DNA from: Escherichia coli | GTDB taxonomy: Bacteria > Pseudomonadota > Gammaproteobacteria > Enterobacterales > Enterobacteriaceae | Strand: one strand, 5' to 3' | DNA: 64,000 bases | Assembly: GCF_009931435.1 (NCBI RefSeq) | Contig: NZ_CP043414.1 | In this document: piece after piece, positions 1 to 64,000 of the stretch | Layout of the letters: each line of letters starts with the position of its first letter | Position numbering within the stretch: the first letter of the stretch is position 1 | Translations under genes and position numbers: made by a program | Notes under the pieces: generated by a model | What the model saw: the letters and a program-made list of their open reading frames with translations, nothing else | What the model was told of the DNA's origin: nothing | The model's database searches: none

Positions 1-10021: not shown

Positions 10022-11005
10022 ATGGAAGGTAAGTTAATTTTTTGTTCCGATGCAATACTACGGTTTCAGTCCGATTACGATGAAACCGCTGCCGTTCCAT
10101 TGCTATCCATCCAGAACGTCATAGCCGATACCGATCCGTTCTTTCTTCTCCGTTTCTTCCACCATACCGTTCTGATTGAAGAAGGAACAACGCTGGCAAG
10201 TATCTTTCTGGCAATAGAACCGTGGAAGGCTTTGTTAGCGGCTTATCTGGACAGAGATGTTGGTGCTTATATAGATGAGGTAAGAAAACCGTCCGGGCCA
10301 ACGACATGGGATATTGAATGGATTGGGATTGATCGTCGTAGCATGGTTTACCGCGCTTATAAACGTCAGGAGATGCAGGATGGAGAGGATTTTTCTGACT
10401 ATTTAAACCGGGAACGCGTTCTGACCGATGAATTTGAAATTGAAAGTGGCTGTGAGGCTTCTGGCTACATTAAAGGTGATAAAGAACGCTGGAGCATCAG
10501 TGGTGATGTTCACGAGATAAAGAATCTGCCTGTAATCCTCTATAGCAAACAGACATTGATGACTTCACCGAAAGACGGTTTGCTGAAGAAAAACGTATCG
10601 GGTGTGAAGAGTTCCAAGCACAGTTGCTTCGTTTATGGCGATACCTCGTTTTCATTGAGAGAGGTTATGGAAGCCATCTACATTAGCGGGCTGTTCTTCT
10701 ATGCGCCAAGAGACGCCGCCAGTAGTCTTGATGCGCTGAAAGCGAGTGTGGCTGGACTGGAAGACGAACTGACCGAGGTGCCTGAAACAGAATCGGATAA
10801 TAATGAAACAGATGAAGAACCTACCATCGTCGTAGCCGACGGTGCTTTTGATTCGCTCGCTGCTCACATGGAGTCTGAAAAAGCGGAGTGGCAATACATT
10901 AAGAAGTTGTGCCAGCAAGATAGCGAGCTGCCCATACGTATTGGTAGTATCAGAATAGCTGAGCCTGCGGAGCTATGTATTGGCGGGAAAATCTTACATG
11001 AATAG
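10022..11005 (+). CDS. Hypothetical protein (327 aa) with acidic C-terminal region; higher GC than neighbours
   Basis: Very strong RBS (AGGAGGAGGA) upstream of ATG 10022. Confidence 0.6.
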   Translation: MEGKLIFCSDAILRFQSDYDETAAVPLLSIQNVIADTDPFFLLRFFHHTVLIEEGTTLASIFLAIEPWKALLAAYLDRDVGAYIDEVRKPSGPTTWDIEWIGIDRRSMVYRAYKRQEMQDGEDFSDYLNRERVLTDEFEIESGCEASGYIKGDKERWSISGDVHEIKNLPVILYSKQTLMTSPKDGLLKKNVSGVKSSKHSCFVYGDTSFSLREVMEAIYISGLFFYAPRDAASSLDALKASVAGLEDELTEVPETESDNNETDEEPTIVVADGAFDSLAAHMESEKAEWQYIKKLCQQDSELPIRIGSIRIAEPAELCIGGKILHE

Positions 11006-11171
11006 GTACAGGCAACAGTTAGCATTGTGGTGAAAGGATATGGTGTATGTTTGCTCACTTTTTTGTGTTATCTCCTGATCAACCCTATGTCGACTATGGT
11101 AAAATTCCCAACTTTAACACCAACGTAGCAAGTGTTTTATGAGCGCGTAGTCAACCAGTAAGGACATTGAA

Positions 11172-12089
11172 TTGAACATTAACGCAACACCAGTATTAAT
11201 TACACTTGTCTACGAAGCGCTTTTAAGATCCTTTTGGCGTAAACCCGCACTCAAAAAATTTTTGTTATCGTCGCATATTTCTGAAAGCTTCATTTCAACT
11301 TGGAGAGAAGATGAATCAAAAAGAAATTTTTTAGATCGTTTGTTCCCTAAATTACAAAGTAGTGCAAAAGGAAAAAATGTTATCTGCCATATGGCAGTTA
11401 ATCTTTCTGAACAGACTTCTTTTCCTGATTTAAAAGGCTGGGAAGATTCTCTACAAATGATTCAATCTGCAACTGATGCCATAAAAGATTTAAAAAACTA
11501 TATAACAAAACAAAATGAAGAACATCAGACTGAAAAAGAAAAACAAGAGTTCAGAGCACGAGCAGAAAAAGAGAGAACTGAAATAAAACGCTCTGAGACG
11601 GATTTGATGAAATTAAAGAATGAATTTGAGTGTTTGCATAATGAAATAGGAACTCAAAATGGTGGCTACGCATTTGAAAAGTGGTTTTTTAAACTTGTAG
11701 ACTACTGTGAAATTGTCTGTAAAAAACCATATAAAACTAATGGTAGGCAAGTAGATGGAGCCATAACTATTGAAGGCACTACGTACCTTGTTGAATTAAA
11801 ATTTCAGAAAACACAGGCTGACGCCATCGACATCGACTCATTAAAAGCTAAAGTGAGTAAAATGGCTGATAACACGATGGCTGTAATGATTTCTGTATCA
11901 GGTTATTCCTCTGTTGCCATAACTGAATCATCGGGTAGTCGAACCCCTTTATTATTATTAGATTATAGCCATTTATATTTATTCTTGAGTGGTGGAATGA
12001 GATTTGATGAAATAATTACACGGATAAGACGCCATTCTTCACAAACAGGAGAATCTTACCTATCTGTAAATTCATTTGGTGGATTTTAA
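11172..12089 (+). CDS. Putative nuclease: N-terminal domain plus coiled coil plus C-terminal Mrr-like PD-(D/E)xK restriction-endonuclease fold
   Basis: C-terminal GYAFEKWFF...RQVDGAITIEGTTYLVELKFQK fits the Mrr G-x-x-FE / D / E-x-K pattern; apparent TTG start at 11172 with AGGA 7 nt upstream. Confidence 0.55.
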   Translation: MNINATPVLITLVYEALLRSFWRKPALKKFLLSSHISESFISTWREDESKRNFLDRLFPKLQSSAKGKNVICHMAVNLSEQTSFPDLKGWEDSLQMIQSATDAIKDLKNYITKQNEEHQTEKEKQEFRARAEKERTEIKRSETDLMKLKNEFECLHNEIGTQNGGYAFEKWFFKLVDYCEIVCKKPYKTNGRQVDGAITIEGTTYLVELKFQKTQADAIDIDSLKAKVSKMADNTMAVMISVSGYSSVAITESSGSRTPLLLLDYSHLYLFLSGGMRFDEIITRIRRHSSQTGESYLSVNSFGGF

Positions 12090-12149
12090 ATAAACAATAA
12101 TGCTGTATGAAGTAATCTCAGCATTATTGTTTCCAATAATTAATGTTGG

Positions 12150-12527
12150 TTAATCCATCAAGCCGCGTGAAGTCTTACTTGCAGTATGACGAAAATCATA
12201 ACGTTCCACAACATCACCCTTAAACCAGATATCCAGTGATTTAATATGTGCTGTGCTGCTATTGGTCAACAGAGCAAGGCCCGGTATGTAGTTAGATAGC
12301 TGGCTTTCTCCCGTCATACTTGAGTAGTTCCACATCTCCTGTCCATCATTCGTAGCGCGTGTCTGAGGCTCTCCAAAGGCAGCAAGAATTTCTTGTTGGG
12401 TTGTTTTTCCATTGACGATTTTAACTTTAACCGTCTGATGATTTTCATCAGTTAGGGATTTATTACCATGAACGGTACAGCCACTAAGTGGTAATATGAT
12501 AAAAATAGCAAATAACAATTTTTTCAT
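12150..12527 (-). CDS. Lipoprotein, BamE/SmpA-OmlA-like fold (putative)
   Basis: Lipobox MKKLLFAIFIILPLSGC; GKTTQQEILAAFGEPQ resembles the BamE core motif. Confidence 0.55.
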   Translation of the reverse strand: MKKLLFAIFIILPLSGCTVHGNKSLTDENHQTVKVKIVNGKTTQQEILAAFGEPQTRATNDGQEMWNYSSMTGESQLSNYIPGLALLTNSSTAHIKSLDIWFKGDVVERYDFRHTASKTSRGLMD

Positions 12528-12558
12528 TTTAGTTCCATAAATAGATGATAGATGAGAC

Positions 12559-13032
12559 TCAGAAAACATACTTTTTGAATACCAGCATCCATCGCTCGCA
12601 AAGTTCGTGATTTGAAGTGCTTTTATTTTTTAGGGGAACATTAACTTTCCACATGGGATTTTTAATATCATCGGTTAAAATATTGAGGCCAGACCGTTTA
12701 TTCGCTGAAAGTTGTTCTCTCCAGTTAGCAATAGCCGCATTATTCATACCTCGTAATGTTCCATTGCCGTAAAACTTACCACCCTCTGAAAGCGTGTAAT
12801 TTATTTCCCGGATTTCATCAAAAGTATATGTGCTGTCTTTATCTTTATTGAAAATACGGACAGTATGTTTTTGAGTATCAATTACAATACCTGTCTGCTG
12901 GCATTCATAAGAAAGAATGTCGCCGTCCAGAACTTCCGTAAAGCTGTTGTAGTGCTTTTTCTTCTGTATATCTGCTGCGGTCATGATAATGACGAAGAGC
13001 ACCACTAAAAATACGATACCTGTTGCTTCCAC
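12559..13032 (-). CDS. Membrane-anchored hypothetical protein (N-terminal TM helix)
   Basis: GTG start at 13032 preceded by GGAGGAA RBS gives an N-terminus running straight into a hydrophobic helix (IVFLVVLFVIIMTAA); the ORF track's upstream ATG at 13047 lacks an RBS. Confidence 0.5.
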   Translation of the reverse strand: MEATGIVFLVVLFVIIMTAADIQKKKHYNSFTEVLDGDILSYECQQTGIVIDTQKHTVRIFNKDKDSTYTFDEIREINYTLSEGGKFYGNGTLRGMNNAAIANWREQLSANKRSGLNILTDDIKNPMWKVNVPLKNKSTSNHELCERWMLVFKKYVF

Positions 13033-13166
13033 TCTTACTTCCTCCATGTAAATGAGTTAAAGAGACTGAACCCGCTCACAGAGCTTTGCTTCGTTTTATA
13101 CGTGCTACAGCACCAAACTCATGGCGTCGGTCTCGGCGTTGCAAGGCTATCAGAACTTGAAATTAT

Positions 13167-13392
13167 GATCGATATAAAAGATCGATAATTTGTTATTGAT
13201 AGATAATAACGATTGAAAGCGCGATATCGATCGGTGCTTAATTGTTATTATCGATCGAATATCTATTTATGATAGTTGTAAGCTATCGTGCGGTCGTTTT
13301 TGATCGTTTTAAACGATATGACGAGACGCTAAAAGAATTGAATCCTATCAATTGGTTAAGCGGTGGTTTTGCCATGTGATATCAGCCGGATC
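13167..13392. promoter_or_regulatory. Divergent intergenic region with six GATC (Dam) sites and several short palindromes
   Basis: GATC at 13167, 13180, 13229, 13253, 13302 and 13389 within ~225 bp, between divergently oriented envelope-protein genes. Confidence 0.5.
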
Positions 13393-13464
13393 CCGCAACA
13401 ACTCTAGCCCTGACCGGATTAGGTCAAAAATTTAGGCACTTTGATTATCAGGATGGATAAGCAG

Positions 13465-13995
13465 ATGAAGAAGATTTTACTCGTTGCTGGCGCAGCTCTG
13501 GCACTGGCGGGATGTGGTGAGAAAGGTGAGTTTGAGAAAGCGATTAATGCCAAGATTGGGCAAGACAAATACTGCTTCTCGCTGGATAACAATAACACCA
13601 GCTTCCCTATCCGTCTTGCCAAGCCACTACTTGATTCGACTGGCACAGGGACGAATTCAGTGATCCTCGATGGTTTTATTGAGCAGGGCCTGATGGTTTT
13701 TGAGCAGGGTTATGATTCGAATGTATTAGGGATAACAGAGGAAGGCAAAAAAGCCAAAGTCTGGAGCACAACAGACGGTGCCTGTGTTGGTCGTCGTGCT
13801 GTTGACGATATTAAGGAATGGACTGAGCCGGGCAACGGTAATCAGAAAGTCGTTCGCGTGTCTTATACGTGGAAGCTGGTTGACGTTCCGGGCTGGATTG
13901 ACAAAAAAGCGTTCGCCAACGTCAAAGGAATGAATGAACCTGCTGATGGTGCAATAAATCTCGTTAAAACCAGTAATGGCTGGAGAGCTAACTAA
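13465..13995 (+). CDS. Lipoprotein, hypothetical (176 aa)
   Basis: Signal/lipobox MKKILLVAGAALALAGC. Confidence 0.6.
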   Translation: MKKILLVAGAALALAGCGEKGEFEKAINAKIGQDKYCFSLDNNNTSFPIRLAKPLLDSTGTGTNSVILDGFIEQGLMVFEQGYDSNVLGITEEGKKAKVWSTTDGACVGRRAVDDIKEWTEPGNGNQKVVRVSYTWKLVDVPGWIDKKAFANVKGMNEPADGAINLVKTSNGWRAN

Positions 13996-14087
13996 AAGGA
14001 TGCTGGATCGTTAAATGCCCCTGCTACGCTGTGGAAAGTGACAGAAGGGGCATGAATTGTATTTCATTTAATGTAGTGAATGATATT

Positions 14088-14663
14088 TTATTGTATCGAT
14101 TTGTTAGATACTTTCATCAATTTCTCTTGAATTTTTCTTATTCTTTCAAGTTCTTCAACAATGGGATTTTTCTCGCCTTCACTTTGCATGAAAGGGCTTA
14201 AGTCTATATTGTTTTTTTCAACAACTTCTTTATTCATATAACTGTACGTTGCGGTTATTGTAAATTGTTGTGGTAACGGATTTTTCGATTCTCCAAAAAT
14301 AACCCAACCTTGACCAAGGGCGAAGAATAACTCTTGATTGGGCGCTAAGCTATCAATAGTCGATGTAAAAATACTTGTTTCTTTTAGGTTTTTAGTTGGC
14401 TCATCGAACTGATAAAAATCCTTATCTAATTCTAATTTTACATTCAGGGCTGGTGTCTTACCGCTATTATAAATTTTCAGGTATAGGAATTGCGAGTGAG
14501 GTCTTACCATTGGCTGGATTATTATATAAGGACGAGACATTGCCTCGGTTTGCTCATTCATTATCTGAGCTGTTCGTTCGCTTATTCTCGACATCTTGTA
14601 TGTCAAAAATGCATAAATTCCTGTAATGATAACAAGAATTGCTGTAAGTATTTCCATTGTCAT
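14088..14663 (-). CDS. Single-pass membrane protein, hypothetical (191 aa)
   Basis: AGGAG RBS 6 nt upstream of ATG; N-terminal TM helix ILTAILVIITGIYAFLTY. Confidence 0.6.
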   Translation of the reverse strand: MTMEILTAILVIITGIYAFLTYKMSRISERTAQIMNEQTEAMSRPYIIIQPMVRPHSQFLYLKIYNSGKTPALNVKLELDKDFYQFDEPTKNLKETSIFTSTIDSLAPNQELFFALGQGWVIFGESKNPLPQQFTITATYSYMNKEVVEKNNIDLSPFMQSEGEKNPIVEELERIRKIQEKLMKVSNKSIQ

Positions 14664-14709
14664 GATTAACTCCTAAGTATAATGATTCATACCAGTAAGG
14701 TATAATATT

Positions 14710-15204
14710 TTAACTATTATTGCATTTTTTTCTGTTGAATAGTTGATTATATCCAAGTTCCATTTCTTCAATAAAATCTTCATTAAATGTTGGAAATCCA
14801 CACGCCAGTGGTTCTTTCCCTCGAATTTTGAATAAGTTATAAAGATAACTACTTTCTTTATATGCGACATGAATGGCAGGATATGGCCTATTTTTTATAA
14901 TCTTATTGTTTAGTTCCTTATCATTGATAATGTTATATTGATCCCCCGTTATATCAACTACAATATTATCTATCTCAAGCCAGTAATGGGTTATTTGACT
15001 ATTTTTTCCGGTAGTTGCGCTAACTCCTTTTAGCTCACATTCAGGCCATAGGGTCAGAAAATGGTAAGAAAGAAGCATTGAGGTAAGCTTACAACTCATA
15101 ACAGGAAAACAGTCTATAACAAGACTGGTGTTCTTTTTATCACAACTTTCAATTAATCTACGAAGCTTAACTGCTTCTTCTTTTATTTCGATAATGGTTG
15201 GCAA
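14710..15204 (-). CDS. Hypothetical cytoplasmic protein (164 aa), TTG start
   Basis: AGGGAG RBS 6 nt upstream of TTG 15204; no family recognised; contains one R-x5-H (RPYPAIH), a weak HEPN-like hint only. Confidence 0.5.
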   Translation of the reverse strand: MPTIIEIKEEAVKLRRLIESCDKKNTSLVIDCFPVMSCKLTSMLLSYHFLTLWPECELKGVSATTGKNSQITHYWLEIDNIVVDITGDQYNIINDKELNNKIIKNRPYPAIHVAYKESSYLYNLFKIRGKEPLACGFPTFNEDFIEEMELGYNQLFNRKKCNNS

Positions 15205-15282
15205 GATCAGCTCCCTAACTACATGATGTGCCGAGCATTTAATATATACGATACATAGGTCATTAAAAAGTATGTTCTAAAT

Positions 15283-16764
15283 TTAGTGTTTCTTATGGCT
15301 CGGTGGACTCAGTTTTGGCGCGCTTCCTTGCCTCATGTGTTCTGGTGGCATTGAAGGTGTGAGATTTATGCTTCTATTAACTTCCGGCTGTTCCTGATTA
15401 GGACGGCTTGGTAAACGTTTGATTTCATCAGGTGTTAATTTATAGTCACCATTGTTAAATTTGGTACGTTTTTCAAACTCCGAGCGTGGAACATTGACAC
15501 CCAGCACTTCATCATAGACATAGTTCTCTGCGATACGCTTATCATGGTCAGCATCAATGGTATCGGGTTTCCTTCTGGCCCATACAAATCTCTCTTTGAA
15601 GAAGCCCACCACAAGCAGTGTGAAACGCTTAAACAAACCATTTTGTCGTGGCTTAGTCTGTTTCCTACTTCTCATCGGAGCACGGTTTATCGCTCTGGTG
15701 TTTCGAGAAGAAGGGGTTTCCAGTTTAGTGGATGCAGTTGGTTCAGGAACAATCAGAACGGGAGATTTCTTCCCTGAAATACTTACTTTACTGACCTTAT
15801 TAGGATTACGGTATGATTTTGCTGCTGGTCTTCTGCTTGTAGTTGCTGTTGCCACAATCGGCTGTTGTTCTACTGTTACCGGGTCGTCTGGAAGAACAAT
15901 CTCTTCGGGGTCAGGAAGAATTGTTATCTCAAAGCTTCTGACATCAACAACGATCTCCAGTGGTAGCTCACTGAATGTGGTGTAGACCTTCTTGGCCTCT
16001 TCAATTTGATGATCGCGTTGAGCTTGTTCAACAGATCGCTGTTCCTGAGACTCTTTGTCATTCCATTTAGCACGATGAACACGTTGCATTGCCGGGCGGT
16101 TAGTTTCCGTTGCTTTGGCAAGCCAGAACGCTTTTTCTTCAGCGCTGAATGCTTCTTCTGCCTGAGCAAGGGCATCAGCACATTGAGTTCTGAGAGAACG
16201 GTGATCGATACGTTCTTCACTGCCTGCAGTCTCAAGGTAGCTGTTTGACATCGTGGCCCATGACTCACGCCACTGAACAACCATCTTCTTATCATTCCAG
16301 CTTCTGTCTTTTTTACCGAAGCCTTCGGGACCGATAGTTTTCAGGGTTAACATGACGTGAGCATGGGGATTCTTACCATCTAAATCGTGGAATGCGATAT
16401 CAGCAATCATTCCTTTATCAGCAAAGTTCTTCTGGCAGTATTCGGCAACTAATTTTTTCTTGTCATCATTGCTGAGTTCTACGGGAATAGCGACATCAAA
16501 ATAACGGGCTGTTTGACCATTGTTCTGGCGTTCCACTCTTTCAACTTCATTCCAGAGTGCTGACGAGCTTTCAACAATATGAGCAGGTGCGGAAACAGGG
16601 GCTAATATAATATGACCATGAAGATCTGTTCTGTGGCTGAAATCAAATGTCTCGCCAATGCGATCATCTTTAATACGTGTACGGGCATGGTAGGCAGCTT
16701 TCGCAACAGAAGTCATGCCTTCGCTTCGTTTCACAATTTTAAAATCCAGATGAAAAATCGCCAT
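15283..16764 (-). CDS. mobA: MobA/MobL-family (MOBQ) conjugative relaxase
   Basis: N-terminus MAIFHLDFKIVKRS...AKAAYHAR with candidate catalytic Tyr; three-His motif HDLDGKNPHAHVML (H-x-D-x4-N-x-H-x-H). Confidence 0.85.
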   Translation of the reverse strand: MAIFHLDFKIVKRSEGMTSVAKAAYHARTRIKDDRIGETFDFSHRTDLHGHIILAPVSAPAHIVESSSALWNEVERVERQNNGQTARYFDVAIPVELSNDDKKKLVAEYCQKNFADKGMIADIAFHDLDGKNPHAHVMLTLKTIGPEGFGKKDRSWNDKKMVVQWRESWATMSNSYLETAGSEERIDHRSLRTQCADALAQAEEAFSAEEKAFWLAKATETNRPAMQRVHRAKWNDKESQEQRSVEQAQRDHQIEEAKKVYTTFSELPLEIVVDVRSFEITILPDPEEIVLPDDPVTVEQQPIVATATTSRRPAAKSYRNPNKVSKVSISGKKSPVLIVPEPTASTKLETPSSRNTRAINRAPMRSRKQTKPRQNGLFKRFTLLVVGFFKERFVWARRKPDTIDADHDKRIAENYVYDEVLGVNVPRSEFEKRTKFNNGDYKLTPDEIKRLPSRPNQEQPEVNRSINLTPSMPPEHMRQGSAPKLSPPSHKKH

Positions 16765-17409
16765 TAAAAATATAACCTCAAATAAAAGTAATGCTGTTAG
16801 TTTTTCGTAAGAAAAACTTCGGGGTTGACGTTGACCTTGGTTTTACTTTTAGCCTGCGGCAGCAACCGTCGGTAGACCCCACACACTGCGTAGCAGTGTA
16901 TAGGTGGGCATTGTCTTTAAGAAAATAAGCCAATGTAAAATGCCCCTCTTATTAATTAATACGAAATATATGTATGGTTGTAAAATAATACGCCGGAATA
17001 AGCGGCGCAAACTGGATTAAAGGTGTAGGTTTCACGTCCACAGAACAAAAAGAGTAAAGAAAAGGCCCGTAAGGGCAAAAGAAATATTAATTATTCCCGC
17101 CGTAAGGCGGGATAGCTAAATTTGATGGAAAAAAACCAATAAAACAGAGAGTGTTATGTGTTGCACAATTCACAGGTTGAGATTGGAAAATAGAGTTTAA
17201 AATTGACAGGTGAAAATAAAAGCACAAATGCGCAAAAATAAGTAACGCGGAGAGTGCCAGATGTTTTTGGTTAGTGAATACTATCATATGCGTTGCACAT
17301 ATTTATAAAGAAATGTATCAGAATCATTCTCTCTGACAAAACAGACTAAATTTGACGTTATTTATCTTTGTGATAATTAAAATAAGATATAATAATAGAA
17401 GGAGGTAGT
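16765..17409. other. Candidate oriT region between divergent relaxase and mobC-like genes
   Basis: Hairpin acactgc-gta-gcagtgt at 16883-16899; two GTAA(G)-loop hairpins (gccc-gtaa-gggc, cccgcc-gtaa-ggcggg) at 17064-17108; geometry mirrors RSF1010 mobC-oriT-mobA. Confidence 0.4.
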
Positions 17410-17715
17410 ATGGATAATGAAAGTAAAAGACCAAGAACAGAAAAAACATTAAAGCAAAAGGTTGCTTTTGCTCAGCTTGAACTTAATCGTCTTAAGTCTC
17501 TGGAAAAATCAGAGCGAAAGAAAGTTGAAACAAGACTCAAGATTATACTTGGTGCGGAAGTGGCTAAGGCTATGAATTGTAGTGTCGAACAGGTGGATAA
17601 AGAGCTTGTTATGGGGATTTTGCTTTCAGCATCTGACCTGAATGATATTGAAAAAATAACATATATAAAAGCAGGCAGTAAGTTTCTCGCGCAAATGGAG
17701 GGAAGACAAAAATAA
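17410..17715 (+). CDS. MobC-like relaxase accessory protein (putative)
   Basis: 101-aa charged coiled-coil protein transcribed divergently from the relaxase; assignment is by position and size only. Confidence 0.35.
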   Translation: MDNESKRPRTEKTLKQKVAFAQLELNRLKSLEKSERKKVETRLKIILGAEVAKAMNCSVEQVDKELVMGILLSASDLNDIEKITYIKAGSKFLAQMEGRQK

Positions 17716-17976
17716 TAATATTTAAATTTATTTTGATTCAGGTATTGATATCTGATTATTATCTGTTATCTATATAAAAGAACAGAACGCAGGATCATCC
17801 TTTATTAATATTTTTTCCTTTTCAATCATGCGTTCTGTTCGACCAGTAATCTGTTAATTTTTATCTTTATGTAGTGAACGTTATTATTACTTTTTTATCA
17901 GATATGATAAATATCCCATGAGGAAGTAATAATAACAGTAGTAGTGATAACAAATGTTGTTTTTAAATCTCCCGGA

Positions 17977-18002
17977 AGGCAAAGAGAAATCTTTGCCTTT
18001 TT
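17977..18002 (+). terminator. Rho-independent terminator (ggcaaaga-gaaa-tctttgcc + TTTTTT)
   Basis: Perfect 8-bp stem, tetraloop and U-tract, about 110 bp upstream of pilS. Confidence 0.6.
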
Positions 18003-18112
18003 TAATTCATCCGTCTGTCAGATAGAATTAAATATATCTTTCTATTTCTATTGCCAGATATGAGAGAAGCGTTATAACAGGAGTTATCATTAAAACAAAA
18101 AAGGAGATGATA

Positions 18113-18670
18113 ATGGTTTTATTAAATAACAAAAGAAAAGGCAAGAAAGGTTTCTCACTACTCGAGCTATTACTTGTTTTAGGCATCATTGCTGCATTAG
18201 TGGTAGCGGCTTTTATCGTTTATCCCAAGGTTCAGGCTTCACAAAGAGCACAGGCCGAATCCAATAACATTGCCACCATACAGGCAGGTGTTAAAGCGTT
18301 ATACACATCGGCTTCAAGTTTTACTGGCCTGACAAATACTGTGGCTGTTCAGGCAAAAATCTTCCCTGACAATATGTTAAGTGGGTCAGGAACGGCTGCT
18401 AAACCCATCAATGCCTTTAAAGGTAATGTGACGCTGGCTGCTACAGCTACAGGACCATCATCAGCGGCTGGCTCTTCTTTCACTATCACATACGATAATG
18501 TGCCAGCAGCGGAATGTGTGAAGATTGCGACAGCGGCAGCAGGTAATTTCTACATTACCACGGTTGGAACCAAGGTTGTTAAAGCCGCAAGAGGAACACT
18601 TGATGTGGCAGCTACGGCAGCGGCCTGTAATAACGCCACAAGTAATACATTAGTTTTCACGTCTATCTAA
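18113..18670 (+). CDS. pilS: Type IV prepilin, PilS-like major pilin (type IVb, IncI-thin-pilus-like)
   Basis: Long basic leader then G-FSLLELLLVLGIIA (prepilin peptidase motif with Glu+5); AAGGAG RBS 6 nt upstream of ATG 18113. Confidence 0.75.
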   Translation: MVLLNNKRKGKKGFSLLELLLVLGIIAALVVAAFIVYPKVQASQRAQAESNNIATIQAGVKALYTSASSFTGLTNTVAVQAKIFPDNMLSGSGTAAKPINAFKGNVTLAATATGPSSAAGSSFTITYDNVPAAECVKIATAAAGNFYITTVGTKVVKAARGTLDVAATAAACNNATSNTLVFTSI

Positions 18671-18722
18671 TGAAGAGGGCGCAGGCCCTTTTCTTTCTTA
18701 TTGCTAAAACAGGGAGATAATT

Positions 18723-20186
18723 ATGATAAAGAATAAAGGATTTACCTTACTGGAAGTCAGTATTGTGTTAGGCATTGGAACACTTATCGCTTTTATGAAG
18801 TTTCAGGATATGAGAAACAATCAGGAAGCGGTATTGGCTGATAATGTTGGAACACAGATTAAACAGCTTGGCGAAGCTGTTAACCGCTATATCAGTATTC
18901 GCTATGACAAGATTTCCACACTGTCATCATCCAACAATCAAAGTAGCGATCCGGGGCCAAGAACATGTTCGGCTGCTGGTTGTGAAATCACTTACCAGAC
19001 GTTAATTAATGAAGGTCTGTTGCCTGTCGGCTATACAGGAACTAACGCGCAAAAAGCATCTTACAAGATTGTGTTAAAGCGTTCAGGAACAGCGCCTGAT
19101 TACGTTATTAATGGTCTTATAACAACCGCTAGCCCGTGGGAAGAAGGTGGTCGTATTCGTTATGATCTATTAGGTAAAGCGGTTCAGGCGGCAGGTGTTG
19201 ATGGTGGTATGAGCAGAAACACCAAGATAGCTTCCGGCTATGGTGGTCAGTGGAGTGAGAACTCTAATAGCTACAGCAATATCACGGGTGGTGGATTGCT
19301 GGCTTACCGCGTGGGGTATAACTCTTCAATGTATTCTGTTTATCTGCGTCGTGATGGAACGTTGCCAATGACGGGTGATCTGAATCTTGGTGGGAAGAGC
19401 ATCAAAAACATCAAAGATATGACAGCATCAGGGACAACAACAACCGGAGCACTTAAGACAACGGGTAATGCGTCTGTTGCGTCAGATCTGAGTGTGGGTG
19501 GAACCTCGACCCTTAATGGTCCTGTAAATATCAACAACAACCTGAAAGTAAAATTTGATACCTATCTTAATACGCTATCAACAACAGGTCTGGCGAAGTT
19601 TGGTAGCCGTATTGCGACGAACGGACTTAATCCAAACGATCTGCCCGCTGGCTGGGCTGGCGGTGTTCGCACCTATGATTTGTATGCGTCGGGGACTGTT
19701 GGTGTTGGAACCGGTAAAACAGTTAAAGCTTACATGAACAATGCGGGTAATATTTATGCGTCAGGTAATCTTACCGCCGGGACGATAAAATCCAACGGAA
19801 CAATTGAATCAACAGGCAGAATCAAAGCAGGTGAATATCTCCACCTGAATGGTCAGGCAACGTTGAATGCGAAATGTACGCCTAATGGTTTGGTGGGACG
19901 AGACAGTACAGGTCGAGTGTTATCGTGTGTTAACGGTAAATGGCAGACAGCAAGTGGTGATGGCCTGAAAGGTATTTTTATAACGATAACAGATCAAATC
20001 TCTGGTTATAAATGCGTTATACCGAATAGTGATACTGGAACATGTGCCTGTCCGGGATCAACGTATAGTCCTCAGTTTGGTTATATATCTGGAACCCTTA
20101 TTGCAGAATATAATGAGGAGCGTTGTAGTGGTGGTAGGAATACACATTGTTATAGTAATTTCAGAAGGTTATATGCATGTCGGTAA
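18723..20186 (+). CDS. pilV: Type IV prepilin-like minor pilin/adhesin, PilV-like (487 aa)
   Basis: N-terminus MIKNKG-FTLLEVSIVLGIG (prepilin motif) followed by a large G/T/S-rich, Cys-containing domain. Confidence 0.7.
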   Translation: MIKNKGFTLLEVSIVLGIGTLIAFMKFQDMRNNQEAVLADNVGTQIKQLGEAVNRYISIRYDKISTLSSSNNQSSDPGPRTCSAAGCEITYQTLINEGLLPVGYTGTNAQKASYKIVLKRSGTAPDYVINGLITTASPWEEGGRIRYDLLGKAVQAAGVDGGMSRNTKIASGYGGQWSENSNSYSNITGGGLLAYRVGYNSSMYSVYLRRDGTLPMTGDLNLGGKSIKNIKDMTASGTTTTGALKTTGNASVASDLSVGGTSTLNGPVNINNNLKVKFDTYLNTLSTTGLAKFGSRIATNGLNPNDLPAGWAGGVRTYDLYASGTVGVGTGKTVKAYMNNAGNIYASGNLTAGTIKSNGTIESTGRIKAGEYLHLNGQATLNAKCTPNGLVGRDSTGRVLSCVNGKWQTASGDGLKGIFITITDQISGYKCVIPNSDTGTCACPGSTYSPQFGYISGTLIAEYNEERCSGGRNTHCYSNFRRLYACR

Positions 20187-20221
20187 TCTCGCTATGGATG
20201 ATTTCATAAATTACAGGTAAG

Positions 20222-20239
20222 AAGGGCCGATAGGCCCTT
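20222..20239. terminator. Hairpin between convergent pilV and Lamassu-like operon (aagggcc-gata-ggccctt)
   Basis: Perfect inverted repeat in the 60-bp convergent gap. Confidence 0.45.
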
Positions 20240-20246
20240 TCAGCTA

Positions 20247-21998
20247 TTATGAGGTTTGTAATAAAGAGAAGGCGTCATCCAATAGAATTTTCTCGCTATT
20301 GTTTATCTCTTTATTTAATAGAAATGATCTCACTGATTTTGCATTACCGATACAAATTTGTTTCGCTTTTCCTGCGAAATATTTCTTATTTATTTCATTG
20401 ATATCAAAAAGTGGATTGTCATTAATTTCGTTTTTTTTATATTCTGCTACGGTAAATAGCATTTGCTCATTATTACCAGATTCATTTCCTAAGAACTTAA
20501 AAATAAGATCTCTATTTCCAATATCTATATCTTCTTTGAATATAGCATCTAACAAAAATGGAAATTTATGGATTGTTTTTCTTTTATTGATTAATTTAAT
20601 AAAGGAAAAATGATAAGCCATGATTATTTTATGTAATTCAACCCCTTGGAAGGGGAAGGATGTAATGGAATAAAGATTTTGATACCTTGGATTATTAGGT
20701 ATTATTATCTTCAAAGCTTTTGCTTTTTCGCTGAAAATAGTTAAAAATTCCTTGTCAATGTTGTTTCGGAGAGAGTTAATTTGTGAATCTGTGAGTAGGT
20801 TGTCAATTTGGGTGTTAAGGTTTGATATTTTTTCGACATAATTAGCTTCTTTAATTTTAATATCATTTAAAATGGTGATATTTGCACGGTGATTAACCCA
20901 ATGGTCAAAGTCAATATTTTCGATTCTCGATTCTTTTAACACCTCATACTCAAGCTTTATTTTTTCACTATCGTGTTTGATCTTTCTTTCAACAGAATTT
21001 AATGATGACGAAACATTTTTAATTTCTTCAGTTATACGTTCTTTTTCTCGTAACGCATCGTTAATATCTTGAGTATAGATATATAATTGTCTAAGATCGC
21101 CGGGTAGCGTTTGTTCGCATACAGGACATGTGTCAACGCTGGGTTTTTGAAGTTTTAAATTTCGAATAGTTTGTAAAAGTACTTTTTGACGCCCACGTAA
21201 CATACTGAGTTTATTGCATAGTTTTTCATAATTAGCTTCTTCCGTAATCAGATTTTCTGCTAATATGTTGTATTTTTTTAAGTAATCAATTGCTTCCCCT
21301 TTGAATCGAGACTCTAATATCTCAGAGATTTTAAGAGAGCTATCTTTTGTTTTGTATTGAATTAATTGCTCTCTTTCATATTCAATTTGTTGTTTTTCTT
21401 TTTGCAACATATATTTTTGCAATCTGTCCGTACGATCTTTTATGCCTGCGTAGTAATCAAGGTAGTCATATTTGAAGTCTTTATAAAATCTATAATCACC
21501 TATTGATTCTCTTAGATAAACCCAACCAACAGATTGAGATATATAGAATGGCAAGAATGCAGCTTCTATCGGTGCATCAGTAAACTTAGTTTGGTTCTGT
21601 AATGTTAGATTAAAGTCAAATAAGTGGTTAAATAATTTTTTGTATCTTGCATATTCATATGAGTTATTTCCATTAATGCCATCAAACCGTAGGGGGACTC
21701 TATCATCAATGCGAACGACGAGAGTATCATCAAATCGAACAAATACAACCGTATGAGATGATTTTACTTTTATTATTTCACACTCAAGACGAAAGAGTAC
21801 TCTTTCTGTAAGAATGTCGTGCAAATTTTCTTTGGAATCATTAACACCCATTGTGTACAAAATTGATTGCATTAATGTACTTTTCCCTGATGTGTTCCTC
21901 CCGTGAATAATATTGACTGAGTCACCAAAATCAGTGCAAAAAAAACCTTTATTATTCATAGAGTATGCTAAAATGCTTTTCAGAATTAATTTAGACAT
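20247..21998 (-). CDS. SMC/Rad50-like ABC ATPase with coiled coil and CxxC hook (Lamassu LmuB-like)
   Basis: Walker A GRNTSGKST near N-terminus; long heptad-rich middle; CPVCEQ in mid-protein; start ATG 21998 with GAGGAA RBS overlaps upstream stop (ATGTCTAA). Confidence 0.65.
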   Translation of the reverse strand: MSKLILKSILAYSMNNKGFFCTDFGDSVNIIHGRNTSGKSTLMQSILYTMGVNDSKENLHDILTERVLFRLECEIIKVKSSHTVVFVRFDDTLVVRIDDRVPLRFDGINGNNSYEYARYKKLFNHLFDFNLTLQNQTKFTDAPIEAAFLPFYISQSVGWVYLRESIGDYRFYKDFKYDYLDYYAGIKDRTDRLQKYMLQKEKQQIEYEREQLIQYKTKDSSLKISEILESRFKGEAIDYLKKYNILAENLITEEANYEKLCNKLSMLRGRQKVLLQTIRNLKLQKPSVDTCPVCEQTLPGDLRQLYIYTQDINDALREKERITEEIKNVSSSLNSVERKIKHDSEKIKLEYEVLKESRIENIDFDHWVNHRANITILNDIKIKEANYVEKISNLNTQIDNLLTDSQINSLRNNIDKEFLTIFSEKAKALKIIIPNNPRYQNLYSITSFPFQGVELHKIIMAYHFSFIKLINKRKTIHKFPFLLDAIFKEDIDIGNRDLIFKFLGNESGNNEQMLFTVAEYKKNEINDNPLFDINEINKKYFAGKAKQICIGNAKSVRSFLLNKEINNSEKILLDDAFSLLQTS

Positions 21999-23079
21999 AC
22001 ATTCCTCTTGTCTCAACATATGCAGCTATTATCGCAAATGCAATCATGTGTTTTTCTAACCTTGAATTATATGTGTTAATATAAGTTTGATATAATTCAG
22101 TAATACAATCTGCTTCATCTGTATGTTTATAATCTATTTGTGTGTTTTCTGATACAAATTTATAAATCTTTTTGTATTCTACTTGTTGAAAATCTTTAAA
22201 AAAATCGAAACAGTTATCTAATAATTCTTGCGCTCTTCTTTTTATAGGGAGCTTAATTGATAATCCTTTCGCCAATTTATCTGCATGAGAACGCCAAAAG
22301 TTGAAAGCTTTTTTACTTTCTTGGAACATACTGAATGTTGCATCAATTTTTTGTTTGGTCAAACGCTTTGACCTATCTGTAAGTAAAGCATATCCAGCAT
22401 TATTATATGTTAACTCAACATCTTGCAATAAAGCCATTAGAGTTGTTATTACAGCGTCATGATCACTAACCTTACAACCTAGAACCTCAGTAGATAAACC
22501 TGTTAGCGTTCTTCTCCACCCTTTATAAGTTTGAGGAAGGTCAATGAAACTAAATTTTACATTAGAGAGTTGCTTAAAATCTGCAATTTCTCCATCTATT
22601 AGTTTTGATTGAATGTTTTCTTTGATTTCATCATGTAGATCAGAATAATTTTTAGAGATGTTTGTTACTTGTATTTTTTCTACTTTGCATTTTTTACCTT
22701 TTTCTTTCTTACCCTGAAGTATAATATTTCGATTTGTCAAGAAAGATAGAGTGTGTTTGTAATCATCAGATTTGGGGTGTTTATCGTTGATAAGTTCATT
22801 TCCAACAAGCGATATTTTTCCGATGATCTCACAAAATTTTTGATCCGTTTTCCAGTCATCTCTTGATTTTTTAGCTTGATAAGTATCAATGCGACTAATG
22901 TCACCATTTTCATCAACAAAGGCAAAAAGAAAATCTTCATGGTGTTCAACACATATAAAATAATCTAGCAATGGAGAGTTTAGTTTTTCGTAATCATCAA
23001 AAAGAAGGTATACAACACAACAACGTTGGAATGTATATCCTGAGCCTCCCTCAACTCCTGAGTTGACGCTTTCTGACAT
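21991..23079 (-). CDS. Mrr-like PD-(D/E)xK nuclease-domain protein (Lamassu LmuA-like effector, putative)
   Basis: N-terminal GYTFQ ... VEHHEDFLFAFVDENGD ... IDTYQAKK fits the Mrr-type G-x-x-FE / D / (Q/E)-x-K pattern; translationally coupled to the downstream ATPase. Confidence 0.5.
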   Translation of the reverse strand: MSESVNSGVEGGSGYTFQRCCVVYLLFDDYEKLNSPLLDYFICVEHHEDFLFAFVDENGDISRIDTYQAKKSRDDWKTDQKFCEIIGKISLVGNELINDKHPKSDDYKHTLSFLTNRNIILQGKKEKGKKCKVEKIQVTNISKNYSDLHDEIKENIQSKLIDGEIADFKQLSNVKFSFIDLPQTYKGWRRTLTGLSTEVLGCKVSDHDAVITTLMALLQDVELTYNNAGYALLTDRSKRLTKQKIDATFSMFQESKKAFNFWRSHADKLAKGLSIKLPIKRRAQELLDNCFDFFKDFQQVEYKKIYKFVSENTQIDYKHTDEADCITELYQTYINTYNSRLEKHMIAFAIIAAYVETRGMYV

Positions 23080-23348
23080 TTTTTGTTGCCCCTGTTAATC
23101 AAATCATAGCGTAAATCTATTAATACATATTTAACATTGGCTTTATGTATGAAATACGCATTCTCCTTAGCTAAAGGATATTATAAAGTGGACTAAAAAT
23201 CATCTAACACCTTGCAAAATGTGAAGTTTTTCTTCATGTAAAACTCATAAATAACGTTACTATTCTGTTAGTAACGAAATAATCGGGAAACTTGCTATTT
23301 ACGGTTTACAGGAATCTTAATCAAAGTTGTGTAAAAGTTTAATCTTAC

Positions 23349-23606
23349 TTATTGAGCAAATTCAAACTGCCTGACCATCCCATCCCGGTTAGCATCAAGA
23401 AAATCTGCCCACCACTGTAGCATTAACCTTCGCTGCTCAAGATGCTTGGCCTTATGGGTATAGGCAGCACGAACACTGTTGCTTTCCTTGTGGATCATCT
23501 GGAGTTCCACCGCATCTTCAGACCATAGCCCTGATTTAATCAGAGCACTACATGCCAGTGTGCGGAAACCATGACCAGAGATGTCCTGTGTGGTGTCATA
23601 GCCCAT
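23349..23606 (-). pseudogene. C-terminal remnant of a second P4-type tyrosine integrase
   Basis: 85-aa ORF aligns with the last ~80 residues of the adjacent intact integrase (…RxxYxHK…LxxRRxMLQWW…) but is divergent from it and lacks everything upstream. Confidence 0.6.
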
Positions 23607-23624
23607 TTATGCATTCTCTTGTTA

Positions 23625-24854
23625 TCAAGCAGCCATAGCCCTATACTTTTGCGCCTTAACGTAATCTCCCCACCATTGCATAAGCACTTCTCGCTCCCCT
23701 AAATATTCAGCTCGATTGTAGGCTGCTATGATTTCAGTGCTTTTGGTATGGGCCAATGCTGCTTCAAGAACTTCTGTTCTGAATTTGCCACTCTCTTCGG
23801 CGGCTGTTCTGGCAATAGAACGCATACCATGAGCTACCAGTTCACCACCCAACCCCATACGAATCAATGCGGCGTTGGCTGTCTGCTCATGCATGTGGGC
23901 CAATGGTGTTTTTATGCTGGGAAATACCCATTCACGATGACCGCTGATAGGCTGCATGTTTTCCAGAATGCGAAGTGCCTCTTTGCTTAATGGCACTTTA
24001 TGAGGCCGTTTCATCTTCATAAACTCTGGTGGGATGTTCCAGATTTTATTCTCTGTATCGATGTCAGCCCAACGAGCACGAACAGCCTCACCGGGGCGAA
24101 CCCATGTCAGCAGTTGCCATTCAATCAGCATACGGGTTTCCAGACGGATGGATGCGTTTGCCAGTGCAATCATAAACCGGGGGATTTCGCTTGGTGGTAA
24201 TGCTGGCATATTTTGTTTTTTGGGCTTACTGAAACGTTGACCAAGGTTGTCGGCTGGGTTGAACTCAATGAGTTCTTCTGTGGCAGCATAGCGAAAAATT
24301 TCATTCAGGCGGGAAATGATGCGACGTAGAGTTTCAAGCACACCCCGTTGTTCAATTGGGTCGAGATGCTGCTTGAGCATTTTGGGGCGGATCTCTTTGA
24401 TAGGGACATCACCCAGAGTGGGAAAGATGTTCCGTTCAAGGCTACGCCAGATGTCTTCTGCATGATCTTGGGATATACCGGAAGTCTTAATCTTTTCATC
24501 CAACCACTTTCTTGCAACAGCCTGTAGCGTGTTTTCAGTCGCATCTTTTAGTGCATTGGCTTTTTCGTTGTTATGGACTTGAGGATCGATACCGTTGGCA
24601 AGTAGGGAGAGATACTCATCCCGCAAAGTTCGTGCCTTAGCCAAGGTAAGGTGAGGGTAGGTTCCAAGACTCATTTTTGTGCGTTTTTTGGTCACTGGCA
24701 CTGAATACCTGAAATACCAGTTTTTCTTCCCTCCTTTTGTGTCTGGCGCTATGCGTAGCAGTAATCCATCTCCATCAAAGAGGTTGATTTCCTTATCGCC
24801 GGGTTTGGTATTTTTGATTTCAGTATCAGTAAGTTTTTTTGCGAGCTTTGCCAT
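23625..24854 (-). CDS. intA: P4-type tyrosine integrase (IntA-like) adjacent to ssrA
   Basis: 409 aa; C-terminal catalytic region ...VAHGMRSIARTA...ALAHT...AAYNRAEY; sits directly downstream of the tmRNA 3' end as in CP4-57. Confidence 0.9.
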   Translation of the reverse strand: MAKLAKKLTDTEIKNTKPGDKEINLFDGDGLLLRIAPDTKGGKKNWYFRYSVPVTKKRTKMSLGTYPHLTLAKARTLRDEYLSLLANGIDPQVHNNEKANALKDATENTLQAVARKWLDEKIKTSGISQDHAEDIWRSLERNIFPTLGDVPIKEIRPKMLKQHLDPIEQRGVLETLRRIISRLNEIFRYAATEELIEFNPADNLGQRFSKPKKQNMPALPPSEIPRFMIALANASIRLETRMLIEWQLLTWVRPGEAVRARWADIDTENKIWNIPPEFMKMKRPHKVPLSKEALRILENMQPISGHREWVFPSIKTPLAHMHEQTANAALIRMGLGGELVAHGMRSIARTAAEESGKFRTEVLEAALAHTKSTEIIAAYNRAEYLGEREVLMQWWGDYVKAQKYRAMAA

Positions 24855-25018
24855 TTGGGACCCTCAAGTTTTGGACCCTTTCCGTTGGGTCCCAAAAAGG
24901 GTGCCATAAGTTGTGGTTCTCAGCAATTCTCCCTGAACTATAGTGAACGTAAAAAAGCCCGCAGAGCTTGTGCTGTGCGGGCTTAGTGAACTTCACTGAA
25001 CGTTAGTGTATCAATATT

Positions 25019-25381
25019 TGGTGGAGCTGGCGGGAGTTGAACCCGCGTCCGAAATTCCTACATCCTCGGTACTACATGCTTAGTCAGTCTTTACATTCGC
25101 TTGCCAGCTGCGGACGGACACGCCACTAACAAACTAGCCTGATTAAGTTTTAACGCTTCAACCCCAGGCAGGGCTTCCACGCGATCTCTTTTGGGTTTGA
25201 CCTCTCTTGATCCCCGTCCTAAGAGCGGAGGCTAGGGAGAGAGGGCTCTAAGCAGGTTATTAAGCTGCTAAAGCGTAGTTTTCGTCGTTTGCGACTATTT
25301 TTTGCGGCTTTTTACGAGGCCAACCGCCCCTCGGCATGCACCTTGGGTTTCGCAAATCCCGTCGAATCCAGAATCAGCCCC
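25019..25381 (-). ncRNA. ssrA: tmRNA (SsrA), 363 nt
   Basis: Reverse complement reads GGGGCUGAUUCUGGAUUCGACGGG ... GCAAACGACGAAAACUACGCUUUAGCAGCUUAA (tag reading frame) ... GGUUCAACUCCCGCCAGCUCCACCA. Confidence 0.97.
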
Positions 25382-25595
25382 AATGTGTAACGGTAAGTAT
25401 ACCAGATTCATGAGTGCCATGACCAGCCTCAATGGCGTTATCGTTAAAGATTTAGCACCCGTGTAGCCTGATTTTTATTCGATTAAGCAATGGGATGGCA
25501 ACATTTGGGTCGGATGTGATAGCCAATAAGATGTTCATTCGCGCCGCCGGAGAGGGTGGCGCGGTGAGGAACCGGTCAATAATTGGAGTGCAGAT

Positions 25596-26078
25596 TTAAC
25601 GGTGGGCGTTTTTCATGATACGCGCTTTATCCACCTGCCATTCGCGTTCTTTGATGTCTGAACGTTTATCGTGCTGTTTCTTACCTTTAGCGACGCCGAT
25701 TTTCACTTTGCACCAGGCATTTTTCCAGTACAGGGAGAGCGCCACTACGGTATAGCCTTCTCGATTGACGCGACCGTACAATGAGTCCAGTTCGCGCTGG
25801 TTGAGAAGTAACTTGCGGGTACGGGTAGGATCGCACACCACATGCGTGGATGCCACAGCCATTGGCGTGATGTTAGCGCCAAACAGAAATGCTTCTCCAT
25901 CACGTAGAAGGACGTAGCTGTCGCTGATATTGGCTTTTCCTGCGCGCAGGGATTTAACCTCCCAGCCTTGCAGGGCAAGTCCCGCTTCGAACTCTTCTTC
26001 GATAAAGTATTCGTGACGGGCGCGCTTGTTAAGCGCGATGGTCGCTGAACCAGGTTTATGTGCTTTTTTCTTCGTCAT
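25596..26078 (-). CDS. smpB: SsrA-binding protein SmpB
   Basis: 160-aa product [43 protein letters not shown]... Confidence 0.97.
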
Positions 26079-26209
26079 AAGCGTTGTGAATCATCGGTAA
26101 TCTGAAATCGAAAACACCCCATATCAATCCTGCGGGGGACAAGGCTCTATCTTAGCATGAACCCGATGTTACCCAGCGCCGGGATAGCGTTTTTTTTACA
26201 GCAGGATAA

Positions 26210-26686
26210 ATGATATTATTTGTTGGATTTTTGTTGATGGAAATTGTTATGCCTCAGATTAGCCGGACCGCACTGGTACCCTACAGCGCGGAGCAAATGT
26301 ATCAGTTAGTGAATGACGTTCAGTCTTATCCTCAGTTTTTGCCGGGTTGTACCGGAAGTCGGATTCTGGAGTCCACTCCTGGGCAGATGACCGCGGCGGT
26401 AGATGTCTCTAAGGCTGGGATCAGCAAAACGTTTACTACCCGCAACCAGTTGACCAGTAACCAAAGTATTCTTATGAATCTGGTGGATGGGCCGTTCAAG
26501 AAATTGATCGGTGGATGGAAGTTTACGCCGCTGAGCCAGGAGGCGTGTCGTATCGAGTTTCATCTCGACTTTGAGTTTACCAATAAGTTGATTGAACTCG
26601 CCTTTGGCCGCGTGTTTAAAGAGCTGGCGGCTAATATGGTCCAGGCTTTTACGGTTCGTGCGAAAGAGGTTTACAGTGCCAGGTAA
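26210..26686 (+). CDS. ratA: Ribosome association toxin RatA (YfjG)
   Basis: Product matches the K-12 RatA N-terminus and length (158 aa). Confidence 0.9.
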
Positions 26687-26966
26687 AATTGCCGTTGAGG
26701 TGGCTTATGCTCTACCTGAGAAGCAGTACCTGCAGCGCGTGACGCTGCAGGAGGGCGCGACGGTTGAAGAAGCTATTCGCACCAGTGGCTTGCTGGAATT
26801 GCGTACCGATATCGATTTAACTAAAAACAAAGTCGGCATTTACAGCCGTCCGGCAAAACTGAGCGATACCGTGCATGATGGCGATCGGGTGGAGATTTAT
26901 CGTCCTCTCATTGCCGATCCGAAAGAGCTTCGCAGGCAACGAGCAGAAAAATCAGCGAATAAATAA
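26676..26966 (+). CDS. ratB: RatB (YfjF), GTG start overlapping ratA 3' end
   Basis: Product (M)[31 protein letters not shown]... 96 aa. Confidence 0.85.
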
Positions 26967-27028
26967 CAGACGTTAAAAAAGGTGCTCATTGAGCACCTTT
27001 TTTAACGTCTTTGAGAGCAACTTTATTA

Positions 27029-27370
27029 TTAGTTACCACTCAGCGCAGGTTTGTTATCAATGTTGGTCAACACCCCGCTACTGTTAAAGGTCAGCGTCAG
27101 CGTTTGCTGCGTTACACCTTCATGACCTGGTTGCTGGCGGAAGACATAGAACCAGGTATTCGTACCAAATGGATCGGACATCAGCGGTGTACCCAATGCG
27201 TACGCAACTTGTTGTTGCGTCATGCCAACACGTATTTTGGATACGTCGTTAGCGGTCAGATAGTTCCCCTGGTTGATGTCAGGACGGTAAACCACTCGCT
27301 CCAGAGTGGAACAGCCTGCGGTCAACATCAATAGTACTGCTGCTGCAGCAGTCAGCGTTTTACAGCGCAT
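27029..27370 (-). CDS. bamE: Outer membrane protein assembly factor BamE (SmpA)
   Basis: 113-aa lipoprotein [38 protein letters not shown]... Confidence 0.95.
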
Positions 27371-27518
27371 AGTGATTTGATTCCTTTTCGGGCCCGAGCA
27401 GTACGTGGCTCATCTGTAATATGCCGATGATAATAGACCTTTCATCACTTTAAAACCTTTTGCTTTCCGGTCTTACGGCGTTTTGCTGTTTACTCTGACC
27501 GTGAAGCAGGAAAAAAGT

Positions 27519-29180
27519 TTACGCCGCAAGCAGTTCTTTCGCATTCGCCAGTGTGTTACGTGTGACTTCACTGCCACCAAGCAGGCGCGCCAGCTCTTGT
27601 AACCGCGCTTTTTTGTCCAGCGACTCCATATGCGTTTCTGTCATCGCACCATCGGTTTCTTTGCTGACAAAATAGTGTTGATGACCACATCCCGCGACTT
27701 GTGGCAGGTGGGTAACACACATCACCTGAGTTGATTCGCCGAGTTGACGCAGCAGTTTGCCGACAACTGCCGCTGTTGGACCGCTAATCCCTACATCCAC
27801 TTCATCAAAAATCAGTGCCGGGGTTTCCATTTTACGCGCTGTGATGACCTGAATTGCCAATGCGATGCGGGACAATTCACCACCAGATGCGACTTTGGCA
27901 ATAGGCTGCATTGGCTGACCTGGGTTGGTGGTTACCCGAAACTCAATACGATCAGCGCCGTCAGCGCCCAAGTGATGCTCGTCAAATTTAACATCAATCG
28001 TAAACTGCCCATGCGGCATAGAGAGTGCATGCATACTATCGGTGATCAGCTGTGCCAACTCATTTGCATAATGCTGGCGTTGCTGGTGTAACGCGCGTGC
28101 CGTTTCCAGTGCTTGCTGATGATGTTTCGTTACCGCCAGCGCGAGCGTTTCTTGTGAGTCGGCCTGATCGTCCAGTTGCTGCTGTTCTTCCAGTAGCGAC
28201 TGGTAATACTGTGGCAATACCTCAGGGCTGACGTGATGTTTACGTGCCAGCGAAATCTGTTTTGAGATGCGCTGTTCAAGTTCAAACAGTCGGTTGGGAT
28301 CGAGATCCAGACGATCGCAGTAGTGGCGTAGTTCGTCGCTGGCTTCAACAATCTGGATGGTAGCTTCTTCCAGCATATCAAGTACGCCGGACAGTTTGCT
28401 ATCCATGCCAATCAATTCGCTCACCAGTTGTTTAGCCGTGTAAAGCTGGCTTTGCAGGTTTGCGTCTTCGCCGTCGGCCATTAATGCCAATGCATTCTGG
28501 CTGGTGGTCAGTAATTGACCGCTGTTCGCCAGACGTTTGTACTCTTCGTCGATTTGCTCAAACTCTCCGGGCTGCGGATTAAATTCGTTAAGTTCTTTTA
28601 ATTGGTATTGCAGCAGTTCCGCACGAGCGGCGCGTTCCTGACTTAACTGTTGATGATGCGCGAGGTCACGGCAGCTCTGATGCCACAACTGATAACGTGC
28701 GGTCATTTCCTGGAGCAGAGAGGTTTCATTGGCATAGCCATCAAGCAGGAATTTTTGGTGCTCGGGTTTGGTGAGTAATTGATGGGCGTGCTGACCATGG
28801 ATCTGAATGAGCAACTGGCCCAGTTCGCGCAGTTGTGACAGTGGAACAGCTGTACCGTTGATAAAACCACGAGAGCGACCATCGCTACTGATTACGCGAC
28901 GAAGCAGGCATTCACGGCCATCTTCCAGTTGGTTTTCTTCCAGCCAGCGCAGTGCTGCGGGTGTATCTTTCAGAGAAAAACGGGCGCACAGATCTGCGCG
29001 AGCAGCTCCGGTACGCACCATGTCGGCTTCAGCGCGACCGCCGAGACAAAGGCCCAGGGCATCTATTGCAATAGATTTACCCGCGCCAGTCTCGCCGGTG
29101 ATTACGGTCATGCCGCTGTGAAAATCAATCTCAAGCTCACGAACGATAGCAAAGTTGCTGATGGTCAGTTGTGCCAACAT
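27519..29180 (-). CDS. recN: DNA repair protein RecN
   Basis: 553 aa; Walker [12 protein letters not shown]-like coiled coil. Confidence 0.97.
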
Positions 29181-29209
29181 AGTTGTTTTCCTGTATGAAA
29201 AACCATTAC

Positions 29210-29247
29210 TGATATTGTGTACAGTATAAACTGGTTTTATATACAGT
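29210..29247. promoter_or_regulatory. Two LexA (SOS) boxes in the recN promoter
   Basis: CTGATATTGTGTACAG (29210-29225) and CTGGTTTTATATACAG (29232-29247) fit CTG-N10-CAG. Confidence 0.8.
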
Positions 29248-29265
29248 AAAGAGGCTGGCGTAAAA

Positions 29266-30861
<1,596 letters not shown>

Positions 30862-30915
30862 TTTCTGCTTTCGTAATAAATCACGGCCCAGCATGCGAAT
30901 GCCGGGCCGTTTTCG

Positions 30916-32178
30916 TTACTCCGCCACACTCTCACGCAGCGGTTTTACAGGAAAAACTTTTACCTGTTTAATCATATTGTCCTGTACGTCGAGAATATCG
31001 ATATCGTACTCGCCAATACGCACGCGAGTTCCTGCGACAGGAATCTCTTCCAGTGCCTCAAGAATGACGCCATTAACCGTTCGTGCATCATCTTCCGGTA
31101 GATGCCAGTTAAAGGCTTTGTTGATTTCCCGCACGTTGGCAGTGCCATCGATAATCACCGAACCGTCGTTTTGCGGCGTGACCTCTTCGGCGAGCGTTGG
31201 CGACATCGACGTGGTGAAATCACCAACAATCTCTTCGAGAATATCTTCGACCGTCACCAGCCCCTGAATATCTCCATACTCGTTGACGACCAGGCCGACT
31301 TTCTTTTTGTTGCGCTGAAACTTCACCAGCTGCGTGCTGAGCGGCGTACCTTCCGGGACAAAATAGATTTCGTCCGCGGCGCGTAGCATGGTTTCTTTGG
31401 TGAACTCTTTTTTCTCCGACATCAACCGCCAGGCTTCACGCACACGCAGCATACTGATGGCATCGTCCAGCGAGTCACGGTAGAGCACGATGCGTCCGTG
31501 AGGTGAGTGGGAGAGTTGGCGGAGAATCGATTTCCAGTCATCGTTGATATCAATACCGATAATTTCACTGCGCGGCACCATGATGTCATCGACAGTCATT
31601 TTTTCCAGATCGAGTACCGACAACAGCATATCCTGATTGCGACGGGAAATTTGTGACCGCGATTCGTGCACAATGGTGCGTAATTCTTCTTTGCTTAAAG
31701 AGCCACTAACCACGATATCGGTTTTGATGCCCATCATGCGCATTAACATGCGGGTAATAGCGTTTAGCAACCAGACCAGCGGCATCATCAAAATTTGCAG
31801 CGGTGCCAGCAGAAAACTACTTGGATAGGCGACTTTTTCCGGGTACAGCGCGGCAATGGTTTTCGGCAATACTTCAGCAAAAACCAGTACGACAAAAGTA
31901 AGCACACCAGTCGCAATTGCCACGCCCGCATCCCCGTACAAACGCATCCCCACAATAGTGCCGAGCGCGGAGGCAAGAATATTGACCAGGTTATTGCCGA
32001 TTAACACCAGGCTTATCAGGCGGTCTGGCTTACGCAGCAATTTTTCGACACGTTTGGCCGAGCGATTACCCTGTTTCGCCATATGCCGCAGACGATAGCG
32101 GTTGAGGGTCATCATTCCGGTTTCGGACCCGGAAAAATAGGCTGAAATGACCACCATGATGATCAGAATAATGATCAA
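30916..32178 (-). CDS. yfjD: Inner membrane protein YfjD (DUF21-CBS-CorC/HlyC family)
   Basis: 420-aa multi-TM N-terminus plus CBS pair plus CorC C-terminus. Confidence 0.9.
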   Translation of the reverse strand: MIIILIIMVVISAYFSGSETGMMTLNRYRLRHMAKQGNRSAKRVEKLLRKPDRLISLVLIGNNLVNILASALGTIVGMRLYGDAGVAIATGVLTFVVLVFAEVLPKTIAALYPEKVAYPSSFLLAPLQILMMPLVWLLNAITRMLMRMMGIKTDIVVSGSLSKEELRTIVHESRSQISRRNQDMLLSVLDLEKMTVDDIMVPRSEIIGIDINDDWKSILRQLSHSPHGRIVLYRDSLDDAISMLRVREAWRLMSEKKEFTKETMLRAADEIYFVPEGTPLSTQLVKFQRNKKKVGLVVNEYGDIQGLVTVEDILEEIVGDFTTSMSPTLAEEVTPQNDGSVIIDGTANVREINKAFNWHLPEDDARTVNGVILEALEEIPVAGTRVRIGEYDIDILDVQDNMIKQVKVFPVKPLRESVAE

Positions 32179-32222
32179 CGTGGTAGTAGATATGTGTTCC
32201 AGGGGAAACTCCTTTTCTGGGG

Positions 32223-33014
32223 TTAGCTGATTAACTGCTGGACAATTCGGCTACCGAAGTAGGCCAGTGTCAGAATGACCGCACCCGCAACGTTAAACCA
32301 GACGACGCGGCGTCCACGCCATCCTTCATGATAATGTCCCCACAGCAGCACAATATAGACAAACCACGCCACGATAGAGAGCACGGCCTTGTCGATATTT
32401 TCCATGCTAAATAAGTTGTGCATGTAGAAGAGACCAGTGCAAAGAGTGAGCGTTAACAGCACCACGCCAATCTGCGTGATGTGGAACATTTTACGCTCGA
32501 TACTCATCAACGGCGGCATTTCCTGGTTAAACGCCAGCTTCTTGTTCTTCAGTTGGTAATCAATCCACGCCAGTTGTAATGCATACAGAGCGGCGATAAT
32601 CAGCGTGGCATAGGAAAAGAGCGATAAGCCAATGTGAACCAGCATCCCAGGCGTTGCTTCCAGATGGGTGATGTATTCATTGGGCATAAAGGTGGCCAGC
32701 GCCAGGTTGATAAGCGCAAAGGCATAGACAATGGGTAGCAGTAACCAGCCACGATTGCGGGAAGCCACGATGGTCATTACCGTACAGATCATCAAACTGA
32801 CCAGCGAACCAACGTTCAGTAAGCTGAGGTTTTGTCCGCTATCACCGTCGGGCAGGATGCGGGCTTCCAGAGCGATTGCGTGGCAGACCAGCGCGATGAC
32901 CGCAGAAATAATAGCCATGCGCCGCCAGCCGCCGTTTTTTTGCAGCAGACCGGGAACAATCAGCGCAAGACTGACGGAGTAGGCGACAAGCGCGAGCAGA
33001 GCAAAAACGGGCAT
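32223..33014 (-). CDS. ypjD: Inner membrane protein YpjD
   Basis: 263-aa polytopic membrane protein starting MPVFALLALVAYSV (internal start of the 288-codon ORF). Confidence 0.85.
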   Translation of the reverse strand: MPVFALLALVAYSVSLALIVPGLLQKNGGWRRMAIISAVIALVCHAIALEARILPDGDSGQNLSLLNVGSLVSLMICTVMTIVASRNRGWLLLPIVYAFALINLALATFMPNEYITHLEATPGMLVHIGLSLFSYATLIIAALYALQLAWIDYQLKNKKLAFNQEMPPLMSIERKMFHITQIGVVLLTLTLCTGLFYMHNLFSMENIDKAVLSIVAWFVYIVLLWGHYHEGWRGRRVVWFNVAGAVILTLAYFGSRIVQQLIS

Positions 33015-33180
33015 AGTAATGTCGACAGTTTGAGCAATAAGAAAGAGAAGCAGTATAGCGTCAGGTGAACGCTGCTCCAACCGTTGCATAACAACAAAGA
33101 CGCCTTCATGTTATACTGCGGCAAAATACTGATGATGTGTCGCGATTGCGGCCAACCGTTTCCACCCCAGGCGAGAGACA

Positions 33181-34542
33181 ATGTTTGATAATTTAACCGA
33201 TCGTTTGTCGCGCACGCTGCGCAATATCAGTGGCCGTGGACGCCTCACTGAAGACAACGTAAAAGATACGCTGCGCGAAGTGCGCATGGCGCTGCTGGAG
33301 GCGGACGTCGCCCTGCCGGTAGTGCGTGAGTTTATCAATCGCGTAAAAGAGAAAGCGGTTGGTCATGAAGTTAATAAGAGCCTGACGCCGGGGCAGGAGT
33401 TCGTCAAAATCGTCCGTAACGAACTGGTTGCGGCGATGGGCGAAGAGAACCAGACCCTGAATCTGGCTGCGCAACCGCCAGCGGTGGTACTGATGGCGGG
33501 CCTGCAAGGTGCCGGTAAAACAACCAGCGTGGGCAAGCTCGGTAAGTTCCTGCGTGAGAAGCACAAGAAGAAAGTGCTGGTGGTTTCTGCTGACGTCTAT
33601 CGCCCGGCGGCAATCAAACAGCTTGAGACGCTGGCAGAGCAGGTGGGCGTTGATTTCTTCCCTTCTGATGTTGGTCAGAAGCCGGTTGATATTGTTAACG
33701 CGGCGCTGAAAGAAGCCAAACTGAAATTCTACGACGTGCTGCTGGTGGATACCGCTGGTCGTCTGCACGTTGACGAAGCGATGATGGACGAGATCAAACA
33801 AGTCCATGCGTCGATTAACCCGGTTGAAACCCTGTTTGTGGTTGACGCCATGACCGGTCAGGATGCGGCCAATACGGCAAAAGCATTCAATGAAGCGTTA
33901 CCGCTGACCGGTGTGGTACTGACTAAAGTCGACGGCGATGCTCGTGGCGGTGCGGCGCTCTCTATTCGTCACATTACGGGCAAACCGATCAAGTTCCTCG
34001 GTGTTGGCGAGAAAACCGAGGCGCTGGAGCCGTTCCATCCGGACCGCATCGCTTCCCGTATTCTCGGCATGGGCGACGTGCTGTCGCTGATCGAAGATAT
34101 CGAAAGTAAAGTTGACCGCGCGCAGGCAGAGAAATTAGCCAGCAAGCTGAAAAAAGGCGACGGCTTCGATCTCAACGACTTCCTTGAGCAACTGCGCCAG
34201 ATGAAAAATATGGGCGGCATGGCTAGCCTGATGGGCAAACTGCCGGGCATGGGGCAGATCCCGGATAACGTCAAGTCGCAGATGGACGATAAAGTGCTGG
34301 TGCGTATGGAAGCCATCATCAACTCGATGACGATGAAAGAGCGCGCTAAGCCAGAAATCATCAAAGGTTCGCGTAAACGCCGTATCGCTGCCGGTTGCGG
34401 TATGCAGGTGCAGGACGTTAACCGTCTTCTGAAACAGTTCGACGACATGCAGCGCATGATGAAGAAAATGAAGAAGGGCGGAATGGCGAAGATGATGAGA
34501 AGCATGAAAGGGATGATGCCGCCGGGATTTCCTGGTCGCTAA
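33181..34542 (+). CDS. ffh: Signal recognition particle protein Ffh
   Basis: 453 aa; GTPase motifs GLQGAGKTT, DTAGR; Met-rich C-terminal M domain. Confidence 0.98.
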   Translation: MFDNLTDRLSRTLRNISGRGRLTEDNVKDTLREVRMALLEADVALPVVREFINRVKEKAVGHEVNKSLTPGQEFVKIVRNELVAAMGEENQTLNLAAQPPAVVLMAGLQGAGKTTSVGKLGKFLREKHKKKVLVVSADVYRPAAIKQLETLAEQVGVDFFPSDVGQKPVDIVNAALKEAKLKFYDVLLVDTAGRLHVDEAMMDEIKQVHASINPVETLFVVDAMTGQDAANTAKAFNEALPLTGVVLTKVDGDARGGAALSIRHITGKPIKFLGVGEKTEALEPFHPDRIASRILGMGDVLSLIEDIESKVDRAQAEKLASKLKKGDGFDLNDFLEQLRQMKNMGGMASLMGKLPGMGQIPDNVKSQMDDKVLVRMEAIINSMTMKERAKPEIIKGSRKRRIAAGCGMQVQDVNRLLKQFDDMQRMMKKMKKGGMAKMMRSMKGMMPPGFPGR

Positions 34543-34600
34543 ATGACCTTATGCGACAGAGTTATTAACTGCTGATTGCATTTTCTCCAGAAATCAGTAA

Positions 34601-34927
<327 letters not shown>

Positions 34928-34945
34928 TCTGTCACGGTGGTCATG

Positions 34946-35494
34946 ATGAGCAAACAACTCACCGCGCAAGCACCTGTTGATCCCATCGTTTTGGGAAAAA
35001 TGGGTTCGTCTTACGGTATTCGTGGGTGGCTCAGAGTGTTTTCTTCCACCGAAGACGCCGAAAGCATTTTTGACTATCAGCCCTGGTTTATCCAGAAGGC
35101 GGGTCAGTGGCAGCAAGTCCAGCTGGAAAGCTGGAAGCACCACAATCAGGACATGATCATCAAGCTGAAAGGCGTTGACGATCGTGATGCGGCGAACCTG
35201 CTGACGAATTGTGAAATTGTCGTGGATTCATCGCAGCTGCCTCAGCTTGAAGAGGGTGACTACTACTGGAAAGACCTGATGGGCTGCCAGGTAATAACCA
35301 CTGAAGGCTACGATCTCGGTAAAGTCATCGATATGATGGAAACCGGATCTAATGACGTTCTCGTCATTAAGGCAAACCTGAAAGATGCGTTTGGTATCAA
35401 GGAACGTCTCGTACCGTTCCTCGATGGGCAGGTTATCAAGAAAGTCGATCTCACTACTCGTTCAATCGAAGTAGATTGGGATCCTGGTTTTTAA
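34946..35494 (+). CDS. rimM: Ribosome maturation factor RimM
   Basis: Product [35 protein letters not shown]... Confidence 0.95.
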
Positions 35495-35524
35495 ACCACC
35501 GGATAAACGGTAAAAGACGGCGCT

Positions 35525-36292
35525 ATGTGGATTGGCATAATTAGCCTGTTTCCTGAAATGTTCCGCGCAATTACCGATTACGGGGTAACTGGCCGGGCAG
35601 TTAAAAATGGCCTGCTGAGCATCCAGAGCTGGAGTCCTCGTGACTTCACGCATGACCGGCACCGTACTGTGGACGATCGTCCTTACGGCGGCGGACCGGG
35701 GATGTTAATGATGGTGCAACCTTTACGGGACGCCATTCATGCAGCAAAAGCCGCGGCGGGTGAAGGCGCAAAGGTGATTTATCTGTCACCGCAGGGGCGC
35801 AAGCTTGATCAAGCAGGCGTCAGCGAACTGGCAACGAATCAAAAATTGATTCTGGTGTGCGGTCGCTACGAAGGTATAGATGAGCGCGTGATCCAAACCG
35901 AAATTGACGAAGAATGGTCAATCGGCGATTACGTTCTCAGTGGTGGTGAGTTACCAGCAATGACGCTGATTGACTCCGTTTCCCGGTTTATTCCGGGAGT
36001 ACTGGGACATGAAGCTTCGGCAACGGAAGATTCCTTTGCTGAAGGATTGCTGGATTGCCCGCACTATACACGGCCTGAGGTGTTAGAAGGGATGGAAGTT
36101 CCGTCAGTGTTACTGTCGGGCAACCATGCTGAGATACGTCGCTGGCGTTTGAAACAGTCGCTGGGCCGTACCTGGCTTAGAAGACCTGAACTTCTGGAAA
36201 ACCTGGCTCTGACTGAAGAGCAAGCAAGGTTGCTGGCGGAGTTCAAAACGGAACACGCACAACAGCAACATAAACATGATGGGATGGCGTAA
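35525..36292 (+). CDS. trmD: tRNA (guanine37-N1)-methyltransferase TrmD
   Basis: 255-aa product [31 protein letters not shown]... Confidence 0.97.
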
Positions 36293-36330
36293 GCCCCCGA
36301 GATATCAGTTTACCCAGGATAAGAGATTAA

Positions 36331-36681
<351 letters not shown>

Positions 36682-36711
36682 GATTTCGCTTAAGCGACAT
36701 CCTGTTAAGAA

Positions 36712-36740
36712 GGGCTGGCCAATTGGCTGGCCCTTTTTTT
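36712..36740 (+). terminator. Rho-independent terminator of the rpsP-rimM-trmD-rplS operon
   Basis: GC-rich palindrome gggctggccaattggctggccc followed by TTTTTTT. Confidence 0.8.
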
Positions 36741-36757
36741 ATCTGTTTGCTCGTGTT

Positions 36758-37240
36758 TTAAGGGGTAGTAATCACTACTGCGACGCGGCGGTTCTCGGCG
36801 CGGCCCTGGGCGGTCTTGTTACTGGCTATGGGATATTTTTTTCCTAAACCCTGTGTGGTGAGGTTGCTGCGCGGAATTTGTCCACCTATAGCCCATGCAT
36901 CGGCCACAACATTCGCCCGTTTCAATGATAAGGCTTCGTTGTAACTGTCTTCACCATAGTTGTCGGTGTGTCCATCCATACGGGCATGCGTTAGCCCTGT
37001 CGAGGCCAATTTGGCTGCCATGGTTTGGATCTGTTGCTGGCTTTCCGGGAGCAATTTGTAGTCATTTTTTGCGAACAGAATGGCATCTGATAATCCCAGC
37101 GACCAGTCGCCGGCGGATTCAGTAAATCCATAAGATTGCATAGCGGCAACTTGCTCAGGAGTAAACTTTCCCTGAGGGGACTGGCAGCCAGTCAGTACTA
37201 GCGAGGTGAAAATCAGGGGTGCTACCAGGTGCTTTATCAT
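36758..37240 (-). CDS. yfiB: OmpA-family lipoprotein YfiB
   Basis: 160 aa; lipobox LTGC; C-terminal OmpA-like peptidoglycan-binding region. Confidence 0.92.
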   Translation of the reverse strand: MIKHLVAPLIFTSLVLTGCQSPQGKFTPEQVAAMQSYGFTESAGDWSLGLSDAILFAKNDYKLLPESQQQIQTMAAKLASTGLTHARMDGHTDNYGEDSYNEALSLKRANVVADAWAIGGQIPRSNLTTQGLGKKYPIASNKTAQGRAENRRVAVVITTP

Positions 37241-37255
37241 ATCGATATATCCTTG

Positions 37256-38482
37256 TTATCTCACCAGCTTTTCGGCACGCTGGTGTTTGGCCTGATACAT
37301 ATTGTGATCGGCCAGCTCTTGTAATTTTTCCGCAGAGGCATGCTCAATGGTCATCGCGTAACCAATGCTTAATGTCATGGTGGTCTGATGACCATTATGA
37401 AGATCAAACGGGCGATTAAAGATTTGTGTCAGTGCTGAGCATATCCGCTGCACTTCAGATTCCGACTGTACACCATAGAGCACCATCGCGAATTCATCGC
37501 CGCCTATGCGGTATGCTTTATGTTGCAGCCCGCCAAATTCTGCTAACCGTTTTGCTACCTCAATCAAGACCCGATCGCCCGTCGCATGACCCCAGGTATC
37601 GTTGATATATTTAAAATTATCGCCATCAAGAAACAGTAACGCCGACGTTTTTCTGGCATCGGAACTGCTCATCAACGTGTTGATGCCGCTACGAAACGCA
37701 GCCCGGTTCGCCAGCCCGGTTAATGGGTCATGTAGCGCGGTACGTAGAAGCTGCGCATTTTTGGCCTGTAAACGAAGCTGCCACTCTTCCATTTCATCCA
37801 GCAGACTGTTGAAGTCGAGAGCGAAGCGGTGAAACTCAGCGATACGTTCTTCCGAAACTCGTCGGGAAAAATTGCGGTTGGAACGCACATCATGTACGAC
37901 ATCGGTGATATTTTTCAGCGCTTCCACCAGGCCATTGTGCAAATGGCGGGTGAGGGTAATTGCGATGCCTGATGCCAGCAGAATACAACCGGTCAGGACA
38001 GCGAGCGAAAACCAGATAAAATGGCTGATCGAGCTGTCGCGAGCGGTTAAGCGTACTTCGCCAATGGTTTCACCATTGTGACGAATCGGCTGAGTGATGG
38101 GGGCAGGGAAGAGCCAGTGGCTTATGAAATTGCTGAAAGTATCGCCTGGATCCTTACGGGTGTAATGCCAGGATGCCAGAATATTTTGCTGCTTATCACG
38201 CACTTCTGCAGTTGAAAATTGCCCTTGCTTCCCCAGCGCTGCCAGTGTTTGAGTTGCTGCAGGGCCATCGGCAAAAACGACCGCTGCTTCCAGACTGTAA
38301 GTCATTGTTGCTGCTGTCAGTGCCAGGTTTTTTTGCGCGTACTGTTTCAGGGTCAGCACCGAGGTCACGGAAAGCAGCAACCAGATCAGCATCATAGTGA
38401 TAAATATGCTGGTCATACTGATGTTGCGTAATGCTCTTTTAAACGTGGGGCGCTTATTAAGAGAATTATCGTTATCCATCAT
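37256..38482 (-). CDS. dgcN: Diguanylate cyclase DgcN (YfiN)
   Basis: 408 aa; TM/HAMP N-terminus plus GGDEF domain (RIGGDEF). Confidence 0.95.
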
Positions 38483-38990
38483 TTTTCTTCCGTGCGAGCA
38501 TTAAGACATCTGGGTTCACCTTTACACCGCTACGCGATAAGGCATCCAGGTTTACGGCAAATCTGACGTCATTATTGTGGATGATCAGACAAAAGGCGCT
38601 GCCAATAATGCACTCGGCATTTTGTTCGGCAATTAATAATAACGCCTTTGACGGATATTGTTCGGTTAATTCCATCTGGAATGTTGGTGACTCGTTGCCA
38701 AAATAAAAACCATTGCAGCCTGATATCATCGCCTCTTGTTGAGAGTGAATGATGACAGGCAGATAAGGCAAAGATGTCGCGCCATTCTCTTGTAGGGCGG
38801 TACTAAAACGTGAAGATGAAAAGATACATAACTTTGGTAGGCCTGATAGCGCAGGCCAGCGAGTGTAACTGACAATACCGGAAACCATCGTACGCACGTT
38901 TTTCGCAACGTCTGAAGGTTCCTGAGCGAGTATTGGTGCTCCCGTCAGGAGGAGAATCAGCAGTAAGAACAGACGATGAGAAAAACGCAT
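38472..38990 (-). CDS. yfiR: Periplasmic DgcN regulator YfiR
   Basis: 172 aa with signal peptide [22 protein letters not shown]. Confidence 0.92.
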
Positions 38991-39139
38991 TCAGGGATCC
39001 TCACCATCTTCGCTTGCAATGCATCGATAATTTTTCAGAATGCTCATTAAAATATCATTCTTTCATGCGGTCGTCATCAATGTGAGAAATAAAACACAAT
39101 GAGTAGAATCTCATGTTTAATTTATTTGTGGGGGGTTAA

Positions 39140-39505
39140 TTAATTTAATCGTATTGTGCTGGCATTTTCATCAGCCCCTTTTTGCCATACTTCATGCAGT
39201 TGGCTGGCATTTTCAACATTGTTGCAGCTGGCAGGAAAGCTTTTACCGGAAAGTCCTCGGGCATAAGTAAAATCGGTCTGGCAAGTTTTCTTTTGTCCTT
39301 CGGCATATCCTTTAAGGTATAGACCGCGATCCGCCTGTGAATCGCTAAATGCATCGTCATCTTTTATGGCGTTGCCCGATATCGCATCTTCCATACCAAC
39401 ATCATACCAGTCGGTGCTGGTCAAGGTTGGCGCGTGAGTATAAGGATCAATCTGACATCCGCTAACCAGTAAAGCCAACAAGGGGGCGATAAACTTTTTC
39501 ATCAT
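39140..39505 (-). CDS. yfiL: Lipoprotein YfiL
   Basis: 121-aa product MMKKFIAPLLALLVSGC... (internal start of the longer ORF). Confidence 0.85.
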   Translation of the reverse strand: MMKKFIAPLLALLVSGCQIDPYTHAPTLTSTDWYDVGMEDAISGNAIKDDDAFSDSQADRGLYLKGYAEGQKKTCQTDFTYARGLSGKSFPASCNNVENASQLHEVWQKGADENASTIRLN

Positions 39506-39550
39506 TTCTTTCTCCTTTTTCAAAGCATAGCGGATTGTTTTCAAAGGCGA

Positions 39551-39643
39551 TGTAAATTTATTTATACATAAACAAGGATTAAAAGCGCGAATAAATTGCT
39601 TGTGTAAAGAAAAATGTACGAAATATGGATTGAAAACTTTACT
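39551..39643. promoter_or_regulatory. TyrR-box cluster in the aroF promoter
   Basis: TGTAAA-tttatt-TATACA at 39551-39568; two weaker TyrR-like boxes at 39603-39620 and 39626-39643. Confidence 0.65.
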
Positions 39644-39714
39644 TTATGTGTTATCGTTACGTCATCCTCGCTGAGGATCAACTATCGCAAACGAGCATAA
39701 ACAGGATCGCCATC

Positions 39715-40785
39715 ATGCAAAAAGACGCGCTGAATAACGTACATATTACCGACGAACAAGTTTTAATGACTCCGGAACAACTGAAGGCCGCTTTTCCATT
39801 AAGCCTGCAACAGGAAGCCCAGATTGCTGACTCGCGTAAAACTATTTCAGATATTATCGCCGGGCGCGATCCTCGTCTGTTGGTAGTATGTGGTCCTTGT
39901 TCCATTCATGATCCGGAAACTGCTCTGGAATATGCTCGTCGATTTAAAGCCCTTGCCGCAGAGGTCAGCGATAGCCTCTATCTGGTAATGCGCGTCTATT
40001 TTGAAAAACCCCGTACCACTGTCGGTTGGAAAGGGTTGATTAACGATCCCCATATGGATGGCTCTTTTGATGTAGAAGCCGGGCTGCAGATCGCGCGTAA
40101 ATTGCTGCTTGAGCTGGTGAATATGGGACTGCCACTGGCGACGGAAGCGTTAGATCCTAATAGCCCGCAATACCTGGGCGATCTGTTTAGCTGGTCAGCA
40201 ATTGGTGCTCGTACAACGGAATCGCAAACACACCGTGAAATGGCCTCCGGGCTTTCCATGCCGGTTGGTTTTAAAAACGGCACCGACGGCAGCCTTGCAA
40301 CGGCTATTAACGCTATGCGTGCCGCCGCCCAGCCGCACCGTTTTGTTGGCATTAACCAGGCAGGGCAGGTTGCGTTGCTACAAACTCAGGGGAATCCGGA
40401 CGGGCATGTGATCCTGCGCGGTGGTAAAGCGCCGAACTATAGCCCTGCGGATGTTGCGCAATGTGAAAAAGAGATGGAACAGGCGGGACTGCGCCCGTCT
40501 CTGATGGTAGATTGCAGCCACGGTAATTCCAATAAAGATTATCGCCGTCAGCCTGCGGTGGCAGAATCCGTGGTTGCTCAAATCAAAGATGGCAATCGCT
40601 CAATTATTGGTCTGATGATCGAAAGTAATATCCACGAGGGCAATCAGTCTTCCGAGCAACCGCGCAGTGAAATGAAATACGGTGTATCCGTAACCGATGC
40701 CTGCATTAGCTGGGAAATGACCGATGCCTTGCTGCGTGAAATTCATCAGGATCTGAACGGGCAGCTGACGGCTCGCGTGGCTTAA
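39715..40785 (+). CDS. aroF: DAHP synthase, Tyr-sensitive (AroF)
   Basis: 356-aa product [30 protein letters not shown]... Confidence 0.97.
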
Positions 40786-40795
40786 GAGGTTTATT

Positions 40796-41917
40796 ATGGT
40801 TGCTGAATTGACCGCATTACGCGATCAAATTGATGAAGTCGATAAAGCGCTGCTGAATTTATTAGCGAAGCGTCTGGAACTGGTTGCTGAAGTTGGCGAG
40901 GTGAAAAGCCGCTTTGGACTGCCTATTTATGTTCCGGAGCGCGAGGCATCTATGCTGGCCTCGCGGCGTGCAGAGGCGGAAGCTCTGGGTGTACCGCCAG
41001 ATCTGATTGAGGATGTTTTGCGTCGGGTGATGCGTGAATCTTACTCCAGTGAAAACGACAAAGGATTTAAAACGCTTTGTCCGTCTCTGCGTCCGGTGGT
41101 TATCGTCGGTGGTGGCGGTCAGATGGGACGTCTGTTCGAGAAGATGCTGGCACTCTCGGGTTATCAGGTGCGGATTCTGGAGCAACATGACTGGGATCGA
41201 GCGGCTGATATTGTTGCCGATGCCGGAATGGTGATTGTTAGTGTGCCCATCCACGTTACTGAACAGGTTATTGGCAAATTACCGCCTTTACCGAAAGATT
41301 GTATTCTGGTCGATCTGGCATCGGTGAAAAATGGACCATTACAGGCCATGCTGGCGGCGCATGATGGTCCGGTGCTGGGGTTACACCCGATGTTCGGCCC
41401 GGACAGCGGTAGCCTGGCAAAGCAAGTTGTGGTCTGGTGTGATGGACGTAAGCCGGAAGCATACCAATGGTTTCTGGAGCAAATTCAGGTCTGGGGCGCT
41501 CGGCTGCATCGTATTAGCGCTGTCGAGCACGATCAGAATATGGCGTTTATTCAGGCACTGCGCCACTTTGCTACTTTTGCTTATGGGCTGCACCTGGCAG
41601 AAGAAAATGTTCAGCTTGAGCAACTTCTGGCGCTTTCTTCGCCGATTTACCGCCTTGAGCTGGCGATGGTTGGGCGACTGTTTGCCCAGGATCCGCAACT
41701 GTATGCCGACATTATTATGTCGTCAGAGCGTAATCTGGCGTTAATCAAACGTTACTATAAGCGTTTCGGCGAGGCGATTGAGTTGCTGGAGCAGGGCGAT
41801 AAGCAGGCGTTTATTGACAGTTTCCGCAAGGTGGAGCACTGGTTCGGCGATTACGCACAGCGTTTTCAGAGTGAAAGCCGCGTGTTATTGCGTCAGGCGA
41901 ATGACAGTCGCCAGTAA
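40796..41917 (+). CDS. tyrA: Chorismate mutase / prephenate dehydrogenase (TyrA)
   Basis: 373-aa product [30 protein letters not shown]... Confidence 0.97.
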
Positions 41918-41924
41918 TAATCCA

Positions 41925-41952
41925 GTGCCGGGTGGCGTGTTTCACCCGGCAC
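41925..41952. terminator. Bidirectional terminator hairpin between convergent tyrA and pheA
   Basis: Perfect 10-bp inverted repeat gtgccgggtg ... cacccggcac. Confidence 0.8.
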
Positions 41953-41959
41953 GATTTCA

Positions 41960-43120
41960 TTATGCCGGATCGACTGGTACCACATTCTCGCTTGGGTAAC
42001 AGCCCAGGACTTTCATCGAGCGAGTGATTTCACCTAGCTCTTTCAACGCCTGTTGCATTTCCGCTGATTCCAGATTGGCCTGAATATCCAGATAAAACAT
42101 CTCTTCCCACGGGTTTCCGTGAATCGGGCGTGATTCCAGACGGGTCATAATCAGATTGTGGTTGCGCAGTACCAGCAACGCTTCAACCAGCGCACCAGCT
42201 TGTTGTCCGGTCGCCATTAACAACGTCGTTTTCGCCGGAACCTGGTCAGAAACGTTAATGGCTTTACGTGCCAACACCACAAATCGGGTGAAGTTTTGTC
42301 GCTGATTCGCTTCAATATGCTCCAGTACCTGCAAACCGTACAAAGTGCCGCCAGCTTCGCTTCCCAACGCAGCAACATGCGGTGATTTTGCCTGTGCAAC
42401 CTTTTCCATTGCCGCAGACGTACTTTCGGTATATTCAATCTTCCAGTGCGGATAACGATTAAGGAATTTGCTGCATTGCTGGAATGGCTGCGGATGGCTG
42501 TAGACCGTATTAATGGTGGATAAATCAGTAGTGCCGGAGACCAACAAACAATGATCGATAGTTAACGTCATCTCGCCAACAATCGACAAACTGGTATGTT
42601 GCAGCAGATCGTAAACGTCGTTTATGGCACCGGAGCTGGTATTTTCAATCGGTACGACGGCATAGTCGGCCTGGCCGGTTTCCACCTGATTAAAAATATC
42701 GGCAAATTTGGCGCAGCCACTTTCAATGAATTGCTCAAAGTGACGCGCAGCGTACTGACGAGCGGCAAGATGTGAATAGGAGCCTTTGGGGCCGAGAAAA
42801 GCGATGCGTGCTGAGTGCGGATTAATTTTATTGAGATGTTGCTGGAGCAGTGCCTGCTGAGTTAATACGGAATCTTCAATGATGAGTTGGAACAGGCGAG
42901 TAATGTAATGGGCGTCCAGATGGTGCACTTTACCGAGCGTAATTAATCTTTCCAGCAAATCGCGTTCGCGATCAATATCACGTACCGGGCGATGAGAGAG
43001 CAGTTTGGCTTTTCCCACCTCGACGGCCAGTTCGCGCCGCTCTGCCAGTAATGCTAATAATTTTTCATCCAGCGCGCTGATTTTCTCTCGCAGCGCCAGT
43101 AACGGGTTTTCCGATGTCAT
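41960..43120 (-). CDS. pheA: Chorismate mutase / prephenate dehydratase (PheA)
   Basis: 386-aa product [40 protein letters not shown]... Confidence 0.97.
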
Positions 43121-43141
43121 AGTGTTGCCTTTTTGTTATCA

Positions 43142-43172
43142 ATAAAAAAGGCCCCCCGGTTTGGGAGGCCTT
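43142..43172 (-). terminator. pheL-pheA attenuator terminator
   Basis: GC hairpin plus U-tract (minus strand: ggcctcccaaaccggggggcc ttttttatt) between pheL and pheA. Confidence 0.8.
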
Positions 43173-43218
43173 ATTGTTCGTCTTCGCATTCTGTTTCACA
43201 CGACGAAACGCCTCCCAT

Positions 43219-43266
43219 TCAGGGGAAGGTAAAAAAGAATGCGAAGAAAAACGGCGTGTGTTTCAT
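43219..43266 (-). CDS. pheL: pheA leader peptide PheL (MKHTPFFFAFFFTFP)
   Basis: 15-codon ORF with seven Phe codons immediately upstream of the attenuator. Confidence 0.9.
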   Translation of the reverse strand: MKHTPFFFAFFFTFP

Positions 43267-43349
43267 GTTTGTTTCCTTAGGTGACTTCAGTACAGTACCC
43301 GTACTGTTTTCTCGCTGTCAACAAAAAACGCGCCCGAAGGTGCGTTGTA

Positions 43350-43396
43350 AAACCCACTGAATTCAATGTTTTCCCTTTGTTTTCAGTGGGTTTTGT
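43350..43396. repeat. 13-bp perfect inverted repeat AAAACCCACTGAA / TTCAGTGGGTTTT just downstream of int; third AAAACCCAC copy at 43424; candidate int terminator and/or att arm site
   Basis: Seen directly in sequence at the prophage-chromosome junction. Confidence 0.5.
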
Positions 43397-43433
43397 TATT
43401 GGTGGGGGTTACTGATTACCCTATAAAACCCAC

Positions 43434-44456
43434 TTATGTGGATGAAATGTGGATGCCTCCTTTTAACGGATTAAGTGAAATTGCATCCTGGAGGAAATCA
43501 GGAGCGAGGTGCGCATAGGTCATAGTTTGCTGGATCGTGGCGTGCCCCATAATTCGCTGGAGCGTAAGTATATTTCCTCCATTAATCATAAAGTGAGCAG
43601 CAAAGGTATGGCGTAGAACATGTACAGCCTGTCCTTTTGGTAGGTCTGGCTTAACACTGCGAAGCACCTTGCGATATTCCTCATAATTGACGTCAAACAA
43701 AAGGCCGGATTTCTTTGTTTTGATCTCACTAACAACTTCATCAGAGACAGGAATAATTCGAACTTTTCCGTTTTTAGTTTTGTTAAACGTCACGCGATTA
43801 TTGATGATGTGTTCCGCGCGCAGATTTTTCGCTTCTCCCCATCTCGCCCCAGTACTGAGACAAAGTAGCGTAATCCGCCGGGCATCACCGCTTACTGCAT
43901 CCAGTAATTTGGCGATTTCTTCCATGGTGAGATACGTCATTTCGGGTGATTTTCGTTTCAAAGAGGGGAGGGCGCGGAGCGGATTTTCTCCGTGAAATTC
44001 CCCGGCATTTGCCAGGAGTGTAAACATTCCTCCGAGATCCGACTCATCACGCCGAACAGTAGACTCTTTTACTCCCAAAGATAAACGGGAGCTTCGATAA
44101 GCGGCCATGAAACGAGCATTAATCTGGCTAACCCTTGGATCATTCATTTCTTTGATGATTTTTTTCAACCTGGTTAGAACGCCGTTAGCATATGGCTTAT
44201 TGCGTCCACCCAATTCCCACCATAACGGAAGCAGATCTGAGAGATGACGTTGCTCTGTTGGCTTTTCAAGCCATTCCTTATCGTGCATGTGGCTGAGAAC
44301 ATAACGCTCAAAGGCCACTGCATCTGCCTTTTTCTTAAAAATCCGCTGAATCCGACGTCCACTTCGGCCACGCGGTCTAACATCCACTTTATACCGTCCA
44401 CCATCGAGCGCTTTAATTGCCATTGGCAAGCCCTCCGGTGAAACGAGGAAAGACAT
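43434..44456 (-). CDS. int: Phage tyrosine integrase (P2-type)
   Basis: 340 aa; catalytic region ...HVLRHTFAAHFMINGGNILTLQRIMGHATIQQTMTYAHL (R-H-x-x-R...Y). Confidence 0.9.
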   Translation of the reverse strand: MSFLVSPEGLPMAIKALDGGRYKVDVRPRGRSGRRIQRIFKKKADAVAFERYVLSHMHDKEWLEKPTEQRHLSDLLPLWWELGGRNKPYANGVLTRLKKIIKEMNDPRVSQINARFMAAYRSSRLSLGVKESTVRRDESDLGGMFTLLANAGEFHGENPLRALPSLKRKSPEMTYLTMEEIAKLLDAVSGDARRITLLCLSTGARWGEAKNLRAEHIINNRVTFNKTKNGKVRIIPVSDEVVSEIKTKKSGLLFDVNYEEYRKVLRSVKPDLPKGQAVHVLRHTFAAHFMINGGNILTLQRIMGHATIQQTMTYAHLAPDFLQDAISLNPLKGGIHISST

Positions 44457-44489
44457 TTCCAGTTTGTAAAACGTAAGAATAATAAAGGG

Positions 44490-44792
44490 TTAGCCAATTT
44501 TCCTTTCGGATGGGGGTAAGTCCGTTGGCTCTTGCCCATAGTGTGCGAGAGCCGGAGCTATCTGCCCGGATTCAGGCGCAATTTTCCCAGTCATAAACCA
44601 CAACGCATATTTCTCAAATCTGGGGTTGTTTAGTATTTGCTCAATTACTTCAGCATTAGGGATAGTTTTACCGCTTTCATATCTCCACAGAGCATCACGG
44701 TTTAAACCAAGCATTTTTGCTGTATCCGGGAGGCTAGTAAGTCTCTCGCTTTCACGCATGATTTTTATGCGCTCTCCAATAGTCATACGCAT
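44490..44792 (-). CDS. Phage immunity repressor (C/CI-like, XRE-type HTH)
   Basis: Product MRMTIGERIKIMRESERLTSLPDTAKMLGLNRDALWRYESGKT; divergent from the cox-like gene. Confidence 0.75.
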   Translation of the reverse strand: MRMTIGERIKIMRESERLTSLPDTAKMLGLNRDALWRYESGKTIPNAEVIEQILNNPRFEKYALWFMTGKIAPESGQIAPALAHYGQEPTDLPPSERKIG

Positions 44793-44887
44793 GTTGCAAT
44801 TCTCCAACGTCTGTATTAATGTTTATACAAATGAGTTTGATTTGGGGCATCCGTCGCAAGAAATACCCCAAACAGGGAGATTATCAC
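44793..44887. promoter_or_regulatory. Lysis-lysogeny switch region (face-to-face repressor and early promoters expected)
   Basis: ~95-bp gap between divergent repressor and cox-like genes, as in P2/186. Confidence 0.5.
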
Positions 44888-45214
44888 ATGAATGAAGAAC
44901 TATTGAGGGCATTGTTTAAGATCCCAGACCCCATCACCGTCGATGAGTTTTCCCGCCGTACAGGTAAGACCGAATCAGCCGTAAGAAAGTTGGTAGAGCG
45001 TCGACTCATCCCTCTAACTACTGAGCGCGAGGTTTTAGGCGAGGAAGGGAGTTCGCGCCGTCTTCTCATCCTTTGGAATGAGTGGCTCGAAATGGTCTAT
45101 GACGCAACGAAACAGCTTCCTCCTGAGCGTAAAGATTGGCGCAATCACTGGCTTAAGAAAGCCAAGAAGCTGGCGGAAGATTTGGGATTAGGCTTTCTTA
45201 ATTTTGCTGCATGA
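44888..45214 (+). CDS. Cox-like early regulator/excisionase (putative)
   Basis: First early-operon gene, 108 aa, AGGGAG RBS; assignment mainly by position. Confidence 0.45.
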   Translation: MNEELLRALFKIPDPITVDEFSRRTGKTESAVRKLVERRLIPLTTEREVLGEEGSSRRLLILWNEWLEMVYDATKQLPPERKDWRNHWLKKAKKLAEDLGLGFLNFAA

Positions 45215-45232
45215 GATGCAGGGAGTTTTGAT

Positions 45233-45574
45233 ATGAAACAGCAACGTAATTCACGCTTTCGTAATGGTGCTGAACGCCACGCTAACCGTTTCGCTACCAG
45301 TGCATCACGCAGCAACATCCGCTACAGCCTGAGTGATACACACGCAACGCCGGATGGCTACCCAGTAAAACAAATCGGCGAGCACGCTTGGCTGATTGAG
45401 AAAGCTGGAATCGTGATCCACAAATGCCCACGCAATCCGTTTACCGGAAACCGCATTTTTGCATTGAGCTGTGGCGACAATCAGTTTGGGCAGGATTTCA
45501 CATTATACGAAGCACTTCGCACGGTTGATCGTCTGCTTCGCGGGCAAAGTTTTATTAAACAGGCTGATTTATAA
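45233..45574 (+). CDS. Hypothetical phage protein (113 aa)
   Basis: Early-operon ORF. Confidence 0.5.
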   Translation: MKQQRNSRFRNGAERHANRFATSASRSNIRYSLSDTHATPDGYPVKQIGEHAWLIEKAGIVIHKCPRNPFTGNRIFALSCGDNQFGQDFTLYEALRTVDRLLRGQSFIKQADL

Positions 45575-45584
45575 CGGGTGCTTT

Positions 45585-45872
45585 ATGACCAAAGACCATG
45601 CACAAGGTGTATTTATCCGCTTTATTGATTTTCGCGGTGAACTGTTATTACGTGCATCCGCTATTGACGGAGTGACTCCGGCGGGTAAAAACGGAGCCGA
45701 CGAAGCCACTTACGTTTATCTGAACGGCACGCGACTGCTTGTGGAACTTCCGTACCAGACCGTACGAGAAATCATTAGCGAAGCTGAAAAGGCACGCCAA
45801 GTTAATGGCGATGAACCCTATATCGAAATTATTTGTATGGATTCAGAAGCTGAAATACAGAAAGCAGATTAA
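45585..45872 (+). CDS. Hypothetical phage protein (95 aa)
   Basis: ATG at 45585 inside the longer ORF; early-operon position. Confidence 0.45.
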   Translation: MTKDHAQGVFIRFIDFRGELLLRASAIDGVTPAGKNGADEATYVYLNGTRLLVELPYQTVREIISEAEKARQVNGDEPYIEIICMDSEAEIQKAD

Positions 45873-45880
45873 AGGGCGTT

Positions 45881-46126
45881 GTGATGGGCAAAGAATATAA
45901 AACTCTCATTAACAAAGCACTTGAGCGTTTTTATTTTCGCTTAAGTGCATCAGGCGCTCATGCTGAACGTGCAGCCCGTGACTCATTGACCAGGGCAATC
46001 CGGAGTTTGTATGACGTCGCTTTTTACGCTGATGATCTGGATGCACTTAACGAACTTTCCGAGCTGATCTGTGCCGCAGAATGCGGGGAACATATTGAAC
46101 CGTATAAGCTGGGGAATATCGCATGA
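45881..46126 (+). CDS. Hypothetical phage protein (about 80 aa)
   Basis: Early-operon ORF. Confidence 0.45.
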   Translation: MMGKEYKTLINKALERFYFRLSASGAHAERAARDSLTRAIRSLYDVAFYADDLDALNELSELICAAECGEHIEPYKLGNIA

Positions 46127-46329
46127 GTATATTTATCTCATGGCTTGTTCTGATTATTTCGGTGGCCTGCGCCATTGGAATTATGCGAATTATTCATTCA
46201 GTAAAAAAGATTGAACGTTTTTTCACTGGTGAATAACGATACAAATAAAACATCAAATTAAATAAGAAAACGTGAAAACCATCCGTATTAACGGAGGTAT
46301 TCGCACACGCAAATAACGGAGATACAAAA

Positions 46330-46740
46330 ATGCACGCAAAAGAAGAAGGTATCATCAGAGCACTGAAAGAAATTTCAAAGACAGAAAACGAAGTAGCGAA
46401 AAAAGCCATAGCAAATAATCATATGGACGTCGCAACCCACACACTGATAGTCGCAAGAGTCACGGCAGAAGCAGCCGAAATTATCGCAAAACAGGATGCT
46501 GAACTGGCGGTTCTCAGAACACAACCAGTCACCGGACTGGATTTGTCTAACACCGGACGCCTTATTTACACAATTGGCTCGGAGCTACAGCGATACACCA
46601 TTATCGCCGGGTTACAGGATAAATACCTGATCACTCCTCACCCCATAAGGGAATCAGAAATTCTGACAAATCTCCGCCTGATAGAGCGCTCTCAAGTCGC
46701 ATTCATTGATGACGCACAGTGCACCGTATTTAACGCATAG
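46330..46740 (+). CDS. Hypothetical phage protein (136 aa)
   Basis: Early-operon ORF. Confidence 0.5.
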   Translation: MHAKEEGIIRALKEISKTENEVAKKAIANNHMDVATHTLIVARVTAEAAEIIAKQDAELAVLRTQPVTGLDLSNTGRLIYTIGSELQRYTIIAGLQDKYLITPHPIRESEILTNLRLIERSQVAFIDDAQCTVFNA

Positions 46741-46763
46741 AGTTACTGGACAAAGGGGGCGCA

Positions 46764-46967
46764 ATGGCAATTAAGCATTTTCCCGTCGTTCGCTTTACCT
46801 CCAGAGGGCGCGAATACGAGGTCGACGAACGCCTGATTACCACTATCGACAAACATCGTTCGGAAAAGGATGCACACCACATCTACCTCACTGACGGCAC
46901 TTACTTCTGCGCCACTAATGTGGCGCGGGTAAACCTTATCCGACAGGTACAGGAGCCACGCAGATGA
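46764..46967 (+). CDS. Hypothetical phage protein (67 aa)
   Basis: Stop overlaps next start (ATGA). Confidence 0.45.
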   Translation: MAIKHFPVVRFTSRGREYEVDERLITTIDKHRSEKDAHHIYLTDGTYFCATNVARVNLIRQVQEPRR

Positions 46968-47230
46968 CCATTCTGGACTACATCGCTACTCATCCGGGGT
47001 GTAGCGGCGGAGAGATCGCCGCAGCACTGAATACTCCAACCACAGCCATTAATGCTGAGTTACGCCAACTTTGGCGCGGCGGCTTAGTCATCAGAACAAA
47101 CCGCAGCACAGGTGGTCGCGCTCGCAAAACTGGAGGCCAGGCTTCTTACCACGTAAACCCGATGCCGTTCGGGTGTAGCAATCCACTTACTCACATGTTT
47201 AACCAGCTACTGAAGGAAGCCAGAACATGA
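46964..47230 (+). CDS. Hypothetical small protein, possible winged-helix DNA-binding (88 aa)
   Basis: Translationally coupled small ORF. Confidence 0.45.
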   Translation: MTILDYIATHPGCSGGEIAAALNTPTTAINAELRQLWRGGLVIRTNRSTGGRARKTGGQASYHVNPMPFGCSNPLTHMFNQLLKEART

Positions 47231-47526
47231 GCACCATCAACCACCAGAAGCTACGCGAACTGGCATTTGCCCTGCAACGAATGGCAACACCTCAAAAATT
47301 ACTGGCATTTCGCGCAATGCTCTCGCCGTCTGCTGTGCTGGCACTGCTGGATGAGCTGGAGCACGCCAGAACCATGGCTCCAGCCATTCGCCTGACGCTC
47401 CATCATGAAATCGCTGATTTCTGCGCACCACTGGGTTCGCCTGGTGAACCAGAAACGCCGGAAACAATGCAACGAGAGCTACTGCAACGCATCGACAAGG
47501 TTTTTGATTTTTTCCTTAACCAGTAA
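47227..47526 (+). CDS. Hypothetical phage protein (99 aa)
   Basis: Translationally coupled small ORF. Confidence 0.45.
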   Translation: MSTINHQKLRELAFALQRMATPQKLLAFRAMLSPSAVLALLDELEHARTMAPAIRLTLHHEIADFCAPLGSPGEPETPETMQRELLQRIDKVFDFFLNQ

Positions 47527-47537
47527 AGGACCGCGAT

Positions 47538-47750
47538 ATGAACAAAAAGACCTGGTTTCGCGCATACATGTGGGCGCTGGTATGCGTCCTCGTTTCTCTC
47601 ATTCTGTATGTGGGGCTACTTCCCAGAATGATTTCATCAGACAGCTCCTTCCTGGTATTGCTGGGCATTTTTGTCGCCTTGCTGTACCCGGCGGGCGTTG
47701 TTCGCTTTTTCAGTAACTACATCAAAGCAATTATGGAAACCAAACAATGA
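47538..47750 (+). CDS. Small membrane protein (70 aa, two hydrophobic helices)
   Basis: WALVCVLVSLILYVGLL and FLVLLGIFVALLYPAGVV segments; stop overlaps next start. Confidence 0.5.
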   Translation: MNKKTWFRAYMWALVCVLVSLILYVGLLPRMISSDSSFLVLLGIFVALLYPAGVVRFFSNYIKAIMETKQ

Positions 47751-48571
47751 AAAAACTATTACCACTCATCCCTCTCCTGATGACCACACTTCTGGTTGGC
47801 TGTGACCGCGTGGAGCCGGGCAATGTAGGCATCAAAGTCAACAAACTGGGCGACGATAAAGGCGTCGGTGAAGTAGTTGGCGTTGGCCGCTACTGGACAG
47901 GCTGGAATACAGAGGTTTACATCTTCCCGACTTTCAAACAAATGAAGACTTACGATGAGCCGTTCAACTTCCAGATGAGTGACGGCACAACCATCGGCTA
48001 TCACATCGGCGTGGCCTACAAAGTTGATCCATCCAAAGTTACCACTGTGTTTCAGACCTACCGCAAAGGCGTGGATGACATTACCGACACTGACCTGCGC
48101 CAGAAGATCGCCGATGCACTCAACCGACTGGCCAGCAAAATGACCACCGATAAGTTTATCGACGGTGGCAAGTCTGAACTGCTGGATTCAGCACTTAAAG
48201 ACATTCAGTCAGAAATGACACCTATCGGCATTCAGGTCATGAGCCTCTCTTATGTCGGTAAACCGGAATATCCGCCAACCGTTATCGACAGCATTAACGC
48301 CAAAGTCACGGCAAACCAGAAAACCCTGCAACGCGAACAGGAAGTCAAGCAACGCGAAGCAGAAGCCAACATGTTGCGCGCAGAAGCTGCCGGACAGGCT
48401 GATGCCATTCGCACAAAAGCCCAGGCTGAAGCCGACGCCATTCGTTTACGCGGTGAAGCTCTGCGCCAGAATCCCGGCGTTATGGAGCTGGAAGCAATCA
48501 ACAAATGGAACGGCACGCTGCCGCAATACATGACCAGCAACACCGCTGTTCCGTTTGTTCCGGTGAAGTAA
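47747..48571 (+). CDS. SPFH/band-7 (prohibitin/HflC-like) domain lipoprotein
   Basis: Lipobox LLVGC; central band-7-like region; C-terminal Ala/Glu/Gln-rich coiled coil (REQEVKQREAEANMLRAEAAGQADAIRTKAQAEADAIR). Confidence 0.65.
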   Translation: MKKLLPLIPLLMTTLLVGCDRVEPGNVGIKVNKLGDDKGVGEVVGVGRYWTGWNTEVYIFPTFKQMKTYDEPFNFQMSDGTTIGYHIGVAYKVDPSKVTTVFQTYRKGVDDITDTDLRQKIADALNRLASKMTTDKFIDGGKSELLDSALKDIQSEMTPIGIQVMSLSYVGKPEYPPTVIDSINAKVTANQKTLQREQEVKQREAEANMLRAEAAGQADAIRTKAQAEADAIRLRGEALRQNPGVMELEAINKWNGTLPQYMTSNTAVPFVPVK

Positions 48572-48577
48572 TTAAAC

Positions 48578-48623
48578 CCGGCCAGTGAAAATCGCTGGCC
48601 GGAGCAGTATCAGGATTTTTTTT
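48578..48623 (+). terminator. Hairpin (ccggccag-N9-ctggccgg) with distal T8 tract after the SPFH gene
   Basis: 8-bp perfect stem; U-tract starts 13 nt after the stem so terminator function is uncertain. Confidence 0.4.
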
Positions 48624-48741
48624 AGTATGCCGTTCTCACAAAAAAACCGCTTGCCATGCCGCAATCAGTCAGGTTACATTTCCGCTGCACCTCATAAAAC
48701 GGGTGCCGGGTTTCGCAGCCTGCTGACAACCAAAGCGCACA

Positions 48742-48761
48742 ACCGCGCCAGCGGTTTTTTT
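48742..48761 (+). terminator. Rho-independent terminator (accgc-gcca-gcggt + T7) in a non-coding gap
   Basis: Stem, tetraloop and U-tract; flanked by cgcaca/tgtgcg outer complement. Confidence 0.55.
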
Positions 48762-48802
48762 GTGCGTACTGTATTGCCACGTCTTTTTCGCACACGAATT
48801 AT

Positions 48803-48878
48803 GGCGGGGCGTACGGGGCCGACTTCGGTCGGGCCGGGTTCTTTGGTTGCCGGTACTGCGAACCCCGTACGTCTCGCC
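48803..48878 (+). ncRNA. Candidate structured RNA: 16-bp stem (14 Watson-Crick + 2 G-U on the plus-strand transcript) enclosing a UUCG-tetraloop hairpin
   Basis: ggcggggcgtacgggg pairs with ccccgtacgtctcgcc; inner ccgac-TTCG-gtcgg; the two G-U pairs would be C-A mismatches on the opposite strand. Confidence 0.35.
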
Positions 48879-48940
48879 ACCCACAGTTTCGCAGCTCTGG
48901 ATGGTGAGTTTTCAAAACTTACAACCAAAGAGGCTACACC

Positions 48941-49171
48941 ATGGCAAACCGCAAACAGCACCGCGCTATCGCGGAGCGTCGTCACATCCAGACTGAAATC
49001 AACCGCAGACTTTCCCGCGCATTCCGCGTCGCTAAAATCATGCACATCAATATGCTGCATGAGCGTAGCTGCGAACTTTCAAACCTCTACTCATCCGCTG
49101 TTTTCAGTTATCTGGCGGATGATCTGCGCGAGCTTCAGCAGCTCATCCAGCAGCAAAACAAACTCCATTAA
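48941..49171 (+). CDS. Hypothetical small basic protein (76 aa)
   Basis: ORF preceding the replication gene. Confidence 0.4.
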   Translation: MANRKQHRAIAERRHIQTEINRRLSRAFRVAKIMHINMLHERSCELSNLYSSAVFSYLADDLRELQQLIQQQNKLH

Positions 49172-49243
49172 TTCCTGTTCCGGGCCTTTCCTGCACCTTG
49201 CGGCGGGAGGCCTTCGCACATCTGTAACAAGAGGATTGCCGCA

Positions 49244-49609
49244 ATGATTCTCGCCAACGACTTTCTTGAATACCTGCTCAACACAGAGCGTGATCTTGCC
49301 GCTCGCGTGCGTGATCGTTATGACATGTACCTGAAATCCCTGCCTGTACCGCAGCTCGCTGACGGAAAGATTGTTATTGATGGTCGCTACATGATTGACA
49401 GCCACGAGGGAAATTACAGGCTTTCCCGCATTGAAGGTGGCACCCCGTCCGTTATTGGCATTTACCAGCGCCCATCCTCTGCAATCGTCGATGTGATTGC
49501 CGACAGCATCCGCATCACACATCGCCATGCCGACACAGAAGACACCGTGCTGGAAATTCAGCGGCTGGCTACAGTCTGCCGCGACACCCTGAATGGCATG
49601 ACGAAGTAA
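49244..49609 (+). CDS. Hypothetical phage protein (121 aa)
   Basis: ORF immediately upstream of rep. Confidence 0.5.
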   Translation: MILANDFLEYLLNTERDLAARVRDRYDMYLKSLPVPQLADGKIVIDGRYMIDSHEGNYRLSRIEGGTPSVIGIYQRPSSAIVDVIADSIRITHRHADTEDTVLEIQRLATVCRDTLNGMTK

Positions 49610-49615
49610 ATCACT

Positions 49616-52438
49616 ATGACGGCAGAGTACATCAGGGACTGGCAACAACCGCGCCACGCAGTGGGGCGTGAAGGAACGGGGATCCCCGCTCCTGAATCCG
49701 CGCTTTCCTCCTGGCTGGATGCCTACCGGGTAGAGAACGAGCGCCGCCAGGAAATGGCTGATGCGGCGTTCTCCGCCACGCCGCTGGGCAACCTGATTAA
49801 TAAAAGCCTGGACGCACAGGAAAAACAGGACAAAACCATCACACTGGCAGGAGACGCCAGAAAACAGGCACGCGGCGCAGTGGATGAAGCCATGACCTCG
49901 CTGCGCCTGCTGCCGTCCTATCTGCGCGATCCGCTTATTCGCCACCTCTCCTTCCTGCGCAAAAAACAGGAAGCCGATCGCCGGAAAGGCAAAAAGAGCT
50001 GGCAGGCGGAACGCTATGCACGCGGAACCCTGCGCAAAATATTCGAACGTCTGGACCGCACCGATCACCGCTGGCTGACACCGGGTTATCGCTCCCTTGC
50101 CGGACGCGAACGCCTGGACGATTTGCTTTACCTGCCGCAGCTCAACAAACACCAGATACAGACGCTGGCCACCATGACGGCGGCGATGTTCAGCAGCACC
50201 TTCGAAAAACTCTGCGATGGCTTTGGCGCGACTGATGGCGAACTGACCATGGATGTAACGCTGAAGGCGTATCAGATGCTGGCCCGCATGGCGTTACACC
50301 TGCACGCCATGCCTCCACATTATGACGCACTGACAACAGACAAAGACCGGAGGAACGAACCGGACACAGAGCTGCTGCCGGGCGCAATCCTTCGCCTGAC
50401 CTGTGCGGAATGGTGGAAACGCAAACTGTGGCTGTTACGTTGCGAGTGGCGGGAAGAACAACTCCGCGCCGCCTGTCTGGTTTCCAGAAAAACATCGCCC
50501 TATCTGAGCCAGGACGCGTTAAGCGAGTTTCGCGCACAGCGCGAGAAAACACGCGATTTCCTGAAAAGTTTCATGCTGGAAAACGAAGACGGGTTCACGA
50601 TTGATCTCGAGACAGTGTATTACGCGGGAGTAAGTAACCCGGTTCACCGTAAGGCAGAAATGATGGCCACCATGAAGGGACTGGAACTTCTGGCCGAAGC
50701 CCGTGGCGACAGAGCGGTGTTTCTGACTGTCACCTGCCCGTCAAAATACCACGCAACAACGGAGAACGGTCATCCGAACCCCAAATGGAACGGGGCCACC
50801 ATGCGCGACTCCAGCGATTACCTGGTTAACACGTTTTTTGCGGCGGTCCGCAAAAAACTGAACCGCGACGGCCTGCGCTGGTATGGCATCCGCACGGTGG
50901 AGCCTCACCATGACGGCACCGTGCACTGGCATATGATGGTCTTTGCTCATCCGGAAGAAATCGACAGCATCGTGGCCATCACCCGCGATATTGCCATTCA
51001 GGAAGACCGCCACGAGCTGGGCAATGATATTACTCCGCGCTTTAAAGTGGAGTATGTCGACGGCTCAAAAGGCACACCAACCAGCTATATCGCGACCTAC
51101 ATCGGGAAAAACCTGGACAGCCGCGCCGTGGATGGCATCGACCCGAAAACGGGCAAACCACGCGTTGACCACGAAACCGGAAAGTCAATGGCCGAGAGCG
51201 TGGAACGCGCCATCGGCTGGGCGCGCCTTCACCGTGTCCGCCAGTTCCAGTTCTTTGGTATCCCCTCCCGTCAGGTGTGGCGTGAACTGCGTCGCCTTGC
51301 CAGCCAGATGGCACGCAACCCGGAAGGCCCGCAACAGCTGAAGGATGACGCAATGGATGCGGTACTCGCTGCCGCTGATGCCGGATGTTTTGCCACCTAC
51401 ATAGAGAAACAGGGCGGCGTTCTTGTTCCACGCAAAGACTACCTGATTCGCACCGCCTACGACCTCGCAGATGAGCTGAACGATTACGGCGAACAGAGCG
51501 TACAGATTTACGGGATCTGGTCGCCACTCATCGGGGAATCCTCCCGTGTGTGCACGCATCCGGATAACTGGAAGCTGGTAAGACGTAAACCGGAAACGGA
51601 AGACAGCGCCCGCGAAAATGGTTTTGACCTTCAGGGCGGCCCTGCCGCCCCTTGGACTCGTGGCAATAACTGTCCCCGTGTACAGGAAACGGACAACAAC
51701 GGGACAGAACAGCCGGAAGAACGGCCAGCACCGTGGCCGCAGCTTCCTGACAGCGTTGACGTGAATGAATGGATGCGCTCACTGAAACGGCACGAACGCC
51801 GGGCGCTGATGCGTTCGCTGCGTGACAAACAGGCAAAAAACAGCAGTGATGAAATGCAGAACTGGACACAGAGCCGCAAACAGCCACGGCCTTTGCCTGA
51901 TAACCACGAGTTACTCGCTAAAGAATGGCGGGAGTCTGCTGAATCTCTCGGCCTGCATATTGGTGAACAGCAGATGCAGCACCTGTTACGGGGCGGCAGT
52001 CTGTACGTTGACGGCAGCATCATTGCACCGCAGGGATTTGAAATTGTACGCAAACCGGATACCCGCCCGGACAGCCGAATCACGCAGCTCTGGCAGCGCC
52101 TGAGCCGTAATCACGGCGTAAGCAGCACGGGGATCCGCCATAACCCGGTCGCCAGCTATCTGGAACAGCTGGGGGCATCAGACCCCGAAGCCGCCGCACG
52201 CCTGGCATCCACACTTCAGCAGGACCAGAACACCATGAAAACCCCCGTTACCGTGCTTTCTGACATGCTGCGCGCCATCCGTGACGCAGAGCACGCACAG
52301 AGAATCAGTGAAACAACTGAACGCGCCCGCCGCAAAGCAGACCTGCTGCGGGGTGGCCTGACCAGTGGAAACAAAAAACAGACAAAAACAGGATTCACAA
52401 ATCCCGTAAATGAGCAAAAAACGCGCCGTGATATATGA
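49616..52438 (+). CDS. Phage replication initiation protein (P2 gpA-family rolling-circle endonuclease), 940 aa
   Basis: HUH-type motif region VEPHHDGTVHWHMMVF; position after the early operon. Confidence 0.8.
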   Translation: MTAEYIRDWQQPRHAVGREGTGIPAPESALSSWLDAYRVENERRQEMADAAFSATPLGNLINKSLDAQEKQDKTITLAGDARKQARGAVDEAMTSLRLLPSYLRDPLIRHLSFLRKKQEADRRKGKKSWQAERYARGTLRKIFERLDRTDHRWLTPGYRSLAGRERLDDLLYLPQLNKHQIQTLATMTAAMFSSTFEKLCDGFGATDGELTMDVTLKAYQMLARMALHLHAMPPHYDALTTDKDRRNEPDTELLPGAILRLTCAEWWKRKLWLLRCEWREEQLRAACLVSRKTSPYLSQDALSEFRAQREKTRDFLKSFMLENEDGFTIDLETVYYAGVSNPVHRKAEMMATMKGLELLAEARGDRAVFLTVTCPSKYHATTENGHPNPKWNGATMRDSSDYLVNTFFAAVRKKLNRDGLRWYGIRTVEPHHDGTVHWHMMVFAHPEEIDSIVAITRDIAIQEDRHELGNDITPRFKVEYVDGSKGTPTSYIATYIGKNLDSRAVDGIDPKTGKPRVDHETGKSMAESVERAIGWARLHRVRQFQFFGIPSRQVWRELRRLASQMARNPEGPQQLKDDAMDAVLAAADAGCFATYIEKQGGVLVPRKDYLIRTAYDLADELNDYGEQSVQIYGIWSPLIGESSRVCTHPDNWKLVRRKPETEDSARENGFDLQGGPAAPWTRGNNCPRVQETDNNGTEQPEERPAPWPQLPDSVDVNEWMRSLKRHERRALMRSLRDKQAKNSSDEMQNWTQSRKQPRPLPDNHELLAKEWRESAESLGLHIGEQQMQHLLRGGSLYVDGSIIAPQGFEIVRKPDTRPDSRITQLWQRLSRNHGVSSTGIRHNPVASYLEQLGASDPEAAARLASTLQQDQNTMKTPVTVLSDMLRAIRDAEHAQRISETTERARRKADLLRGGLTSGNKKQTKTGFTNPVNEQKTRRDI

Positions 52439-52514
52439 AGCGCGCACAAAACAGGCGAAAACGGGATTTAAAAATCCTGTAACCGATTAATTAATCAACA
52501 TAAGGAAAAGCGAC

Positions 52515-53474
52515 ATGAAAATTTGTATCGACGACGGATCCACCAACATCAAGCTGGCATGGACTGAGAACGGCGAACGCCGCAACGCCATCAGCCCGAA
52601 CAGCTTCAAGTCAGAATGGTCTGCGCCGTTCGGTGGCACGCAGCCCGCGAACTACATGCTTGATGGCGTGCGCTATGGTTTTGATCCGGTCAGCGATCGC
52701 TTTGTCCAGACGACCGACACGCAATACCAGTACAGCGATGTGAATGTCATTGCCATTCATCATGCGCTGGTCAAATCAGGCATCACGCCACAGGAGGTGG
52801 ATGTGGTTGTCACCCTGCCACTGAGCGAGTATTTCGACACAAACGCACAGCCGGACATGGCCAACATCAACCGCAAAAAAGCGAACGTTATGCGCCCGGT
52901 GGAGTACCAGAACGGCGAGGCATTCACTATCCGTAACGTGCGGGTTATGCCTGAATCCATTCCGGCTGGCTTTAAAGCACTGGCTGACATGAGTCCGTTT
53001 GAATCCCTGCTGATTGTGGATTTGGGCGGAACCACGCTGGATGTGGCAAAGGTTCAGGGGCAACTGGCAGGTATCAGCCAGGTGTTTTGCGATCCACACG
53101 TAGGCGTTTCCCTGATGGCCGATGCCGTACTGTCGGTAATGGCCACTAACGGTATGCGCACCAGTCACCACATCGCCAATACCATTATCGAACATCGCCA
53201 CGATGAAGCCTGGCTGCGCCAGCACATCCACAATAACGCACATTACGCCAGCCTGATGGCTGTTATTCGTGAAAAGGAAGAAACACTGAAACAACGCGTG
53301 ATCCGCGCGCTGGCGGGTTTTTCGGGTTACGGGCGGGTGATGGTTGTAGGTGGAGGGGCAGAGATTGTGGCACCCGCTATCCGCGAAGCCTGCGGAGTTA
53401 ATGCGACTTTCATCGCGGACGGGGTGCCACAGTTTGCTCTGGTTAATGGGCTGTACGCAATGGACAAGGAGTAA
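52515..53474 (+). CDS. parM: ParM/StbA actin-like segregation ATPase
   Basis: Colinear similarity to plasmid R1 ParM: IDDGSTNIKL, ISPNSFK, YSDVNVIAIHHAL, RKKAN, VMPESIPAG, LLIVDLGGTTLD, GGGAE, LVNGLY. Confidence 0.85.
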   Translation: MKICIDDGSTNIKLAWTENGERRNAISPNSFKSEWSAPFGGTQPANYMLDGVRYGFDPVSDRFVQTTDTQYQYSDVNVIAIHHALVKSGITPQEVDVVVTLPLSEYFDTNAQPDMANINRKKANVMRPVEYQNGEAFTIRNVRVMPESIPAGFKALADMSPFESLLIVDLGGTTLDVAKVQGQLAGISQVFCDPHVGVSLMADAVLSVMATNGMRTSHHIANTIIEHRHDEAWLRQHIHNNAHYASLMAVIREKEETLKQRVIRALAGFSGYGRVMVVGGGAEIVAPAIREACGVNATFIADGVPQFALVNGLYAMDKE

Positions 53475-53478
53475 ATCA

Positions 53479-53793
53479 ATGACGACACCAACCAGACGGA
53501 TAAGTTTCTATCTGAAGCCCGCCGTCGTCAAGAGCGAACGGGAGGCGTGCAGTTACCTCGACAGCCTGCCAGCCTCCGAACGCAGCCGCGCACAACGCGC
53601 GGCTTTTCTGGCCGGACTGGCTCTTATAAAACGCACCCCCGCGTTGGCGTATTCGCTGGCAGAATGGTCAGAAGACGAAATACGGATGCCACCGCTACCA
53701 GTACAGCCTGAAAAACCGGCGCAACCAGCAGCAGACAGCGCCCCCCATATGCAGCAGGTGAAAAAGAATATTCAGGCGTTTTTCCCGAAGTGA
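53479..53793 (+). CDS. parR: ParR/StbB-like centromere-binding protein
   Basis: N-terminus RRISFYLKPAV...SYLDSLPASERSRAQRAAFLAGLALIKRTP resembles R1 ParR; immediately follows parM. Confidence 0.7.
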   Translation: MTTPTRRISFYLKPAVVKSEREACSYLDSLPASERSRAQRAAFLAGLALIKRTPALAYSLAEWSEDEIRMPPLPVQPEKPAQPAADSAPHMQQVKKNIQAFFPK

Positions 53794-53807
53794 AAACAGG
53801 AGTAACT

Positions 53808-54095
53808 ATGTCCACCATTACCAAAGAATGGTTACAACGTAAAATCACAGAGTTTAAATCGTGGCGCGAAGACATCCCGTTCGGTCTTGATGAAGACGAT
53901 CACAATATGTTAATCGCACTGGAAATCGCACTTGCATCACTGGAAGCAGAGCCAGTGGCATGGATGCACGCAAATAATCCTATTGGAATACCGGCGATAA
54001 CAAGAAGTAAAGATGTTGCAGACAGCTGGCGCTCTAAGGGATGGAATGTATTGCCTCTTTATTCACTGACCCGCTCCATCAATTTATGCCATTAA
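53808..54095 (+). CDS. Hypothetical protein (95 aa)
   Basis: ORF between parR-like and Rrf2-like genes. Confidence 0.45.
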   Translation: MSTITKEWLQRKITEFKSWREDIPFGLDEDDHNMLIALEIALASLEAEPVAWMHANNPIGIPAITRSKDVADSWRSKGWNVLPLYSLTRSINLCH

Positions 54096-54106
54096 TGGAA
54101 GTAATC

Positions 54107-54466
54107 ATGATGAAAGATAATTCCGGAAGCCAGCGTGCATCAGTTGCAGTTATGGTAATGATTAAATTTGTGAAACAGTACACCGGAAAGCCAATCTCGC
54201 TCCGGCAATTAAGCAAAGAAACCGTTTCACTGTCATATCTGGAGCAAATATTCAGATATTTACGGGAAAGTAGCCTGGTAAAAGCCACACGCGGCCCGGG
54301 TGGTGGATATATCCCGACAAAAGAAAATTACAGTGTTGGTGATATTGTCCGGGCAATGAAATGTTCCGGATTATATACACAGCACGTTATTCTGGCTGCA
54401 CTGGATAATATTTCTTTAACCAGCCTGCAGGAAGACACAAATTATCAGTTGTCTGCCATTGAATAA
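54107..54466 (+). CDS. Rrf2-family (IscR/NsrR-like) transcriptional regulator, apparently lacking the cluster-ligating Cys triad
   Basis: VSLSYLEQIFRYLRESSLVKATRGPGGGYIPTKENYSVGDIVRAM closely parallels the IscR core ISLSYLEQLF...GLV..VRGPGGGY; only one Cys in the C-terminal region. Confidence 0.7.
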   Translation: MMKDNSGSQRASVAVMVMIKFVKQYTGKPISLRQLSKETVSLSYLEQIFRYLRESSLVKATRGPGGGYIPTKENYSVGDIVRAMKCSGLYTQHVILAALDNISLTSLQEDTNYQLSAIE

Positions 54467-54534
54467 GAAAACCCGGAACGGGTGCGCAAATTCTTTGTGC
54501 GCCCGTTCCGGGTTGGACAAGCGAAGCGCGTCAG

Positions 54535-54792
54535 CTATCCGGCCTGCAACAACTCCAGAGCCATTTGTTTTTCTTCCGGACGCATCCGCTCAATCAACAG
54601 CTTTAACACACCATTCTCCAGCCCGCTGGGCACCAGTGTGTGCGAGTAGGTCAGATTCATCACCCAGGTATGTCCGCACTCGAGACGGGTGCAACGGTAA
54701 TACACATCAGCAAACTGATCGGTTTTCCAGGCTGTTTTCTCAATCACTGCATGTGCACCGCAGCAATGACATCGCGCTTTCTGTCTGCGCAT
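54535..54792 (-). CDS. Ogr/Delta-family zinc-finger late-gene activator (putative)
   Basis: CHCCGAHAV...YYRCTRLECGHTWVM (C-x2-C ... C-x4-C); GGAGG RBS upstream of ATG 54792. Confidence 0.6.
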   Translation of the reverse strand: MRRQKARCHCCGAHAVIEKTAWKTDQFADVYYRCTRLECGHTWVMNLTYSHTLVPSGLENGVLKLLIERMRPEEKQMALELLQAG

Positions 54793-54857
54793 TTTCCACC
54801 TCCCGGAACAGCGTTTTACTGCCACCGATTTTACCCGCTCTTTCCCCATACCGCACA

Positions 54858-55892
54858 TCACTCCATGGGTTCATCAAAATCAAGAATAAATTTCACCTCC
54901 CCCAGTCGTCTGATATCCGGGTCGCTGTTGATCCCCTCCATAATCAGGCGGCGCATCGGGATAACCTCATCCCTGTAATATGCCTCGCGGGATTTCAGTG
55001 GGTCACCAAGCCCGGCCGTATTTGCGGGAATGATGCCGGCAAGCCCGGGTGGAAAACGGTGCGCAACGAGCTGATCCTGGGCACTGATAGTTTTTATATT
55101 CAGGAACTCATCTTTTGTACCTGAATCTCCGATAGGGATCACCTTAACGCCTTCTTTGTCTCCGCCAGGTATATTGATAAACATGGATTTAAAATTGCCC
55201 GCCCCTTTTGACGCCTCTATCTTTTTACGGAATTCCGCCTCGAGCTCGGGATCCATGTCCGGGTCAGTGGAATACAGGATATAACCAAGATGTGCGCCGT
55301 TCTTGTAATACTTGCGGCGAAAGCGGGTGGCATCCACATTCAGCATGGCAGATTCCATCCCGTGAATATAATCCGGGACACCGTAAACCTGCTGTTGCGG
55401 GTCATAAATGGCCACGAACACTACTTCGCCTGGCGGGTAAACGAGATCTTCCAGTGCCGCCTGCACAATCACCGTGCCACCCTCGTTGTTACGCCGCAGG
55501 TACAGAGAAGGTAACGTATGCAGGCGCACCACTCGACCGAAGCCATTGCGCACTTTAAGCAACCCCATATCCCCGAATATCAGCAGATTGGTTACTGCTG
55601 CCGCCATGGCGGCGTGTGTCATACCACCACCCCCCCGAAAACCCTGCATGATCATATTGACGCGCGCACGCAATACCGCGCCGTGATACGGTGCGATATT
55701 GGACAACATGGCGAGATCCATGCGCTCAATGGGCGGCGTGTACCAGCCGTTATAGCCATCCCAGAGCGAGCCGTAATAACAGCCCCATGCAGCGACCGGT
55801 TCCGGGTCACCAAATTCAATAAAAGTCATTTTGCTGGCTGTTTTTTTTGCCACGCCATCGTGTAACACGGGGTATTTTTTCTTTTTACTCAT
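54858..55892 (-). CDS. Phage portal protein (P2 gpQ-like)
   Basis: 344 aa, same length and position as P2 Q, translationally coupled to the terminase gene. Confidence 0.75.
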   Translation of the reverse strand: MSKKKKYPVLHDGVAKKTASKMTFIEFGDPEPVAAWGCYYGSLWDGYNGWYTPPIERMDLAMLSNIAPYHGAVLRARVNMIMQGFRGGGGMTHAAMAAAVTNLLIFGDMGLLKVRNGFGRVVRLHTLPSLYLRRNNEGGTVIVQAALEDLVYPPGEVVFVAIYDPQQQVYGVPDYIHGMESAMLNVDATRFRRKYYKNGAHLGYILYSTDPDMDPELEAEFRKKIEASKGAGNFKSMFINIPGGDKEGVKVIPIGDSGTKDEFLNIKTISAQDQLVAHRFPPGLAGIIPANTAGLGDPLKSREAYYRDEVIPMRRLIMEGINSDPDIRRLGEVKFILDFDEPME

Positions 55893-57672
55893 CTGACAGG
55901 ATCCATGTTGATTTGCGCTTGTGCTTATAGTTCAGGGGTTCATTACTTGCGGCATGAGCTATGGCAAAGAAGATGTCAGCGTGCCCGGTTTCTTCGCTAC
56001 GTTCGGCGGTGAAAGTGACTTTATTGCCGCTGTTGGTGGATTCCTGACGAATGGCCAGGAACGATGCCGGAATATCCGTGGCTTCTTCATCCCACTCAAT
56101 ACGGTTGGCGTAAATCAGATCCAGCATCTTCATCACCAGGCGGTTTTTGGATTCCACGCTGTAATGAATGGCCACTGTTTCACGGCGGGCAAATCCCTGA
56201 ACCAGCTCAAAGACACCGTAGCCAAGACCGGTGACGTCAATGCCGATAAATGTCATGTTATAGCGCGCCTTAATGCTGCGGATACGCTCTGCCATAAACT
56301 GGAATGACATGCTGCGCCAGTGGTGTTTTTCCAGCACGCGGAATCGTTCTGCCGCAACCAGCGGCGGTGCCAGCACAACAAATGTGGCGTTATCGCCGGA
56401 GCGCGCAGGGTCAAAGCCGCCCCACACTTCACGGTTACCAAATGGCATGGGCTCTTCCGGGTGAAAATCCTCCCACGTACTGACATCAACACCACAACGC
56501 ACAAGATCATCGAATTTAAAGACGCTCTCTTTGTCATCCACAAACACACACATAAACAGCATATTGAACGCTGTTTCGTTGTATCGCTCGCGCAGCTCGT
56601 TGATGTCAGCAAGGTTAAAGCCGCCGGCAATGGCATCTTCCAGCGTAACCACATAGCGCCACTGACCATCCGGACATTCACGCCCACCATCGCGCAGCTC
56701 ATCAAAGGACGGAAACTCAACCCCTTTTCGTTTCGGATCGCCTTTGCGCCATTCATCGCCAGACCAGAACGGGTAACCCTGGTGTGTTTTGGATGACGGC
56801 GTGGAGAAATAGGTAATGCGCCAGTGTTTATGGGTGGCCATCCCTGATGCCACTTCATTGAGACGGCGAAAACCGGGGATCCACAGGTATTCATCAATAT
56901 ACAGGTGGCCGCTGTTTGACTGCGCTGTGTTACTGTTGGTCGCCAGAAAATACAGTTCAGCCAGATTACTTAACTTAACCGGATTGCCTTTAATGGGAAT
57001 GCCAAACTCTGTTTGTGCAATTTTTACAATATAAGTACGGAACACTTCGGCCTGACGTTTTGATGCCGATAAAAATATCTGTGTGTCGCCGGTTAATACT
57101 GCATCTTCAAATGCCTCAAACGCGAAGTAATACGTCGCCCCAATCTGGCGGGATTTAAGCAGGTTGCGTACACGGCGGAATTTGTTTTCACGCAGATGCA
57201 ACTGATAAGCAAACAACTTTTTCGTAAACGGCTCAAAACTTTCAGCAGTCAGTCCGGAAACGTCATTAGCTTTGCGGGGGCGCTCTTTCTTACCTGCACC
57301 TTTTTCTCCGCGTTCTTCTTTTCCATAACGACCAGACTGGGGAATATCCGCTCCCATTCGTTCAATCTCGGCCATTCGTTCCGTGTGCTTGTTCCTGACC
57401 GACATCAGTTTGACATGATGACCAATCAGGCGATCGAGTTCATCGTGCTCTTCCGGCGTTTTATGATCACGCTCCGCCAGTACAGCGAGACGACGGGCGA
57501 TAACATCCTCCACGCCTTCAGTATTAAGCTGTGTGTACCACTCAAACTTTGTCGCCCAGTAATAAACAATTCGCGGGCTGTTCAGTCCGAGCTTCTTTTG
57601 TATTTCTTTTGGTGTGTGTCTTTTCAGATAGAGCGATTTTGCAGCAGCAATCACCTCATCAGAATACGCCAT
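55885..57672 (-). CDS. Terminase large (ATPase) subunit (P2 gpP-like)
   Basis: 595 aa; position divergent from scaffold/capsid genes. Confidence 0.8.
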   Translation of the reverse strand: MAYSDEVIAAAKSLYLKRHTPKEIQKKLGLNSPRIVYYWATKFEWYTQLNTEGVEDVIARRLAVLAERDHKTPEEHDELDRLIGHHVKLMSVRNKHTERMAEIERMGADIPQSGRYGKEERGEKGAGKKERPRKANDVSGLTAESFEPFTKKLFAYQLHLRENKFRRVRNLLKSRQIGATYYFAFEAFEDAVLTGDTQIFLSASKRQAEVFRTYIVKIAQTEFGIPIKGNPVKLSNLAELYFLATNSNTAQSNSGHLYIDEYLWIPGFRRLNEVASGMATHKHWRITYFSTPSSKTHQGYPFWSGDEWRKGDPKRKGVEFPSFDELRDGGRECPDGQWRYVVTLEDAIAGGFNLADINELRERYNETAFNMLFMCVFVDDKESVFKFDDLVRCGVDVSTWEDFHPEEPMPFGNREVWGGFDPARSGDNATFVVLAPPLVAAERFRVLEKHHWRSMSFQFMAERIRSIKARYNMTFIGIDVTGLGYGVFELVQGFARRETVAIHYSVESKNRLVMKMLDLIYANRIEWDEEATDIPASFLAIRQESTNSGNKVTFTAERSEETGHADIFFAIAHAASNEPLNYKHKRKSTWILSDE

Positions 57673-57866
57673 AAATAAACCTCACCTGCTGATGCAATTT
57701 TAATTTATGCATTTTCAGCAAAGGATTTTTTAAAAACGAATATCGCTTTTCGGTATTTTTCGGATATATACGCATATCCGAAAGTACCGGAAATTAATCA
57801 GATGACGACATTTTTATTTCTCCGTTAAATAACGCCAGTTTAATTTTTATCAGCGGGTTAATTCAG

Positions 57867-58757
57867 ATGTCGAAACTGAAAACAGACTGGGTGGTCGTAG
57901 CCACTTCAGGCCCCACCATCGACGGTCGGGAAATTGATCCAAAGTGGCTGACGGATGCCGCCGAGGTTTATAACCCGGACGAACACACCGCCATGCTCTG
58001 GCCGTTTCATGCCAGCGCCGGCTGGCGTGCTTTCACCAATAACTATGGTCTTGTTGATGCACTGAAGGCGGAAAAAGTCGGTGATAAAGTGCAGCTGAAA
58101 GCCCGCCTGATACCCAACCGCTTTCTGACCGAAGCCAACGAGGCTGGACAAAAACTTTTCACCTCCATAGAGGTAAAGGAAAACTACCTGGGAACAGGCA
58201 AATTCTTTGTATCCGGTATCGCTGTGACTGACACACCGGCCAGCATCAACACCACCCGCCTGCAATTTTCGCAGGGAGATTCCATTCACATGGGGAATGC
58301 AGAAGAACTGAATTTCACGCTGCAGTCTGACGACGAGCAGGCCAAACGCAGTTTCTTTTCCGGCCTTTTCTCCGTGGGACGCAACAAACAGGAAAACGAT
58401 ATGAACGAAAAACAGTTCGGCCAGTTGATGGACGCTATCAACAAAACCGGCGAACGCCTGGACAAACTGGAAGAAAACGTCGCGCAGTTCAGCGCGAAGG
58501 ATGCCCCGAAAGATACCAGTGATAACAAGCCGGAAGGCAGCACCGGCGATCAGGGGCAGGACAACGCAGAACAGAACAACAAGGACGACAAAACCTTCAC
58601 GCTGACCACCGAGCAGGGCGAAAAGCTGTTCTCCACAGTGAACGCCATCGCGGAGAAGGTTACCAGTATGGAAACCGCATTTGCTGAACTCAGCAAGGAC
58701 GCCACGAAGCTGCCGGGCAACAATCCGGCCGGTGGCGAAACTTTTAACCTGGTGTAA
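57867..58757 (+). CDS. Capsid scaffolding protein (P2 gpO-like)
   Basis: 296 aa, acidic/coiled-coil C-terminal half; precedes the major capsid gene. Confidence 0.7.
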   Translation: MSKLKTDWVVVATSGPTIDGREIDPKWLTDAAEVYNPDEHTAMLWPFHASAGWRAFTNNYGLVDALKAEKVGDKVQLKARLIPNRFLTEANEAGQKLFTSIEVKENYLGTGKFFVSGIAVTDTPASINTTRLQFSQGDSIHMGNAEELNFTLQSDDEQAKRSFFSGLFSVGRNKQENDMNEKQFGQLMDAINKTGERLDKLEENVAQFSAKDAPKDTSDNKPEGSTGDQGQDNAEQNNKDDKTFTLTTEQGEKLFSTVNAIAEKVTSMETAFAELSKDATKLPGNNPAGGETFNLV

Positions 58758-58771
58758 CCGGAGAGAACGCA

Positions 58772-59785
58772 ATGAACATGACACCAGAAGCACAAAAGCT
58801 GGTTAATCAGTACATCAGCGAACTGCAAAAAACATTCAGTGACTGCGGGAAATCAAGCGATCGTTTCTTTTCGCTGACCGAGCCACGCAGTATTGCTCTG
58901 CATAAAGCCCTGCTGGAAAGCACGGAGTTTCTGAGTTTCATCACCTGCATGGACGTTCCGCACCCGCAGGGGCAGGTCGTCACCGTGGGCGAATCCACAC
59001 TGCGCACCGGTCGCGTGAAAAGCGGTCGTTTCGCTAAAGGTTCGGGCATCAAAGGCAACGAATTTAAACTCGTTGAAACTGATTCCTGCTGCGTGATCAC
59101 CTGGGAACAACTCGCCATCTGGGCGAATGCCGGCAGCCCGCAGGAATTTTTCAACCTGATGAACTCCGCCGCCGTCACCAACTTTGCGCTGGATATGCTG
59201 CGCATTGGCTTTAACGGTAAAACAGCAGCGGAAAACTCTGACCCGGAAAGTCACCCGAACGGCGAAGACGTCAACATCGGCTGGCATGAAATCGCCAAAA
59301 AGTGGGGAGAACAGCCCGGCAATACCTCCCGTATTCTGACAGACGCCGTTACCCTGGGCGAAGGCGGCGATTATGTCGGTCTTGATGCCATGGCCTCAGA
59401 CCTGATCCGCACTTACATCCCGGCACAGTATCACAACGACCCACGACTTACCGTACTGGTCGGCGCAGACCTTGTGGCTGCTGAAGAACTACGCCTCTAC
59501 AACAAAGAGGATAAGCCTACCGAAAAAGTGGCCGCACAGTTGCTGACGAAGAACATTGCAGGCCGCAAGGCCATCATTCCGCCGTTTATGCCGGGCAAAC
59601 GTATGGTGGTGACCATGCTGCCAAACCTGCAGATCCTGACGCTGAAAGGCTCCCGCCGCCGCAAGGCAGAAGATGTGGGCGATCGCAAACAGTTCGAAAA
59701 CTCATACTGGCGTTACGAGGGGTACGCCCTGGGCGATCCGGATTTATATGCTGCCGTAGATGAGTCTGCGGTCACCATCGCCTGA
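58772..59785 (+). CDS. Major capsid protein (P2 gpN-like)
   Basis: 337 aa at the N position of the O-N-M-L cluster. Confidence 0.75.
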   Translation: MNMTPEAQKLVNQYISELQKTFSDCGKSSDRFFSLTEPRSIALHKALLESTEFLSFITCMDVPHPQGQVVTVGESTLRTGRVKSGRFAKGSGIKGNEFKLVETDSCCVITWEQLAIWANAGSPQEFFNLMNSAAVTNFALDMLRIGFNGKTAAENSDPESHPNGEDVNIGWHEIAKKWGEQPGNTSRILTDAVTLGEGGDYVGLDAMASDLIRTYIPAQYHNDPRLTVLVGADLVAAEELRLYNKEDKPTEKVAAQLLTKNIAGRKAIIPPFMPGKRMVVTMLPNLQILTLKGSRRRKAEDVGDRKQFENSYWRYEGYALGDPDLYAAVDESAVTIA

Positions 59786-59802
59786 TAAACGGAGCGCACG
59801 GT

Positions 59803-60513
59803 ATGCCAACGCCAATGCAGCGACAACGTGCCCGACAGATGGATGAGCGCCGTGCGGCGCTCATGACCAGAACGGACGGGAGCGCCATCAGCACAGAGAG
59901 TCAGCACATTAAGCTGCTGGCACTGGATAACGACATCAGACAACTGCACAACATGGAGCTGCTGTCTGACAAGCTGGAATTCAAACGGAACACGCTGCTG
60001 CCCCGCTGGCTGCCACACGCACAGGCTTATCTGGAGGGGGAACGCGTCTATCAGAATCCCATTCTGGTGTACTGCATCATCTGGCTGTTCGATACCGGGC
60101 AGTTTGAGATGGCGCTGCGGTGGGCTGACATTGCCATTGAGCAGGGGCAAAAGACGCCGGAGAACTTCAAAAGCGAGCTGCCAACGTTTGTGGCCCATTT
60201 CATTCTTGAATGGGCAGAAACCGAAGCTGAACGTGGGAACAGTATCGCGCCATATTTTCAGCAGGTGTTTGAAAAAATCCGTGACAAATGGCGCGTGAAT
60301 GAACGCCTTGCTGCCCGCTACTGGCGCTTTGCAGGCGTCCTGCTGCTGCGCGGCGATGACGGTAAACCGCTGGCCAGTGCAATTAACGATCCGGAGAGAC
60401 TGCAACAGGCCGACCAGTGTCTGGAACAGGCTGCCTGGCTGCATCCAAAAATTCAGGTGAAAACCCTGCGCCAGCGCATTGCCGCAAGACTGCGCGCGTT
60501 GCAGGGCACGTAA
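59803..60513 (+). CDS. Terminase small/endonuclease subunit (P2 gpM-like)
   Basis: 236 aa at the M position. Confidence 0.7.
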   Translation: MPTPMQRQRARQMDERRAALMTRTDGSAISTESQHIKLLALDNDIRQLHNMELLSDKLEFKRNTLLPRWLPHAQAYLEGERVYQNPILVYCIIWLFDTGQFEMALRWADIAIEQGQKTPENFKSELPTFVAHFILEWAETEAERGNSIAPYFQQVFEKIRDKWRVNERLAARYWRFAGVLLLRGDDGKPLASAINDPERLQQADQCLEQAAWLHPKIQVKTLRQRIAARLRALQGT

Positions 60514-60612
60514 ACGACTCCCAACAACCGGGCGGGCGCGGTGGAGGTGTGCCGGCAAAAGCCATCAGCACACTGCGGAAACCGGTCAGCCCGCCTTTCC
60601 CCGGAGTGAGCA

Positions 60613-61106
60613 TGTTTGACGGGAAAAGCATTCACTATCAGCAGGCCATTATTCAGAACGATGGATTCTGGCCGGATATTGATGCCGGCGATTTTGAAAA
60701 GAGCCGCAGCATCTCCGCCGTCACGTCACACGAAACGGTGCTGACGGCGCTGCTTTGCGCGGTAACAGAGATTAACACTGAACTGGCTGCACGCCGTGAA
60801 TACTGGCAGGAACAGGGCCACATCCGGGCCGCTGATATTCCGGGTTACACCGTGTTGCAACCAGAGCCGCGCAATACGGATGCACAACCTGAACGGATGC
60901 AGAACCACATTACAGCACTGTACACCAAGGCTGTATATGCCCGCGCAAAGGCCGATCTTTTGCCGGAATCTGCCAGCGTGGGGCGGCGCGAGGCGCAGCC
61001 ATCATCAGAAGCCAGCGAAAGCCGCCGGACGTTGCTGGCTGAAGCGGCCATGGCGGTGCGGGCGCTGCTGGGCCGACCGCGTGCATCCATCGCGCTGATT
61101 GATTAA
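60613..61106 (+). CDS. Head completion/stabilisation protein (P2 gpL-like)
   Basis: Internal ATG of the longer ORF gives ~164 aa at the L position. Confidence 0.6.
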
Positions 61107-61115
61107 GGAAATGGT

Positions 61116-61589
61116 ATGACGCAACTCGCCAGCCTGACGGCATTCATTGAAAACAATCTGCCGGCACGCGCACGCATTCCGTTCACCAGTGACATGGATG
61201 ACATCACGCTCGTTCCGTTTACGAAGTCGCTGGGGCACGGGCAGTTATGTACGCAGGTCCGAAAATATACGGCTTTTCTGCGATGGGACGCATGGCCCTA
61301 TCGTCAGCTCAATCCGGATTTGGTGTTTTCTCTGGTTGAAGCCTGGCTGGCAGACAACGGCGGCGACCTGCGCCAGCGCCTGGCACCGGATGCGCCAGCC
61401 GTTGACGTCGAAGTGGATGATGAAAATGAAGTGGCATGGCTGGAAATCAGTCTGCCGCTGGTTGATCCCATCACCCTGGTTGAGGACGAAAACGGCCCCA
61501 TCCCCAGAGGCGGGAAACGTTACCAGCTGGAAAAGCCTGAAATCTGGGTGGCTCAGGCGCATCAGCTTCACTGCCAGGTGATGCCATGA
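61116..61589 (+). CDS. Phage tail completion protein (gpR-like, putative)
   Basis: 157 aa immediately after head completion gene; assignment by size and position. Confidence 0.4.
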   Translation: MTQLASLTAFIENNLPARARIPFTSDMDDITLVPFTKSLGHGQLCTQVRKYTAFLRWDAWPYRQLNPDLVFSLVEAWLADNGGDLRQRLAPDAPAVDVEVDDENEVAWLEISLPLVDPITLVEDENGPIPRGGKRYQLEKPEIWVAQAHQLHCQVMP

Positions 61590-62299
61590 CGCGCCCCGTG
61601 ATTAACGAGTCACAACTCCGGCAGGTTCGTCGCGCCATCAGAGAGGCAGAACTTCCGCCGGCAAAGGCCAGAAAGCTGCTGGTTCGCATTGCGAAATACG
61701 GCCTGATACCGGCTGCACGACGCAATGTGAAAGCACAGCGAACACCGGAGGGGGCAGCCTGGGCACCACGAAAAAGACCGGATAAAGCCGGCGGCAGGTA
61801 TAAAAACAAAATGCTGCTGGGACTGCCGAAACTGCTGGCCATCAGGGTTGACGGCAGCGGGAAAAGTGTCCGCCTTTTCTTCAAAAAAGGGGATTACAAC
61901 ACCGGCTCTCATGGTGGGGCGGTCGCGTGGGTGCAACAGCACGGCGCAACCATCAAAGGCCGCGCCACAAAACGCCGGGACAGCGAAGCCATGCGCACCC
62001 GTCCCGCCACACGACGGCAGGCAGAACGCCTTCTTTCTCTGGGCTTTCGCGCCCCCGTCGGCGCAGTCAACAAAAAAAACGGACGCAGGGGACGCAGAAA
62101 GCCTTCTCTGAAATGGATTATGGAAAACATGAGTATGGCGCAGGCCGGACTGGTGATCAGCATTCTGAAAGGCGAGCAGAAAAAACGTGTATGGGAAATC
62201 AAAATCCCCTCCCGCGCATTTCTGGGAGCCAGCGATGCTGAATTTGCCCGCATTCTGGAAGCGCAGCTGCGCAGCCTGCATTACGGCGGCACGAGATAA
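61586..62299 (+). CDS. Phage virion morphogenesis protein (gpS-like, putative)
   Basis: 237 aa, basic, overlapping start; assignment by position. Confidence 0.45.
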   Translation: MTRPVINESQLRQVRRAIREAELPPAKARKLLVRIAKYGLIPAARRNVKAQRTPEGAAWAPRKRPDKAGGRYKNKMLLGLPKLLAIRVDGSGKSVRLFFKKGDYNTGSHGGAVAWVQQHGATIKGRATKRRDSEAMRTRPATRRQAERLLSLGFRAPVGAVNKKNGRRGRRKPSLKWIMENMSMAQAGLVISILKGEQKKRVWEIKIPSRAFLGASDAEFARILEAQLRSLHYGGTR

Positions 62300-62319
62300 C
62301 AAAATCAGGAGACAAACCA

Positions 62320-64000: not shown

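What the first reader, a model, noticed from the sequence alone, without database searches (positions are those of the whole stretch)
20247..23079. Lamassu-like two-gene operon: Mrr-like nuclease plus SMC-like ATPase with CxxC hook
The upstream 362-aa protein carries a G-x-x-FQ / D / Q-x-K pattern (GYTFQ, FVDENGD, YQAK) consistent with an Mrr/Cap4-type nuclease. It is translationally coupled (ATGTCTAA overlap) to a 583-aa protein with an N-terminal Walker A (GRNTSGKST), a long coiled coil and a central CPVC motif like the Rad50/SMC zinc hook. This matches the LmuA+LmuB architecture of type I Lamassu without LmuC. The subtype is uncertain and the pair could be a divergent variant.
Basis: partly seen in the sequence, partly recalled or inferred. 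Interest (0 to 1): 0.6.

Follow-up and report, generated by a model that had tools for sequence, protein, structure and literature searches.

The report
Two-gene (type I) Lamassu defence system

Summary
On the minus strand, a 362-aa ORF (21991..23079) overlaps a 583-aa ORF (20247..21998) by 8 nt (ATGTCTAA).

- **Lamassu assignment:** PADLOC models match both proteins end to end, LmuA at E=2e-137 and LmuB at E=3e-224.
- **Conserved residues:** Walker A, the CPVC hook and Q68-x-K70 are invariant across homologues.
- **No LmuC:** none is present here, and homologous loci in Vibrio, Electrothrix and Elizabethkingia show the same bare pair.

- The nuclease is Cap4/DUF4297-type, not Mrr.
- The conserved acidic residues are E45 and D49, not FVDENGD.
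- Pfam DUF4297 and DUF3732 do not hit these proteins directly, so this is a divergent, mostly gammaproteobacterial subfamily.

The pair has 31% GC. It fills a variable cargo slot between pilV and an integrase on a MobQ mobilizable island at ssrA. It occurs in 1 of 5426 complete E. coli genomes, where it is annotated "hypothetical". The system is known and ordinary. Function here is inferred, not tested.

The parts
21991..23079 (-). lmuA: 362-aa effector with an N-terminal Cap4/DUF4297-type PD-(D/E)xK nuclease domain (~aa 11-180) and a helical C-terminal domain (~aa 185-358)
20247..21998 (-). lmuB: 583-aa short SMC/Rad50-like ABC ATPase with a split head, an antiparallel coiled coil and an apical CxxC hook
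   Evidence: PADLOC LmuB PDLC00250 E=2.8e-224, covering aa 2-582. Pfam SMC_N 7.9e-6 at aa 22-70. Family profile against PDB: 9ux7_A LmuB E=6.3e-11, full length. AF2 model pLDDT 82.8. Foldseek ranks 9ux7_A at 6e-17, then type II LmuB chains, then SMC and Rad50.
21991..21998 (-). 8-nt overlap ATGTCTAA between the lmuA stop and the lmuB start (translational coupling)
   Evidence: Read directly from the sequence. The same 8-nt overlap occurs in Vibrio lentus and Electrothrix loci.
22870..22881 (-). LmuA Y67-Q68-A69-K70: the (E/Q)xK part of the nuclease active site. K70 corresponds to the catalytic Lys mutated in the studied LmuA proteins (reported as K57, or K59 in places, for BcLmuA; K57 for VcLmuA)
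   Evidence: Invariant in 20 homologues. Aligns with YQIK of a Bacillus-type LmuA. The catalytic-Lys mutants are described in 10.1101/2025.06.23.660979 and PMC12663957.
22924..22947 (-). LmuA E45-H-H-E-D49-F-L-F52: the conserved acidic residues of the PD-(D/E)xK site
   Evidence: E45 and D49 are at least 90% conserved and F52 is invariant. In the model the segment lies at the junction of strands 39-46 and 49-55. It aligns with DYHDDVLI of a Bacillus-type LmuA.
23026..23040 (-). LmuA G14-Y-T-F17-Q18 motif on the first helix
   Evidence: G14, F17 and Q18 are at least 90% conserved. The motif lies on helix 11-28 of the model.
21876..21902 (-). LmuB Walker A / P-loop, G33-RNTSG-K39-S-T41
   Evidence: G33, N35, T36, S37, G38, K39, S40 and T41 are invariant. 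The SMC_N, Rad50, RecF and AriA N-terminal matches all cover this stretch.
21117..21128 (-). LmuB C291-P-V-C294 hook at the coiled-coil apex (putative zinc hook for LmuB dimerisation)
   Evidence: C291 and C294 are invariant and P292 is at least 90% conserved. The motif aligns to CQYC 285-288 of BcLmuB, described as a Zn hook. In the model it lies between helices 236-282 and 302-356.
20544..20564 (-). LmuB deviant Walker B, F-P-F-L-L-D484-A485, followed by K488-E-D-I-D492
   Evidence: P480, F481, D484, A485, K488, E489 and D490 are invariant. The stretch aligns to PFCMDSFIKNEI of BcLmuB. A naturally deviant Walker B is reported for LmuB.
20637..20660 (-). LmuB S447-F-P-x-Q-G-V-E: likely counterpart of the ABC signature motif
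   Evidence: F448, P449, G452 and V453 are invariant. The stretch aligns with the ISGSG region of BcLmuB. Assigning it as the signature motif is an inference.
20222..20239 (.). GC-rich hairpin AAGGGCC-GATA-GGCCCTT between the convergent pilV and lmuB stop codons; a likely bidirectional terminator
   Evidence: Read directly from the sequence. Not tested, and the terminator scan did not list it.
23349..23606 (-). Context: C-terminal remnant of a tyrosine recombinase, marking the integrase-side edge of the cargo slot that holds lmuAB
   Evidence: ORF. The equivalent fragments in KFu019 are annotated 'integrase, missing N-terminus'.
23625..24854 (-). Context: intact P4-type integrase next to ssrA (tmRNA at 25019..25381)
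   Evidence: NCBIfam PRK09692 E=3.5e-135. tmRNA found by ARAGORN and Rfam.

Best explanation
This is a type I (two-gene, LmuC-less) short Lamassu defence system with a Cap4-type nuclease effector. It is carried as cargo on an integrative mobilizable island at the E. coli ssrA locus.

The mechanism below is inferred from the homologous Bacillus cellulasensis LmuAB and the Vibrio and Salmonella LmuACB systems. None of it was tested here.
1. Two LmuB protomers pair along their coiled coils and at the CPVC hook.
2. One LmuA monomer is held by its helical C-terminal domain near the hook. Its nuclease domain is therefore monomeric and inactive.
3. The LmuB head, helped in type I systems by the LmuA N-terminal domain, binds free dsDNA ends that arise during phage or plasmid replication. 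ATP binding and hydrolysis at Walker A (K39) gate this step.
4. LmuA is released and tetramerises through its C-terminal domain.
5. Two Cap4 domains pair into one active site (E45/D49/Q68/K70) and cut DNA indiscriminately. The infected cell dies or arrests before the invader spreads.

Shown here: the ORFs, their translational coupling, membership by profile and by fold, conservation of the catalytic and hook residues, absence of LmuC, and the mobile-island context.

Inferred: stoichiometry, trigger, ATP dependence, tetramer activation and the defence phenotype.
For: - **PADLOC:** LmuA and LmuB match full length at E=2e-137 and 3e-224. Other ATPase defence families (PtuA, mad, NsnB) score no better than E=2e-4.
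- **LmuB sequence and fold:** the LmuB family profile hits solved type I LmuB 9ux7_A at E=6e-11 across residues 8-524, with the CxxC motifs aligned. The LmuB model's best Foldseek hit is 9ux7_A at 6e-17. Type II LmuB chains follow (9hqx, 9hqu, 9uxh, 9nyg), then SMC and Rad50.
- **Conserved residues:** catalytic and hook residues are invariant across about 20 homologues per protein, down to 32-40% identity.
- **Conserved architecture:** the two-gene arrangement with overlapping stop and start is kept in Vibrio, Electrothrix and Elizabethkingia. It is also found in the nearest sister LmuA subfamily, a PDLC00238 locus with an AimR-domain gene nearby (which suggests Bacillus, though the organism was not identified), and no third gene is conserved.
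- **No LmuC here:** there is no ORF for one in the 270-bp upstream gap. None of the 10 largest ORFs in the island left of the relaxase gave any PADLOC hit, LmuC models included.
- **Mobile, foreign context:** GC is 30.7% (GC3 0.22-0.26) against 49.9% for the core genome. The pair lies between pilV and an integrase remnant on a MobQ/RepL island. Related islands carry other cargo, including a SIR2+TIR pair.
- **Mechanistic template:**
Against: - No experiment exists on this subfamily, and function is entirely by homology at 12-18% structural-alignment identity to the solved type I proteins.
- Pfam DUF4297 and DUF3732, NCBIfam and single-sequence PDB searches are all negative for the query proteins. 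The LmuA family profile finds no PDB chain by sequence.
- Walker B is D-A, outside the D[Q/S/T/E] consensus reported for short Lamassu, so ATPase behaviour could differ.
- LmuA is about 58 aa longer than the resolved BcLmuA chain (362 against 304), so the interfaces may differ.
- Comparison with the one near-identical E. coli copy gives pN/pS of only 0.25 (lmuA) and 0.48 (lmuB) from very few substitutions. That is weak evidence of constraint at this short range.
- No promoter could be assigned.
Confidence: 0.9

Rival explanations
1. The same Lamassu machinery acts mainly in competition between mobile elements (plasmid exclusion or elimination, or island stabilisation) rather than as anti-phage immunity. 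This is the role first described for V. cholerae DdmABC.
For: The pair sits on a mobilizable island that encodes only a MobQ relaxase, a TraD-like protein, PilS and PilV. Such an island presumably depends on a helper conjugative plasmid. DdmABC was discovered as a plasmid-restriction module.
Against: Type I Lamassu from Bacillus was validated against phage. Anti-plasmid and anti-phage activities coexist in the studied systems, so this changes the emphasis rather than offering a different mechanism. Nothing in the sequence discriminates between the two roles.
Confidence: 0.2
2. It is a type II (three-gene) Lamassu whose LmuC is cryptic, either encoded elsewhere, fused into LmuA, or missed as a small ORF.
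For: Most Lamassu systems have an LmuC. LmuA here is about 58 aa longer than the BcLmuA chain.
Against: lmuA and lmuB overlap by 8 nt, so no gene lies between them, which is where LmuC is normally found. There is no suitable ORF of 25 aa or more in the upstream gap. None of the 10 largest ORFs in the island left of the relaxase hits any PADLOC model. Four taxonomically distant loci show only the pair. Both proteins are structurally closest to the LmuC-less BcLmuAB, not to LmuACB chains.
Confidence: 0.03
3. It is a different nuclease-plus-ATPase module: a CBASS Cap4 effector, Hachiman, Septu, PARIS or Gabija, or a housekeeping SbcCD/Rad50-Mre11, RecN or RecF repair pair.
Against: Those matches cover only the shared nuclease core or the first ~50 residues. 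LmuA has a helical C-terminal domain in place of a SAVED domain and no helicase lies next to the pair; no CD-NTase turned up among the island ORFs scanned or listed. PADLOC scores for PtuA and the other families are negligible beside 744 bits for LmuB. The partner is not an Mre11-type phosphoesterase. The genes are AT-rich, island-borne, and present in 1 of 5426 complete E. coli genomes, which does not fit a housekeeping role.
Confidence: 0.02
4. The genes are intact in sequence but silent or decaying cargo, with no current function in this strain.
For: The neighbouring integrase is a remnant. No convincing promoter was found. pN/pS against the KFu019 copy is 0.25-0.48 on few changes. AT-rich DNA in E. 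coli is often silenced by H-NS (general knowledge), and related islands carry H-NS-like genes.
Against: Both reading frames are full length and every conserved motif is intact. The stop/start coupling is preserved. A 98.8% identical intact copy exists at a different chromosomal site in another strain.
Confidence: 0.07

Closest known systems
Type I Lamassu BcLmuAB from Bacillus cellulasensis (PDB 9ux7/9ux8; Li M et al., bioRxiv 10.1101/2025.06.23.660979); the two-gene LmuA+LmuB architecture was first reported in 2018, as cited in that paper
   Same: A two-gene operon with no LmuC. LmuA combines an N-terminal Cap4/DUF4297 nuclease with a helical C-terminal domain. LmuB is about 560-580 aa with a Walker A, a deviant Walker B and a single central CxxC hook. 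It is the best structural match for both proteins and the only PDB Lamassu chain reached by sequence profile.
   Different: Only 12% (LmuA) and 18% (LmuB) identity in the structural alignments. The query proteins miss Pfam DUF4297 and DUF3732. LmuA is about 58 aa longer. Walker B is D-A rather than D-S. The hook is CPVC rather than CQYC. The hosts are mostly Gammaproteobacteria rather than Firmicutes. The subfamily here is PADLOC PDLC00244/PDLC00250, whereas the nearest related LmuA subfamily is PDLC00238.
Type II Lamassu: V. cholerae DdmABC (LmuACB) and Salmonella enterica LmuACB (PDB 9hqu/9hqx, 9nyg, 9uxh)
   Different: Type II systems have a middle gene, LmuC, which contacts DNA and the LmuA C-terminal domain; none is present here. 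VcLmuB has no zinc hook, whereas this LmuB has an invariant one. The structural match is more distant than to type I.
CBASS effector Cap4 (PDB 6vm5/6vm6/6wan/7yib), Pfam PF14130
   Different: There is no SAVED/CARF sensor domain next to the nuclease, and no CD-NTase was found among the island ORFs examined. Activation is expected through release from LmuB, not through a cyclic-oligonucleotide signal.
Rad50/SbcC-Mre11/SbcD DNA-repair complex
   Same: An ABC-type split head, an antiparallel coiled coil and an apical CxxC hook. Lamassu is proposed to derive from SbcCD. Rad50 heads appear among the sequence and fold hits.
   Different: The coiled coil is much shorter (583 aa in total). The partner is a Cap4 nuclease, not an Mre11 phosphoesterase. 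The genes are island-borne, AT-rich and rare within the species.

Membership tests
Lamassu (LmuA + LmuB core) | An SMC/Rad50-like LmuB ATPase homologous to known LmuB | tested here: met
   PADLOC LmuB PDLC00250 at 744 bits, full length, plus 14 other LmuB models. Family profile hit to PDB 'Lamassu protein LmuB' 9ux7_A at E=6e-11. Lamassu LmuB chains take six of the seven top Foldseek ranks.
Lamassu (LmuA + LmuB core) | An adjacent LmuA with an N-terminal effector domain and a C-terminal LmuB-binding/oligomerisation domain | tested here: met
Lamassu (LmuA + LmuB core) | Intact Walker A and effector catalytic residues | tested here: met
   G33...G38-K39-S40-T41 and Q68-x-K70 are invariant; E45 and D49 are at least 90% conserved.
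Lamassu (LmuA + LmuB core) | Confers defence against phage and/or plasmids | not testable with these tools
   This needs plaque and plasmid-stability assays. No paper on this subfamily turned up in two literature searches.
Type I Lamassu (two-gene; 'clade S' of Haudiquet et al.) | No LmuC gene in the operon | tested here: met
   lmuA and lmuB overlap by 8 nt. There is no candidate ORF upstream. None of the 10 largest ORFs in the island left of the relaxase hits any PADLOC model, LmuC included. The pair stands alone in four other genera.
Type I Lamassu (two-gene; 'clade S' of Haudiquet et al.) | LmuB falls phylogenetically inside the LmuC-less clade | tested here: inconclusive
   BcLmuB is the closest solved LmuB by both sequence profile and fold, and the nearest LmuA subfamily is also two-gene. 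No tree was built against the published data set, and its supplement was not available.
   The query proteins give no hit to either family at E<=10. DUF4297/Cap4_nuclease is reached only through 5 of 20 family members. This is a limit of sequence-profile sensitivity and does not contradict the fold evidence.
Cap4/DUF4297 PD-(D/E)xK nuclease | Cap4 nuclease fold with a D...(E/Q)xK active site | tested here: met
   No Mrr family appears in the Pfam scans of the query or of the 20 family members. Lamassu nomenclature treats Cap4 and Mrr effectors as separate classes.
Rad50-type zinc-hook SMC-like protein | A conserved CxxC at the apex of an antiparallel coiled coil | tested here: met
   C291 and C294 are invariant. 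They lie between helices 236-282 and 302-356 in the model and align with the CQYC hook of BcLmuB. Zinc binding was not tested.
Type II Lamassu / DdmABC | LmuC encoded between LmuA and LmuB | tested here: not met
   The 8-nt overlap leaves no room for a middle gene.
CBASS (Cap4 effector) | A SAVED/CARF sensor domain and a neighbouring CD-NTase | tested here: not met
   The LmuA C-terminal half is all-helical. Its best match is the LmuA C-terminal domain rather than a SAVED domain. No cyclase turned up among the island ORFs listed or scanned.

The most novel reading that the evidence does not exclude
This mostly gammaproteobacterial PDLC00244/PDLC00250 lineage could be a mechanistically distinct LmuC-less Lamassu. 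It has a longer LmuA (about 58 extra residues compared with BcLmuA) and an invariant D-A Walker B. The extra LmuA elements might take over the DNA-contacting and bridging role of LmuC. The altered ATPase might change the trigger threshold. Because the system rides on an island that probably depends on a helper plasmid, it might be tuned to spare that plasmid while attacking rival plasmids and phages.
Probability: 0.1. Interest if true: 0.45.

Novelty: already known. Interest (0 to 1): 0.2.

Why it matters
The practical value is mainly in annotation. RefSeq labels both proteins 'hypothetical', and Pfam and NCBIfam miss them. The result documents that a whole subfamily escapes domain-based annotation but is caught by PADLOC and by fold comparison. 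The LmuA subfamily has about 130 representative clusters at 50% identity.

The locus also gives a clean example of a variable defence-cargo slot (pilV | integrase) on a widespread family of E. coli mobilizable islands. Other members of that family carry a SIR2+TIR pair or a VOC-family gene instead. If cloned, it would provide an enterobacterial type I Lamassu for comparison with the Bacillus prototype in a native-like E. coli host. It does not open a new question about mechanism.

Tried and rejected
- **Direct domain searches:** Pfam scans of both proteins gave no DUF4297 or DUF3732 hit, only SMC_N at the P-loop. NCBIfam gave nothing useful.
- **Sequence searches of the PDB:** single-sequence phmmer found nothing for either protein. 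The LmuA family profile found only noise. A Bacillus-type LmuA relative, P0294, also found nothing.
- **Promoters and terminators:** the number of promoter-like sites was below the shuffle expectation, so the scan was uninformative.
- **Island boundary:** a search for an ssrA 3'-end repeat found no second copy in the window, so the distal att site is either short or outside the window.
- **LmuC elsewhere on the island:** 10 ORFs gave no PADLOC hit at all.
- **Published Lamassu table:** the supplement to the PNAS paper is not held, so the locus could not be looked up there.
- **Short-range selection:** pN/pS against the only close E. coli copy rests on too few substitutions to be decisive.
- **Prophage cargo:** ORFs at likely cargo positions in the P2-like prophage gave no PADLOC hits.
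- **Alternative identities rejected:** CBASS Cap4, Hachiman, Septu, PARIS, Gabija and SbcCD/RecN/RecF, for the reasons given under the rival explanations.
Full report
**What is in the sequence**

The finding's coordinates exactly enclose two minus-strand ORFs. The first is a 362-aa ORF at 21991..23079.

The second, downstream ORF is listed mechanically as 590 aa from an ATG at 22019. It in fact starts at the ATG at 21998, giving 583 aa. All aligned homologues begin at MSKL..., and RefSeq annotates 583 aa in the one near-identical E. coli copy.

The stop codon of the first ORF and the start codon of the second share the octamer ATGTCTAA, with an AGAGGAA Shine-Dalgarno-like sequence just upstream.

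- In the 362-aa protein: GYTFQ (aa 14-18), FVDENGD (54-60) and YQAK (67-70).
- In the 583-aa protein: GRNTSGKST (33-41) and CPVC (291-294). CPVC lies exactly at mid-length.

**What the two proteins are**

PADLOC-DB profiles match both proteins end to end. LmuA model PDLC00244 scores E=2.1e-137 over residues 2-361. LmuB model PDLC00250 scores E=2.8e-224 over residues 2-582, and fourteen further LmuB models also hit. ATPases of other defence systems (PtuA, mad3/8, NsnB) score at noise level.

General-purpose libraries miss the pair. Pfam gives only SMC_N at the LmuB P-loop (7.9e-6), with no DUF4297 or DUF3732. NCBIfam gives nothing useful. Single-sequence searches of the PDB give nothing.

I therefore built family alignments from database homologues.
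- **LmuB.** The family profile reaches the solved type I 'Lamassu protein LmuB' (9ux7_A, Bacillus cellulasensis) at E=6.3e-11. The alignment covers residues 8-524 and places the family's CxxC on the CQYC hook of that structure. Rad50, RecF and AriA match only the first ~50 residues.
- **LmuA.** The family profile finds no PDB chain by sequence. However, 5 of the 20 members hit Pfam Cap4_nuclease PF14130, with a best E of 9e-9.

**Structure predictions**

The LmuA model has pLDDT 87.8. It shows an N-terminal alpha/beta nuclease domain and an all-helical C-terminal half.
- Foldseek agrees, with 9ux7_C first at 1e-5 and Cap4 structures next.

The LmuB model has pLDDT 82.8. It is a split ABC head joined by an antiparallel coiled coil (helices 191-282 and 302-428), with CPVC in a small hairpin at the apex.
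- Foldseek ranks 9ux7_A first at 6.3e-17.
- Then come a B. subtilis YydD model and the type II LmuB chains from Salmonella and Vibrio (1e-8 to 1e-12).
- SMC, Smc5/6, Rad50, JetC, MukB and AriA follow.

Both proteins are thus closest to the LmuC-less type I system.

**Conserved residues**

In LmuA, Y67-Q68-A69-K70 and F52 are invariant. G14, F17, Q18, E45 and D49 are at least 90% conserved. A pairwise alignment with a Bacillus-type LmuA lines up GYTFQ with RFSFQ, EHHEDFLF with DYHDDVLI, and YQAK with YQIK.

The active site is therefore E45/D49...Q68-x-K70. K70 corresponds to the catalytic lysine mutated in BcLmuA and VcLmuA.

In LmuB the following are invariant down to 40% identity:
- Walker A, G33...G38-K39-S40-T41;
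- the YISQSVGWVY segment, a likely Q-loop region that is also conserved in BcLmuB;
- C291 and C294;
- F448-P449...G452-V453;
- the Walker-B-like F481-L-L-D484-A485, followed by K488-E-D.

The Walker B is deviant, as reported for LmuB in general. Its D-A form lies outside the D[Q/S/T/E] consensus quoted for short Lamassu.

**No LmuC**

Several observations argue against a third gene.
- The two genes overlap, so no middle gene is possible.
- The 270-bp gap upstream of lmuA holds no plausible ORF.
- None of the 10 largest ORFs in the island left of the relaxase hits any PADLOC model.
- The same bare pair occurs in Vibrio lentus, Candidatus Electrothrix and Elizabethkingia, with an 8- or 4-nt overlap and unrelated neighbours. 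In Electrothrix, lmuB is split.

An exhaustive profile search of 1.84 billion representative proteins finds only 130 clusters at E<=0.001, so this is a compact subfamily. The weak tail of hits belongs to PADLOC LmuA subfamily PDLC00238.

One PDLC00238 locus is also a two-gene LmuA + 559-aa LmuB pair with an AimR-domain gene nearby. That suggests a Bacillus or Bacillus-phage origin, but the organism was not identified. Its LmuB aligns with ours at 23% identity over 564 columns, and the CxxC motifs align.

This fits a single LmuC-less lineage, the 'clade S' of Haudiquet et al.. I did not build the tree that would prove it.

**Genomic context**

The window is E. coli chromosome; the smpB-to-recN stretch is 99.4% identical to many strains.

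The lmuAB pair has 30.7% GC (GC3 0.22-0.26) against 49.9% for the adjacent core genome. Read from the ssrA end of the island, the order is:
- tmRNA, 25019..25381;
- an intact P4-type integrase, 23625..24854;
- an integrase C-terminal remnant, 23349..23606;
- lmuA and lmuB;
- a GC-rich hairpin;
- convergent pilV and pilS, a TraD-like gene, a MobQ relaxase and RepL.

Only 1 of 5426 complete E. coli genomes carries the pair (KFu019, 98.8% identical). There it sits on the same island backbone but next to tRNA-Asn, and both genes are annotated 'hypothetical protein'.

A further 328 genomes share only the last 88 bases of pilV. Homology stops at the pilV stop codon, so this is a variable cargo slot. 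Related islands carry a VOC-family gene in that slot and a SIR2+TIR pair in an inner slot.

**How it most likely works**

This section is inferred from the literature and was not tested here. In the type I BcLmuAB structures, two LmuB protomers associate along their coiled coils and Zn hooks. One LmuA is anchored by its C-terminal domain at the distal coiled coil, so it stays monomeric and inactive.

The complex binds dsDNA ends with an LmuB head and the LmuA N-terminal domain. With DNA plus ATP/Mg, LmuA tetramers appear. Walker A and catalytic-Lys mutants lose activity.

The type II structures from Vibrio and Salmonella support the same scheme of sequestration, release, tetramerisation and nuclease activation, with an abortive-infection outcome. 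I expect the E. coli pair to follow this scheme, using K39, C291/C294, D49 and K70.

**Verdict**

- The effector is Cap4-type, not Mrr.
- The catalytic Asp was misassigned.
- The suggested Pfam checks are negative on these sequences.
- The 'uncertain subtype' is a discrete subfamily that PADLOC already models.

The system type is already known and structurally characterised, so interest is low. The residual novelty is that this mostly gammaproteobacterial subfamily has not been tested experimentally and is not annotated in RefSeq.

Noticed in passing
window 5400-25400: A low-GC (~37%) integrative mobilizable island sits at ssrA. It carries RepL (7754..8311, 95% identical to an annotated RepL), a MobQ relaxase (15283..16764), a TraD-like gene (17410..17715), PilS pilin (18107..18670) and the PilV tip adhesin (18723..20186), but no full transfer or pilus apparatus. 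The same backbone occurs in hundreds of E. coli genomes at other sites (the flanks show tRNA-Ser in one strain and tRNA-Asn in another) with different cargo. This suggests an element that borrows an IncI-type helper plasmid.
   Followed up: partly
window 10022-11005 and 11172-12089 (+): Two AT-rich ORFs of 327 and 305 aa have no hit in Pfam, PADLOC, NCBIfam or PHROGs. They occupy roughly the inner island slot where related islands carry a SIR2+TIR pair or a DUF4238 protein, so they are candidate uncharacterised cargo, possibly another defence pair.
   Followed up: partly
window 8722-8760 and 8861-8899: Two 39-nt imperfect direct repeats (85% identical, 139 bp apart) each contain an internal palindrome (GTGATTGT...ACAATCAC). 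They lie in the non-coding gap upstream of the RepL gene and look like iterons or operator sites.
   Followed up: no
window 735-5396 (+): A 1553-aa AIDA-I/Ag43-family autotransporter adhesin with a C-terminal beta-barrel and internal strand-loop-strand repeats. It scores below the equivalog cut-offs, so it is a divergent family member.
   Followed up: partly
window 23349-23606 (-): An 85-aa C-terminal remnant of a tyrosine recombinase lies directly between the intact ssrA-side integrase and lmuA. The same remnant accompanies lmuAB in strain KFu019 next to a different intact integrase at tRNA-Asn. This implies that the cargo end moved between islands by recombination.
   Followed up: partly
window 43434-64000: A P2-like prophage is inserted next to the pheA leader. 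It includes an integrase (43434..44456), a 940-aa replication endonuclease (49616..52438), ParA/ParB-like partition genes (52515..53793), and portal and terminase genes. C4 antisense RNA (48797..48884) and isrK (48687..48761) were found by Rfam. The ORFs scanned gave no PADLOC hits.
   Followed up: partly
L005 6076-7826 (Candidatus Electrothrix communis): In this homologous locus lmuB is split into 353-aa and 208-aa ORFs, apparently by a frameshift or stop. This looks like a decaying copy of the same two-gene system.
   Followed up: no
PDB 9a6c_A (fold-search hit): The second-best structural match for LmuB is an integrative model of B. subtilis YydD-YydB, ranking above the type II LmuB chains. 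This hints that the yyd locus of B. subtilis encodes a related LmuB-like pair.
   Followed up: no

What the first reader, a model, noticed from the sequence alone, without database searches (positions are those of the whole stretch)
23349..24854. Integrase C-terminal remnant 18 bp downstream of the intact ssrA-proximal integrase
The 85-aa ORF aligns with the catalytic C-terminus of a P4-type integrase but is clearly a different allele from the intact gene beside it. This implies successive occupation of the ssrA att site by different islands with recombination or deletion leaving a truncated int, and so a mosaic origin for the present cargo. I did not find a second copy of the ssrA 3' end inside the window.
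Basis: seen in the sequence. Interest (0 to 1): 0.4.

Follow-up and report, generated by a model that had tools for sequence, protein, structure and literature searches.

The report
Integrase scar beside imported defence cassette
The 85-codon ORF is a dead 3' end of a tRNA-Asn-specific integrase that arrived with a Lamassu anti-phage cassette when that cassette moved from a sister island into this ssrA-integrated mobilizable island; it is an ordinary recombination scar, but it dates the cargo swap.

Summary
ORF 23349..23606 (-), 18 nt after the intact integrase (23625..24854), is the last 85 codons of a P4-type tyrosine integrase, a different allele (31% aa identity). The fragment is 92% nt-identical to full-length integrases that lie beside tRNA-Asn genes in all six E. 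coli genomes checked, never ssrA. These belong to the ROD21-like (EARL) mobilizable islands. The window's island (5557..25018) has the same backbone: AlpA, RepL, MobQ, TraD, PilS, PilV. Its ssrA-specific integrase is 98.8% identical to that of an Escherichia fergusonii ssrA island with no scar and different cargo. The scar is contiguous with a Lamassu cassette (LmuA/LmuB, 20247..23079). The tract ~20050..23533 is 97-100% identical to an asn-type island (KFu019), against 92-95% for the flanking backbone. The junction lies 2 nt after the integrase stop codon, with at most 2 nt of microhomology. The scar is therefore donor flank from an illegitimate cassette import, not a trace of an earlier ssrA occupant. 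The scarred island later spread: at most 3 differences in 7-11 kb across strains whose adjacent core differs by up to 1.4%. This is a known kind of feature, of modest interest.

The parts
25019..25381 (-). ssrA (tmRNA), the integration target; its 3' end forms attL (the core CGCCAGC lies at 25026..25032)
   Evidence: ARAGORN; Rfam RF00023 at 295.8 bits; sequence read directly
23625..24854 (-). Intact ssrA-specific P4-type integrase, 409 aa (CP4-57 IntA family)
   Evidence: Three Pfam domains. NCBIfam PRK09692 at 450.8 bits, above the 434 cut-off. 50% aa identity to K-12 IntA. 98.8% nt identity to the E. fergusonii ssrA island integrase. Relatives at 90% aa identity or more lie next to smpB-ssrA in Pectobacterium and Yersinia.
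23349..23624 (-). Scar: the last 276 nt of a tRNA-Asn-type (EARL) integrase gene. The 85-aa ORF 23349..23606 starts at an internal Met codon; 23607..23624 is degenerate, with 4 mismatches and a 1-nt deletion.
   Evidence: Annotated as a pseudogene in the RefSeq record of KFu019.
23321..23348 (-). 28 nt of conserved sequence that follows the stop codon of intact asn-type integrases; this is the edge of the cargo hotspot in the donor family
   Evidence: The alignment to CI5 continues to window 23321
21991..23079 (-). LmuA (DUF4297-type Lamassu effector), 362 aa
   Evidence: PADLOC PDLC00244, E 2e-137, full length
20247..22019 (-). LmuB (SMC-like Lamassu ATPase), 583-590 aa
   Evidence: PADLOC PDLC00250, E 2e-224, full length; weak SMC_N hit
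20050..23624 (.). Imported tract shared with the asn-type island of E. coli KFu019 (97-100% identity as far as 23533); the left crossover is within the last ~100-150 nt of pilV
   Evidence: Sliding-window identities; collinearity
18723..20186 (+). PilV-like pilus tip adhesin; conserved backbone gene that bounds the cargo hotspot
   Evidence: Pfam Shufflon_N; RefSeq annotation of homologues
18107..18670 (+). PilS-type type IV major pilin
   Evidence: Pfam PilS, E 1.5e-28
17410..17715 (+). TraD-like protein
   Evidence: Precomputed Pfam TraD on the identical gene; RefSeq annotation of homologues
15283..16764 (-). MobQ/MobA_MobL relaxase
   Evidence: Pfam MobA_MobL, E 2.7e-54
7754..8311 (-). RepL-like protein
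   Evidence: Pfam RepL at 25 bits, above the 20.3 cut-off
6147..6347 (+). AlpA-family recombination directionality factor at the distal end of the island
   Evidence: Pfam Phage_AlpA, E 1.2e-16; the exact protein occurs in 3444 assembly blocks
5557..5563 (-). attR vestige: CGCCAGC, the only remaining copy of the ssrA 3' end. It marks the left border of the island.
   Evidence: Alignment with K-12 psaA. Homology to the Salmonella-type and E. fergusonii islands starts exactly here.

Best explanation
The 85-aa ORF is a non-functional scar. It is the last 276 nt of the integrase gene of a tRNA-Asn-targeting ROD21-like (EARL) mobilizable island.

EARL-type islands keep variable, mostly anti-phage cargo in one slot between the integrase stop codon and the 3' end of pilV. 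The island in the window belongs to a sister lineage with the same backbone (AlpA, RepL, MobQ, TraD, PilS, PilV) but a CP4-57-type integrase that targets ssrA.

A recombination event replaced the slot content of such an ssrA island with the Lamassu (LmuA-LmuB) cassette of an asn-type island. On the pilV side the two islands are homologous, so the crossover left no mark. On the integrase side they share no DNA homology (33% aa identity). The join there was illegitimate. It landed 2 nt after the resident integrase's stop codon and 276 nt before the donor integrase's stop codon. The donor's integrase 3' end therefore came in as flanking DNA.

The resident integrase, attL and the AlpA/attR end stayed intact. 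The scarred island subsequently integrated at ssrA in several E. coli backgrounds.

Shown: the identity of the scar, its parent family, the junction, the extent of the shared tract, a scar-free relative, and later spread. Inferred: the direction and mechanism of the exchange, and the non-function of the ORF.
For: - The scar is 92% nt-identical over 276-305 nt to intact integrases of CI5, E2348/69 and KFu019. Six of six such integrases lie next to tRNA-Asn. CI5 and E2348/69 IE3 are listed EARL islands (PMC6035254).
- The window backbone 6276..20180 is collinear at 91-96% with asn-type, serU-type and E. fergusonii islands. Pfam confirms the backbone genes.
- The E. fergusonii island CP079884.1 has a 98.8% identical int/attL module and a left end 95.9% identical to window 5557..10052. 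It has no scar and carries a NOV_C protein in the slot. The sequences diverge right after TGATA.
- ssrA-type integrases head EARL-like islands with other defence cargo and no called scar in Pectobacterium (HEPN_LA2681) and Yersinia (Kiwa).
- Window ~20050..23533 is 97-100% identical to KFu019, against 92-95% for the flanking pil and mob genes.
- The cargo is Lamassu. Many asn-type islands share the pilV and integrase 3' flanks but have unrelated cargo between them.
- KFu019 carries a stack of two scars (serU-type then asn-type) in front of the same cassette. The same kind of event therefore recurred.
- The reading frame is broken just upstream of the ATG: a 1-nt deletion and stop codons. Four residues invariant in the intact integrases are changed.
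- The exact integrase is indexed in 51 assembly blocks. In every locus inspected it has the same neighbours. The island shows 0-3 differences per 7-11 kb while the adjacent 10-kb core shows up to 135-140. Core divergence starts 5-80 nt beyond ssrA.
Against: - No ancestor with an intact asn-type integrase directly followed by this Lamassu cassette was found. Only KFu019-type (already scarred) and window-type contexts exist.
- The pil region is about equally distant (~95%) from all compared relatives. The left crossover is therefore inferred from one identity step near 20000-20100, not from a sharp breakpoint.
- The same product could be described as replacement of the integration module in an asn-type island.
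- attR is reduced to 7 nt, which is awkward for an island claimed to be recently mobile. However, attR ends vary in all relatives.
- Non-expression of the ORF was not tested. Several gene callers do call it.
Confidence: 0.78

Rival explanations
1. Integration-module replacement. An asn-type EARL island that already carried Lamassu lost its attP, the 5' three quarters of its integrase and its AlpA end. It gained the corresponding alpA'-attP-int module of an ssrA island; this module is one contiguous piece in the excised circle. The island was thereby retargeted from tRNA-Asn to ssrA. The scar is what was left of the old integrase.
For: The int module (23623..25056) and the AlpA/attR end (from 5557) both match the E. 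fergusonii ssrA island best, and they are adjacent in a circular form. Integrase replacement in EARL relatives, giving Phe- or Ser-tRNA targets, is reported (PMC10763509). KFu019 shows stacked integrase scars.
Against: The E. fergusonii-like tract is not limited to a small module. It runs 5557..10052 at 95.9%, against 91-92% to the asn and serU types. The tract specifically close to an asn-type island is only ~3.5 kb. ssrA-type EARL-like islands exist independently in several genera without scars. This makes the ssrA island the more likely recipient. The two descriptions differ only in which parent contributed more DNA.
Confidence: 0.14
2. An earlier island occupied ssrA, a second island integrated in tandem, and a deletion removed most of the older island. 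The stump of the older island's ssrA-specific integrase was left behind.
For: ssrA is a well-known multi-occupancy site (Hochhauser 2023, hotspot #9; Williams 2003, from my own knowledge). Tandem prophage-plus-island arrays occur in relatives. attR is degenerate and varies between hosts.
Against: The parent integrase type lies at tRNA-Asn in 6 of 6 cases and is only 31-33% identical to ssrA integrases. There is no internal ssrA repeat between the integrase and the remnant; they are joined directly. The remnant is contiguous with asn-island cargo at the native spacing.
Confidence: 0.04
3. The 85-aa ORF is an expressed small protein. One possibility is a C-terminal integrase fragment that interferes with asn-type integrases of competing islands, or that regulates the adjacent Lamassu genes.
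For: The ORF is open, starts with ATG, keeps the HxxR, H and Y residues, and is called as a gene in several assemblies.
Against: The ATG is an internal Met codon of the parent gene. There is no good Shine-Dalgarno sequence and no promoter-like site on the minus strand upstream. The KFu019 copy is truncated by a further 91 nt and fused out of register to another scar, so the ORF is not conserved with the cassette. Its 90%-identity cluster holds only partial integrases. RefSeq marks the equivalent as a pseudogene.
Confidence: 0.03

Closest known systems
[quoted passage not shown] Enteritidis, IE3 of EPEC E2348/69, ICEKp258.2 (Pina-Iturbe et al. 2018, PMC6035254; 2023, PMC10763509)
   Same: The backbone and gene order match: P4-type integrase next to the att site, then a variable cargo slot, PilV, PilS, TraD, MOBQ relaxase, RepL, conserved small ORFs, and an AlpA-type RDF at the far end. 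DNA identity to listed members (CI5, E2348/69) is 90-95%. The remnant itself is an EARL integrase 3' end.
   Different: The island is integrated at ssrA, not tRNA-Asn. Its integrase belongs to the CP4-57 IntA clade (33% aa identity to EARL integrases). It has no H-NS or H-NST homologue. The EARL papers read here do not mention tmRNA-integrated members; they report only rare Phe- and Ser-tRNA variants.
CP4-57 cryptic prophage / IntA-AlpA at ssrA of E. coli K-12
   Same: Same target gene, same chromosomal slot (ssrA to ypjA), an integrase of the same family (50% aa identity), and an AlpA-type factor. attR lies at the same position as psaA.
   Different: The cargo and backbone are unrelated, and K-12 has no integrase remnant. 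The window's attR keeps 7 of the 14 nt of psaA.
[quoted passage not shown] 2023, PMC10121019), with tmRNA as hotspot #9
   Same: One fixed position in a conserved element holds different defence systems in different copies: Lamassu, Kiwa, HEPN, DUF262+HEPN, TIR proteins.
   Different: Here the exchange crossed between islands with non-homologous integrases and left a datable scar. The cited work does not describe such scars.
Lamassu type I (LmuA DUF4297 + LmuB) defence system
   Same: Full-length matches to both PADLOC profiles; two overlapping genes in the usual order.
   Different: No LmuC is present. Anti-phage activity was not tested.

Membership tests
P4-type tyrosine integrase (the 85-aa ORF) | Catalytic domain with the full R-K-H-R-H-Y set | tested here: not met
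   Only the second-box residues are present: HGFR, the H of IHKE, and the Y of AAY. Box I Arg and the Lys lie upstream of the breakpoint. It is a fragment, not a member able to act.
P4-type tyrosine integrase (the 85-aa ORF) | N-terminal arm-binding (DUF4102) and central SAM-like domains | tested here: not met
   Absent. The ORF matches only Pfam PF00589 positions 123-170 and PRK09692 positions 336-401.
P4-type tyrosine integrase (intact gene 23625..24854) | Three-domain architecture and a position directly 3' of a tRNA or tmRNA gene | tested here: met
   Arm-DNA-bind_3, Phage_int_M and Phage_integrase are all above their cut-offs. PRK09692 scores 450.8, above 434. The gene lies 164 nt from ssrA.
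EARL / ROD21-like genomic islands (whole island) | [quoted passage not shown] | tested here: not met
   The island is integrated at ssrA. No tRNA-Asn 3' end occurs in the window. The integrase is 33% identical to the CI5 EARL integrase.
EARL / ROD21-like genomic islands (whole island) | Distal RDF (AlpA-like) followed by conserved genes of unknown function | tested here: met
   AlpA at 6147..6347. Window 6162..7108 is 90% identical to CI5.
EARL / ROD21-like genomic islands (whole island) | MOBQ relaxase, TraD and type IV pilus-related genes | tested here: met
   91-95% DNA identity to CI5, KFu019 and E2348/69 across these genes.
EARL / ROD21-like genomic islands (whole island) | H-NS or truncated H-NS homologue (present in many but not all members) | tested here: not met
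   The segment that carries H-NST, DUF6404 and H-NS in 2016C-3878 (L006 20825..22240) is absent between window 7108 and 7178.
EARL / ROD21-like genomic islands (whole island) | Excision as a circle and transfer with a helper | not testable with these tools
   Only indirect evidence: a near-identical island in diverged chromosomal backgrounds.
Lamassu defence system | LmuA effector plus LmuB SMC-like ATPase encoded together | tested here: met
   PDLC00244 at E 2e-137 and PDLC00250 at E 2e-224, both full length; the genes overlap.
Lamassu defence system | Protection against phage | not testable with these tools

The most novel reading that the evidence does not exclude
Integrase 3' scars at the integrase-proximal slot may form a readable stratigraphy of defence-cassette traffic between island lineages that target different att sites (tRNA-Asn, serU, ssrA). 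Cassettes would normally swap through the conserved integrase 3' and pilV 3' arms and leave scars only when they cross between lineages. A further possibility is that the retained C-terminal fragment is expressed and interferes with integrases of competing asn-type islands.
Probability: 0.15. Interest if true: 0.55.

Novelty: new member of a known kind. Interest (0 to 1): 0.3.

Why it matters
The scar is direct sequence evidence that an anti-phage system (Lamassu) moved between two related mobilizable islands that use different chromosomal integration sites. It also shows that the recombinant stayed mobile and spread through E. coli.

The result extends the ROD21-like island family, so far described at tRNA-Asn with rare Phe and Ser variants, to an ssrA-targeting lineage. 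I found that lineage in Escherichia, Yersinia and Pectobacterium, and probably in Salmonella.

It offers a practical marker: integrase stumps next to the cargo slot can be used to trace defence-cassette exchange. It does not reveal a new mechanism or a new type of gene.

Tried and rejected
- **ssrA and tRNA-Asn repeats.** I searched the window for a second ssrA 3' end (23 nt, up to 3 mismatches) and for a tRNA-Asn 3' end, and found none. A k-mer scan found a 10-nt TTCAACTCCC match at 5732..5741. I rejected it as attR because the K-12 alignment and the start of homology to relatives put the border at 5557..5563.
- **General direct-repeat search** over 1..25400 gave only autotransporter repeats and chance pairs.
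- **Ancestor search.** I looked for an intact asn-type integrase directly upstream of this Lamassu cassette. The 5,426 complete E. coli genomes gave only KFu019. Exact-protein look-ups of both LmuA alleles gave only the two already-scarred contexts.
- **Larger KFu019-derived tract.** I first thought a 6-kb tract (17409..23533) came from the KFu019 type. Sliding windows showed the high identity is confined to ~20050..23533.
- **Organism of CP079884.1.** I first assumed it was Salmonella. Source names say Escherichia fergusonii. The hin-fljB-fljA neighbours of L018-L025 are Salmonella-like by gene content only.
- **Williams 2003**, 'Traffic at the tmRNA gene', is not held in the library.
- **PADLOC and Pfam** gave nothing convincing for the 327-aa and 305-aa ORFs at 10022..12089.
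- **Promoter and terminator scan** of 22900..25100 found fewer promoter-like sites than shuffles and nothing that assigns a role to the remnant.

Full report
**1. The observation**

The window is an E. coli chromosome segment. The smpB-recN region is 99.6% identical to E. coli genomes. ssrA lies at 25019..25381 on the minus strand.

A 409-aa integrase with the full P4-type architecture follows at 23625..24854. Its domains are Arm-DNA-bind_3, Phage_int_M and Phage_integrase.

Eighteen nucleotides further on is the 85-aa ORF 23349..23606. It aligns with the catalytic C-terminus of its neighbour at 31% identity (E 2e-13). It also matches the end of Pfam Phage_integrase and of NCBIfam PRK09692.

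**2. What the remnant came from**

At the DNA level, window 23321..23624 is 92% identical to the 3' end of full-length integrase genes in many E. coli genomes. I inspected six of these: CI5, E2348/69, KFu019, M8, ws5-3 and SW07099. Every one lies directly beside a tRNA-Asn gene.

[quoted passage not shown] That family was defined by a shared integrase/RDF module at Asn-tRNA genes, a MOBQ relaxase, TraD and type IV pilus genes.

The remnant's parent is only 33% identical in protein to the intact integrase beside it. The intact integrase is 50% identical to K-12 IntA of CP4-57.

**3. The island as a whole**

The island spans 5557..25018. From right to left it contains:
- the integrase, then the scar
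- LmuA (21991..23079) and LmuB (20247..22019), with PADLOC E values of 2e-137 and 2e-224
- PilV, PilS, TraD, the MobQ relaxase and RepL
- small conserved ORFs and an AlpA-type RDF at 6147..6347

It is collinear at 91-96% with three relatives:
- EARL islands at tRNA-Asn (CI5, KFu019)
- a sister island with a third, 406-aa integrase, lying between serU and zinT (2016C-3878)
- an island at ssrA in Escherichia fergusonii CP079884.1 (named)

The left border is a 7-nt vestige of the ssrA 3' end, CGCCAGC at 5557..5563. It lies at the position of K-12 psaA, with the CCACCA part missing. Homology to the E. fergusonii and Salmonella-type islands starts exactly there.

**4. The junction and the shared tract**

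The E. fergusonii island has an int/attL module 98.8% identical to window 23623..25056. It has no integrase remnant and carries a NOV_C-domain gene in the slot. The two sequences are identical through the stop codon plus 2 nt (TGATA) and then diverge completely. From the next base the window follows the asn-type integrase. At most 2 nt of microhomology are shared.

Sliding-window comparison shows where the asn-type ancestry lies. Window ~20050..23533 is 97-100% identical to KFu019. The pilV, TraD and MobQ genes to its left are only ~92-96% identical to KFu019 and equally close to every other relative.

The asn-derived DNA is therefore a ~3.5-kb piece. It holds the last ~100-150 nt of pilV, LmuB, LmuA, their upstream region, the 28 nt that normally follow an asn-type integrase, and that integrase's last 276 nt.

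**5. Mechanism (inferred)**

The slot between the integrase stop codon and pilV holds different cargo in every relative examined:
- Lamassu
- a 583-aa protein
- DUF262 plus HEPN
- TIR proteins
- a VOC-family protein
- a NOV_C protein
- HEPN_LA2681
- Kiwa

Many asn-type islands share both flanks with the window but not the cargo. This is what exchange through conserved flanks would produce.

When the Lamassu cassette entered an ssrA-type island, the pilV side could recombine by homology. The integrase side could not, so an illegitimate join brought in the donor's integrase 3' arm.

Selection explains why the join lies just outside the resident integrase: any join inside it would have immobilised the island.

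The alternative wording is that an asn-type island received a new alpA'-attP-int module. This is formally the same event. I rank it lower for two reasons:
- The E. fergusonii-like ancestry covers at least 5557..10052 plus the int module.
- ssrA-targeting EARL-like islands exist without scars in E. fergusonii, Pectobacterium atrosepticum and Yersinia enterocolitica.

**6. Recurrence**

KFu019 carries the same cassette behind an intact asn-type integrase, with two stacked scars between them. One is a 111-nt piece 94.5% identical to the serU-type 406-aa integrase. The other is a 185-nt asn-type piece 98.9% identical to the window's scar. That junction is also illegitimate, with 1-3 nt of microhomology.

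The window's scar (276 nt) is longer than KFu019's, so neither derives from the other. Both descend from an unsampled asn-type island with an intact integrase. I searched for that ancestor and did not find it.

**7. After the event**

The exact integrase is indexed in 51 assembly blocks. In every locus inspected it has the same neighbours.

Across strains the island differs by 0-3 positions in 7-11 kb. The adjacent 10 kb of core differs by up to 135-140 positions, and that divergence begins 5-80 nt beyond ssrA. One metagenomic copy (L010) even has 11 differences inside ssrA but an identical 3' end. This pattern fits repeated site-specific integration of the already-scarred island.

In one E. 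coli assembly and in E. fergusonii, a lambdoid prophage sits between ssrA and the island, bounded by a duplicated ssrA 3' end. So tandem occupation of ssrA does happen in this system, but it leaves att repeats, not integrase stumps.

**8. Is the ORF functional?**

Probably not, for these reasons:
- It begins at an internal Met codon.
- The frame upstream is broken by a 1-nt deletion and stop codons.
- It lacks box I and both N-terminal domains.
- Four residues invariant in intact relatives are changed.
- The KFu019 copy is cut shorter and fused out of register.
- RefSeq marks the KFu019 equivalent as a pseudogene.
- Its sequence cluster holds only partial integrases.

Expression was not tested.

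**9. Novelty**

EARL islands, their excision modules and occasional integrase replacement (Phe- and Ser-tRNA variants) are published (PMC6035254; PMC10763509). The tmRNA gene as a defence-island hotspot and dedicated cargo slots in mobile elements are also published (PMC10121019).

An ssrA-targeting EARL-like lineage and the use of integrase scars to trace cassette exchange are not mentioned in the papers I could read. Both are extensions of known kinds rather than something new in kind.

Noticed in passing
window 20247..23079: A complete two-gene Lamassu system (LmuA DUF4297-type plus LmuB) is the cargo next to the remnant. It was unannotated ('hypothetical') in all public relatives seen.
   Followed up: yes
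window 10022..12089: Two ORFs (327 aa and 305 aa) have no Pfam match and only weak PADLOC hits. They occupy a second variable slot of the island. Relatives carry SIR2+TIR (2016C-3878), a 936-aa SIR2_2 protein (E. fergusonii) or DUF4238 (KFu019, CI5) there. This is possibly an undescribed defence pair.
   Followed up: partly
window 5557..5563; L007 23973..23986; L018, L019, L021 near 3400: The attR end of the island is constant up to CGCCAGC. It is then followed by a variable stub of the ssrA end: CCACCA in K-12, CCAA, CCA or C in relatives, and nothing in the window. In E. fergusonii it is followed by CP4-57-like attL-proximal sequence.
   Followed up: partly
L001 8100..8395 (E. coli KFu019; the same layout in 175 assembly blocks): Two stacked integrase scars (serU-type, then asn-type) lie between an intact asn-type integrase and the same Lamassu cassette. 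This implies at least two successive events at the slot.
   Followed up: yes
L009 1..10000; L029 1..3760: A lambdoid prophage (integrase with Arm-DNA-bind_2) is inserted between ssrA and the island, with a ~35-nt duplicate of the ssrA 3' end. This is a true tandem array at ssrA.
   Followed up: partly
window 18107..20186: The island encodes only a PilS-type pilin and a PilV-type tip adhesin. No pilus biogenesis genes and no shufflon recombinase are present. This suggests it supplies subunits to the thin pilus of an IncI-type helper plasmid.
   Followed up: no
L018, L020-L025 (loci with hin-fljB-fljA neighbours): The exact 66-aa AlpA and the island's left 1.5 kb (97% identity) occur in thousands of assemblies next to the phase-2 flagellin locus. 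They are followed by a retron-type reverse transcriptase plus an STM3845-like gene instead of the EARL backbone.
   Followed up: no
window ~46500..53700 and beyond; RNAs at 48687..48884: A P2-like prophage, 94-97% identical to Escherichia phage P88 over ~7 kb, carries isrK and C4 antisense RNA matches. GC content rises to 0.55-0.59 towards the end of the window.
   Followed up: partly
L010 (metagenome scaffold), equivalent to window 25070..25304: This copy has 11 substitutions inside ssrA, but its ssrA 3' end and island are identical. That is consistent with the island bringing its own copy of the ssrA terminus.
   Followed up: no
L003 4991..9940 (E2348/69 IE3): An intact asn-type integrase plus DUF262/HEPN genes lie upstream of a nearly full-length but frameshifted second integrase. 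This looks like a small integrase-plus-defence unit inserted in tandem, a different route to integrase pseudogenes.
   Followed up: no

Follow-up and report, generated by a model that had tools for sequence, protein, structure and literature searches.

A P2-family prophage at the raiA/RaiZ terminator of Escherichia coli: structure of the junction beside pheL

In the record of phage P2 (NC_001895), the attachment site runs in the order Int P-arm site, IHF site, core, Cox region and Int P′-arm site, with ∼36 bp between the P-arm site and the core and ∼87 bp between the core and the P′-arm site. It is followed by int and C, with cox beyond. The core is 27 bp long and each arm carries a pair of TGTGGA-type repeats at 11-bp spacing; the published arm consensus of P2-type integrases is tgTGGaCa (PMC3448106). 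The six cox-boxes of P2 attP face two ways (PMC3936717), and the P2 P′ arm contains an inverted repeat, GGGCTTTCA/TGAAAGCCC, whose arms are the best matches to the cox-box consensus TTAAA(G/C)NC(A/C), in opposite orientations. P2 itself uses its own chromosomal attachment sites. Integration at the 3′ end of a tRNA or tmRNA gene is described for phage 186 (tRNA-Ile) and for Fels-2 and SopE-phi (ssrA) (PMC3448106). PR-X, a cryptic P2 remnant in K-12, has an annotated boundary that overlaps the last 18 nt (the terminator) of the cyaR small-RNA gene, and offers an earlier case of P2-type attachment at the terminator of a small RNA.

We analysed a 64,000-nucleotide stretch of E. coli DNA (RefSeq assembly GCF_009931435.1, contig NZ_CP043414.1; the window), in which a preliminary description had placed a P2-like prophage directly beside pheL. 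Both junctions and the P2-family genes bear this out and set it between pheL and raiA (Table 1). The int gene lies 167 bp from pheL (pheL ATG at 43266, int stop codon at 43434-43436), close to the ∼170 bp first estimated, and pheL is annotated in E. coli genomes having the same junction. Int is 53.8% identical to P2 Int over its full length; the start at 44423, which matches the P2 Int start and the RefSeq annotation, is more likely than that of the longest open reading frame, which ends at 44456. The gene order is att-int-C with cox divergent, and C, int, pheL and pheA all lie on the minus strand. The replication and head genes belong to the families Phage_GPA (E = 2e-130) and Phage_cap_P2 (E = 7e-83), with a portal and a gpP-like terminase. 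An ARAGORN scan of 42000-46000 found no tRNA or tmRNA gene, in agreement with the initial view that no tRNA is involved.

Table 1. Features of the pheL-side junction and the adjoining prophage genes, in window coordinates
Feature	Position	Strand	Basis or remark
Phe leader RNA, including pheL leader-peptide CDS (43219-43266)	43142..43267	-	Rfam RF01859, 131 bits against a gathering score of 55; host DNA
Putative pheL-pheA promoter	43292..43321	-	-35 TTGACA 43321-43316; -10-like TACTGT ∼43297-43292; read from sequence
att core, pheL-side copy, 27 bp, ACAAAAAACGCGCCCGAAGGTGCGTTG	43321..43347		Three-way alignment of pheL junction, raiA junction and empty site
Terminator hairpin, copy of the raiA/RaiZ intrinsic terminator	43327..43346	-	AACGCGCC-CGAA-GGTGCGTT; minus-strand T-run reaches 43321
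Inferred strand-exchange region, GAAGG (CCTTC in int sense)	43336..43340		Hairpin loop and stem top
Phage P′ arm spacer, 88 bp	43348..43435		Between core and Int arm repeats; missing from empty site
Box A, AAAACCCACTGAA, left arm of inverted repeat	43349..43361	+	Perfect 13-bp repeat
Box B, AAAACCCACTGAA on minus strand (plus strand TTCAGTGGGTTTT), right arm	43382..43394	-	Perfect 13-bp repeat
Possible degenerate fourth box, GTAACCCCCACCAAT	43397..43409	-	Direct-repeat family D2; weak
Box D, TAAAACCCACT, third copy (AAAACCCAC at 43425-43433)	43424..43434	+	Abuts int stop codon
int, P2-type tyrosine integrase, 329 aa	43434..44423	-	Pfam Int_N and Phage_integrase above cut-offs; RefSeq annotation
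Int arm-type sites, ATGTGGATG twice, 11-bp spacing	43436..43455	+	Direct-repeat family D6; straddle int 3′ end
C-type immunity repressor	44490..44792	-	HTH families; 52% identity to P2 C; phrog_147
Switch-region inverted repeat, TTTGGGGCA(N13)TACCCCAAA, between C and cox	44842..44872		Conserved in 7 relatives
Cox-like gene, 108 aa, candidate excisionase/directionality factor	44888..45214	+	P2 gene order; weak family matches
Remainder of P2-family prophage	45215..64000		Runs past window end; GPA replication protein, portal, terminase, P2-family capsid

The reading we favour, with a probability of roughly 0.8, is that a P2-family prophage recombined into the raiA/RaiZ terminator and that positions 43321-43455 are its integrase-proximal junction (B-O-P′, called 'attL' in P2). 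Of 5426 complete E. coli genomes, 124 have the left junction, and the count is the same for int with the P′ arm, for the C-cox module and for the right junction; the two junctions occur together in 124 (∼2.3%), and 2 metagenome contigs also carry both. The intact, empty raiA-pheL site is present in 5273 genomes of the same set, and the site is split in 152. The preliminary description had suggested locating the other prophage end and comparing an unlysogenised strain; both were done. The far end adjoins raiA and carries the direct repeat: the prophage of CFSAN018748 sits between pheL and raiA, related prophages are 35.6–37.7 kb long and end at raiA, and at least 60 of the 124 genomes have exactly the same 86 bp at the right junction. 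The near-isogenic strain 2020CK-00188 has the empty site; it matches the window up to 43340, differs within the core at 43341 only, and diverges completely from 43348 on. When empty-site genomes are compared with the far junction, homology begins exactly at the first base of the core.

The core was defined from the window, the near-isogenic empty-site E. coli and the far prophage end in complete genomes. It has the form ACAAAAAACGCGCCCGAAGG[T/C]GCGTTG, is identical at 26 of 27 positions among the junctions and the empty host site, is common to both junctions and the K-12 empty site, and has a single match within the 64-kb window. This core is the intrinsic terminator of both the raiA mRNA and the RaiZ small RNA. 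The K-12 raiZ ncRNA (2737381-2737542) ends within the T-run of the core, and the RaiZ 3′ end has been described as 'a typical intrinsic terminator' (PMC5391140). A RaiZ model is absent from Rfam; below-threshold Rfam small-RNA matches over the junction were dismissed as noise. The native hairpin has an 8-bp stem and a UUCG loop and a predicted folding energy of −14.4 kcal/mol, against −9.0 kcal/mol predicted for the pheL-side copy, where a phage-derived T at 43341 gives an A.C mismatch in the minus-strand RNA. This T was seen in 8 of 8 pheL-side copies read; in the raiA-side copy, at least 60 genomes have C.

A minus-strand terminator hairpin had initially been placed at 43295-43325; there is none at that position, where only a plus-strand hairpin (43288-43306, in the pheL promoter region and also present in K-12) is found, and the real one lies ∼30 bp away (Table 1). 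The suggestion that it is the displaced terminator of the former neighbour holds in that it is the raiA/RaiZ terminator, but it is not displaced: it is the att core, of which each prophage end has a copy. With this duplication, a perfect terminator stays with raiA/RaiZ at the far end of the prophage, and pheL keeps its putative promoter and gains upstream a terminator copy predicted to be slightly weakened. The hexamers of the putative pheL-pheA promoter were assigned by consensus and are presumed to agree with the published pheA promoter. This stretch is host DNA, identical in 2020CK-00188 and unaltered by the insertion. The raiA/RaiZ terminator lies 1 bp upstream of the −35 hexamer, and hexamer and att core overlap by 1 nt.

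On the mechanism we propose, the tyrosine integrase would recombine the 27-bp phage core with the identical host terminator sequence. Strand exchange most likely takes place in the hairpin loop, at CCTTC, and the two stem halves would serve as inverted core-type integrase sites. On one side the crossover is limited by the T/C difference at 43341, and on the other by an aberrant junction (L060), which has only CCTTC in common with its partner. A second P2-type element at the same site, treated below, shows a reciprocal arm swap at its junctions that confines its own crossover to CCTTCGGG. The mapping leans on a single short contig, L060, and on the integrase of the second element, which is a different one. 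Reconstructed from the junctions, the circle joint (attP) would read ...TGTTAGCTTT-ACAAAAAACGCGCCCGAAGGTGCGTTG-TAAAACCCAC..., the P′ side also being written TAAAACCCACTG. A search for this P-core-P′ sequence in viral and metagenome contigs found none, and megablast of core plus int against phage records gave no match and no close phage record.

Around the core, the Int sites are laid out as in P2. The two ATGTGGATG repeats fit tgTGGaCa, have the 11-bp spacing of P2 and straddle the int stop codon, at the place where the P2 record has its Int P′-arm site. On the other arm, a second pair (ATGTGGACA and TTGTGGATG, at L001 37786-37805) occupies the P2 positions, followed by a one-mismatch match to the IHF consensus (L001 37828-37840), which resembles the annotated P2 site in quality and offset as a sequence match and in both elements ends 6 nt before the core. 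The P arm-core and core-P′ arm gaps are 40 and 88 bp. The 88-bp P′ spacer, always linked to this int in the 124 genomes, has the length and position of the P2 Cox-binding arm, and like the ∼87-bp P2 arm it holds an inverted repeat.

This inverted repeat is the perfect 13-bp repeat that the preliminary description had noticed at the junction; the span first given, 43350-43396, was off by 1–2 nt. The arms are separated by a 20-nt spacer and lengthen to 18 nt at 89% identity. The third copy reported at 43424 is confirmed as box D. Exact AAAACCCAC occurs only three times in 64 kb (0.63 expected; 2 of 100 shuffles reach 3). The window holds 5 loci with perfect inverted repeats of at least 13 bp and a loop of at most 40 nt, and 200 dinucleotide shuffles gave 0.085 on average; the repeat is thus not due to chance, although such repeats are still not rare in real DNA. 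A possible fourth box occupies the place of the conserved GATACCCCA box of the relatives. The repeat is wholly phage DNA within the 88-bp arm, beginning 2 bp beyond the core. Because the duplicated sequence does not include it, it is neither the att core nor the crossover site. It does not fit tgTGGaCa, with which sites at 43436-43455 and on the other arm do agree, and this speaks against a P2-type arm site; the initial proposal of integrase arm or core sites is not sustained. The possibility raised at the outset, that the junction sequence is phage-internal and the core elsewhere, is true of the inverted repeat and false of the junction as a whole.

Since their position and arrangement match those of the P2 Cox boxes, we infer, with about even odds, that the AAAACCCAC boxes are candidate binding sites for the phage's Cox-like protein. 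By bending or coating the P′ arm, this protein would drive excision and block re-integration. Its family matches are below threshold (Pfam Phage_Cox, E = 2e-5; phrog_272, E = 2e-4), it has no NCBIfam match, and it is 28% identical to P2 Cox (pairwise E = 3e-9); a 98%-identical protein bears the RefSeq name 'Cox family'. Most of the relatives read (Int 58–69% identical) carry a terminator-like hairpin with an inverted repeat beside it, both at the offsets seen here. Two of them, L056 and L070, share a core yet differ in their repeat arms, and the arms are therefore not core-type Int sites. In a P2-type module, Cox boxes of the P′ arm would recur at the Pe/Pc switch. The P′ arms of the relatives share 39 9-mers with the C-cox switch region, against 18.9 in shuffles (1 of 300 reaches 39), while the window itself gave 1 against 1.9 expected. 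Scored in the window with a weight matrix made from the conserved boxes of the switch region, the AAAACCCAC boxes come out at ranks above 1000; the P′ arm of the window lacks the P2 cox-box consensus, and the boxes do not have the 10–11 bp spacing of P2 cox-boxes. The repeat of L056 is degraded, yet its Cox protein is nearly the same as that of L070. E. coli has two immunity variants of the C-cox module, with Cox proteins 98% identical, so the pair provides no test of box recognition. The integrase scan of genome contigs yielded 4 loci only, and most IMG/VR loci stop at the int stop codon, without att DNA.

The main rival to Cox boxes is that the inverted repeat acts as RNA, forming a terminating or stabilising hairpin in the 3′ UTR of the C-int transcript. 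Together with the terminator copy in the core, the hairpin would insulate the downstream pheL-pheA from read-through of the constitutive prophage Pc promoter. We consider this reading unlikely. The shared strand of C, int, pheL and pheA suits such a role, and a second hairpin could make a difference where the pheL-side terminator copy is predicted to fold at −9.0 instead of −14.4 kcal/mol. In int sense a 54-nt stretch folds with −20.4 kcal/mol (z = −6.7) and is followed by UUUUAC, but this U-tract has only four U, the repeat of the relatives has no int-sense U-tract after it, and that of L056 is degraded. A terminator scan made no call, though its loop limit leaves out loops so long. The lone arm variant, T to C at 43387 in box B of L030 and L074, turns one pair of the int-sense RNA into G.U; it is the only arm substitution among 8 copies, and a single wobble-compatible change is not covariation. 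The RNA reading also leaves the third copy and the degenerate fourth copy unexplained. A translation-coupled alternative hairpin (box D:B against B:A) fails, as relatives lack a third inverted copy.

Phage lambda, with its five arm sites, offers a model for direction-specific arm-type sites, and the boxes might be extra integrase arm-type sites used in one direction of recombination only. Read as its reverse complement, AGTGGGTT, the box has GTGG.T in common with the arm repeats TGTGGATG, and box D abuts arm repeats of the proven type. However, agreement at 5 of 8 positions with the register free is near chance, tgTGGaCa is matched by other sites at exactly the P2 positions in both arms, the repeat arms of the relatives (ACCCCATGAT, CCTTGATA) are unlike their own arm repeats, and the boxes fall outside the core set by the junction comparison. 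We regard this reading as improbable.

There is similarly little reason to expect the boxes to bind IHF or a similar DNA-bending protein of the host, by which the P′ arm would be folded onto the core. In lambda, the H′ site adjoins the core and a DNA-bending protein folds the arm back, and the core-adjacent position of the repeat resembles that of H′. The left repeat arm is a perfect IHF consensus in two relatives (L061, CAACCCCTTGATA, and L063, CAACCTATTGATA, against WATCAANNNNTTR), but in the window the P′ arm offers at best a match with 2 mismatches, located in the spacer rather than the arms. The IHF site of P2 is on the other arm, where this element has a matching site.

A broader scheme, which we also rate as a long shot, has the integrase clade systematically using Rho-independent terminator hairpins, with crossover in the loop and stems as core sites. 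The weakened terminator and the repeat hairpin would form a tunable insulator, and either C-int read-through would couple lysogeny to pheL-pheA or the prophage would perturb RaiZ/ProQ regulation. That the pheL-int adjacency is an assembly artefact or a phage-internal host look-alike is already refuted by the same two junctions in 124 complete genomes and 2 metagenome contigs and by the empty site in 5273 genomes, including a 100%-identical host background.

The second, diverged P2-type element at this site was found in E. coli O158:H23 CFIAFB20140388 (∼45 kb), and is full-length in 6 genomes. It uses the same attB hairpin, with int beside pheL, two GTCCAT arm repeats and an inverted repeat in the P′ arm. 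In contrast, its Int is only 58% identical, its body is mosaic with lambdoid genes, and its core is shorter, comprising just the hairpin, whose stem departs from attB by two symmetric differences. The raiA/RaiZ terminator is a defined P2-type attachment site, taken by one integrase type and, in a few more genomes, by a second. Searches of the searchable literature for raiA, yfiA, pheL or pheA with a P2-like prophage or integration returned nothing relevant, and we could not find a description of this terminator as a P2-type attachment site. The finding is of use in prophage annotation, as another example of phages targeting a small-RNA terminator, and as a natural, clean case for placing the crossover in a hairpin loop. 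The feature is of an ordinary, well-understood kind and leaves the understanding of P2-type integration unchanged.

Compared with P2, the element has the same gene order and related proteins (Int 54%, C 52% and Cox 28% identical) as well as the attachment-site layout described above. It differs in its core and host site, here the raiA/RaiZ terminator, in its AAAACCCAC boxes, which do not fit TTAAA(G/C)NC(A/C), and in its 108-aa Cox-like protein, which has its own PHROG family. The nearest sequenced phage is Klebsiella phage 3LV2017 (Reginaelenavirus), with Int 64% and the Cox-like protein 68.5% identical. This phage and related Klebsiella and Enterobacter prophages share with our element the offsets of the arm repeats, the inverted repeat and the terminator-like hairpin core, and a conserved TACCCC inverted repeat in the C-cox switch region. 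The group has no DNA-level match to the window, and has another core hairpin and host site and different repeat arms (CCCCATGA/TCATGGGG against AAAACCCACTGAA). PR-X resembles the element in its boundary at a small-RNA terminator and differs in that the RNA is CyaR rather than RaiZ, in integrase specificity, and in being a remnant without int. Phage 186 differs in that the Int described here has P2-type rather than 186-type arm specificity. As in the tRNA and tmRNA integrators, a phage copy of the 3′ end of a structured RNA restores the gene and a stem-loop provides a symmetric core, but the target here is a Rho-independent terminator common to an mRNA and a processed small RNA.

A search of 5426 complete E. 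coli genomes matched the pheL-integrase junction of the window in 124. In one of these, CFSAN018748, the prophage is P2-like and 35.6 kb long, with its far end ∼50 bp past the stop codon of raiA, and alignment of both junctions with the K-12 empty site gave a 27-bp core, ACAAAAAACGCGCCCGAAGG[Y]GCGTTG. Thus the other end of the P2-like prophage placed beside pheL in the preliminary description adjoins raiA and shares its core with the pheL-side junction. Comparison with an unlysogenised strain, 2020CK-00188, agreed: its raiA-pheL site is empty, its backbone is 100% identical to that of the window across aroF-tyrA-pheA, and the two sequences are identical through 43340, carry T (window) versus C at 43341 and lose all similarity from 43348 on. 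The far junction, made up of phage arm, core and raiA end, likewise occurs in 124 genomes; across 86 bp, at least 60 of these are 100% identical, with C in every one; the pheL-side core copies have T (8 of 8 read). The integrase gene with its adjoining arm and the C-cox module were each found in 124 genomes, and therefore this integrase is essentially always at the raiA-pheL site. The site is intact in 5273 genomes and split in 152, by the window-type element (124), a second type (6) or inserts outside this typing (∼22). One record typed 'plasmid' matches both junctions, int and C-cox, and may be a chromosomal fragment or a replicon given the wrong type.

The gene order is aroF (+), tyrA (+), pheA (−), the Phe leader with pheL, the int ORF (−), a C-type repressor gene and a divergent Cox-like gene; GPA, portal, terminase and P2-family capsid proteins are encoded in the remainder of the window. 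Neither a tRNA nor a tmRNA is present at the junction, which bears out the earlier claim that no tRNA is involved.

Features of the attachment region and their P2 counterparts (window coordinates unless marked L001, the CFSAN018748 prophage locus)
Feature	This element	Strand	P2 (NC_001895)	Sequence or remark
Phe leader with pheL	43142-43267	minus		Rfam Phe_leader, 131 bits
Terminator	43346 down to 43321	minus		AACGCACC-UUCG-GGCGCGUU, then U-run
Int P arm site	L001 37786-37805		24293-24320	ATGTGGACA and TTGTGGATG
P arm site-to-core gap	40 bp		∼36 bp	A/T-rich in this element
IHF site			24324-24357	1-mismatch consensus, ends 6 nt before core as in P2
Core	43321-43347		24356-24383	
Cox region / P' arm spacer	43348-43435		24399-24472	88 bp in this element
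Repeat arm	43349-43361			AAAACCCACTGAA
Opposite repeat arm	43382-43394			TTCAGTGGGTTTT
Third copy	43425-43433			AAAACCCAC
int stop codon	43434-43436		24462	
Int P' arm site	43436-43455		24470-24496	ATGTGGATG, twice

The attachment core is the raiA/RaiZ terminator. The annotated K-12 raiZ small RNA (2737381-2737542) has its 3' end in the T-run of the core hairpin, and pheL starts 57 bp beyond it. RaiZ is a ProQ-dependent small RNA cleaved from the 3' end of raiA mRNA, ending in a 'typical intrinsic terminator', with two 3'-terminal stem-loops shielded by ProQ (PMC5391140). A search of Rfam gave no RaiZ model. A minus-strand terminator hairpin near pheL had been described before; the hairpin is real, but lies at 43346-43321 rather than 43295-43325, and it is duplicated, one copy per prophage end, instead of displaced. 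The raiA-side copy is perfect (predicted fold −14.4 kcal/mol), and in the pheL-side copy (−9.0 kcal/mol) a phage-derived base creates an A.C mismatch in the stem. Abutting the core is a minus-strand TTGACA (43321-43316), which, from its sequence, we take to be the −35 hexamer of the pheL-pheA promoter; on that reading, the insertion would spare both flanking transcription units. The pheL promoter region contains, on the plus strand at 43288-43306, a hairpin of host origin (CAGTACAGTACCCGTACTG, then TTTTCTC) that K-12 shares and that may account for the earlier coordinates. Codon 4 of pheL (43255-43257) encodes Thr in the window (MKHTPFFF) and Ile in K-12, both variants being seen among prophage-carrying E. 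coli contigs.

The T/C asymmetry between the core copies places the exchange, as deduced by alignment, on the pheL side of 43341. An IMG/VR contig (2531839662_000010, 3047-3200) carries int and the P' arm with half of the core, to ...CAACGCACCTTC, fused to DNA with 99.7% identity to E. coli phage-plasmids of 48 kb (the ATCC 25922 plasmid type). The partner site (NZ_CP009073.1, ∼36860) lies inside a hypothetical gene and resembles attB. The arrangement was found in no complete genome; since the partners have only CCTTC in common, too few bases for an assembly overlap, the joint probably arose by integration at a secondary site. A second, partly lambdoid P2-type element of ∼45 kb (NZ_CP076709.1, 2966245-3011650) lies at the raiA terminator hairpin too, with the same orientation, is full-length in six complete genomes and has an Int 58% identical. 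Its core, GCACC-TTCG-GGTGC, is shorter, and two symmetric stem positions differ from attB. At its raiA-side junction the left stem is bacterial and the right stem comes from the phage, with the converse at its pheL-side junction; this reciprocal swap puts its exchange within CCTTCGGG. Taken together, the T/C asymmetry, the phage-plasmid joint and the second element lead us to infer that the hairpin loop is the overlap region and the stems the inverted core sites.

The 13-bp inverted repeat and third copy of the preliminary description both exist, and the 64 kb holds no other exact copy of the 9-mer AAAACCCAC than these three, where 0.63 would be expected. For perfect 13-bp inverted repeats with short loops, the window exceeds its dinucleotide shuffles ∼60-fold, but it has five such loci, so the repeat beside the core is non-random yet not exceptional. 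The other four of at least 13 bp are at 12092, 17880, 26968 and 54470, that at 26968-27010 having arms of ∼20 nt.

No phage record matched at the DNA level. The nearest phage by protein is Klebsiella phage 3LV2017 (Int 64%, Cox-like 68.5% identical), which, together with most of the seven other relatives whose flanks could be read (Int 58-69%), has the same layout and int-stop offsets: the arm repeats come first, followed by a (G)ATACCCC box that is conserved, an inverted repeat whose arms lie ∼20 nt apart, and a terminator-like hairpin and T-run forming the apparent core. The repeat arms vary among relatives (AAAACCCACTGAA, ACCCCATGAT, CCTTGATA), the helix-turn-helix region of the Cox-like proteins is nearly invariant and the C-cox switch region has a conserved TACCCC inverted repeat. 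Across relatives, arm and switch have 39 9-mers in common, against 18.9 in shuffles (1 of 300 shuffles reaches 39). Since sharing of this kind was absent from the window itself, and a matrix derived from the switch-region boxes did not score the AAAACCCAC boxes, the case is argued from position and architecture: we give a probability of about one half to the boxes being Cox boxes. The window's switch-region repeat, TTTGGGGCA(N13)TACCCCAAA (44842-44872), sits immediately before the start codon of the cox-like gene. Seven relatives, diverged in C and Int, have kept it, and it is thus probably an operator of the lysis-lysogeny switch.

A role for the repeat as RNA, as terminator or insulator, is plausible, because its int-sense transcript folds strongly (−20.4 kcal/mol, z −6.7) before UUUUAC, C, int, pheL and pheA share a strand and the terminator copy beside pheL is weakened. 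The sole natural arm variant is also wobble-compatible in the int-sense strand. However, such a role does not account for the extra box copies, no U-tract follows the repeat in relatives, and the repeat of one of them (L056) is no longer symmetric. Perfect consensus matches in two relatives suggest IHF sites, but the window has none. That the boxes are extra integrase arm sites is weakly suggested by GTGG.T, common to them and the arm repeats. Core-type integrase sites are excluded, because relatives L056 and L070 have different repeat arms despite a common core.

The late (head) genes of the window (53632-64000) have no megablast match to those of CFSAN018748 and the early regions are 96-98% identical, which indicates a prophage mosaic between P2-family lineages. 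Segment 47527-48636 is missing from the otherwise collinear CFSAN018748 prophage; it holds a 274-aa Band_7/SPFH-domain ORF (47747-48571), apparently an early-region cargo gene. Just inside the P arm at the raiA-proximal end, CFSAN018748 carries a Hok/Gef toxin gene, a Com-type regulator and a DNA methyltransferase (L001:36406-37744); the equivalent end of the window's prophage falls beyond the window.

Overall, this is a well-behaved prophage junction of low specialist interest, at a mildly interesting target where natural variants map the crossover neatly. We found no published description of the raiA-pheL site, which, with incomplete literature coverage, is absence of evidence only. Insertion at the 3' end of a structured-RNA gene, with the gene restored, is classical for tRNA and tmRNA targets (PMC3448106). 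A direct precedent for a small-RNA terminator as target is PR-X, a P2 remnant in K-12 whose overlap with the cyaR small-RNA gene takes in the final 18 nt of that gene. Identity to the P2 proteins is 54% for Int, 52% for C and 28% for the Cox-like protein, and the arm repeats conform to the published P2-type consensus, tgTGGaCa (PMC3448106). With the arm layout matching that of P2 (see table), the inverted repeat lies exactly where Cox binds in P2. The P' arm of P2 likewise holds an inverted repeat, GGGCTTTCA/TGAAAGCCC, whose arms are the best matches, in opposite orientations, to the cox-box consensus TTAAA(G/C)NC(A/C), in agreement with the six attP cox-boxes of P2 facing two ways (PMC3936717). 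By its integrase, gene order, arm repeats and shared core, the element is a P2-type integration module, with a candidate IHF site and candidate Cox boxes.

Follow-up and report, generated by a model that had tools for sequence, protein, structure and literature searches.

The window analysed here is a 64,000-nucleotide stretch of Escherichia coli contig NZ_CP043414.1, in which a run of very short genes, packed stop to start, precedes a phage replication gene. Are these genes part of the replication machinery of a P2-family phage, or are they early factors of another kind? An earlier note had placed the run in the P2-family early region between cox and rep, and the map agrees, with a cox-like gene 5' and replication gene A 3' of the array. 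In our view the array is likely to be the segment nearest the promoter in the early lytic operon of a P88-like prophage, and would consist mostly of accessory or host-directed genes.

Locus identity and gene content

Positions 44400-49700 are 92% identical to phage P88 over 76% of their length and 94-96% identical to other P88-like phages. The prophage is a P88-like member of the genus Xuanwuvirus in the P2 family (Peduoviridae), inserted beside pheA-pheL in E. coli. Prophages already annotated in this species match the array region with 99.9% DNA identity over 5.3 kb; among the matches listed, such prophages occur in six E. coli genomes. At least 80% of the region is held by 74 of 5426 E. coli genomes, and the locus is partially present in 1678 of the 5426 complete genomes. 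In the RefSeq annotation of a 99.9%-identical prophage the gene order is int, a C-type helix-turn-helix repressor, the cox-like gene, the array, A, and then P2-type late genes. The integrase and C repressor genes are divergent from the early operon, which the cox-like gene leads and the A replication endonuclease gene ends. The repressor matches Pfam HTH_31, the cox-like product is 28% identical to P2 Cox, A shares 35% identity with its 186 counterpart and 31% with that of P2, and every early protein can be aligned with one of P88 gp04-gp16. RefSeq names the cox-like gene product 'hypothetical protein' in the matching prophage and 'Cox family protein' in other strains. The two RNA genes 3' of the array score above the Rfam cut-offs: 65.9 bits for RF01394 (cut-off 50) and 87.1 bits for RF01695 (cut-off 45).

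The ORF positions given in the earlier note are those of the genes that RefSeq calls in the 99.9%-identical E. coli prophage. The array described there as eight small genes is real, but the count falls one short, the 37-aa gene p4 (46123-46236) having been overlooked; p10 (47747-48571) lies outside the range of 45233-47750 considered at that time. The second ORF most likely starts at ATG 45585 (95 aa) and not at GTG 45471 (133 aa), and the third starts at ATG 45884 (80 aa). With the exception of p4, all ten proteins have a PHROG or Pfam family (E-values 1e-21 to 1e-75).

Table 1. Features of the early region, in window coordinates
Feature	Position	Strand	Basis
cox-like gene, first of early operon	44888..45214	+	Pfam Phage_Cox E=1.3e-5, 25.3 bits, under the 27.5 cut-off
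p1, 113 aa, DUF4761, basic N-terminal tail, backbone	45233..45574	+	PF15958
p2, 95 aa, backbone	45585..45872	+	phrog_3800
p3, 80 aa, DUF4754, backbone	45884..46126	+	PF15946
p4, 37 aa, single-pass membrane peptide, backbone	46123..46236	+	annotated in RefSeq and P88 ('membrane protein')
conserved 5-bp hairpin in p4-p6 spacer, just 5' of slot A insertion point	46282..46295		compensatory change
p5, 136 aa, slot A optional cargo	46330..46740	+	present in 26/56 loci
p6, 67 aa, backbone	46764..46967	+	phrog_3459
p7, 88 aa, MarR-type winged helix-turn-helix, backbone	46964..47230	+	PF12802, phrog_1687
p8, 99 aa, Ead/Ea22-like N-terminal motif, backbone	47227..47526	+	phrog_4144; PF13935 below cut-off
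p9, 70 aa, two predicted transmembrane helices, slot B cargo with p10	47538..47750	+	phrog_1130
p10, 274 aa, SPFH/Band 7 lipoprotein, slot B cargo with p9	47747..48571	+	PF01145
isrK-like and C4 antisense RNA genes, 3' of array	48687..48884	+	Rfam
replication endonuclease A	49616..52438	+	RefSeq 'replication endonuclease'; downstream, same orientation as array

Overlapping junctions and expression

The stop/start overlaps reported earlier at 46964, 47227 and 47747 are all present, and a fourth, absent from that report, joins the p3 stop to the p4 start at 46123. All four are 4-bp ATGA overlaps with a Shine-Dalgarno-like purine run 6-12 nt upstream of each start; the one at 47747 connects p9, the last small gene, to the SPFH lipoprotein gene p10. 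The overlaps are conserved among related loci: p3/p4 in 78 of 79, p6/p7 in 66 of 66 and p7/p8 in 63 of 63. The p9/p10 overlap is seen directly in 6 of 26 loci, and in the other 20, which carry a 276-aa p10 allele, it is deduced from a start 6 nt upstream. ATGA overlaps account for 4 of 10 junctions in the array versus 5 of 28 elsewhere in the prophage, a difference that is not significant (Fisher p = 0.21). Since they are no commoner here than in the rest of the prophage, they signal nothing specific to the array: junctions of this kind are commonplace in phage operons.

The cox-like gene, the nine small genes and the SPFH lipoprotein gene share one strand, and array genes are separated by spacers of 10-23 nt or joined by the overlaps, with a lone 93-nt gap at the p4-p5 junction. 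Such tight spacing is consistent with coupled translation. A simple promoter scan found no convincing internal promoter within the array, and no early promoter scored under the scan criteria in the spacer between C and the cox-like gene. Judging by the spacing, relief of C-type repression would allow an early promoter to produce a single mRNA, and a ribosome terminating at the p3/p4, p6/p7, p7/p8 or p9/p10 overlap would restart on the next gene, so that the members of each pair would be made together.

Conserved backbone and variable slots

We compared 80 related loci and derived gene presence counts from the 56 that span p1 to A. Genes p1-p4 are found in all 56 loci, p6 in 55, p8 in 53 and p7 in 51, whereas p5 is found in 26, and p9 and p10 in 17, never one without the other. 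The seven genes p1-p4 and p6-p8 are a backbone typical of the genus. The optional genes occupy two fixed and exact insertion points flanked by conserved sequence—slot A, holding p5, and slot B, holding p9-p10—and both slots are occupied in this prophage. In other loci slot A is either unoccupied (87 nt) or filled by an 87-aa gene of phrog_21900, which shows no significant similarity to p5 (E=0.071). The hairpin beside slot A reads TCCGT-ATTA-ACGGA here versus TCCGC-ATTC-GCGGA in most relatives, a compensatory change; it scored as a possible terminator in minus-strand orientation alone.

Purifying selection acts on all ten genes, with pN/pS of 0.09-0.30 and a maximum of 0.50 in p5; among the backbone genes p1 has 0.09, p3 and p6 0.15 each, and p4 0.21. 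The same pattern in all ten identifies them as real genes as opposed to chance ORFs.

Protein families and predicted roles

The statement that none of the genes has a recognisable function needs qualification: p7 is of MarR type, p1 and p3 belong to DUF4761 and DUF4754, p8 carries an Ead/Ea22-like motif and p9 is the partner of an SPFH lipoprotein, while the functions of most of the array stay as obscure as that statement implied. The matches of p1 and p3 are strong and cover the entire profiles (PF15958, 231.5 bits, positions 1-105 of 105; PF15946, 181.7 bits, positions 1-80 of 80; cut-off 27 for both). An exhaustive search of 1.84 billion proteins returned 21 representatives of p1, mostly fragments and too few for a useful alignment. 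A short 68-aa form of p1 is located just 3' of cox in SEN5 and phiT5282H, beside a gene annotated 'cell division inhibitor'. Literature searches found no paper mentioning DUF4761, DUF4754 or the RefSeq accessions of six array proteins, and NCBIfam and PDB sequence searches gave nothing useful for the small proteins, which resembled no solved structure.

Structure prediction, proposed earlier as a check, yields confident models for p2 and p5 but no significant match to a known fold. The p5 model (AF2, pLDDT 78.7) consists of a helical hairpin (residues 3-64) and a small beta domain (77-126) and has no fold match at E<=1e-3; the p2 model has a PH-like fold with matches below significance. Together with p8, these two proteins may serve as protein-binding adaptors; for p2 and p5, with fold matches below significance, the term is hardly more than a description of shape. 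Two possible relationships within the array were considered. The '...YLxxGT' pattern common to p2 and p6 does not reflect paralogy (BLASTP E=0.85; profile-profile probability 0.5%). Both p6 and p7 match phrog_19053, as might the halves of a split fused protein; the concatenated query retrieved only frameshifted or chimeric metagenome calls and no natural fusions.

The match of p7 to PF12802 (MarR_2) is marginal, with 29.1 bits against a cut-off of 27 over residues 2-53, and its PF01047 score of 17.0 bits is under the cut-off of 24.6. Full-length MarR regulators have N- and C-terminal dimerisation helices and are about 140 aa long. The 88-aa p7 does not have this full architecture and matches only the helix-turn-helix part; it is therefore better called a stand-alone winged-helix protein, and would bind DNA as a small regulator. 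The p8 match to PF13935 is below the cut-off (21.8 bits against 27) and covers 24 of 139 profile positions. Over the first 45 or so residues p8 shares 55-64% identity with Ead/Ea22-like proteins of lambdoid phages, that motif being the only common part. A 43% identical homologue of p7 is found in Stx1/Stx2 lambdoid phages, and in Stx lambdoid phages a run of same-strand genes between cI and xis-int contains counterparts of p7 and of the p8 N-terminus. The same unit is replaced in seven of the related loci.

The p10 protein matches PF01145 with 108.3 bits (cut-off 23.6) and has an LVGC lipobox with Asp at +2. It is 97% identical to a lipoprotein of a P1-like phage and 95% identical to a 'serine protease' of Stx2 phages; p9 is 48% identical to a P1-like phage membrane protein whose gene precedes that of the lipoprotein. 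A distant match to HflK (E=5e-4; PDB 7vhq/7vhp) is accompanied by TIGR01932/01933 scores far below their cut-offs. No NfeD match was found for p9 in Pfam at E<=0.1, and its 70 aa leave no room for the NfeD soluble domain. Both p9 and p4, the latter with one transmembrane helix, would insert into the inner membrane, where p10 would be anchored as a periplasm-facing SPFH scaffold working with p9.

Accessory, replicative or defensive genes

The least certain part of our interpretation is that the array genes would mostly be early accessory or host-directed factors and not core replication proteins. Three observations point in this direction. First, similarity to P2 and 186 early genes does not extend beyond cox and A. 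The earlier note had named homology to standard P2-family replication accessory genes as the result that would count against its proposal; when the array proteins were compared by BLASTP with the complete early sets of P2 and 186, no homologue of P2 orf78, B or orf80-83, or of 186 cII, fil, dhr or orf80-84, was found. Second, p7 and the N-terminal part of p8 recur in Stx phages and are replaced in seven related loci. Third, p9-p10 recurs in P1-like phages, and the P1 gene plp is nonessential (PMC10695390). Genes p1-p4, invariant in the 56 loci and strongly constrained, could be essential to this phage genus, with replication and the choice between lysis and lysogeny among their possible roles; that would run counter to a mostly accessory array.

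The constancy of these genes is one of the arguments for a different interpretation, in which p1-p4 and p6 are replication accessories of the genus: analogues of P2 gpB, the lagging-strand helper, or partners of the A nickase that have no sequence similarity to them. The backbone precedes A on the same strand, an arrangement that also holds for B and orf80-83 in P2, and no other gene in the interval from cox to A suggests itself for the role of B. The best match of an array protein to a P2 or 186 small gene product is that of p3 to the B C-terminus (E=0.007 in a 21-protein database), and p12 has a local similarity to P2 orf81 (E=0.005); these weak similarities would be in line with such a role, but in a database of realistic size neither would reach significance. 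Searches of Pfam, NCBIfam and PHROG matched no family related to replication, and the 186 annotation calls its small early ORFs not essential, so a B-like protein is not needed in every P2-family phage. We regard a replicative role of the backbone as unlikely.

Could some of the genes, above all p5, be anti-defence or inter-phage competition factors residing in an early-expressed slot? The fixed insertion point of this optional gene can hold an alternative gene, and the corresponding map position in 186 carries the host-directed genes fil and dhr. The named sources of p5 are limited to Escherichia, Shigella and Citrobacter, and it forms 89 clusters at 90% identity, has a mosaic N-terminal hairpin and exceeds every other array gene in pN/pS. 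Diversity by itself does not single out such a factor, however, as p2 is likewise split into 107 clusters, many of them fragments. No solved structure resembles p5 by sequence or fold, no literature on these families or accessions was found, and none of the ten proteins matches a PADLOC-DB 2.0 defence model better than E=0.007. Two variable loci are cited for E. coli P2-like phages, of which the one analysed lies between A and Q (PMC9122126); the documented hotspots are outside this array. It is a rather improbable proposition that p5 or its neighbours counter host defences, and we hold it to be similarly doubtful that slots A and B form a third, early-expressed cargo hotspot of the P2 family with p5 as a counter-defence or inter-phage competition factor that has no known relative.

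A further alternative concerns slot B: p9-p10 might serve lysogenic conversion or superinfection exclusion, with expression from the prophage outside the early lytic programme. The cassette is optional and mobile among P88-like, P1-like and Stx phages, its products are envelope proteins, like many exclusion factors, and a hairpin with a trailing T run (48578-48620) marks its own 3' end. Against this, no promoter scored upstream of p9, whose start is 11 nt past the p8 stop and leaves no space for one, and nine related loci show a 4-bp overlap of p9 with p8. The pair has no PADLOC match, and we found no paper linking prophage SPFH proteins to phage defence. Such a role for the cassette seems improbable.

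The short length of several ORFs (37-70 aa) and the lack of a known function for most of them could suggest chance open frames or over-annotation, but this is ruled out by pN/pS of 0.09-0.50 throughout, with many synonymous differences, by starts, stops and overlaps kept across dozens of loci, and by the family matches of all proteins except p4.

Significance

An early lytic operon of mostly accessory or host-directed genes remains the likely reading of the locus, and its importance is limited. The operon is ordinary and already annotated in public genomes, where it forms part of a common prophage region; all but the 37-aa gene fall into catalogued families, with functions mostly unknown. Its value is that of a map, in which a strongly constrained, genus-specific backbone (p1-p4 and p6) is set apart from three swappable units: p5, the combination of p7 and the p8 N-terminus, and p9-p10. 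These swappable units are shared with lambdoid and P1-like phages. The division can guide the choice of genes to be tested for essential early functions on the one hand and for host-directed or counter-defence activity on the other.

Comparison with known systems

Among cellular proteins, p10 is comparable to HflK/HflC, the SPFH modulators of the FtsH protease: it has in common with HflK the SPFH domain and the coiled region that follows, and is likewise predicted to face the periplasm. Unlike them, it is anchored by lipid and not by a transmembrane helix and has no HflC-type partner, and the similarity is very low. Another parallel is the plp region of P1-like phages, where a gene for a two-helix membrane protein overlaps the SPFH lipoprotein gene as p9 overlaps p10, the 97% identity applying to the mature lipoprotein. 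The signal peptides differ, however, and the P1-like pair, rather than belonging to an early operon, is located among tRNA genes near dmt and a DnaB-like helicase gene.

In Stx1/Stx2 lambdoid phages, genes for a MarR-type winged-helix protein and an Ead/Ea22-like protein are 43-47% identical to p7 and to residues 1-76 of p8, and in Stx2 lambdoid phages the 95% identical SPFH lipoprotein is encoded in that same region between cI and xis-int. These phages represent another family and another operon, with an extra gene between the p7- and p8-like genes and with p9 absent. P2 (cox-orf78-B-orf80-83-A) and 186 (apl-cII-fil-dhr-orf80-84-A) show the same map place, orientation and style of tightly spaced or overlapping short genes as this array, which lacks their B, cII, fil, dhr, DksA-like zinc finger, DUF2732 and DUF5405. 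The closest counterpart is P88 itself (NC_026014, gp03-gp16): the gene order from cox to A is shared, the array proteins are 76-100% identical to gp04-gp12 and the ATGA junctions are as in the array. P88 has an empty slot A, and the p5 cassette is the sole difference between its early region and the one described here.

Genomic context of the early genes

Several complete E. coli genomes carry chromosomal prophages that match 44400-49700 at 99.9% identity; of 5426 genomes, 74 contain 80% or more of this region and 1678 contain part of it. Identity is ~92% to Escherichia phage P88 and 94-96% to other P88-like phages, members of the genus Xuanwuvirus in the Peduoviridae (P2 family). The RefSeq annotation of a 99.9% identical copy gives the order tyrA, pheA, pheL, integrase, HTH repressor, cox-like gene and p1-p10, followed by an 'ash family' pseudogene, two small genes, the replication endonuclease gene A, ParM and P2-type late genes up to raiA. 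Together with the Phe leader confirmed by Rfam at 43142-43267, this order identifies the array as the opening stretch of a P88-like prophage's early operon, inserted beside pheA. Directly 3' of A, at 52515-53800, the RefSeq annotation of the identical copy has a gene for a segregation ATPase of the ParM type and one labelled 'plasmid partitioning/stability'; both sit in the A-Q region, a known cargo hotspot of P2-like phages. Elsewhere in the window, 1-kb G+C values across 1-24000 range from 0.30 to 0.55, well under the ~0.50 of the remainder, which suggests another horizontally acquired island.

Ten coding genes with conserved junctions

An ORF listing over 42000-52000 yields a run of genes, p1-p10, whose coordinates match those of the annotated copy. 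The eight small genes recognised in the earlier note are p1-p3 and p5-p9; p4 and its ATGA overlap at 46123 had been overlooked. A longer p2 frame, from GTG 45471, overlaps p1 and differs from the annotated start. We fetched 80 IMG/VR loci encoding a p1 relative and aligned the codons of each gene to the window copy. The pN/pS ratios indicate that all ten genes, p4 included, are protein-coding, and a purine-rich run lies immediately 5' of every start.

Features of the array and the downstream RNA region, with pN/pS and occurrence among the 56 of 80 loci that span p1 to A
Feature	Position	Strand	Length (aa)	pN/pS	Loci	Rfam (bits)
p1	45233-45574	+	113	0.09	56/56	
p2	45585-45872	+	95	0.24	56/56	
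p3	45884-46126	+	80	0.15	56/56	
p4	46123-46236	+	37	0.21	56/56	
p5	46330-46740	+	136	0.50	26/56	
p6	46764-46967	+	67	0.15	55/56	
p7	46964-47230	+	88	0.30	51/56	
p8	47227-47526	+	99	0.24	53/56	
p9	47538-47750	+	70	0.26	17/56	
p10	47747-48571	+	274	0.09	17/56	
isrK-like RNA	48687-48761					65.9
C4 antisense RNA	48797-48884					87.1

The overlaps reported previously at 46964, 47227 and 47747 are all 4-bp ATGA junctions, the last of which joins p9 to p10, a gene beyond the range first described. The p3/p4 overlap is kept in 78/79 loci, p6/p7 in 66/66 and p7/p8 in 63/63. That of p9/p10 is directly visible in 6 of 26 loci; in the remaining 20, p10 is a 276-aa allele that probably starts 6 nt upstream, which would keep the overlap. 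Such overlaps occupy 4/10 junctions in the array versus 5/28 other same-strand junctions of the same prophage (Fisher p = 0.21): they are real and conserved, yet ordinary for this phage.

In the stretch corresponding to 45739-45900, several public p2 alleles, 104 aa long and in part from NCBI genomes, carry frameshifts at differing points. All of these enter one alternative frame, ending ...LMAMNPISKLFVWIQKLKYRKQIKGRCDGQRI, which is open in the window too; either p2 can do without its C-terminal 25-30 residues or the alternative frame is itself of value as coding sequence.

A conserved backbone with two cargo slots

The array consists of a backbone, p1-p4 with p6-p8, and of optional cargo at two points. 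Slot A, between p4 and p6, is either empty, leaving a conserved 87-nt spacer, or filled, by p5 in some loci and by an 87-aa gene of phrog_21900 in others; the insertion point is exact, between '...GGTATTCGCACACGC' and the p6 ribosome-binding site. Slot B lies directly 3' of the p8 stop and 5' of the conserved 'ACACAAAAAAACCGCTTGCC' that opens the RNA region, and is empty or filled by p9-p10, always as a pair, or by a 183-aa HTH protein (phrog_323). Both slots are occupied in this prophage, and slot A is empty in P88. In 7 loci, a short ORF with only the C-terminal half of p8 replaces p7 and the N-terminal half of p8. The p4-p6 spacer also contains a 5-bp hairpin (46282-46295) whose pairing is kept through a double change, TCCGT/ACGGA here versus TCCGC/GCGGA in most relatives; with a T-rich tail on the minus strand only, it looks like a terminator oriented opposite to the operon.

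Between p10 and a 76-aa 'derepression protein' gene (48941-49171) lies the interval 48674-48940, the RefSeq 'ash family' pseudogene, where Rfam finds two RNAs (see table) and a weak c4 target element. Across related loci, a 9-10 nt RNA sequence (CTTTGGTTG here) covaries with its complement at two places, upstream (ACAACCAAAG) and across the ribosome-binding site of the derepression gene. Judged by these features, the interval looks like P1 c4/Gifsy-1 IsrK-type RNA control of an antirepressor, in several specificity types.

Protein families and predicted folds

Family scans place p1 in DUF4761 and p3 in DUF4754, each far over cut-off, and identify p10 as an SPFH/Band 7 protein. The match of p7 to MarR_2 is just over cut-off (29.1 against 27), and p7 is predicted to be a stand-alone winged-helix protein. 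The p8 N-terminus carries an Ead/Ea22-like motif scoring under cut-off. Only PHROG families of unknown function match p2, p5, p6 and p9, that of p9 being labelled 'membrane protein'; p4 has no match in the Pfam and PHROG scans. Hydrophobic helices are read in p9 (two) and p4 (one). The p10 N-terminus, MKKLLPLIPLLMTTLLVGC-D, reads as a lipobox whose +2 residue is Asp. By the established sorting rules, lipoproteins with this residue stay in the inner membrane on its periplasmic side, and this location is predicted for p10.

PADLOC returned no match for p1-p10, and NCBIfam none beyond weak HflK/HflC matches for p10. Sequence searches against every PDB chain found no match for the nine small proteins and a weak one between p10 and HflK (E = 5e-4). 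The p5 model (37-sequence alignment, pLDDT 78.7) combines a helical hairpin predicted with confidence (3-64) and, at lower confidence, a small beta domain (77-126). Foldseek against PDB and BFVD gave nothing for it at E <= 1e-3; its sub-threshold matches are SH3, Tudor, KOW and Hfq-like barrels. The predicted folds of p2 and p5 appear to be generic binding scaffolds, not indicative of function. In the literature library searched, no paper named DUF4761, DUF4754 or the RefSeq accessions of six of the array proteins.

Proposed working and comparison with other phages

The feature is an ordinary phage early operon, already annotated. Spacing and the established P2-type switch suggest that, once repression is lifted, transcription would start from an early promoter in the repressor-cox spacer, and the ATGA junctions would couple translation of p3-p4, p6-p7-p8 and p9-p10. 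Functions that this phage genus requires, which could include replication help or lysis-lysogeny control, are most likely to reside in p1-p4 and p6, as these are invariant and strongly constrained.

By tblastn of the nine small proteins against 50,697 phage records, p1-p6 occur in P88-like phages only. Among 1.84 billion proteins p1 has 21 representatives, mostly fragments; Salmonella phages SEN4/SEN5 and Enterobacter phage phiT5282H have a 68-aa short form 3' of cox, whose neighbour is annotated 'cell division inhibitor'. All named sources are enterobacterial genera: Escherichia, Citrobacter and Salmonella for p2, and Escherichia, Shigella and Citrobacter for p5. At 90% identity the p5 proteins fall into 89 clusters; their N-terminal half is mosaic, and in E. 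albertii they have a repeated LNLSDTG linker. That the two slots are an early-expressed cargo hotspot and p5 a conflict-driven factor seems improbable to us.

Counterparts of p7 and p8 residues 1-76 (43-47% identity) are found in Stx1/Stx2 lambdoid phages, in a same-strand gene run between cI and xis-int. P1-like phages have a p9 counterpart; in one, the p9 homologue overlaps a lipoprotein gene. The mature lipoprotein there shares 97% identity with p10, the membrane partner only 48% with p9, and the signal peptides differ; this pattern suggests that only the body of the lipoprotein was exchanged in recent times. Stx2 phages encode a lipoprotein 95% identical to p10, without p9 and annotated 'serine protease'. 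The P1 lipoprotein gene plp was nonessential in a genome-wide CRISPRi screen (PMC10695390). Since the swappable units recur in accessory regions of lambdoid phages and of P1-like ones, one of them is nonessential in P1 and several are missing from apparently intact relatives, most array proteins may, tentatively, be early accessory factors and not replication proteins.

For P2-like phages two variable loci have been described, and the hotspot analysed in E. coli is in the A-Q interval rather than in the cox-A one (PMC9122126). No resemblance was found between the small array proteins and P2 or 186 early proteins, whereas cox and A do resemble their counterparts. The earlier note was accurate in observation, apart from small corrections; its placing of anti-host, anti-defence or replication accessory genes between cox and A has partial support as to context and none as to function. 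Its premise has precedent: at the same position P2 carries the replication helper gene B, and 186 carries cII, the cell-division inhibitor fil and the host replication inhibitor dhr, all of them absent from the array.

Follow-up and report, generated by a model that had tools for sequence, protein, structure and literature searches.

A mobile two-gene phage envelope module encoding an SPFH lipoprotein and a two-helix membrane partner in the early operon of a P2-like prophage of Escherichia coli

An SPFH lipoprotein gene and the small membrane-protein gene directly upstream of it, found in a P2-like prophage of Escherichia coli, form a mobile envelope module of two phage genes, which coliphage N4 also carries as gp19-gp20. 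We analyzed a stretch of 64,000 nucleotides of the contig NZ_CP043414.1 (assembly GCF_009931435.1), hereafter the window. For the 274-aa lipoprotein gene, annotations already exist in RefSeq and for phage P88, and the value of this analysis therefore lies in its framing and not in new sequence. SPFH proteins (prohibitins, stomatins, flotillins and HflK/C) are structurally membrane cages, and the roles of most of them are debated. Our committed guess, to which we give a probability of roughly 0.35, is that the pair is a conditional "membrane-guard" that would act during lytic development and not in lysogenic conversion.

A lipid-anchored SPFH protein and its upstream partner

The prophage that carries the pair is P2-like and closest to Escherichia phage P88 (Peduoviridae, Xuanwuvirus); its rightward early operon contains the SPFH gene, with cox on one side and the replication gene A on the other. 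The SPFH gene (47747–48571, forward strand, ATG start) is a homologue of N4 gp20 and P88 gp12. Its open reading frame is exactly as described by the sequence-only reading, which had recognized a 274-aa SPFH/band-7 lipoprotein. The product matched the Pfam family Band_7/SPFH (PF01145) over residues 21–207 (E = 5.8e-31; 108.3 bits for a cut-off of 23.6) and phrog_200, "lipoprotein" (E = 3.8e-111). The gene is also, as claimed, much larger than its early-region neighbors, whose ORFs encode about 40–136 aa. Over residues 17–274 the lipoprotein shares 99% identity with P88 gp12, and it is about 66% identical to a protein of the N4-like phage Moo19 that is annotated as "similar to N4 gp20". Several phage records carry the label "serine protease", which we rejected based on the lack of any protease domain in the Pfam search; it probably goes back to the former name of COG0330, "membrane protease subunit".

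The lipoprotein signal peptide and lipobox, as read from the sequence, span positions 47747–47806 of the forward strand. The N-terminus reads MKKLLPLIPLLMTTLLVGC followed by DR: a positively charged, hydrophobic signal peptide precedes the lipobox L-V-G-C (MKKLLPLIPLLMTTL-LVGC), which fits the pattern [LVI][ASTVI][GAS]C. The codon of Cys19 lies at 47801–47803 and is followed by an Asp codon at +2 (47804–47806). The membrane anchor of this SPFH protein is the lipobox, not a transmembrane helix or hairpin. Among homologues, 83 of the 101 representatives whose N-terminal motif could be located have the lipobox Cys, 92 of the 97 close homologues with a recognizable motif have C-D-R, and 77 of 80 viral loci encode Asp at +2. 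In E. coli, Asp after the lipid-modified Cys is a Lol-avoidance signal; the +2 rule for lipoprotein sorting reportedly goes back to Yamaguchi et al. in 1988 and Seydel et al. in 1999. The Asp at +2 suggests that the lipoprotein should be retained in the inner membrane, in its outer leaflet, and expose its SPFH domain to the periplasm, and the predicted location is on the same side as that of HflK/C. Outside enterobacteria, Ser or Thr predominates at position +2, and inner-membrane retention cannot therefore be generalized to these homologues from the E. coli rule.

The partner gene (47538–47750, forward strand) was defined by its ORF, its hydrophobic segments and its match to phrog_1130, "membrane protein" (E = 2e-21). 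It encodes a 70-aa inner-membrane protein with two hydrophobic helices and a charged C-terminus, and the distribution of charges predicts an N-in/C-in topology. Its TGA stop codon overlaps the ATG of the lipoprotein gene by 4 nt (ATGA at 47747–47750). As judged from this overlap, the lipoprotein gene is translationally coupled to the partner gene, which agrees with the earlier description of coupling to a 70-aa two-helix membrane protein upstream. The window partner is a homologue of N4 gp19. Its loop between the helices reads L-P-R-M-I-S-S-D-S (residues 28–36), and that of N4 gp19 reads L-P-S-M-V-S. Homologues range from 62 to 78 aa; in their alignment Pro29 is invariant, and Ser33, Gly43 and Pro51 are nearly so. 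The partner gene evolves under purifying selection (dN/dS of 0.22–0.27). Given the predicted topology, only the conserved loop would reach the periplasm, where it could contact the lipoprotein.

The size and topology of the partner raise the alternative that the pair sets the timing of lysis or buffers the load of membrane proteins. A holin-like partner together with a periplasmic cage would determine when the inner membrane is permeabilized, or would buffer the membrane against the load of phage membrane proteins, and would thereby prolong the productive period in the manner of lysis inhibition. Proteins of 62–78 aa with two helices, both termini inside and a charged C-terminus fit this proposal, and class II holins and pinholins resemble them in size and topology. 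Phage N4 also shows a long lysis inhibition that is unexplained (PMC12642591). However, the pair was never found inside the lysis cassette in the phages that we compared. In addition, the rapid-lysis mutants of N4 map to gp61, gp63, the vRNAP gene and the terminal repeats and not to gp19 or gp20, and the lysis cassette of N4 reproduces lysis inhibition on its own (PMC12642591). We consider this alternative quite improbable.

A conserved pair in lytic and temperate phages

We observed a partner with the P-x-L-I-S loop immediately upstream of the SPFH gene in 76 of 80 viral loci (about 95%). Partner and lipoprotein are fused in frame, with the lipobox kept, in 17 of 150 representative clusters, 14 of which retain the loop motif, and a further fusion was found in enterobacteria (P0001). 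The pair is, by these sequence comparisons, a conserved module with in-frame fusion in at least 14 lineages. N4 gp19+gp20, P88 gp11+gp12 and the families PHROG 1130+200 all correspond to the same module as the window pair: a two-transmembrane protein of about 65 aa, with an L-P-x-(M/L)-(I/V)-S loop, whose gene overlaps the start of an SPFH lipoprotein gene. N4 differs from the window only in genomic setting, since its pair lies in the early/middle region of a lytic podophage, whereas that of the window is an inserted cassette in the early operon of a temperate P2-like phage.

This organization recalls the SPFH-NfeD operons (QmcA-YbbJ and YqiK-YqiJ of E. coli), in which an SPFH gene is co-transcribed with, and occasionally fused to, the gene of a small membrane protein; the ATGA overlap, the 76 of 80 loci and the in-frame fusions show the same association for the phage pair. 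In contrast to these operons, the window partner is without an NfeD/OB-fold domain. No NfeD domain (PF01957) was detected in it using Pfam at E ≤ 0.1, and 70 aa is too short for one, so we rejected the identification of the partner as an NfeD protein. QmcA and YqiK face the cytoplasm, whereas the window lipoprotein is predicted to be periplasmic. The QmcA structure (8z5g) was retrieved as a fold match of the window lipoprotein using Foldseek.

The distribution of the family is broad. SPFH homologues were found in 406 phage records, from lytic and temperate phages across many bacterial phyla, and the partner was also identified in phiP27 (where it is unannotated), N4, Moo19, phiE125 and distant metagenomic phages. 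Obligately lytic carriers of the pair include N4, Moo19, phiCbK, phiEa104 and LUZ24-like phages. The homologues group into roughly 2,900 clusters. Among complete E. coli genomes, 392 of 5,426 (7%) possess an SPFH homologue. In N4, TL, phiEa104, phiCbK and phiP27, the neighbors of the pair are always early or middle genes. Within Bruynoghevirus, the homologue is sporadic (PMC8540360).

A clean insertion in a variable slot of the early operon

BLASTN breakpoints relative to close relatives, together with junction alignments, delimited a cassette of 1,110 bp (47527–48636, forward strand) that contains the pair. The empty site consists of 18 bp in the phages vB_EcoM-569R5, P884B11 and PhiR44_2, such that otherwise collinear phages present either 1,110 bp or 18 bp at one precise site, the presence/absence polymorphism characteristic of a moron. 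At the same site, Shae_phiSM possesses 578 bp with another gene and an identical right boundary (BLASTN). This comparison of related early regions, which the sequence-only reading had proposed as a check, shows the pair to be a clean insertion in a variable slot of the early operons of P88-like phages (Xuanwuvirus). The pair is thus not a universal constituent of this position in the phage lineage with a documented role in the phage cycle, an outcome that would have refuted the sequence-only reading, since close relatives lack the insertion and Shae_phiSM carries another gene instead. The GC-content of the cassette is 50.6%, relative to 47.7% in the left flank and 56.5% in the right flank, and the coding sequence of the mature SPFH protein is about 91–92% identical at the DNA level to that of lambdoid phages (phiP27 and Stx2 phages). 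We also considered whether the cassette forms a single unit with the downstream region that contains isrK, C4 and "derepression"; we rejected this candidate unit because that region, with an annotated but spurious 205-aa ORF, also occurs in relatives without the SPFH pair.

A spacer of 11 nt separates the cassette from the early gene before it. A consensus scan detected no sigma-70-like site at positions 47200–47750, although so crude a scan may have overlooked an internal promoter; in this regard the cassette differs from a moron with its own promoter. The only promoter-like sites nearby were those of isrK and C4, which are located downstream. Without a detectable promoter of its own, the pair should be expressed along with the early lytic genes. 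At the 3' end of the cassette, RNA folding identified a hairpin followed by a U8 run (48578–48623, forward strand). Its GC-rich stem of 11 bp (48578–48602) has a fold energy of −24.4 kcal/mol (z = −3.3), and the hairpin is conserved in P88 according to the junction alignment. The U8 run (48616–48623) lies 13 nt from the stem and the terminator scan gave no call; this spacing indicates that the structure is not a canonical intrinsic terminator.

These results bear on lysogenic conversion, one of the functions suggested in the sequence-only reading. According to this explanation, a prophage lipoprotein exposed at the cell surface or on vesicles would modify the host envelope or its virulence. 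Stx2 prophages of pathogenic E. coli commonly carry the pair, and Pmorf0222, an HflK/C-like SPFH protein encoded by a prophage of Pasteurella multocida, is released in outer-membrane vesicles and signals via TLR1/2, and its deletion attenuates virulence (PMC9872710). Pmorf0222 is the only prophage-encoded SPFH protein with experimental data that we found; it differs in being reported as a virulence factor released in vesicles, and it would be at most a candidate member of the subfamily of the window protein (PMC9872710). However, the window pair is embedded in a repressed early operon, 11 nt behind an early gene and without a promoter-like site in or before the cassette, the Asp at +2 argues against export to the outer membrane in E. 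coli, and strictly lytic phages (N4, Moo19, phiCbK and phiEa104) keep the same pair. The position in the operon and the obligately lytic carriers together make lysogenic conversion very unlikely, and this part of the earlier suggestion was not upheld.

A predicted cage protomer related to HflK/C and prohibitins

The AlphaFold2 monomer model of the lipoprotein (mean pLDDT of 92.5) presents an SPFH alpha/beta core over residues 19–174 (47801–48268, forward strand), in line with the Band_7 match, followed by a long helix of the coiled-coil type (residues 177–241; 48275–48469, forward strand) and then by a short helix (residues 243–253). The long Ala/Glu/Gln-rich coiled coil noticed from the letters corresponds in the model to a single helix of 65 residues, and the stretch 186–245 is rich in Ala, Glu, Gln and Arg (13 Ala, 7 Gln, 7 Arg and 7 Glu of 60 residues). 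Alignments further defined a C-terminal tail (48503–48568, forward strand) with the motif K-W-N-G-x-L-P ... P-F-x-x-V-K. This motif is the most conserved of the family: among 111 aligned sequences, Trp254 and Gly256 are invariant and Pro259 is found in at least 90%. The tail has low pLDDT in the monomer model and, by analogy with known cages, may form the apex of a cage. Foldseek returned a probability of 1.0 over about 250–300 columns for HflC/HflK, PHB1/2, erlin, stomatin, flotillin and QmcA. The prohibitin/HflC-like core proposed earlier extends in this comparison to full-length protomers of HflK/C, prohibitin, erlin and stomatin. In this model, the mature lipoprotein shows a complete cage-protomer architecture, with SPFH core, long helix, short helix and C-terminal tail. 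Purifying selection on the SPFH gene is very strong (dN/dS of 0.04–0.07).

E. coli HflK/HflC, which associate with FtsH, and mitochondrial prohibitin are the solved proteins to which the lipoprotein is most closely related in both sequence profile and fold. Among solved structures, the family profile is nearest to prohibitin-1 (4e-10) and HflK (2e-7), in the exoplasm-facing SPFH clade. They share the order of SPFH domain, long helix, short helix and tail, and they occupy the non-cytoplasmic face of an energy-transducing membrane, as predicted for the window lipoprotein. This relatedness suggests an alternative in which the pair mimics HflK/C: the cage and the membrane contacts of the two-helix partner would capture or compete for FtsH and alter the turnover of its substrates, for which CII-type regulators, small phage membrane proteins, SecY/YccA and LpxC are candidates. 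The best sequence matches among solved structures, prohibitin-1, HflK and HflC, are all scaffolds of AAA proteases with the same exoplasmic orientation, and HflC/HflK chains are also the top Foldseek matches. A universal target such as FtsH would fit the distribution across phyla. Lambdoid phages carry the pair close to int/xis in their leftward early operon, which in lambda also encodes the FtsH inhibitor cIII. The same speculation was raised in two genome papers (PMC8540360, PMC10269572). However, the lipoprotein scored far below the equivalog cut-offs of HflC (26.4 bits relative to 134.4; TIGR01932) and HflK (22.6 relative to 159.4; TIGR01933), and we rejected its assignment as an HflK or HflC equivalog. 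Identity to HflK/C is only about 16%, a lipid anchor stands where HflK uses an N-terminal helix, and a single SPFH gene with a small non-SPFH partner replaces the K/C heteromer. Moreover, obligately lytic phages without a known CII-type switch carry the pair. We regard an HflK/C mimic as an unlikely explanation.

A proposed guard of the inner membrane during lytic growth

We favor the membrane-guard reading, in which the pair would be made early in lytic growth and would protect or remodel the membrane. The lipoprotein probably forms a ring or dome, as all solved SPFH proteins do, and this assembly would enclose a patch of inner membrane containing the partner. Such a cage would keep the inner membrane sealed and energized during lytic development, and the attacks guarded against may include DNA entry by superinfecting phages, depolarizing abortive-infection effectors and a premature lysis trigger. 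An accessory, conditional role is favored by the presence or absence of the pair at one site, by the alternative cargo in a relative and by the sporadic occurrence in Bruynoghevirus. The membrane-guard reading is further favored by the location of the pair in N4 and Moo19, where it adjoins a P22 gp17-like gene annotated as "superinfection exclusion". SPFH proteins have also been tied to tolerance of membrane stress (PMC10434171, PMC8581546). The reported release of the Pasteurella protein in outer-membrane vesicles (PMC9872710) counts against this reading.

Superinfection exclusion at the membrane, also suggested in the sequence-only reading, is a possible form of this role. More specifically, gp19/gp20-type pairs could be periplasmic SPFH domes that block genome entry or membrane attack by competitors and that would also constitute the exclusion system of N4, with the partner as adaptor; we consider this specific version doubtful. 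Classical superinfection-exclusion proteins are usually narrow in distribution and fast-evolving. The dN/dS of 0.04–0.07 and the spread across phyla are unusual for such proteins and count against a guard or exclusion function. T4 Imm and Sp, P1 Sim and T5 Llp resemble the pair in that they are small, early, non-essential accessory products of the inner membrane or periplasm or lipoproteins, but they have no sequence or fold relationship to it, and they are narrow in distribution whereas the window family is highly conserved across many phyla. Neither protein matched any defence model of PADLOC-DB 2.0 (E ≤ 0.1), and we rejected an assignment to a known defence system on this basis.

The literature to 2026 yielded genome-note speculation and one study of Pasteurella virulence, and we found no functional work on the pair. 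The role of the phage SPFH lipoprotein was called unclear in two papers (PMC8540360, PMC13239085), and a comparative paper on jumbo phages does not mention SPFH. Our analysis ties the window pair to a genetically tractable model, N4 gp19-gp20, and the window itself represents a natural experiment in which a clean 1.1-kb insertion can be compared with isogenic "empty" relatives. If the exclusion proposal is true, the pair would represent a class of superinfection-exclusion or membrane-guard system that is new, very widespread and defined in its structure. Phages keep a minimal, lipid-anchored SPFH protein with a dedicated partner of about 65 aa, and its role, once worked out, could account for an accessory gene that is very common in phages. 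With just two components, the pair could also serve as a simple system in which to study how membrane clients are chosen and controlled by an SPFH cage.

A translationally coupled pair of genes

The gene at 47747-48571 (+) starts with ATG and encodes 274 aa, beginning with the signal peptide MKKLLPLIPLLMTTLLVGC-DR, as read from the sequence (lipobox L-V-G-C, Cys19 codon 47801-47803, followed by Asp). Residues 21-207 match Band_7/SPFH in the Pfam search (E = 5.8e-31; 108 bits against a curated cut-off of 23.6 bits), and the full protein matches PHROG 200, "lipoprotein" (E = 4e-111). Directly upstream, a 70-aa protein (47538-47750) presents two hydrophobic helices whose charges suggest an N-in/C-in topology and corresponds to PHROG 1130, "membrane protein" (E = 2e-21); its TGA overlaps the ATG of the lipoprotein gene (ATGA, 47747-47750). 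Both the SPFH lipoprotein and its coupling to a small two-helix membrane protein had been proposed by the sequence-only reading, and both are confirmed. The two genes evolve under purifying selection, with dN/dS of 0.04-0.07 in the lipoprotein gene and 0.22-0.27 in the partner gene. The pair (47538-48571) is 100% identical to that of E. coli strain 89-3156, where RefSeq labels the products "hypothetical protein" and "SPFH domain-containing protein".

In the AlphaFold2 model of the lipoprotein, built on a 111-sequence alignment (mean pLDDT 92.5), a signal helix precedes the SPFH alpha/beta core (19-174), which leads into a single helix of 65 residues (177-241), then a short one (243-253) and finally a flexible tail. 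Within the family, conservation is highest outside the core, in this low-confidence C-terminal tail (residues 253-274; 48503-48568), which carries the motif K-W-N/D-G-x-L-P: across the 111 sequences Trp254 and Gly256 never vary, and Pro259 is kept in at least 90%. In solved SPFH cages, the corresponding tail forms the apex. Foldseek yielded full-length PDB matches (probability 1.0, ~16% identity) to HflC, HflK, prohibitin-1/2, erlin-1/2, stomatin, flotillin and QmcA, all of them cage-forming SPFH proteins. In sequence, the family profile is nearest to prohibitin-1 (4e-10), then HflK (2e-7), HflC and QmcA. The main rival to the role that we favor below is a capture of FtsH in the manner of HflK/C; the clade affinity and orientation of the lipoprotein argue for it, and we consider it doubtful overall. 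The lipoprotein is not an HflC or HflK orthologue (26 bits against a cut-off of 134 for HflC, 23 against 159 for HflK). The Pfam search likewise rejected the partner as an NfeD protein, and neither protein matched any PADLOC defence model.

Conservation of the two-gene module

We observed a two-helix partner with the loop P-x-(L/M)-(I/V)-S directly upstream of the lipoprotein gene in 76 of the 80 viral loci from IMG/VR, mostly with a 4-nt overlap; of the other four, one is a frameshifted copy, one lies at a contig end and two were missed by the script, one of which has the partner. Coliphage N4 (gp19 "membrane protein" and gp20 "lipoprotein"), Shigella virus Moo19 and Burkholderia phage phiE125 carry the pair as well, and so do distant metagenomic phage contigs, whose partner loops read L-P-H-L-I-S and L-P-G-L-I-S. 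In the alignment of partners (overall identity 20-49%), Pro29 is invariant and Ser33, Gly43 and Pro51 are near-invariant. Phages at a greater distance differ from one another: the upstream protein has 116 aa and three helices in phiCbK, 72 aa and a single C-terminal helix in TL, and 73 aa with no helix in phiEa104.

In 17 of 150 representative homologues, drawn from 50%-identity clusters, an extension with two helices is joined in frame to the N-terminus of the lipoprotein and the lipobox is kept (P0124, P0130, P0136 and P0139, among others); 14 of these 17 carry the loop motif. One further fusion, P0001, is enterobacterial. The fusions agree with the predicted topology, in which helix 1 runs in-to-out, helix 2 out-to-in and the signal peptide in-to-out, with the SPFH domain outside. 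If signal peptidase II still cleaves them, they would be self-separating polyproteins.

An accessory slot in the early operon

The host element is a P2-like prophage whose nearest phage is Escherichia phage P88 (Peduoviridae, Xuanwuvirus). It encodes an integrase (43434-44456, minus strand), a C-type repressor (44490-44807, minus strand), cox (from 44819) and replication gene A (49616-52438). The integrase gene lies ~170 bp from pheA and its leader pheL (43142-43267; Rfam, 131 bits), which places this P88-like prophage immediately beside the pheA operon. Directly 3' of gene A, as in P88 and its relatives, are a ParM-type segregation ATPase and a partition protein (52515-53793), a plasmid-like system unusual for an integrating P2-like phage. 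Elsewhere in the window, the tmRNA gene ssrA (25019-25381, minus strand; tag ANDENYALAA) adjoins an 18-kb stretch of low G+C (about 6000-24000; 32-44%), probably an ssrA-associated genomic island unconnected with the prophage.

BLASTN revealed sharp breakpoints between the window and related phages. In vB_EcoM-569R5, P884B11 and PhiR44_2, homology ends at 47526, the stop codon of an Ead/Ea22-like gene, and restarts at 48637 with only 18 bp between, so that the window and P88 possess a 1,110-bp insertion (47527-48636); the suspected insertion is thus borne out. The cassette begins with an 11-nt leader that contains a Shine-Dalgarno-like AAGGA. After the two genes come 65 nt that hold a GC-rich hairpin of 11 bp (-24.4 kcal/mol, z = -3.3) and, displaced from it, a U8 run. 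A scan of the sequence found no sigma-70-like promoter in or just before the cassette. Citrobacter phage Shae_phiSM (L004) carries 578 bp at the same boundaries (3757-4334), the right one identical, encoding an unrelated 183-aa helix-turn-helix protein (matches to HTH_11 and HTH_24). The slot thus behaves as a hotspot for accessory genes in the Xuanwuvirus early operon. Even more is absent around the site in phages 520873 and Chuche.

Downstream of the cassette lie isrK (48687-48761; 65.9 bits) and the C4 antisense RNA (48797-48884; 87.1 bits), with their own sigma-70-like promoters (48651-48680 and 48774-48802), followed 3' of C4 by a 76-aa "Derepression" protein (PF25738; 48941-49171). This arrangement (48651-49171), although in a P2-like early operon, resembles P1 immI. 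All close Xuanwuvirus relatives have it as backbone, including those without the pair, which rules it out as part of the cassette. A 205-220-aa ORF covering isrK, C4 and the derepression gene (window 48585-49247; phage records L002 4276-4893 and L005 3354-3971), named "hypothetical protein" or "transcriptional regulator" in several records, is probably spurious; in the relatives with an empty site, a 205-aa ORF of this kind conceals these genes. At this place PGAP calls an "ash family protein" pseudogene instead.

Mosaic evolution and spread among phages

The lipoprotein gene travels between phages that are not related: the DNA encoding its mature part (about 47792-48538) is ~91-92% identical to a gene labelled "serine protease" or "lipoprotein" near int/xis of the lambdoid phage phiP27 and many Stx2 phages. 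In phiP27 (L003), an unannotated 62-aa two-helix ORF (3753-3941) overlaps the start of L05 by ATGA but shares only ~21-26% identity with the partner in the window; the partner gene is probably missing from many further phage annotations. Across the 80 IMG/VR loci, the mature lipoprotein reaches 95-97% identity with that of the window, against ~20% for the partner and ~35% for the signal peptide. A dS of 0.64 between lipoprotein genes rules out a rate difference as the source of this contrast, which implies recombination at the signal-peptide junction (signal peptide or lipobox; window 47747-47806). Our inference is that prophages residing in one host are homogenising their lipoprotein genes while old, backbone-specific partner alleles persist.

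The gene was found in 392 of 5,426 complete E. coli genomes (up to 3 copies per genome; 34 copies on plasmids), and tblastn identified lipoprotein matches in 406 of 50,697 phage records. Exhaustive search of representatives yielded 2,869 homologue clusters at E ≤ 1e-3 and 217 at E ≤ 1e-30. Obligately lytic carriers include N4-like Schitoviridae, LUZ24-like Bruynoghevirus, the Felix-O1-like Ounavirinae phage phiEa104, 145-150-kb myoviruses, phiCbK, Myxococcus Mx1, crAss-like phages and Lak megaphages; one P1 variant and 106-108 kb phage records also carry matches. Wherever its surroundings were examined, the pair has early or middle genes as neighbours and is never in lysis or structural modules. 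Control of lysis timing by the pair is improbable, being weakened by N4 genetics (PMC12642591).

A candidate role at the inner membrane

Asp at +2 is the E. coli Lol-avoidance signal, and it is present in 77 of the 80 loci and 92 of 97 close homologues; the lipoprotein is therefore expected to remain at the inner membrane, on its periplasmic side, a predicted location that it would share with HflK/C. The only part of the partner predicted to be periplasmic is its conserved loop, which is likely the contact with the lipoprotein. By analogy with all solved relatives, the lipoprotein probably forms a ring or dome that would enclose a patch of membrane and have the conserved tails at its apex.

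Lysogenic conversion, as the sequence-only reading had suggested, is not borne out and appears very improbable: operon position, Asp at +2 and carriage by lytic phages all weaken it, and its one support is a possibly related Pasteurella prophage SPFH protein (PMC9872710). We tentatively favor, with a probability of about one in three, a conditional membrane-guard role during lytic growth. The pair might keep out superinfecting phages, counter abortive-infection effectors that depolarise the membrane or stop permeabilisation from occurring too soon. This guard role is favored by the accessory and mobile nature of the pair and its hotspot location, by its predicted early expression and periplasmic location, and by a P22 gp17-like neighbour annotated "superinfection exclusion" in N4 and Moo19. 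Breadth across phyla and very low dN/dS argue against classical exclusion. A 2025 study considers the superinfection-exclusion system of N4 yet to be identified (PMC12642591).

RefSeq and the phage P88 genome (gp11/gp12) already contain the sequence, and Pfam and PHROG already list the family; genome papers call the role of phage SPFH proteins unclear or speculate on lysogeny (PMC8540360, PMC10269572, PMC13239085). The present analysis adds a definition of the two-gene module and of its loop motif, together with the fusions in frame. It also sets exact limits to the cassette, with naturally empty sites as controls, places a mosaic junction at the signal peptide and ties the pair to N4 gp19-gp20. 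A lipid-anchored SPFH protomer and its co-translated two-helix partner form an evolutionary unit under early lytic transcription. We rate the pair as a putative lipid-anchored, partner-dependent phage SPFH system, the function of which is directly testable.
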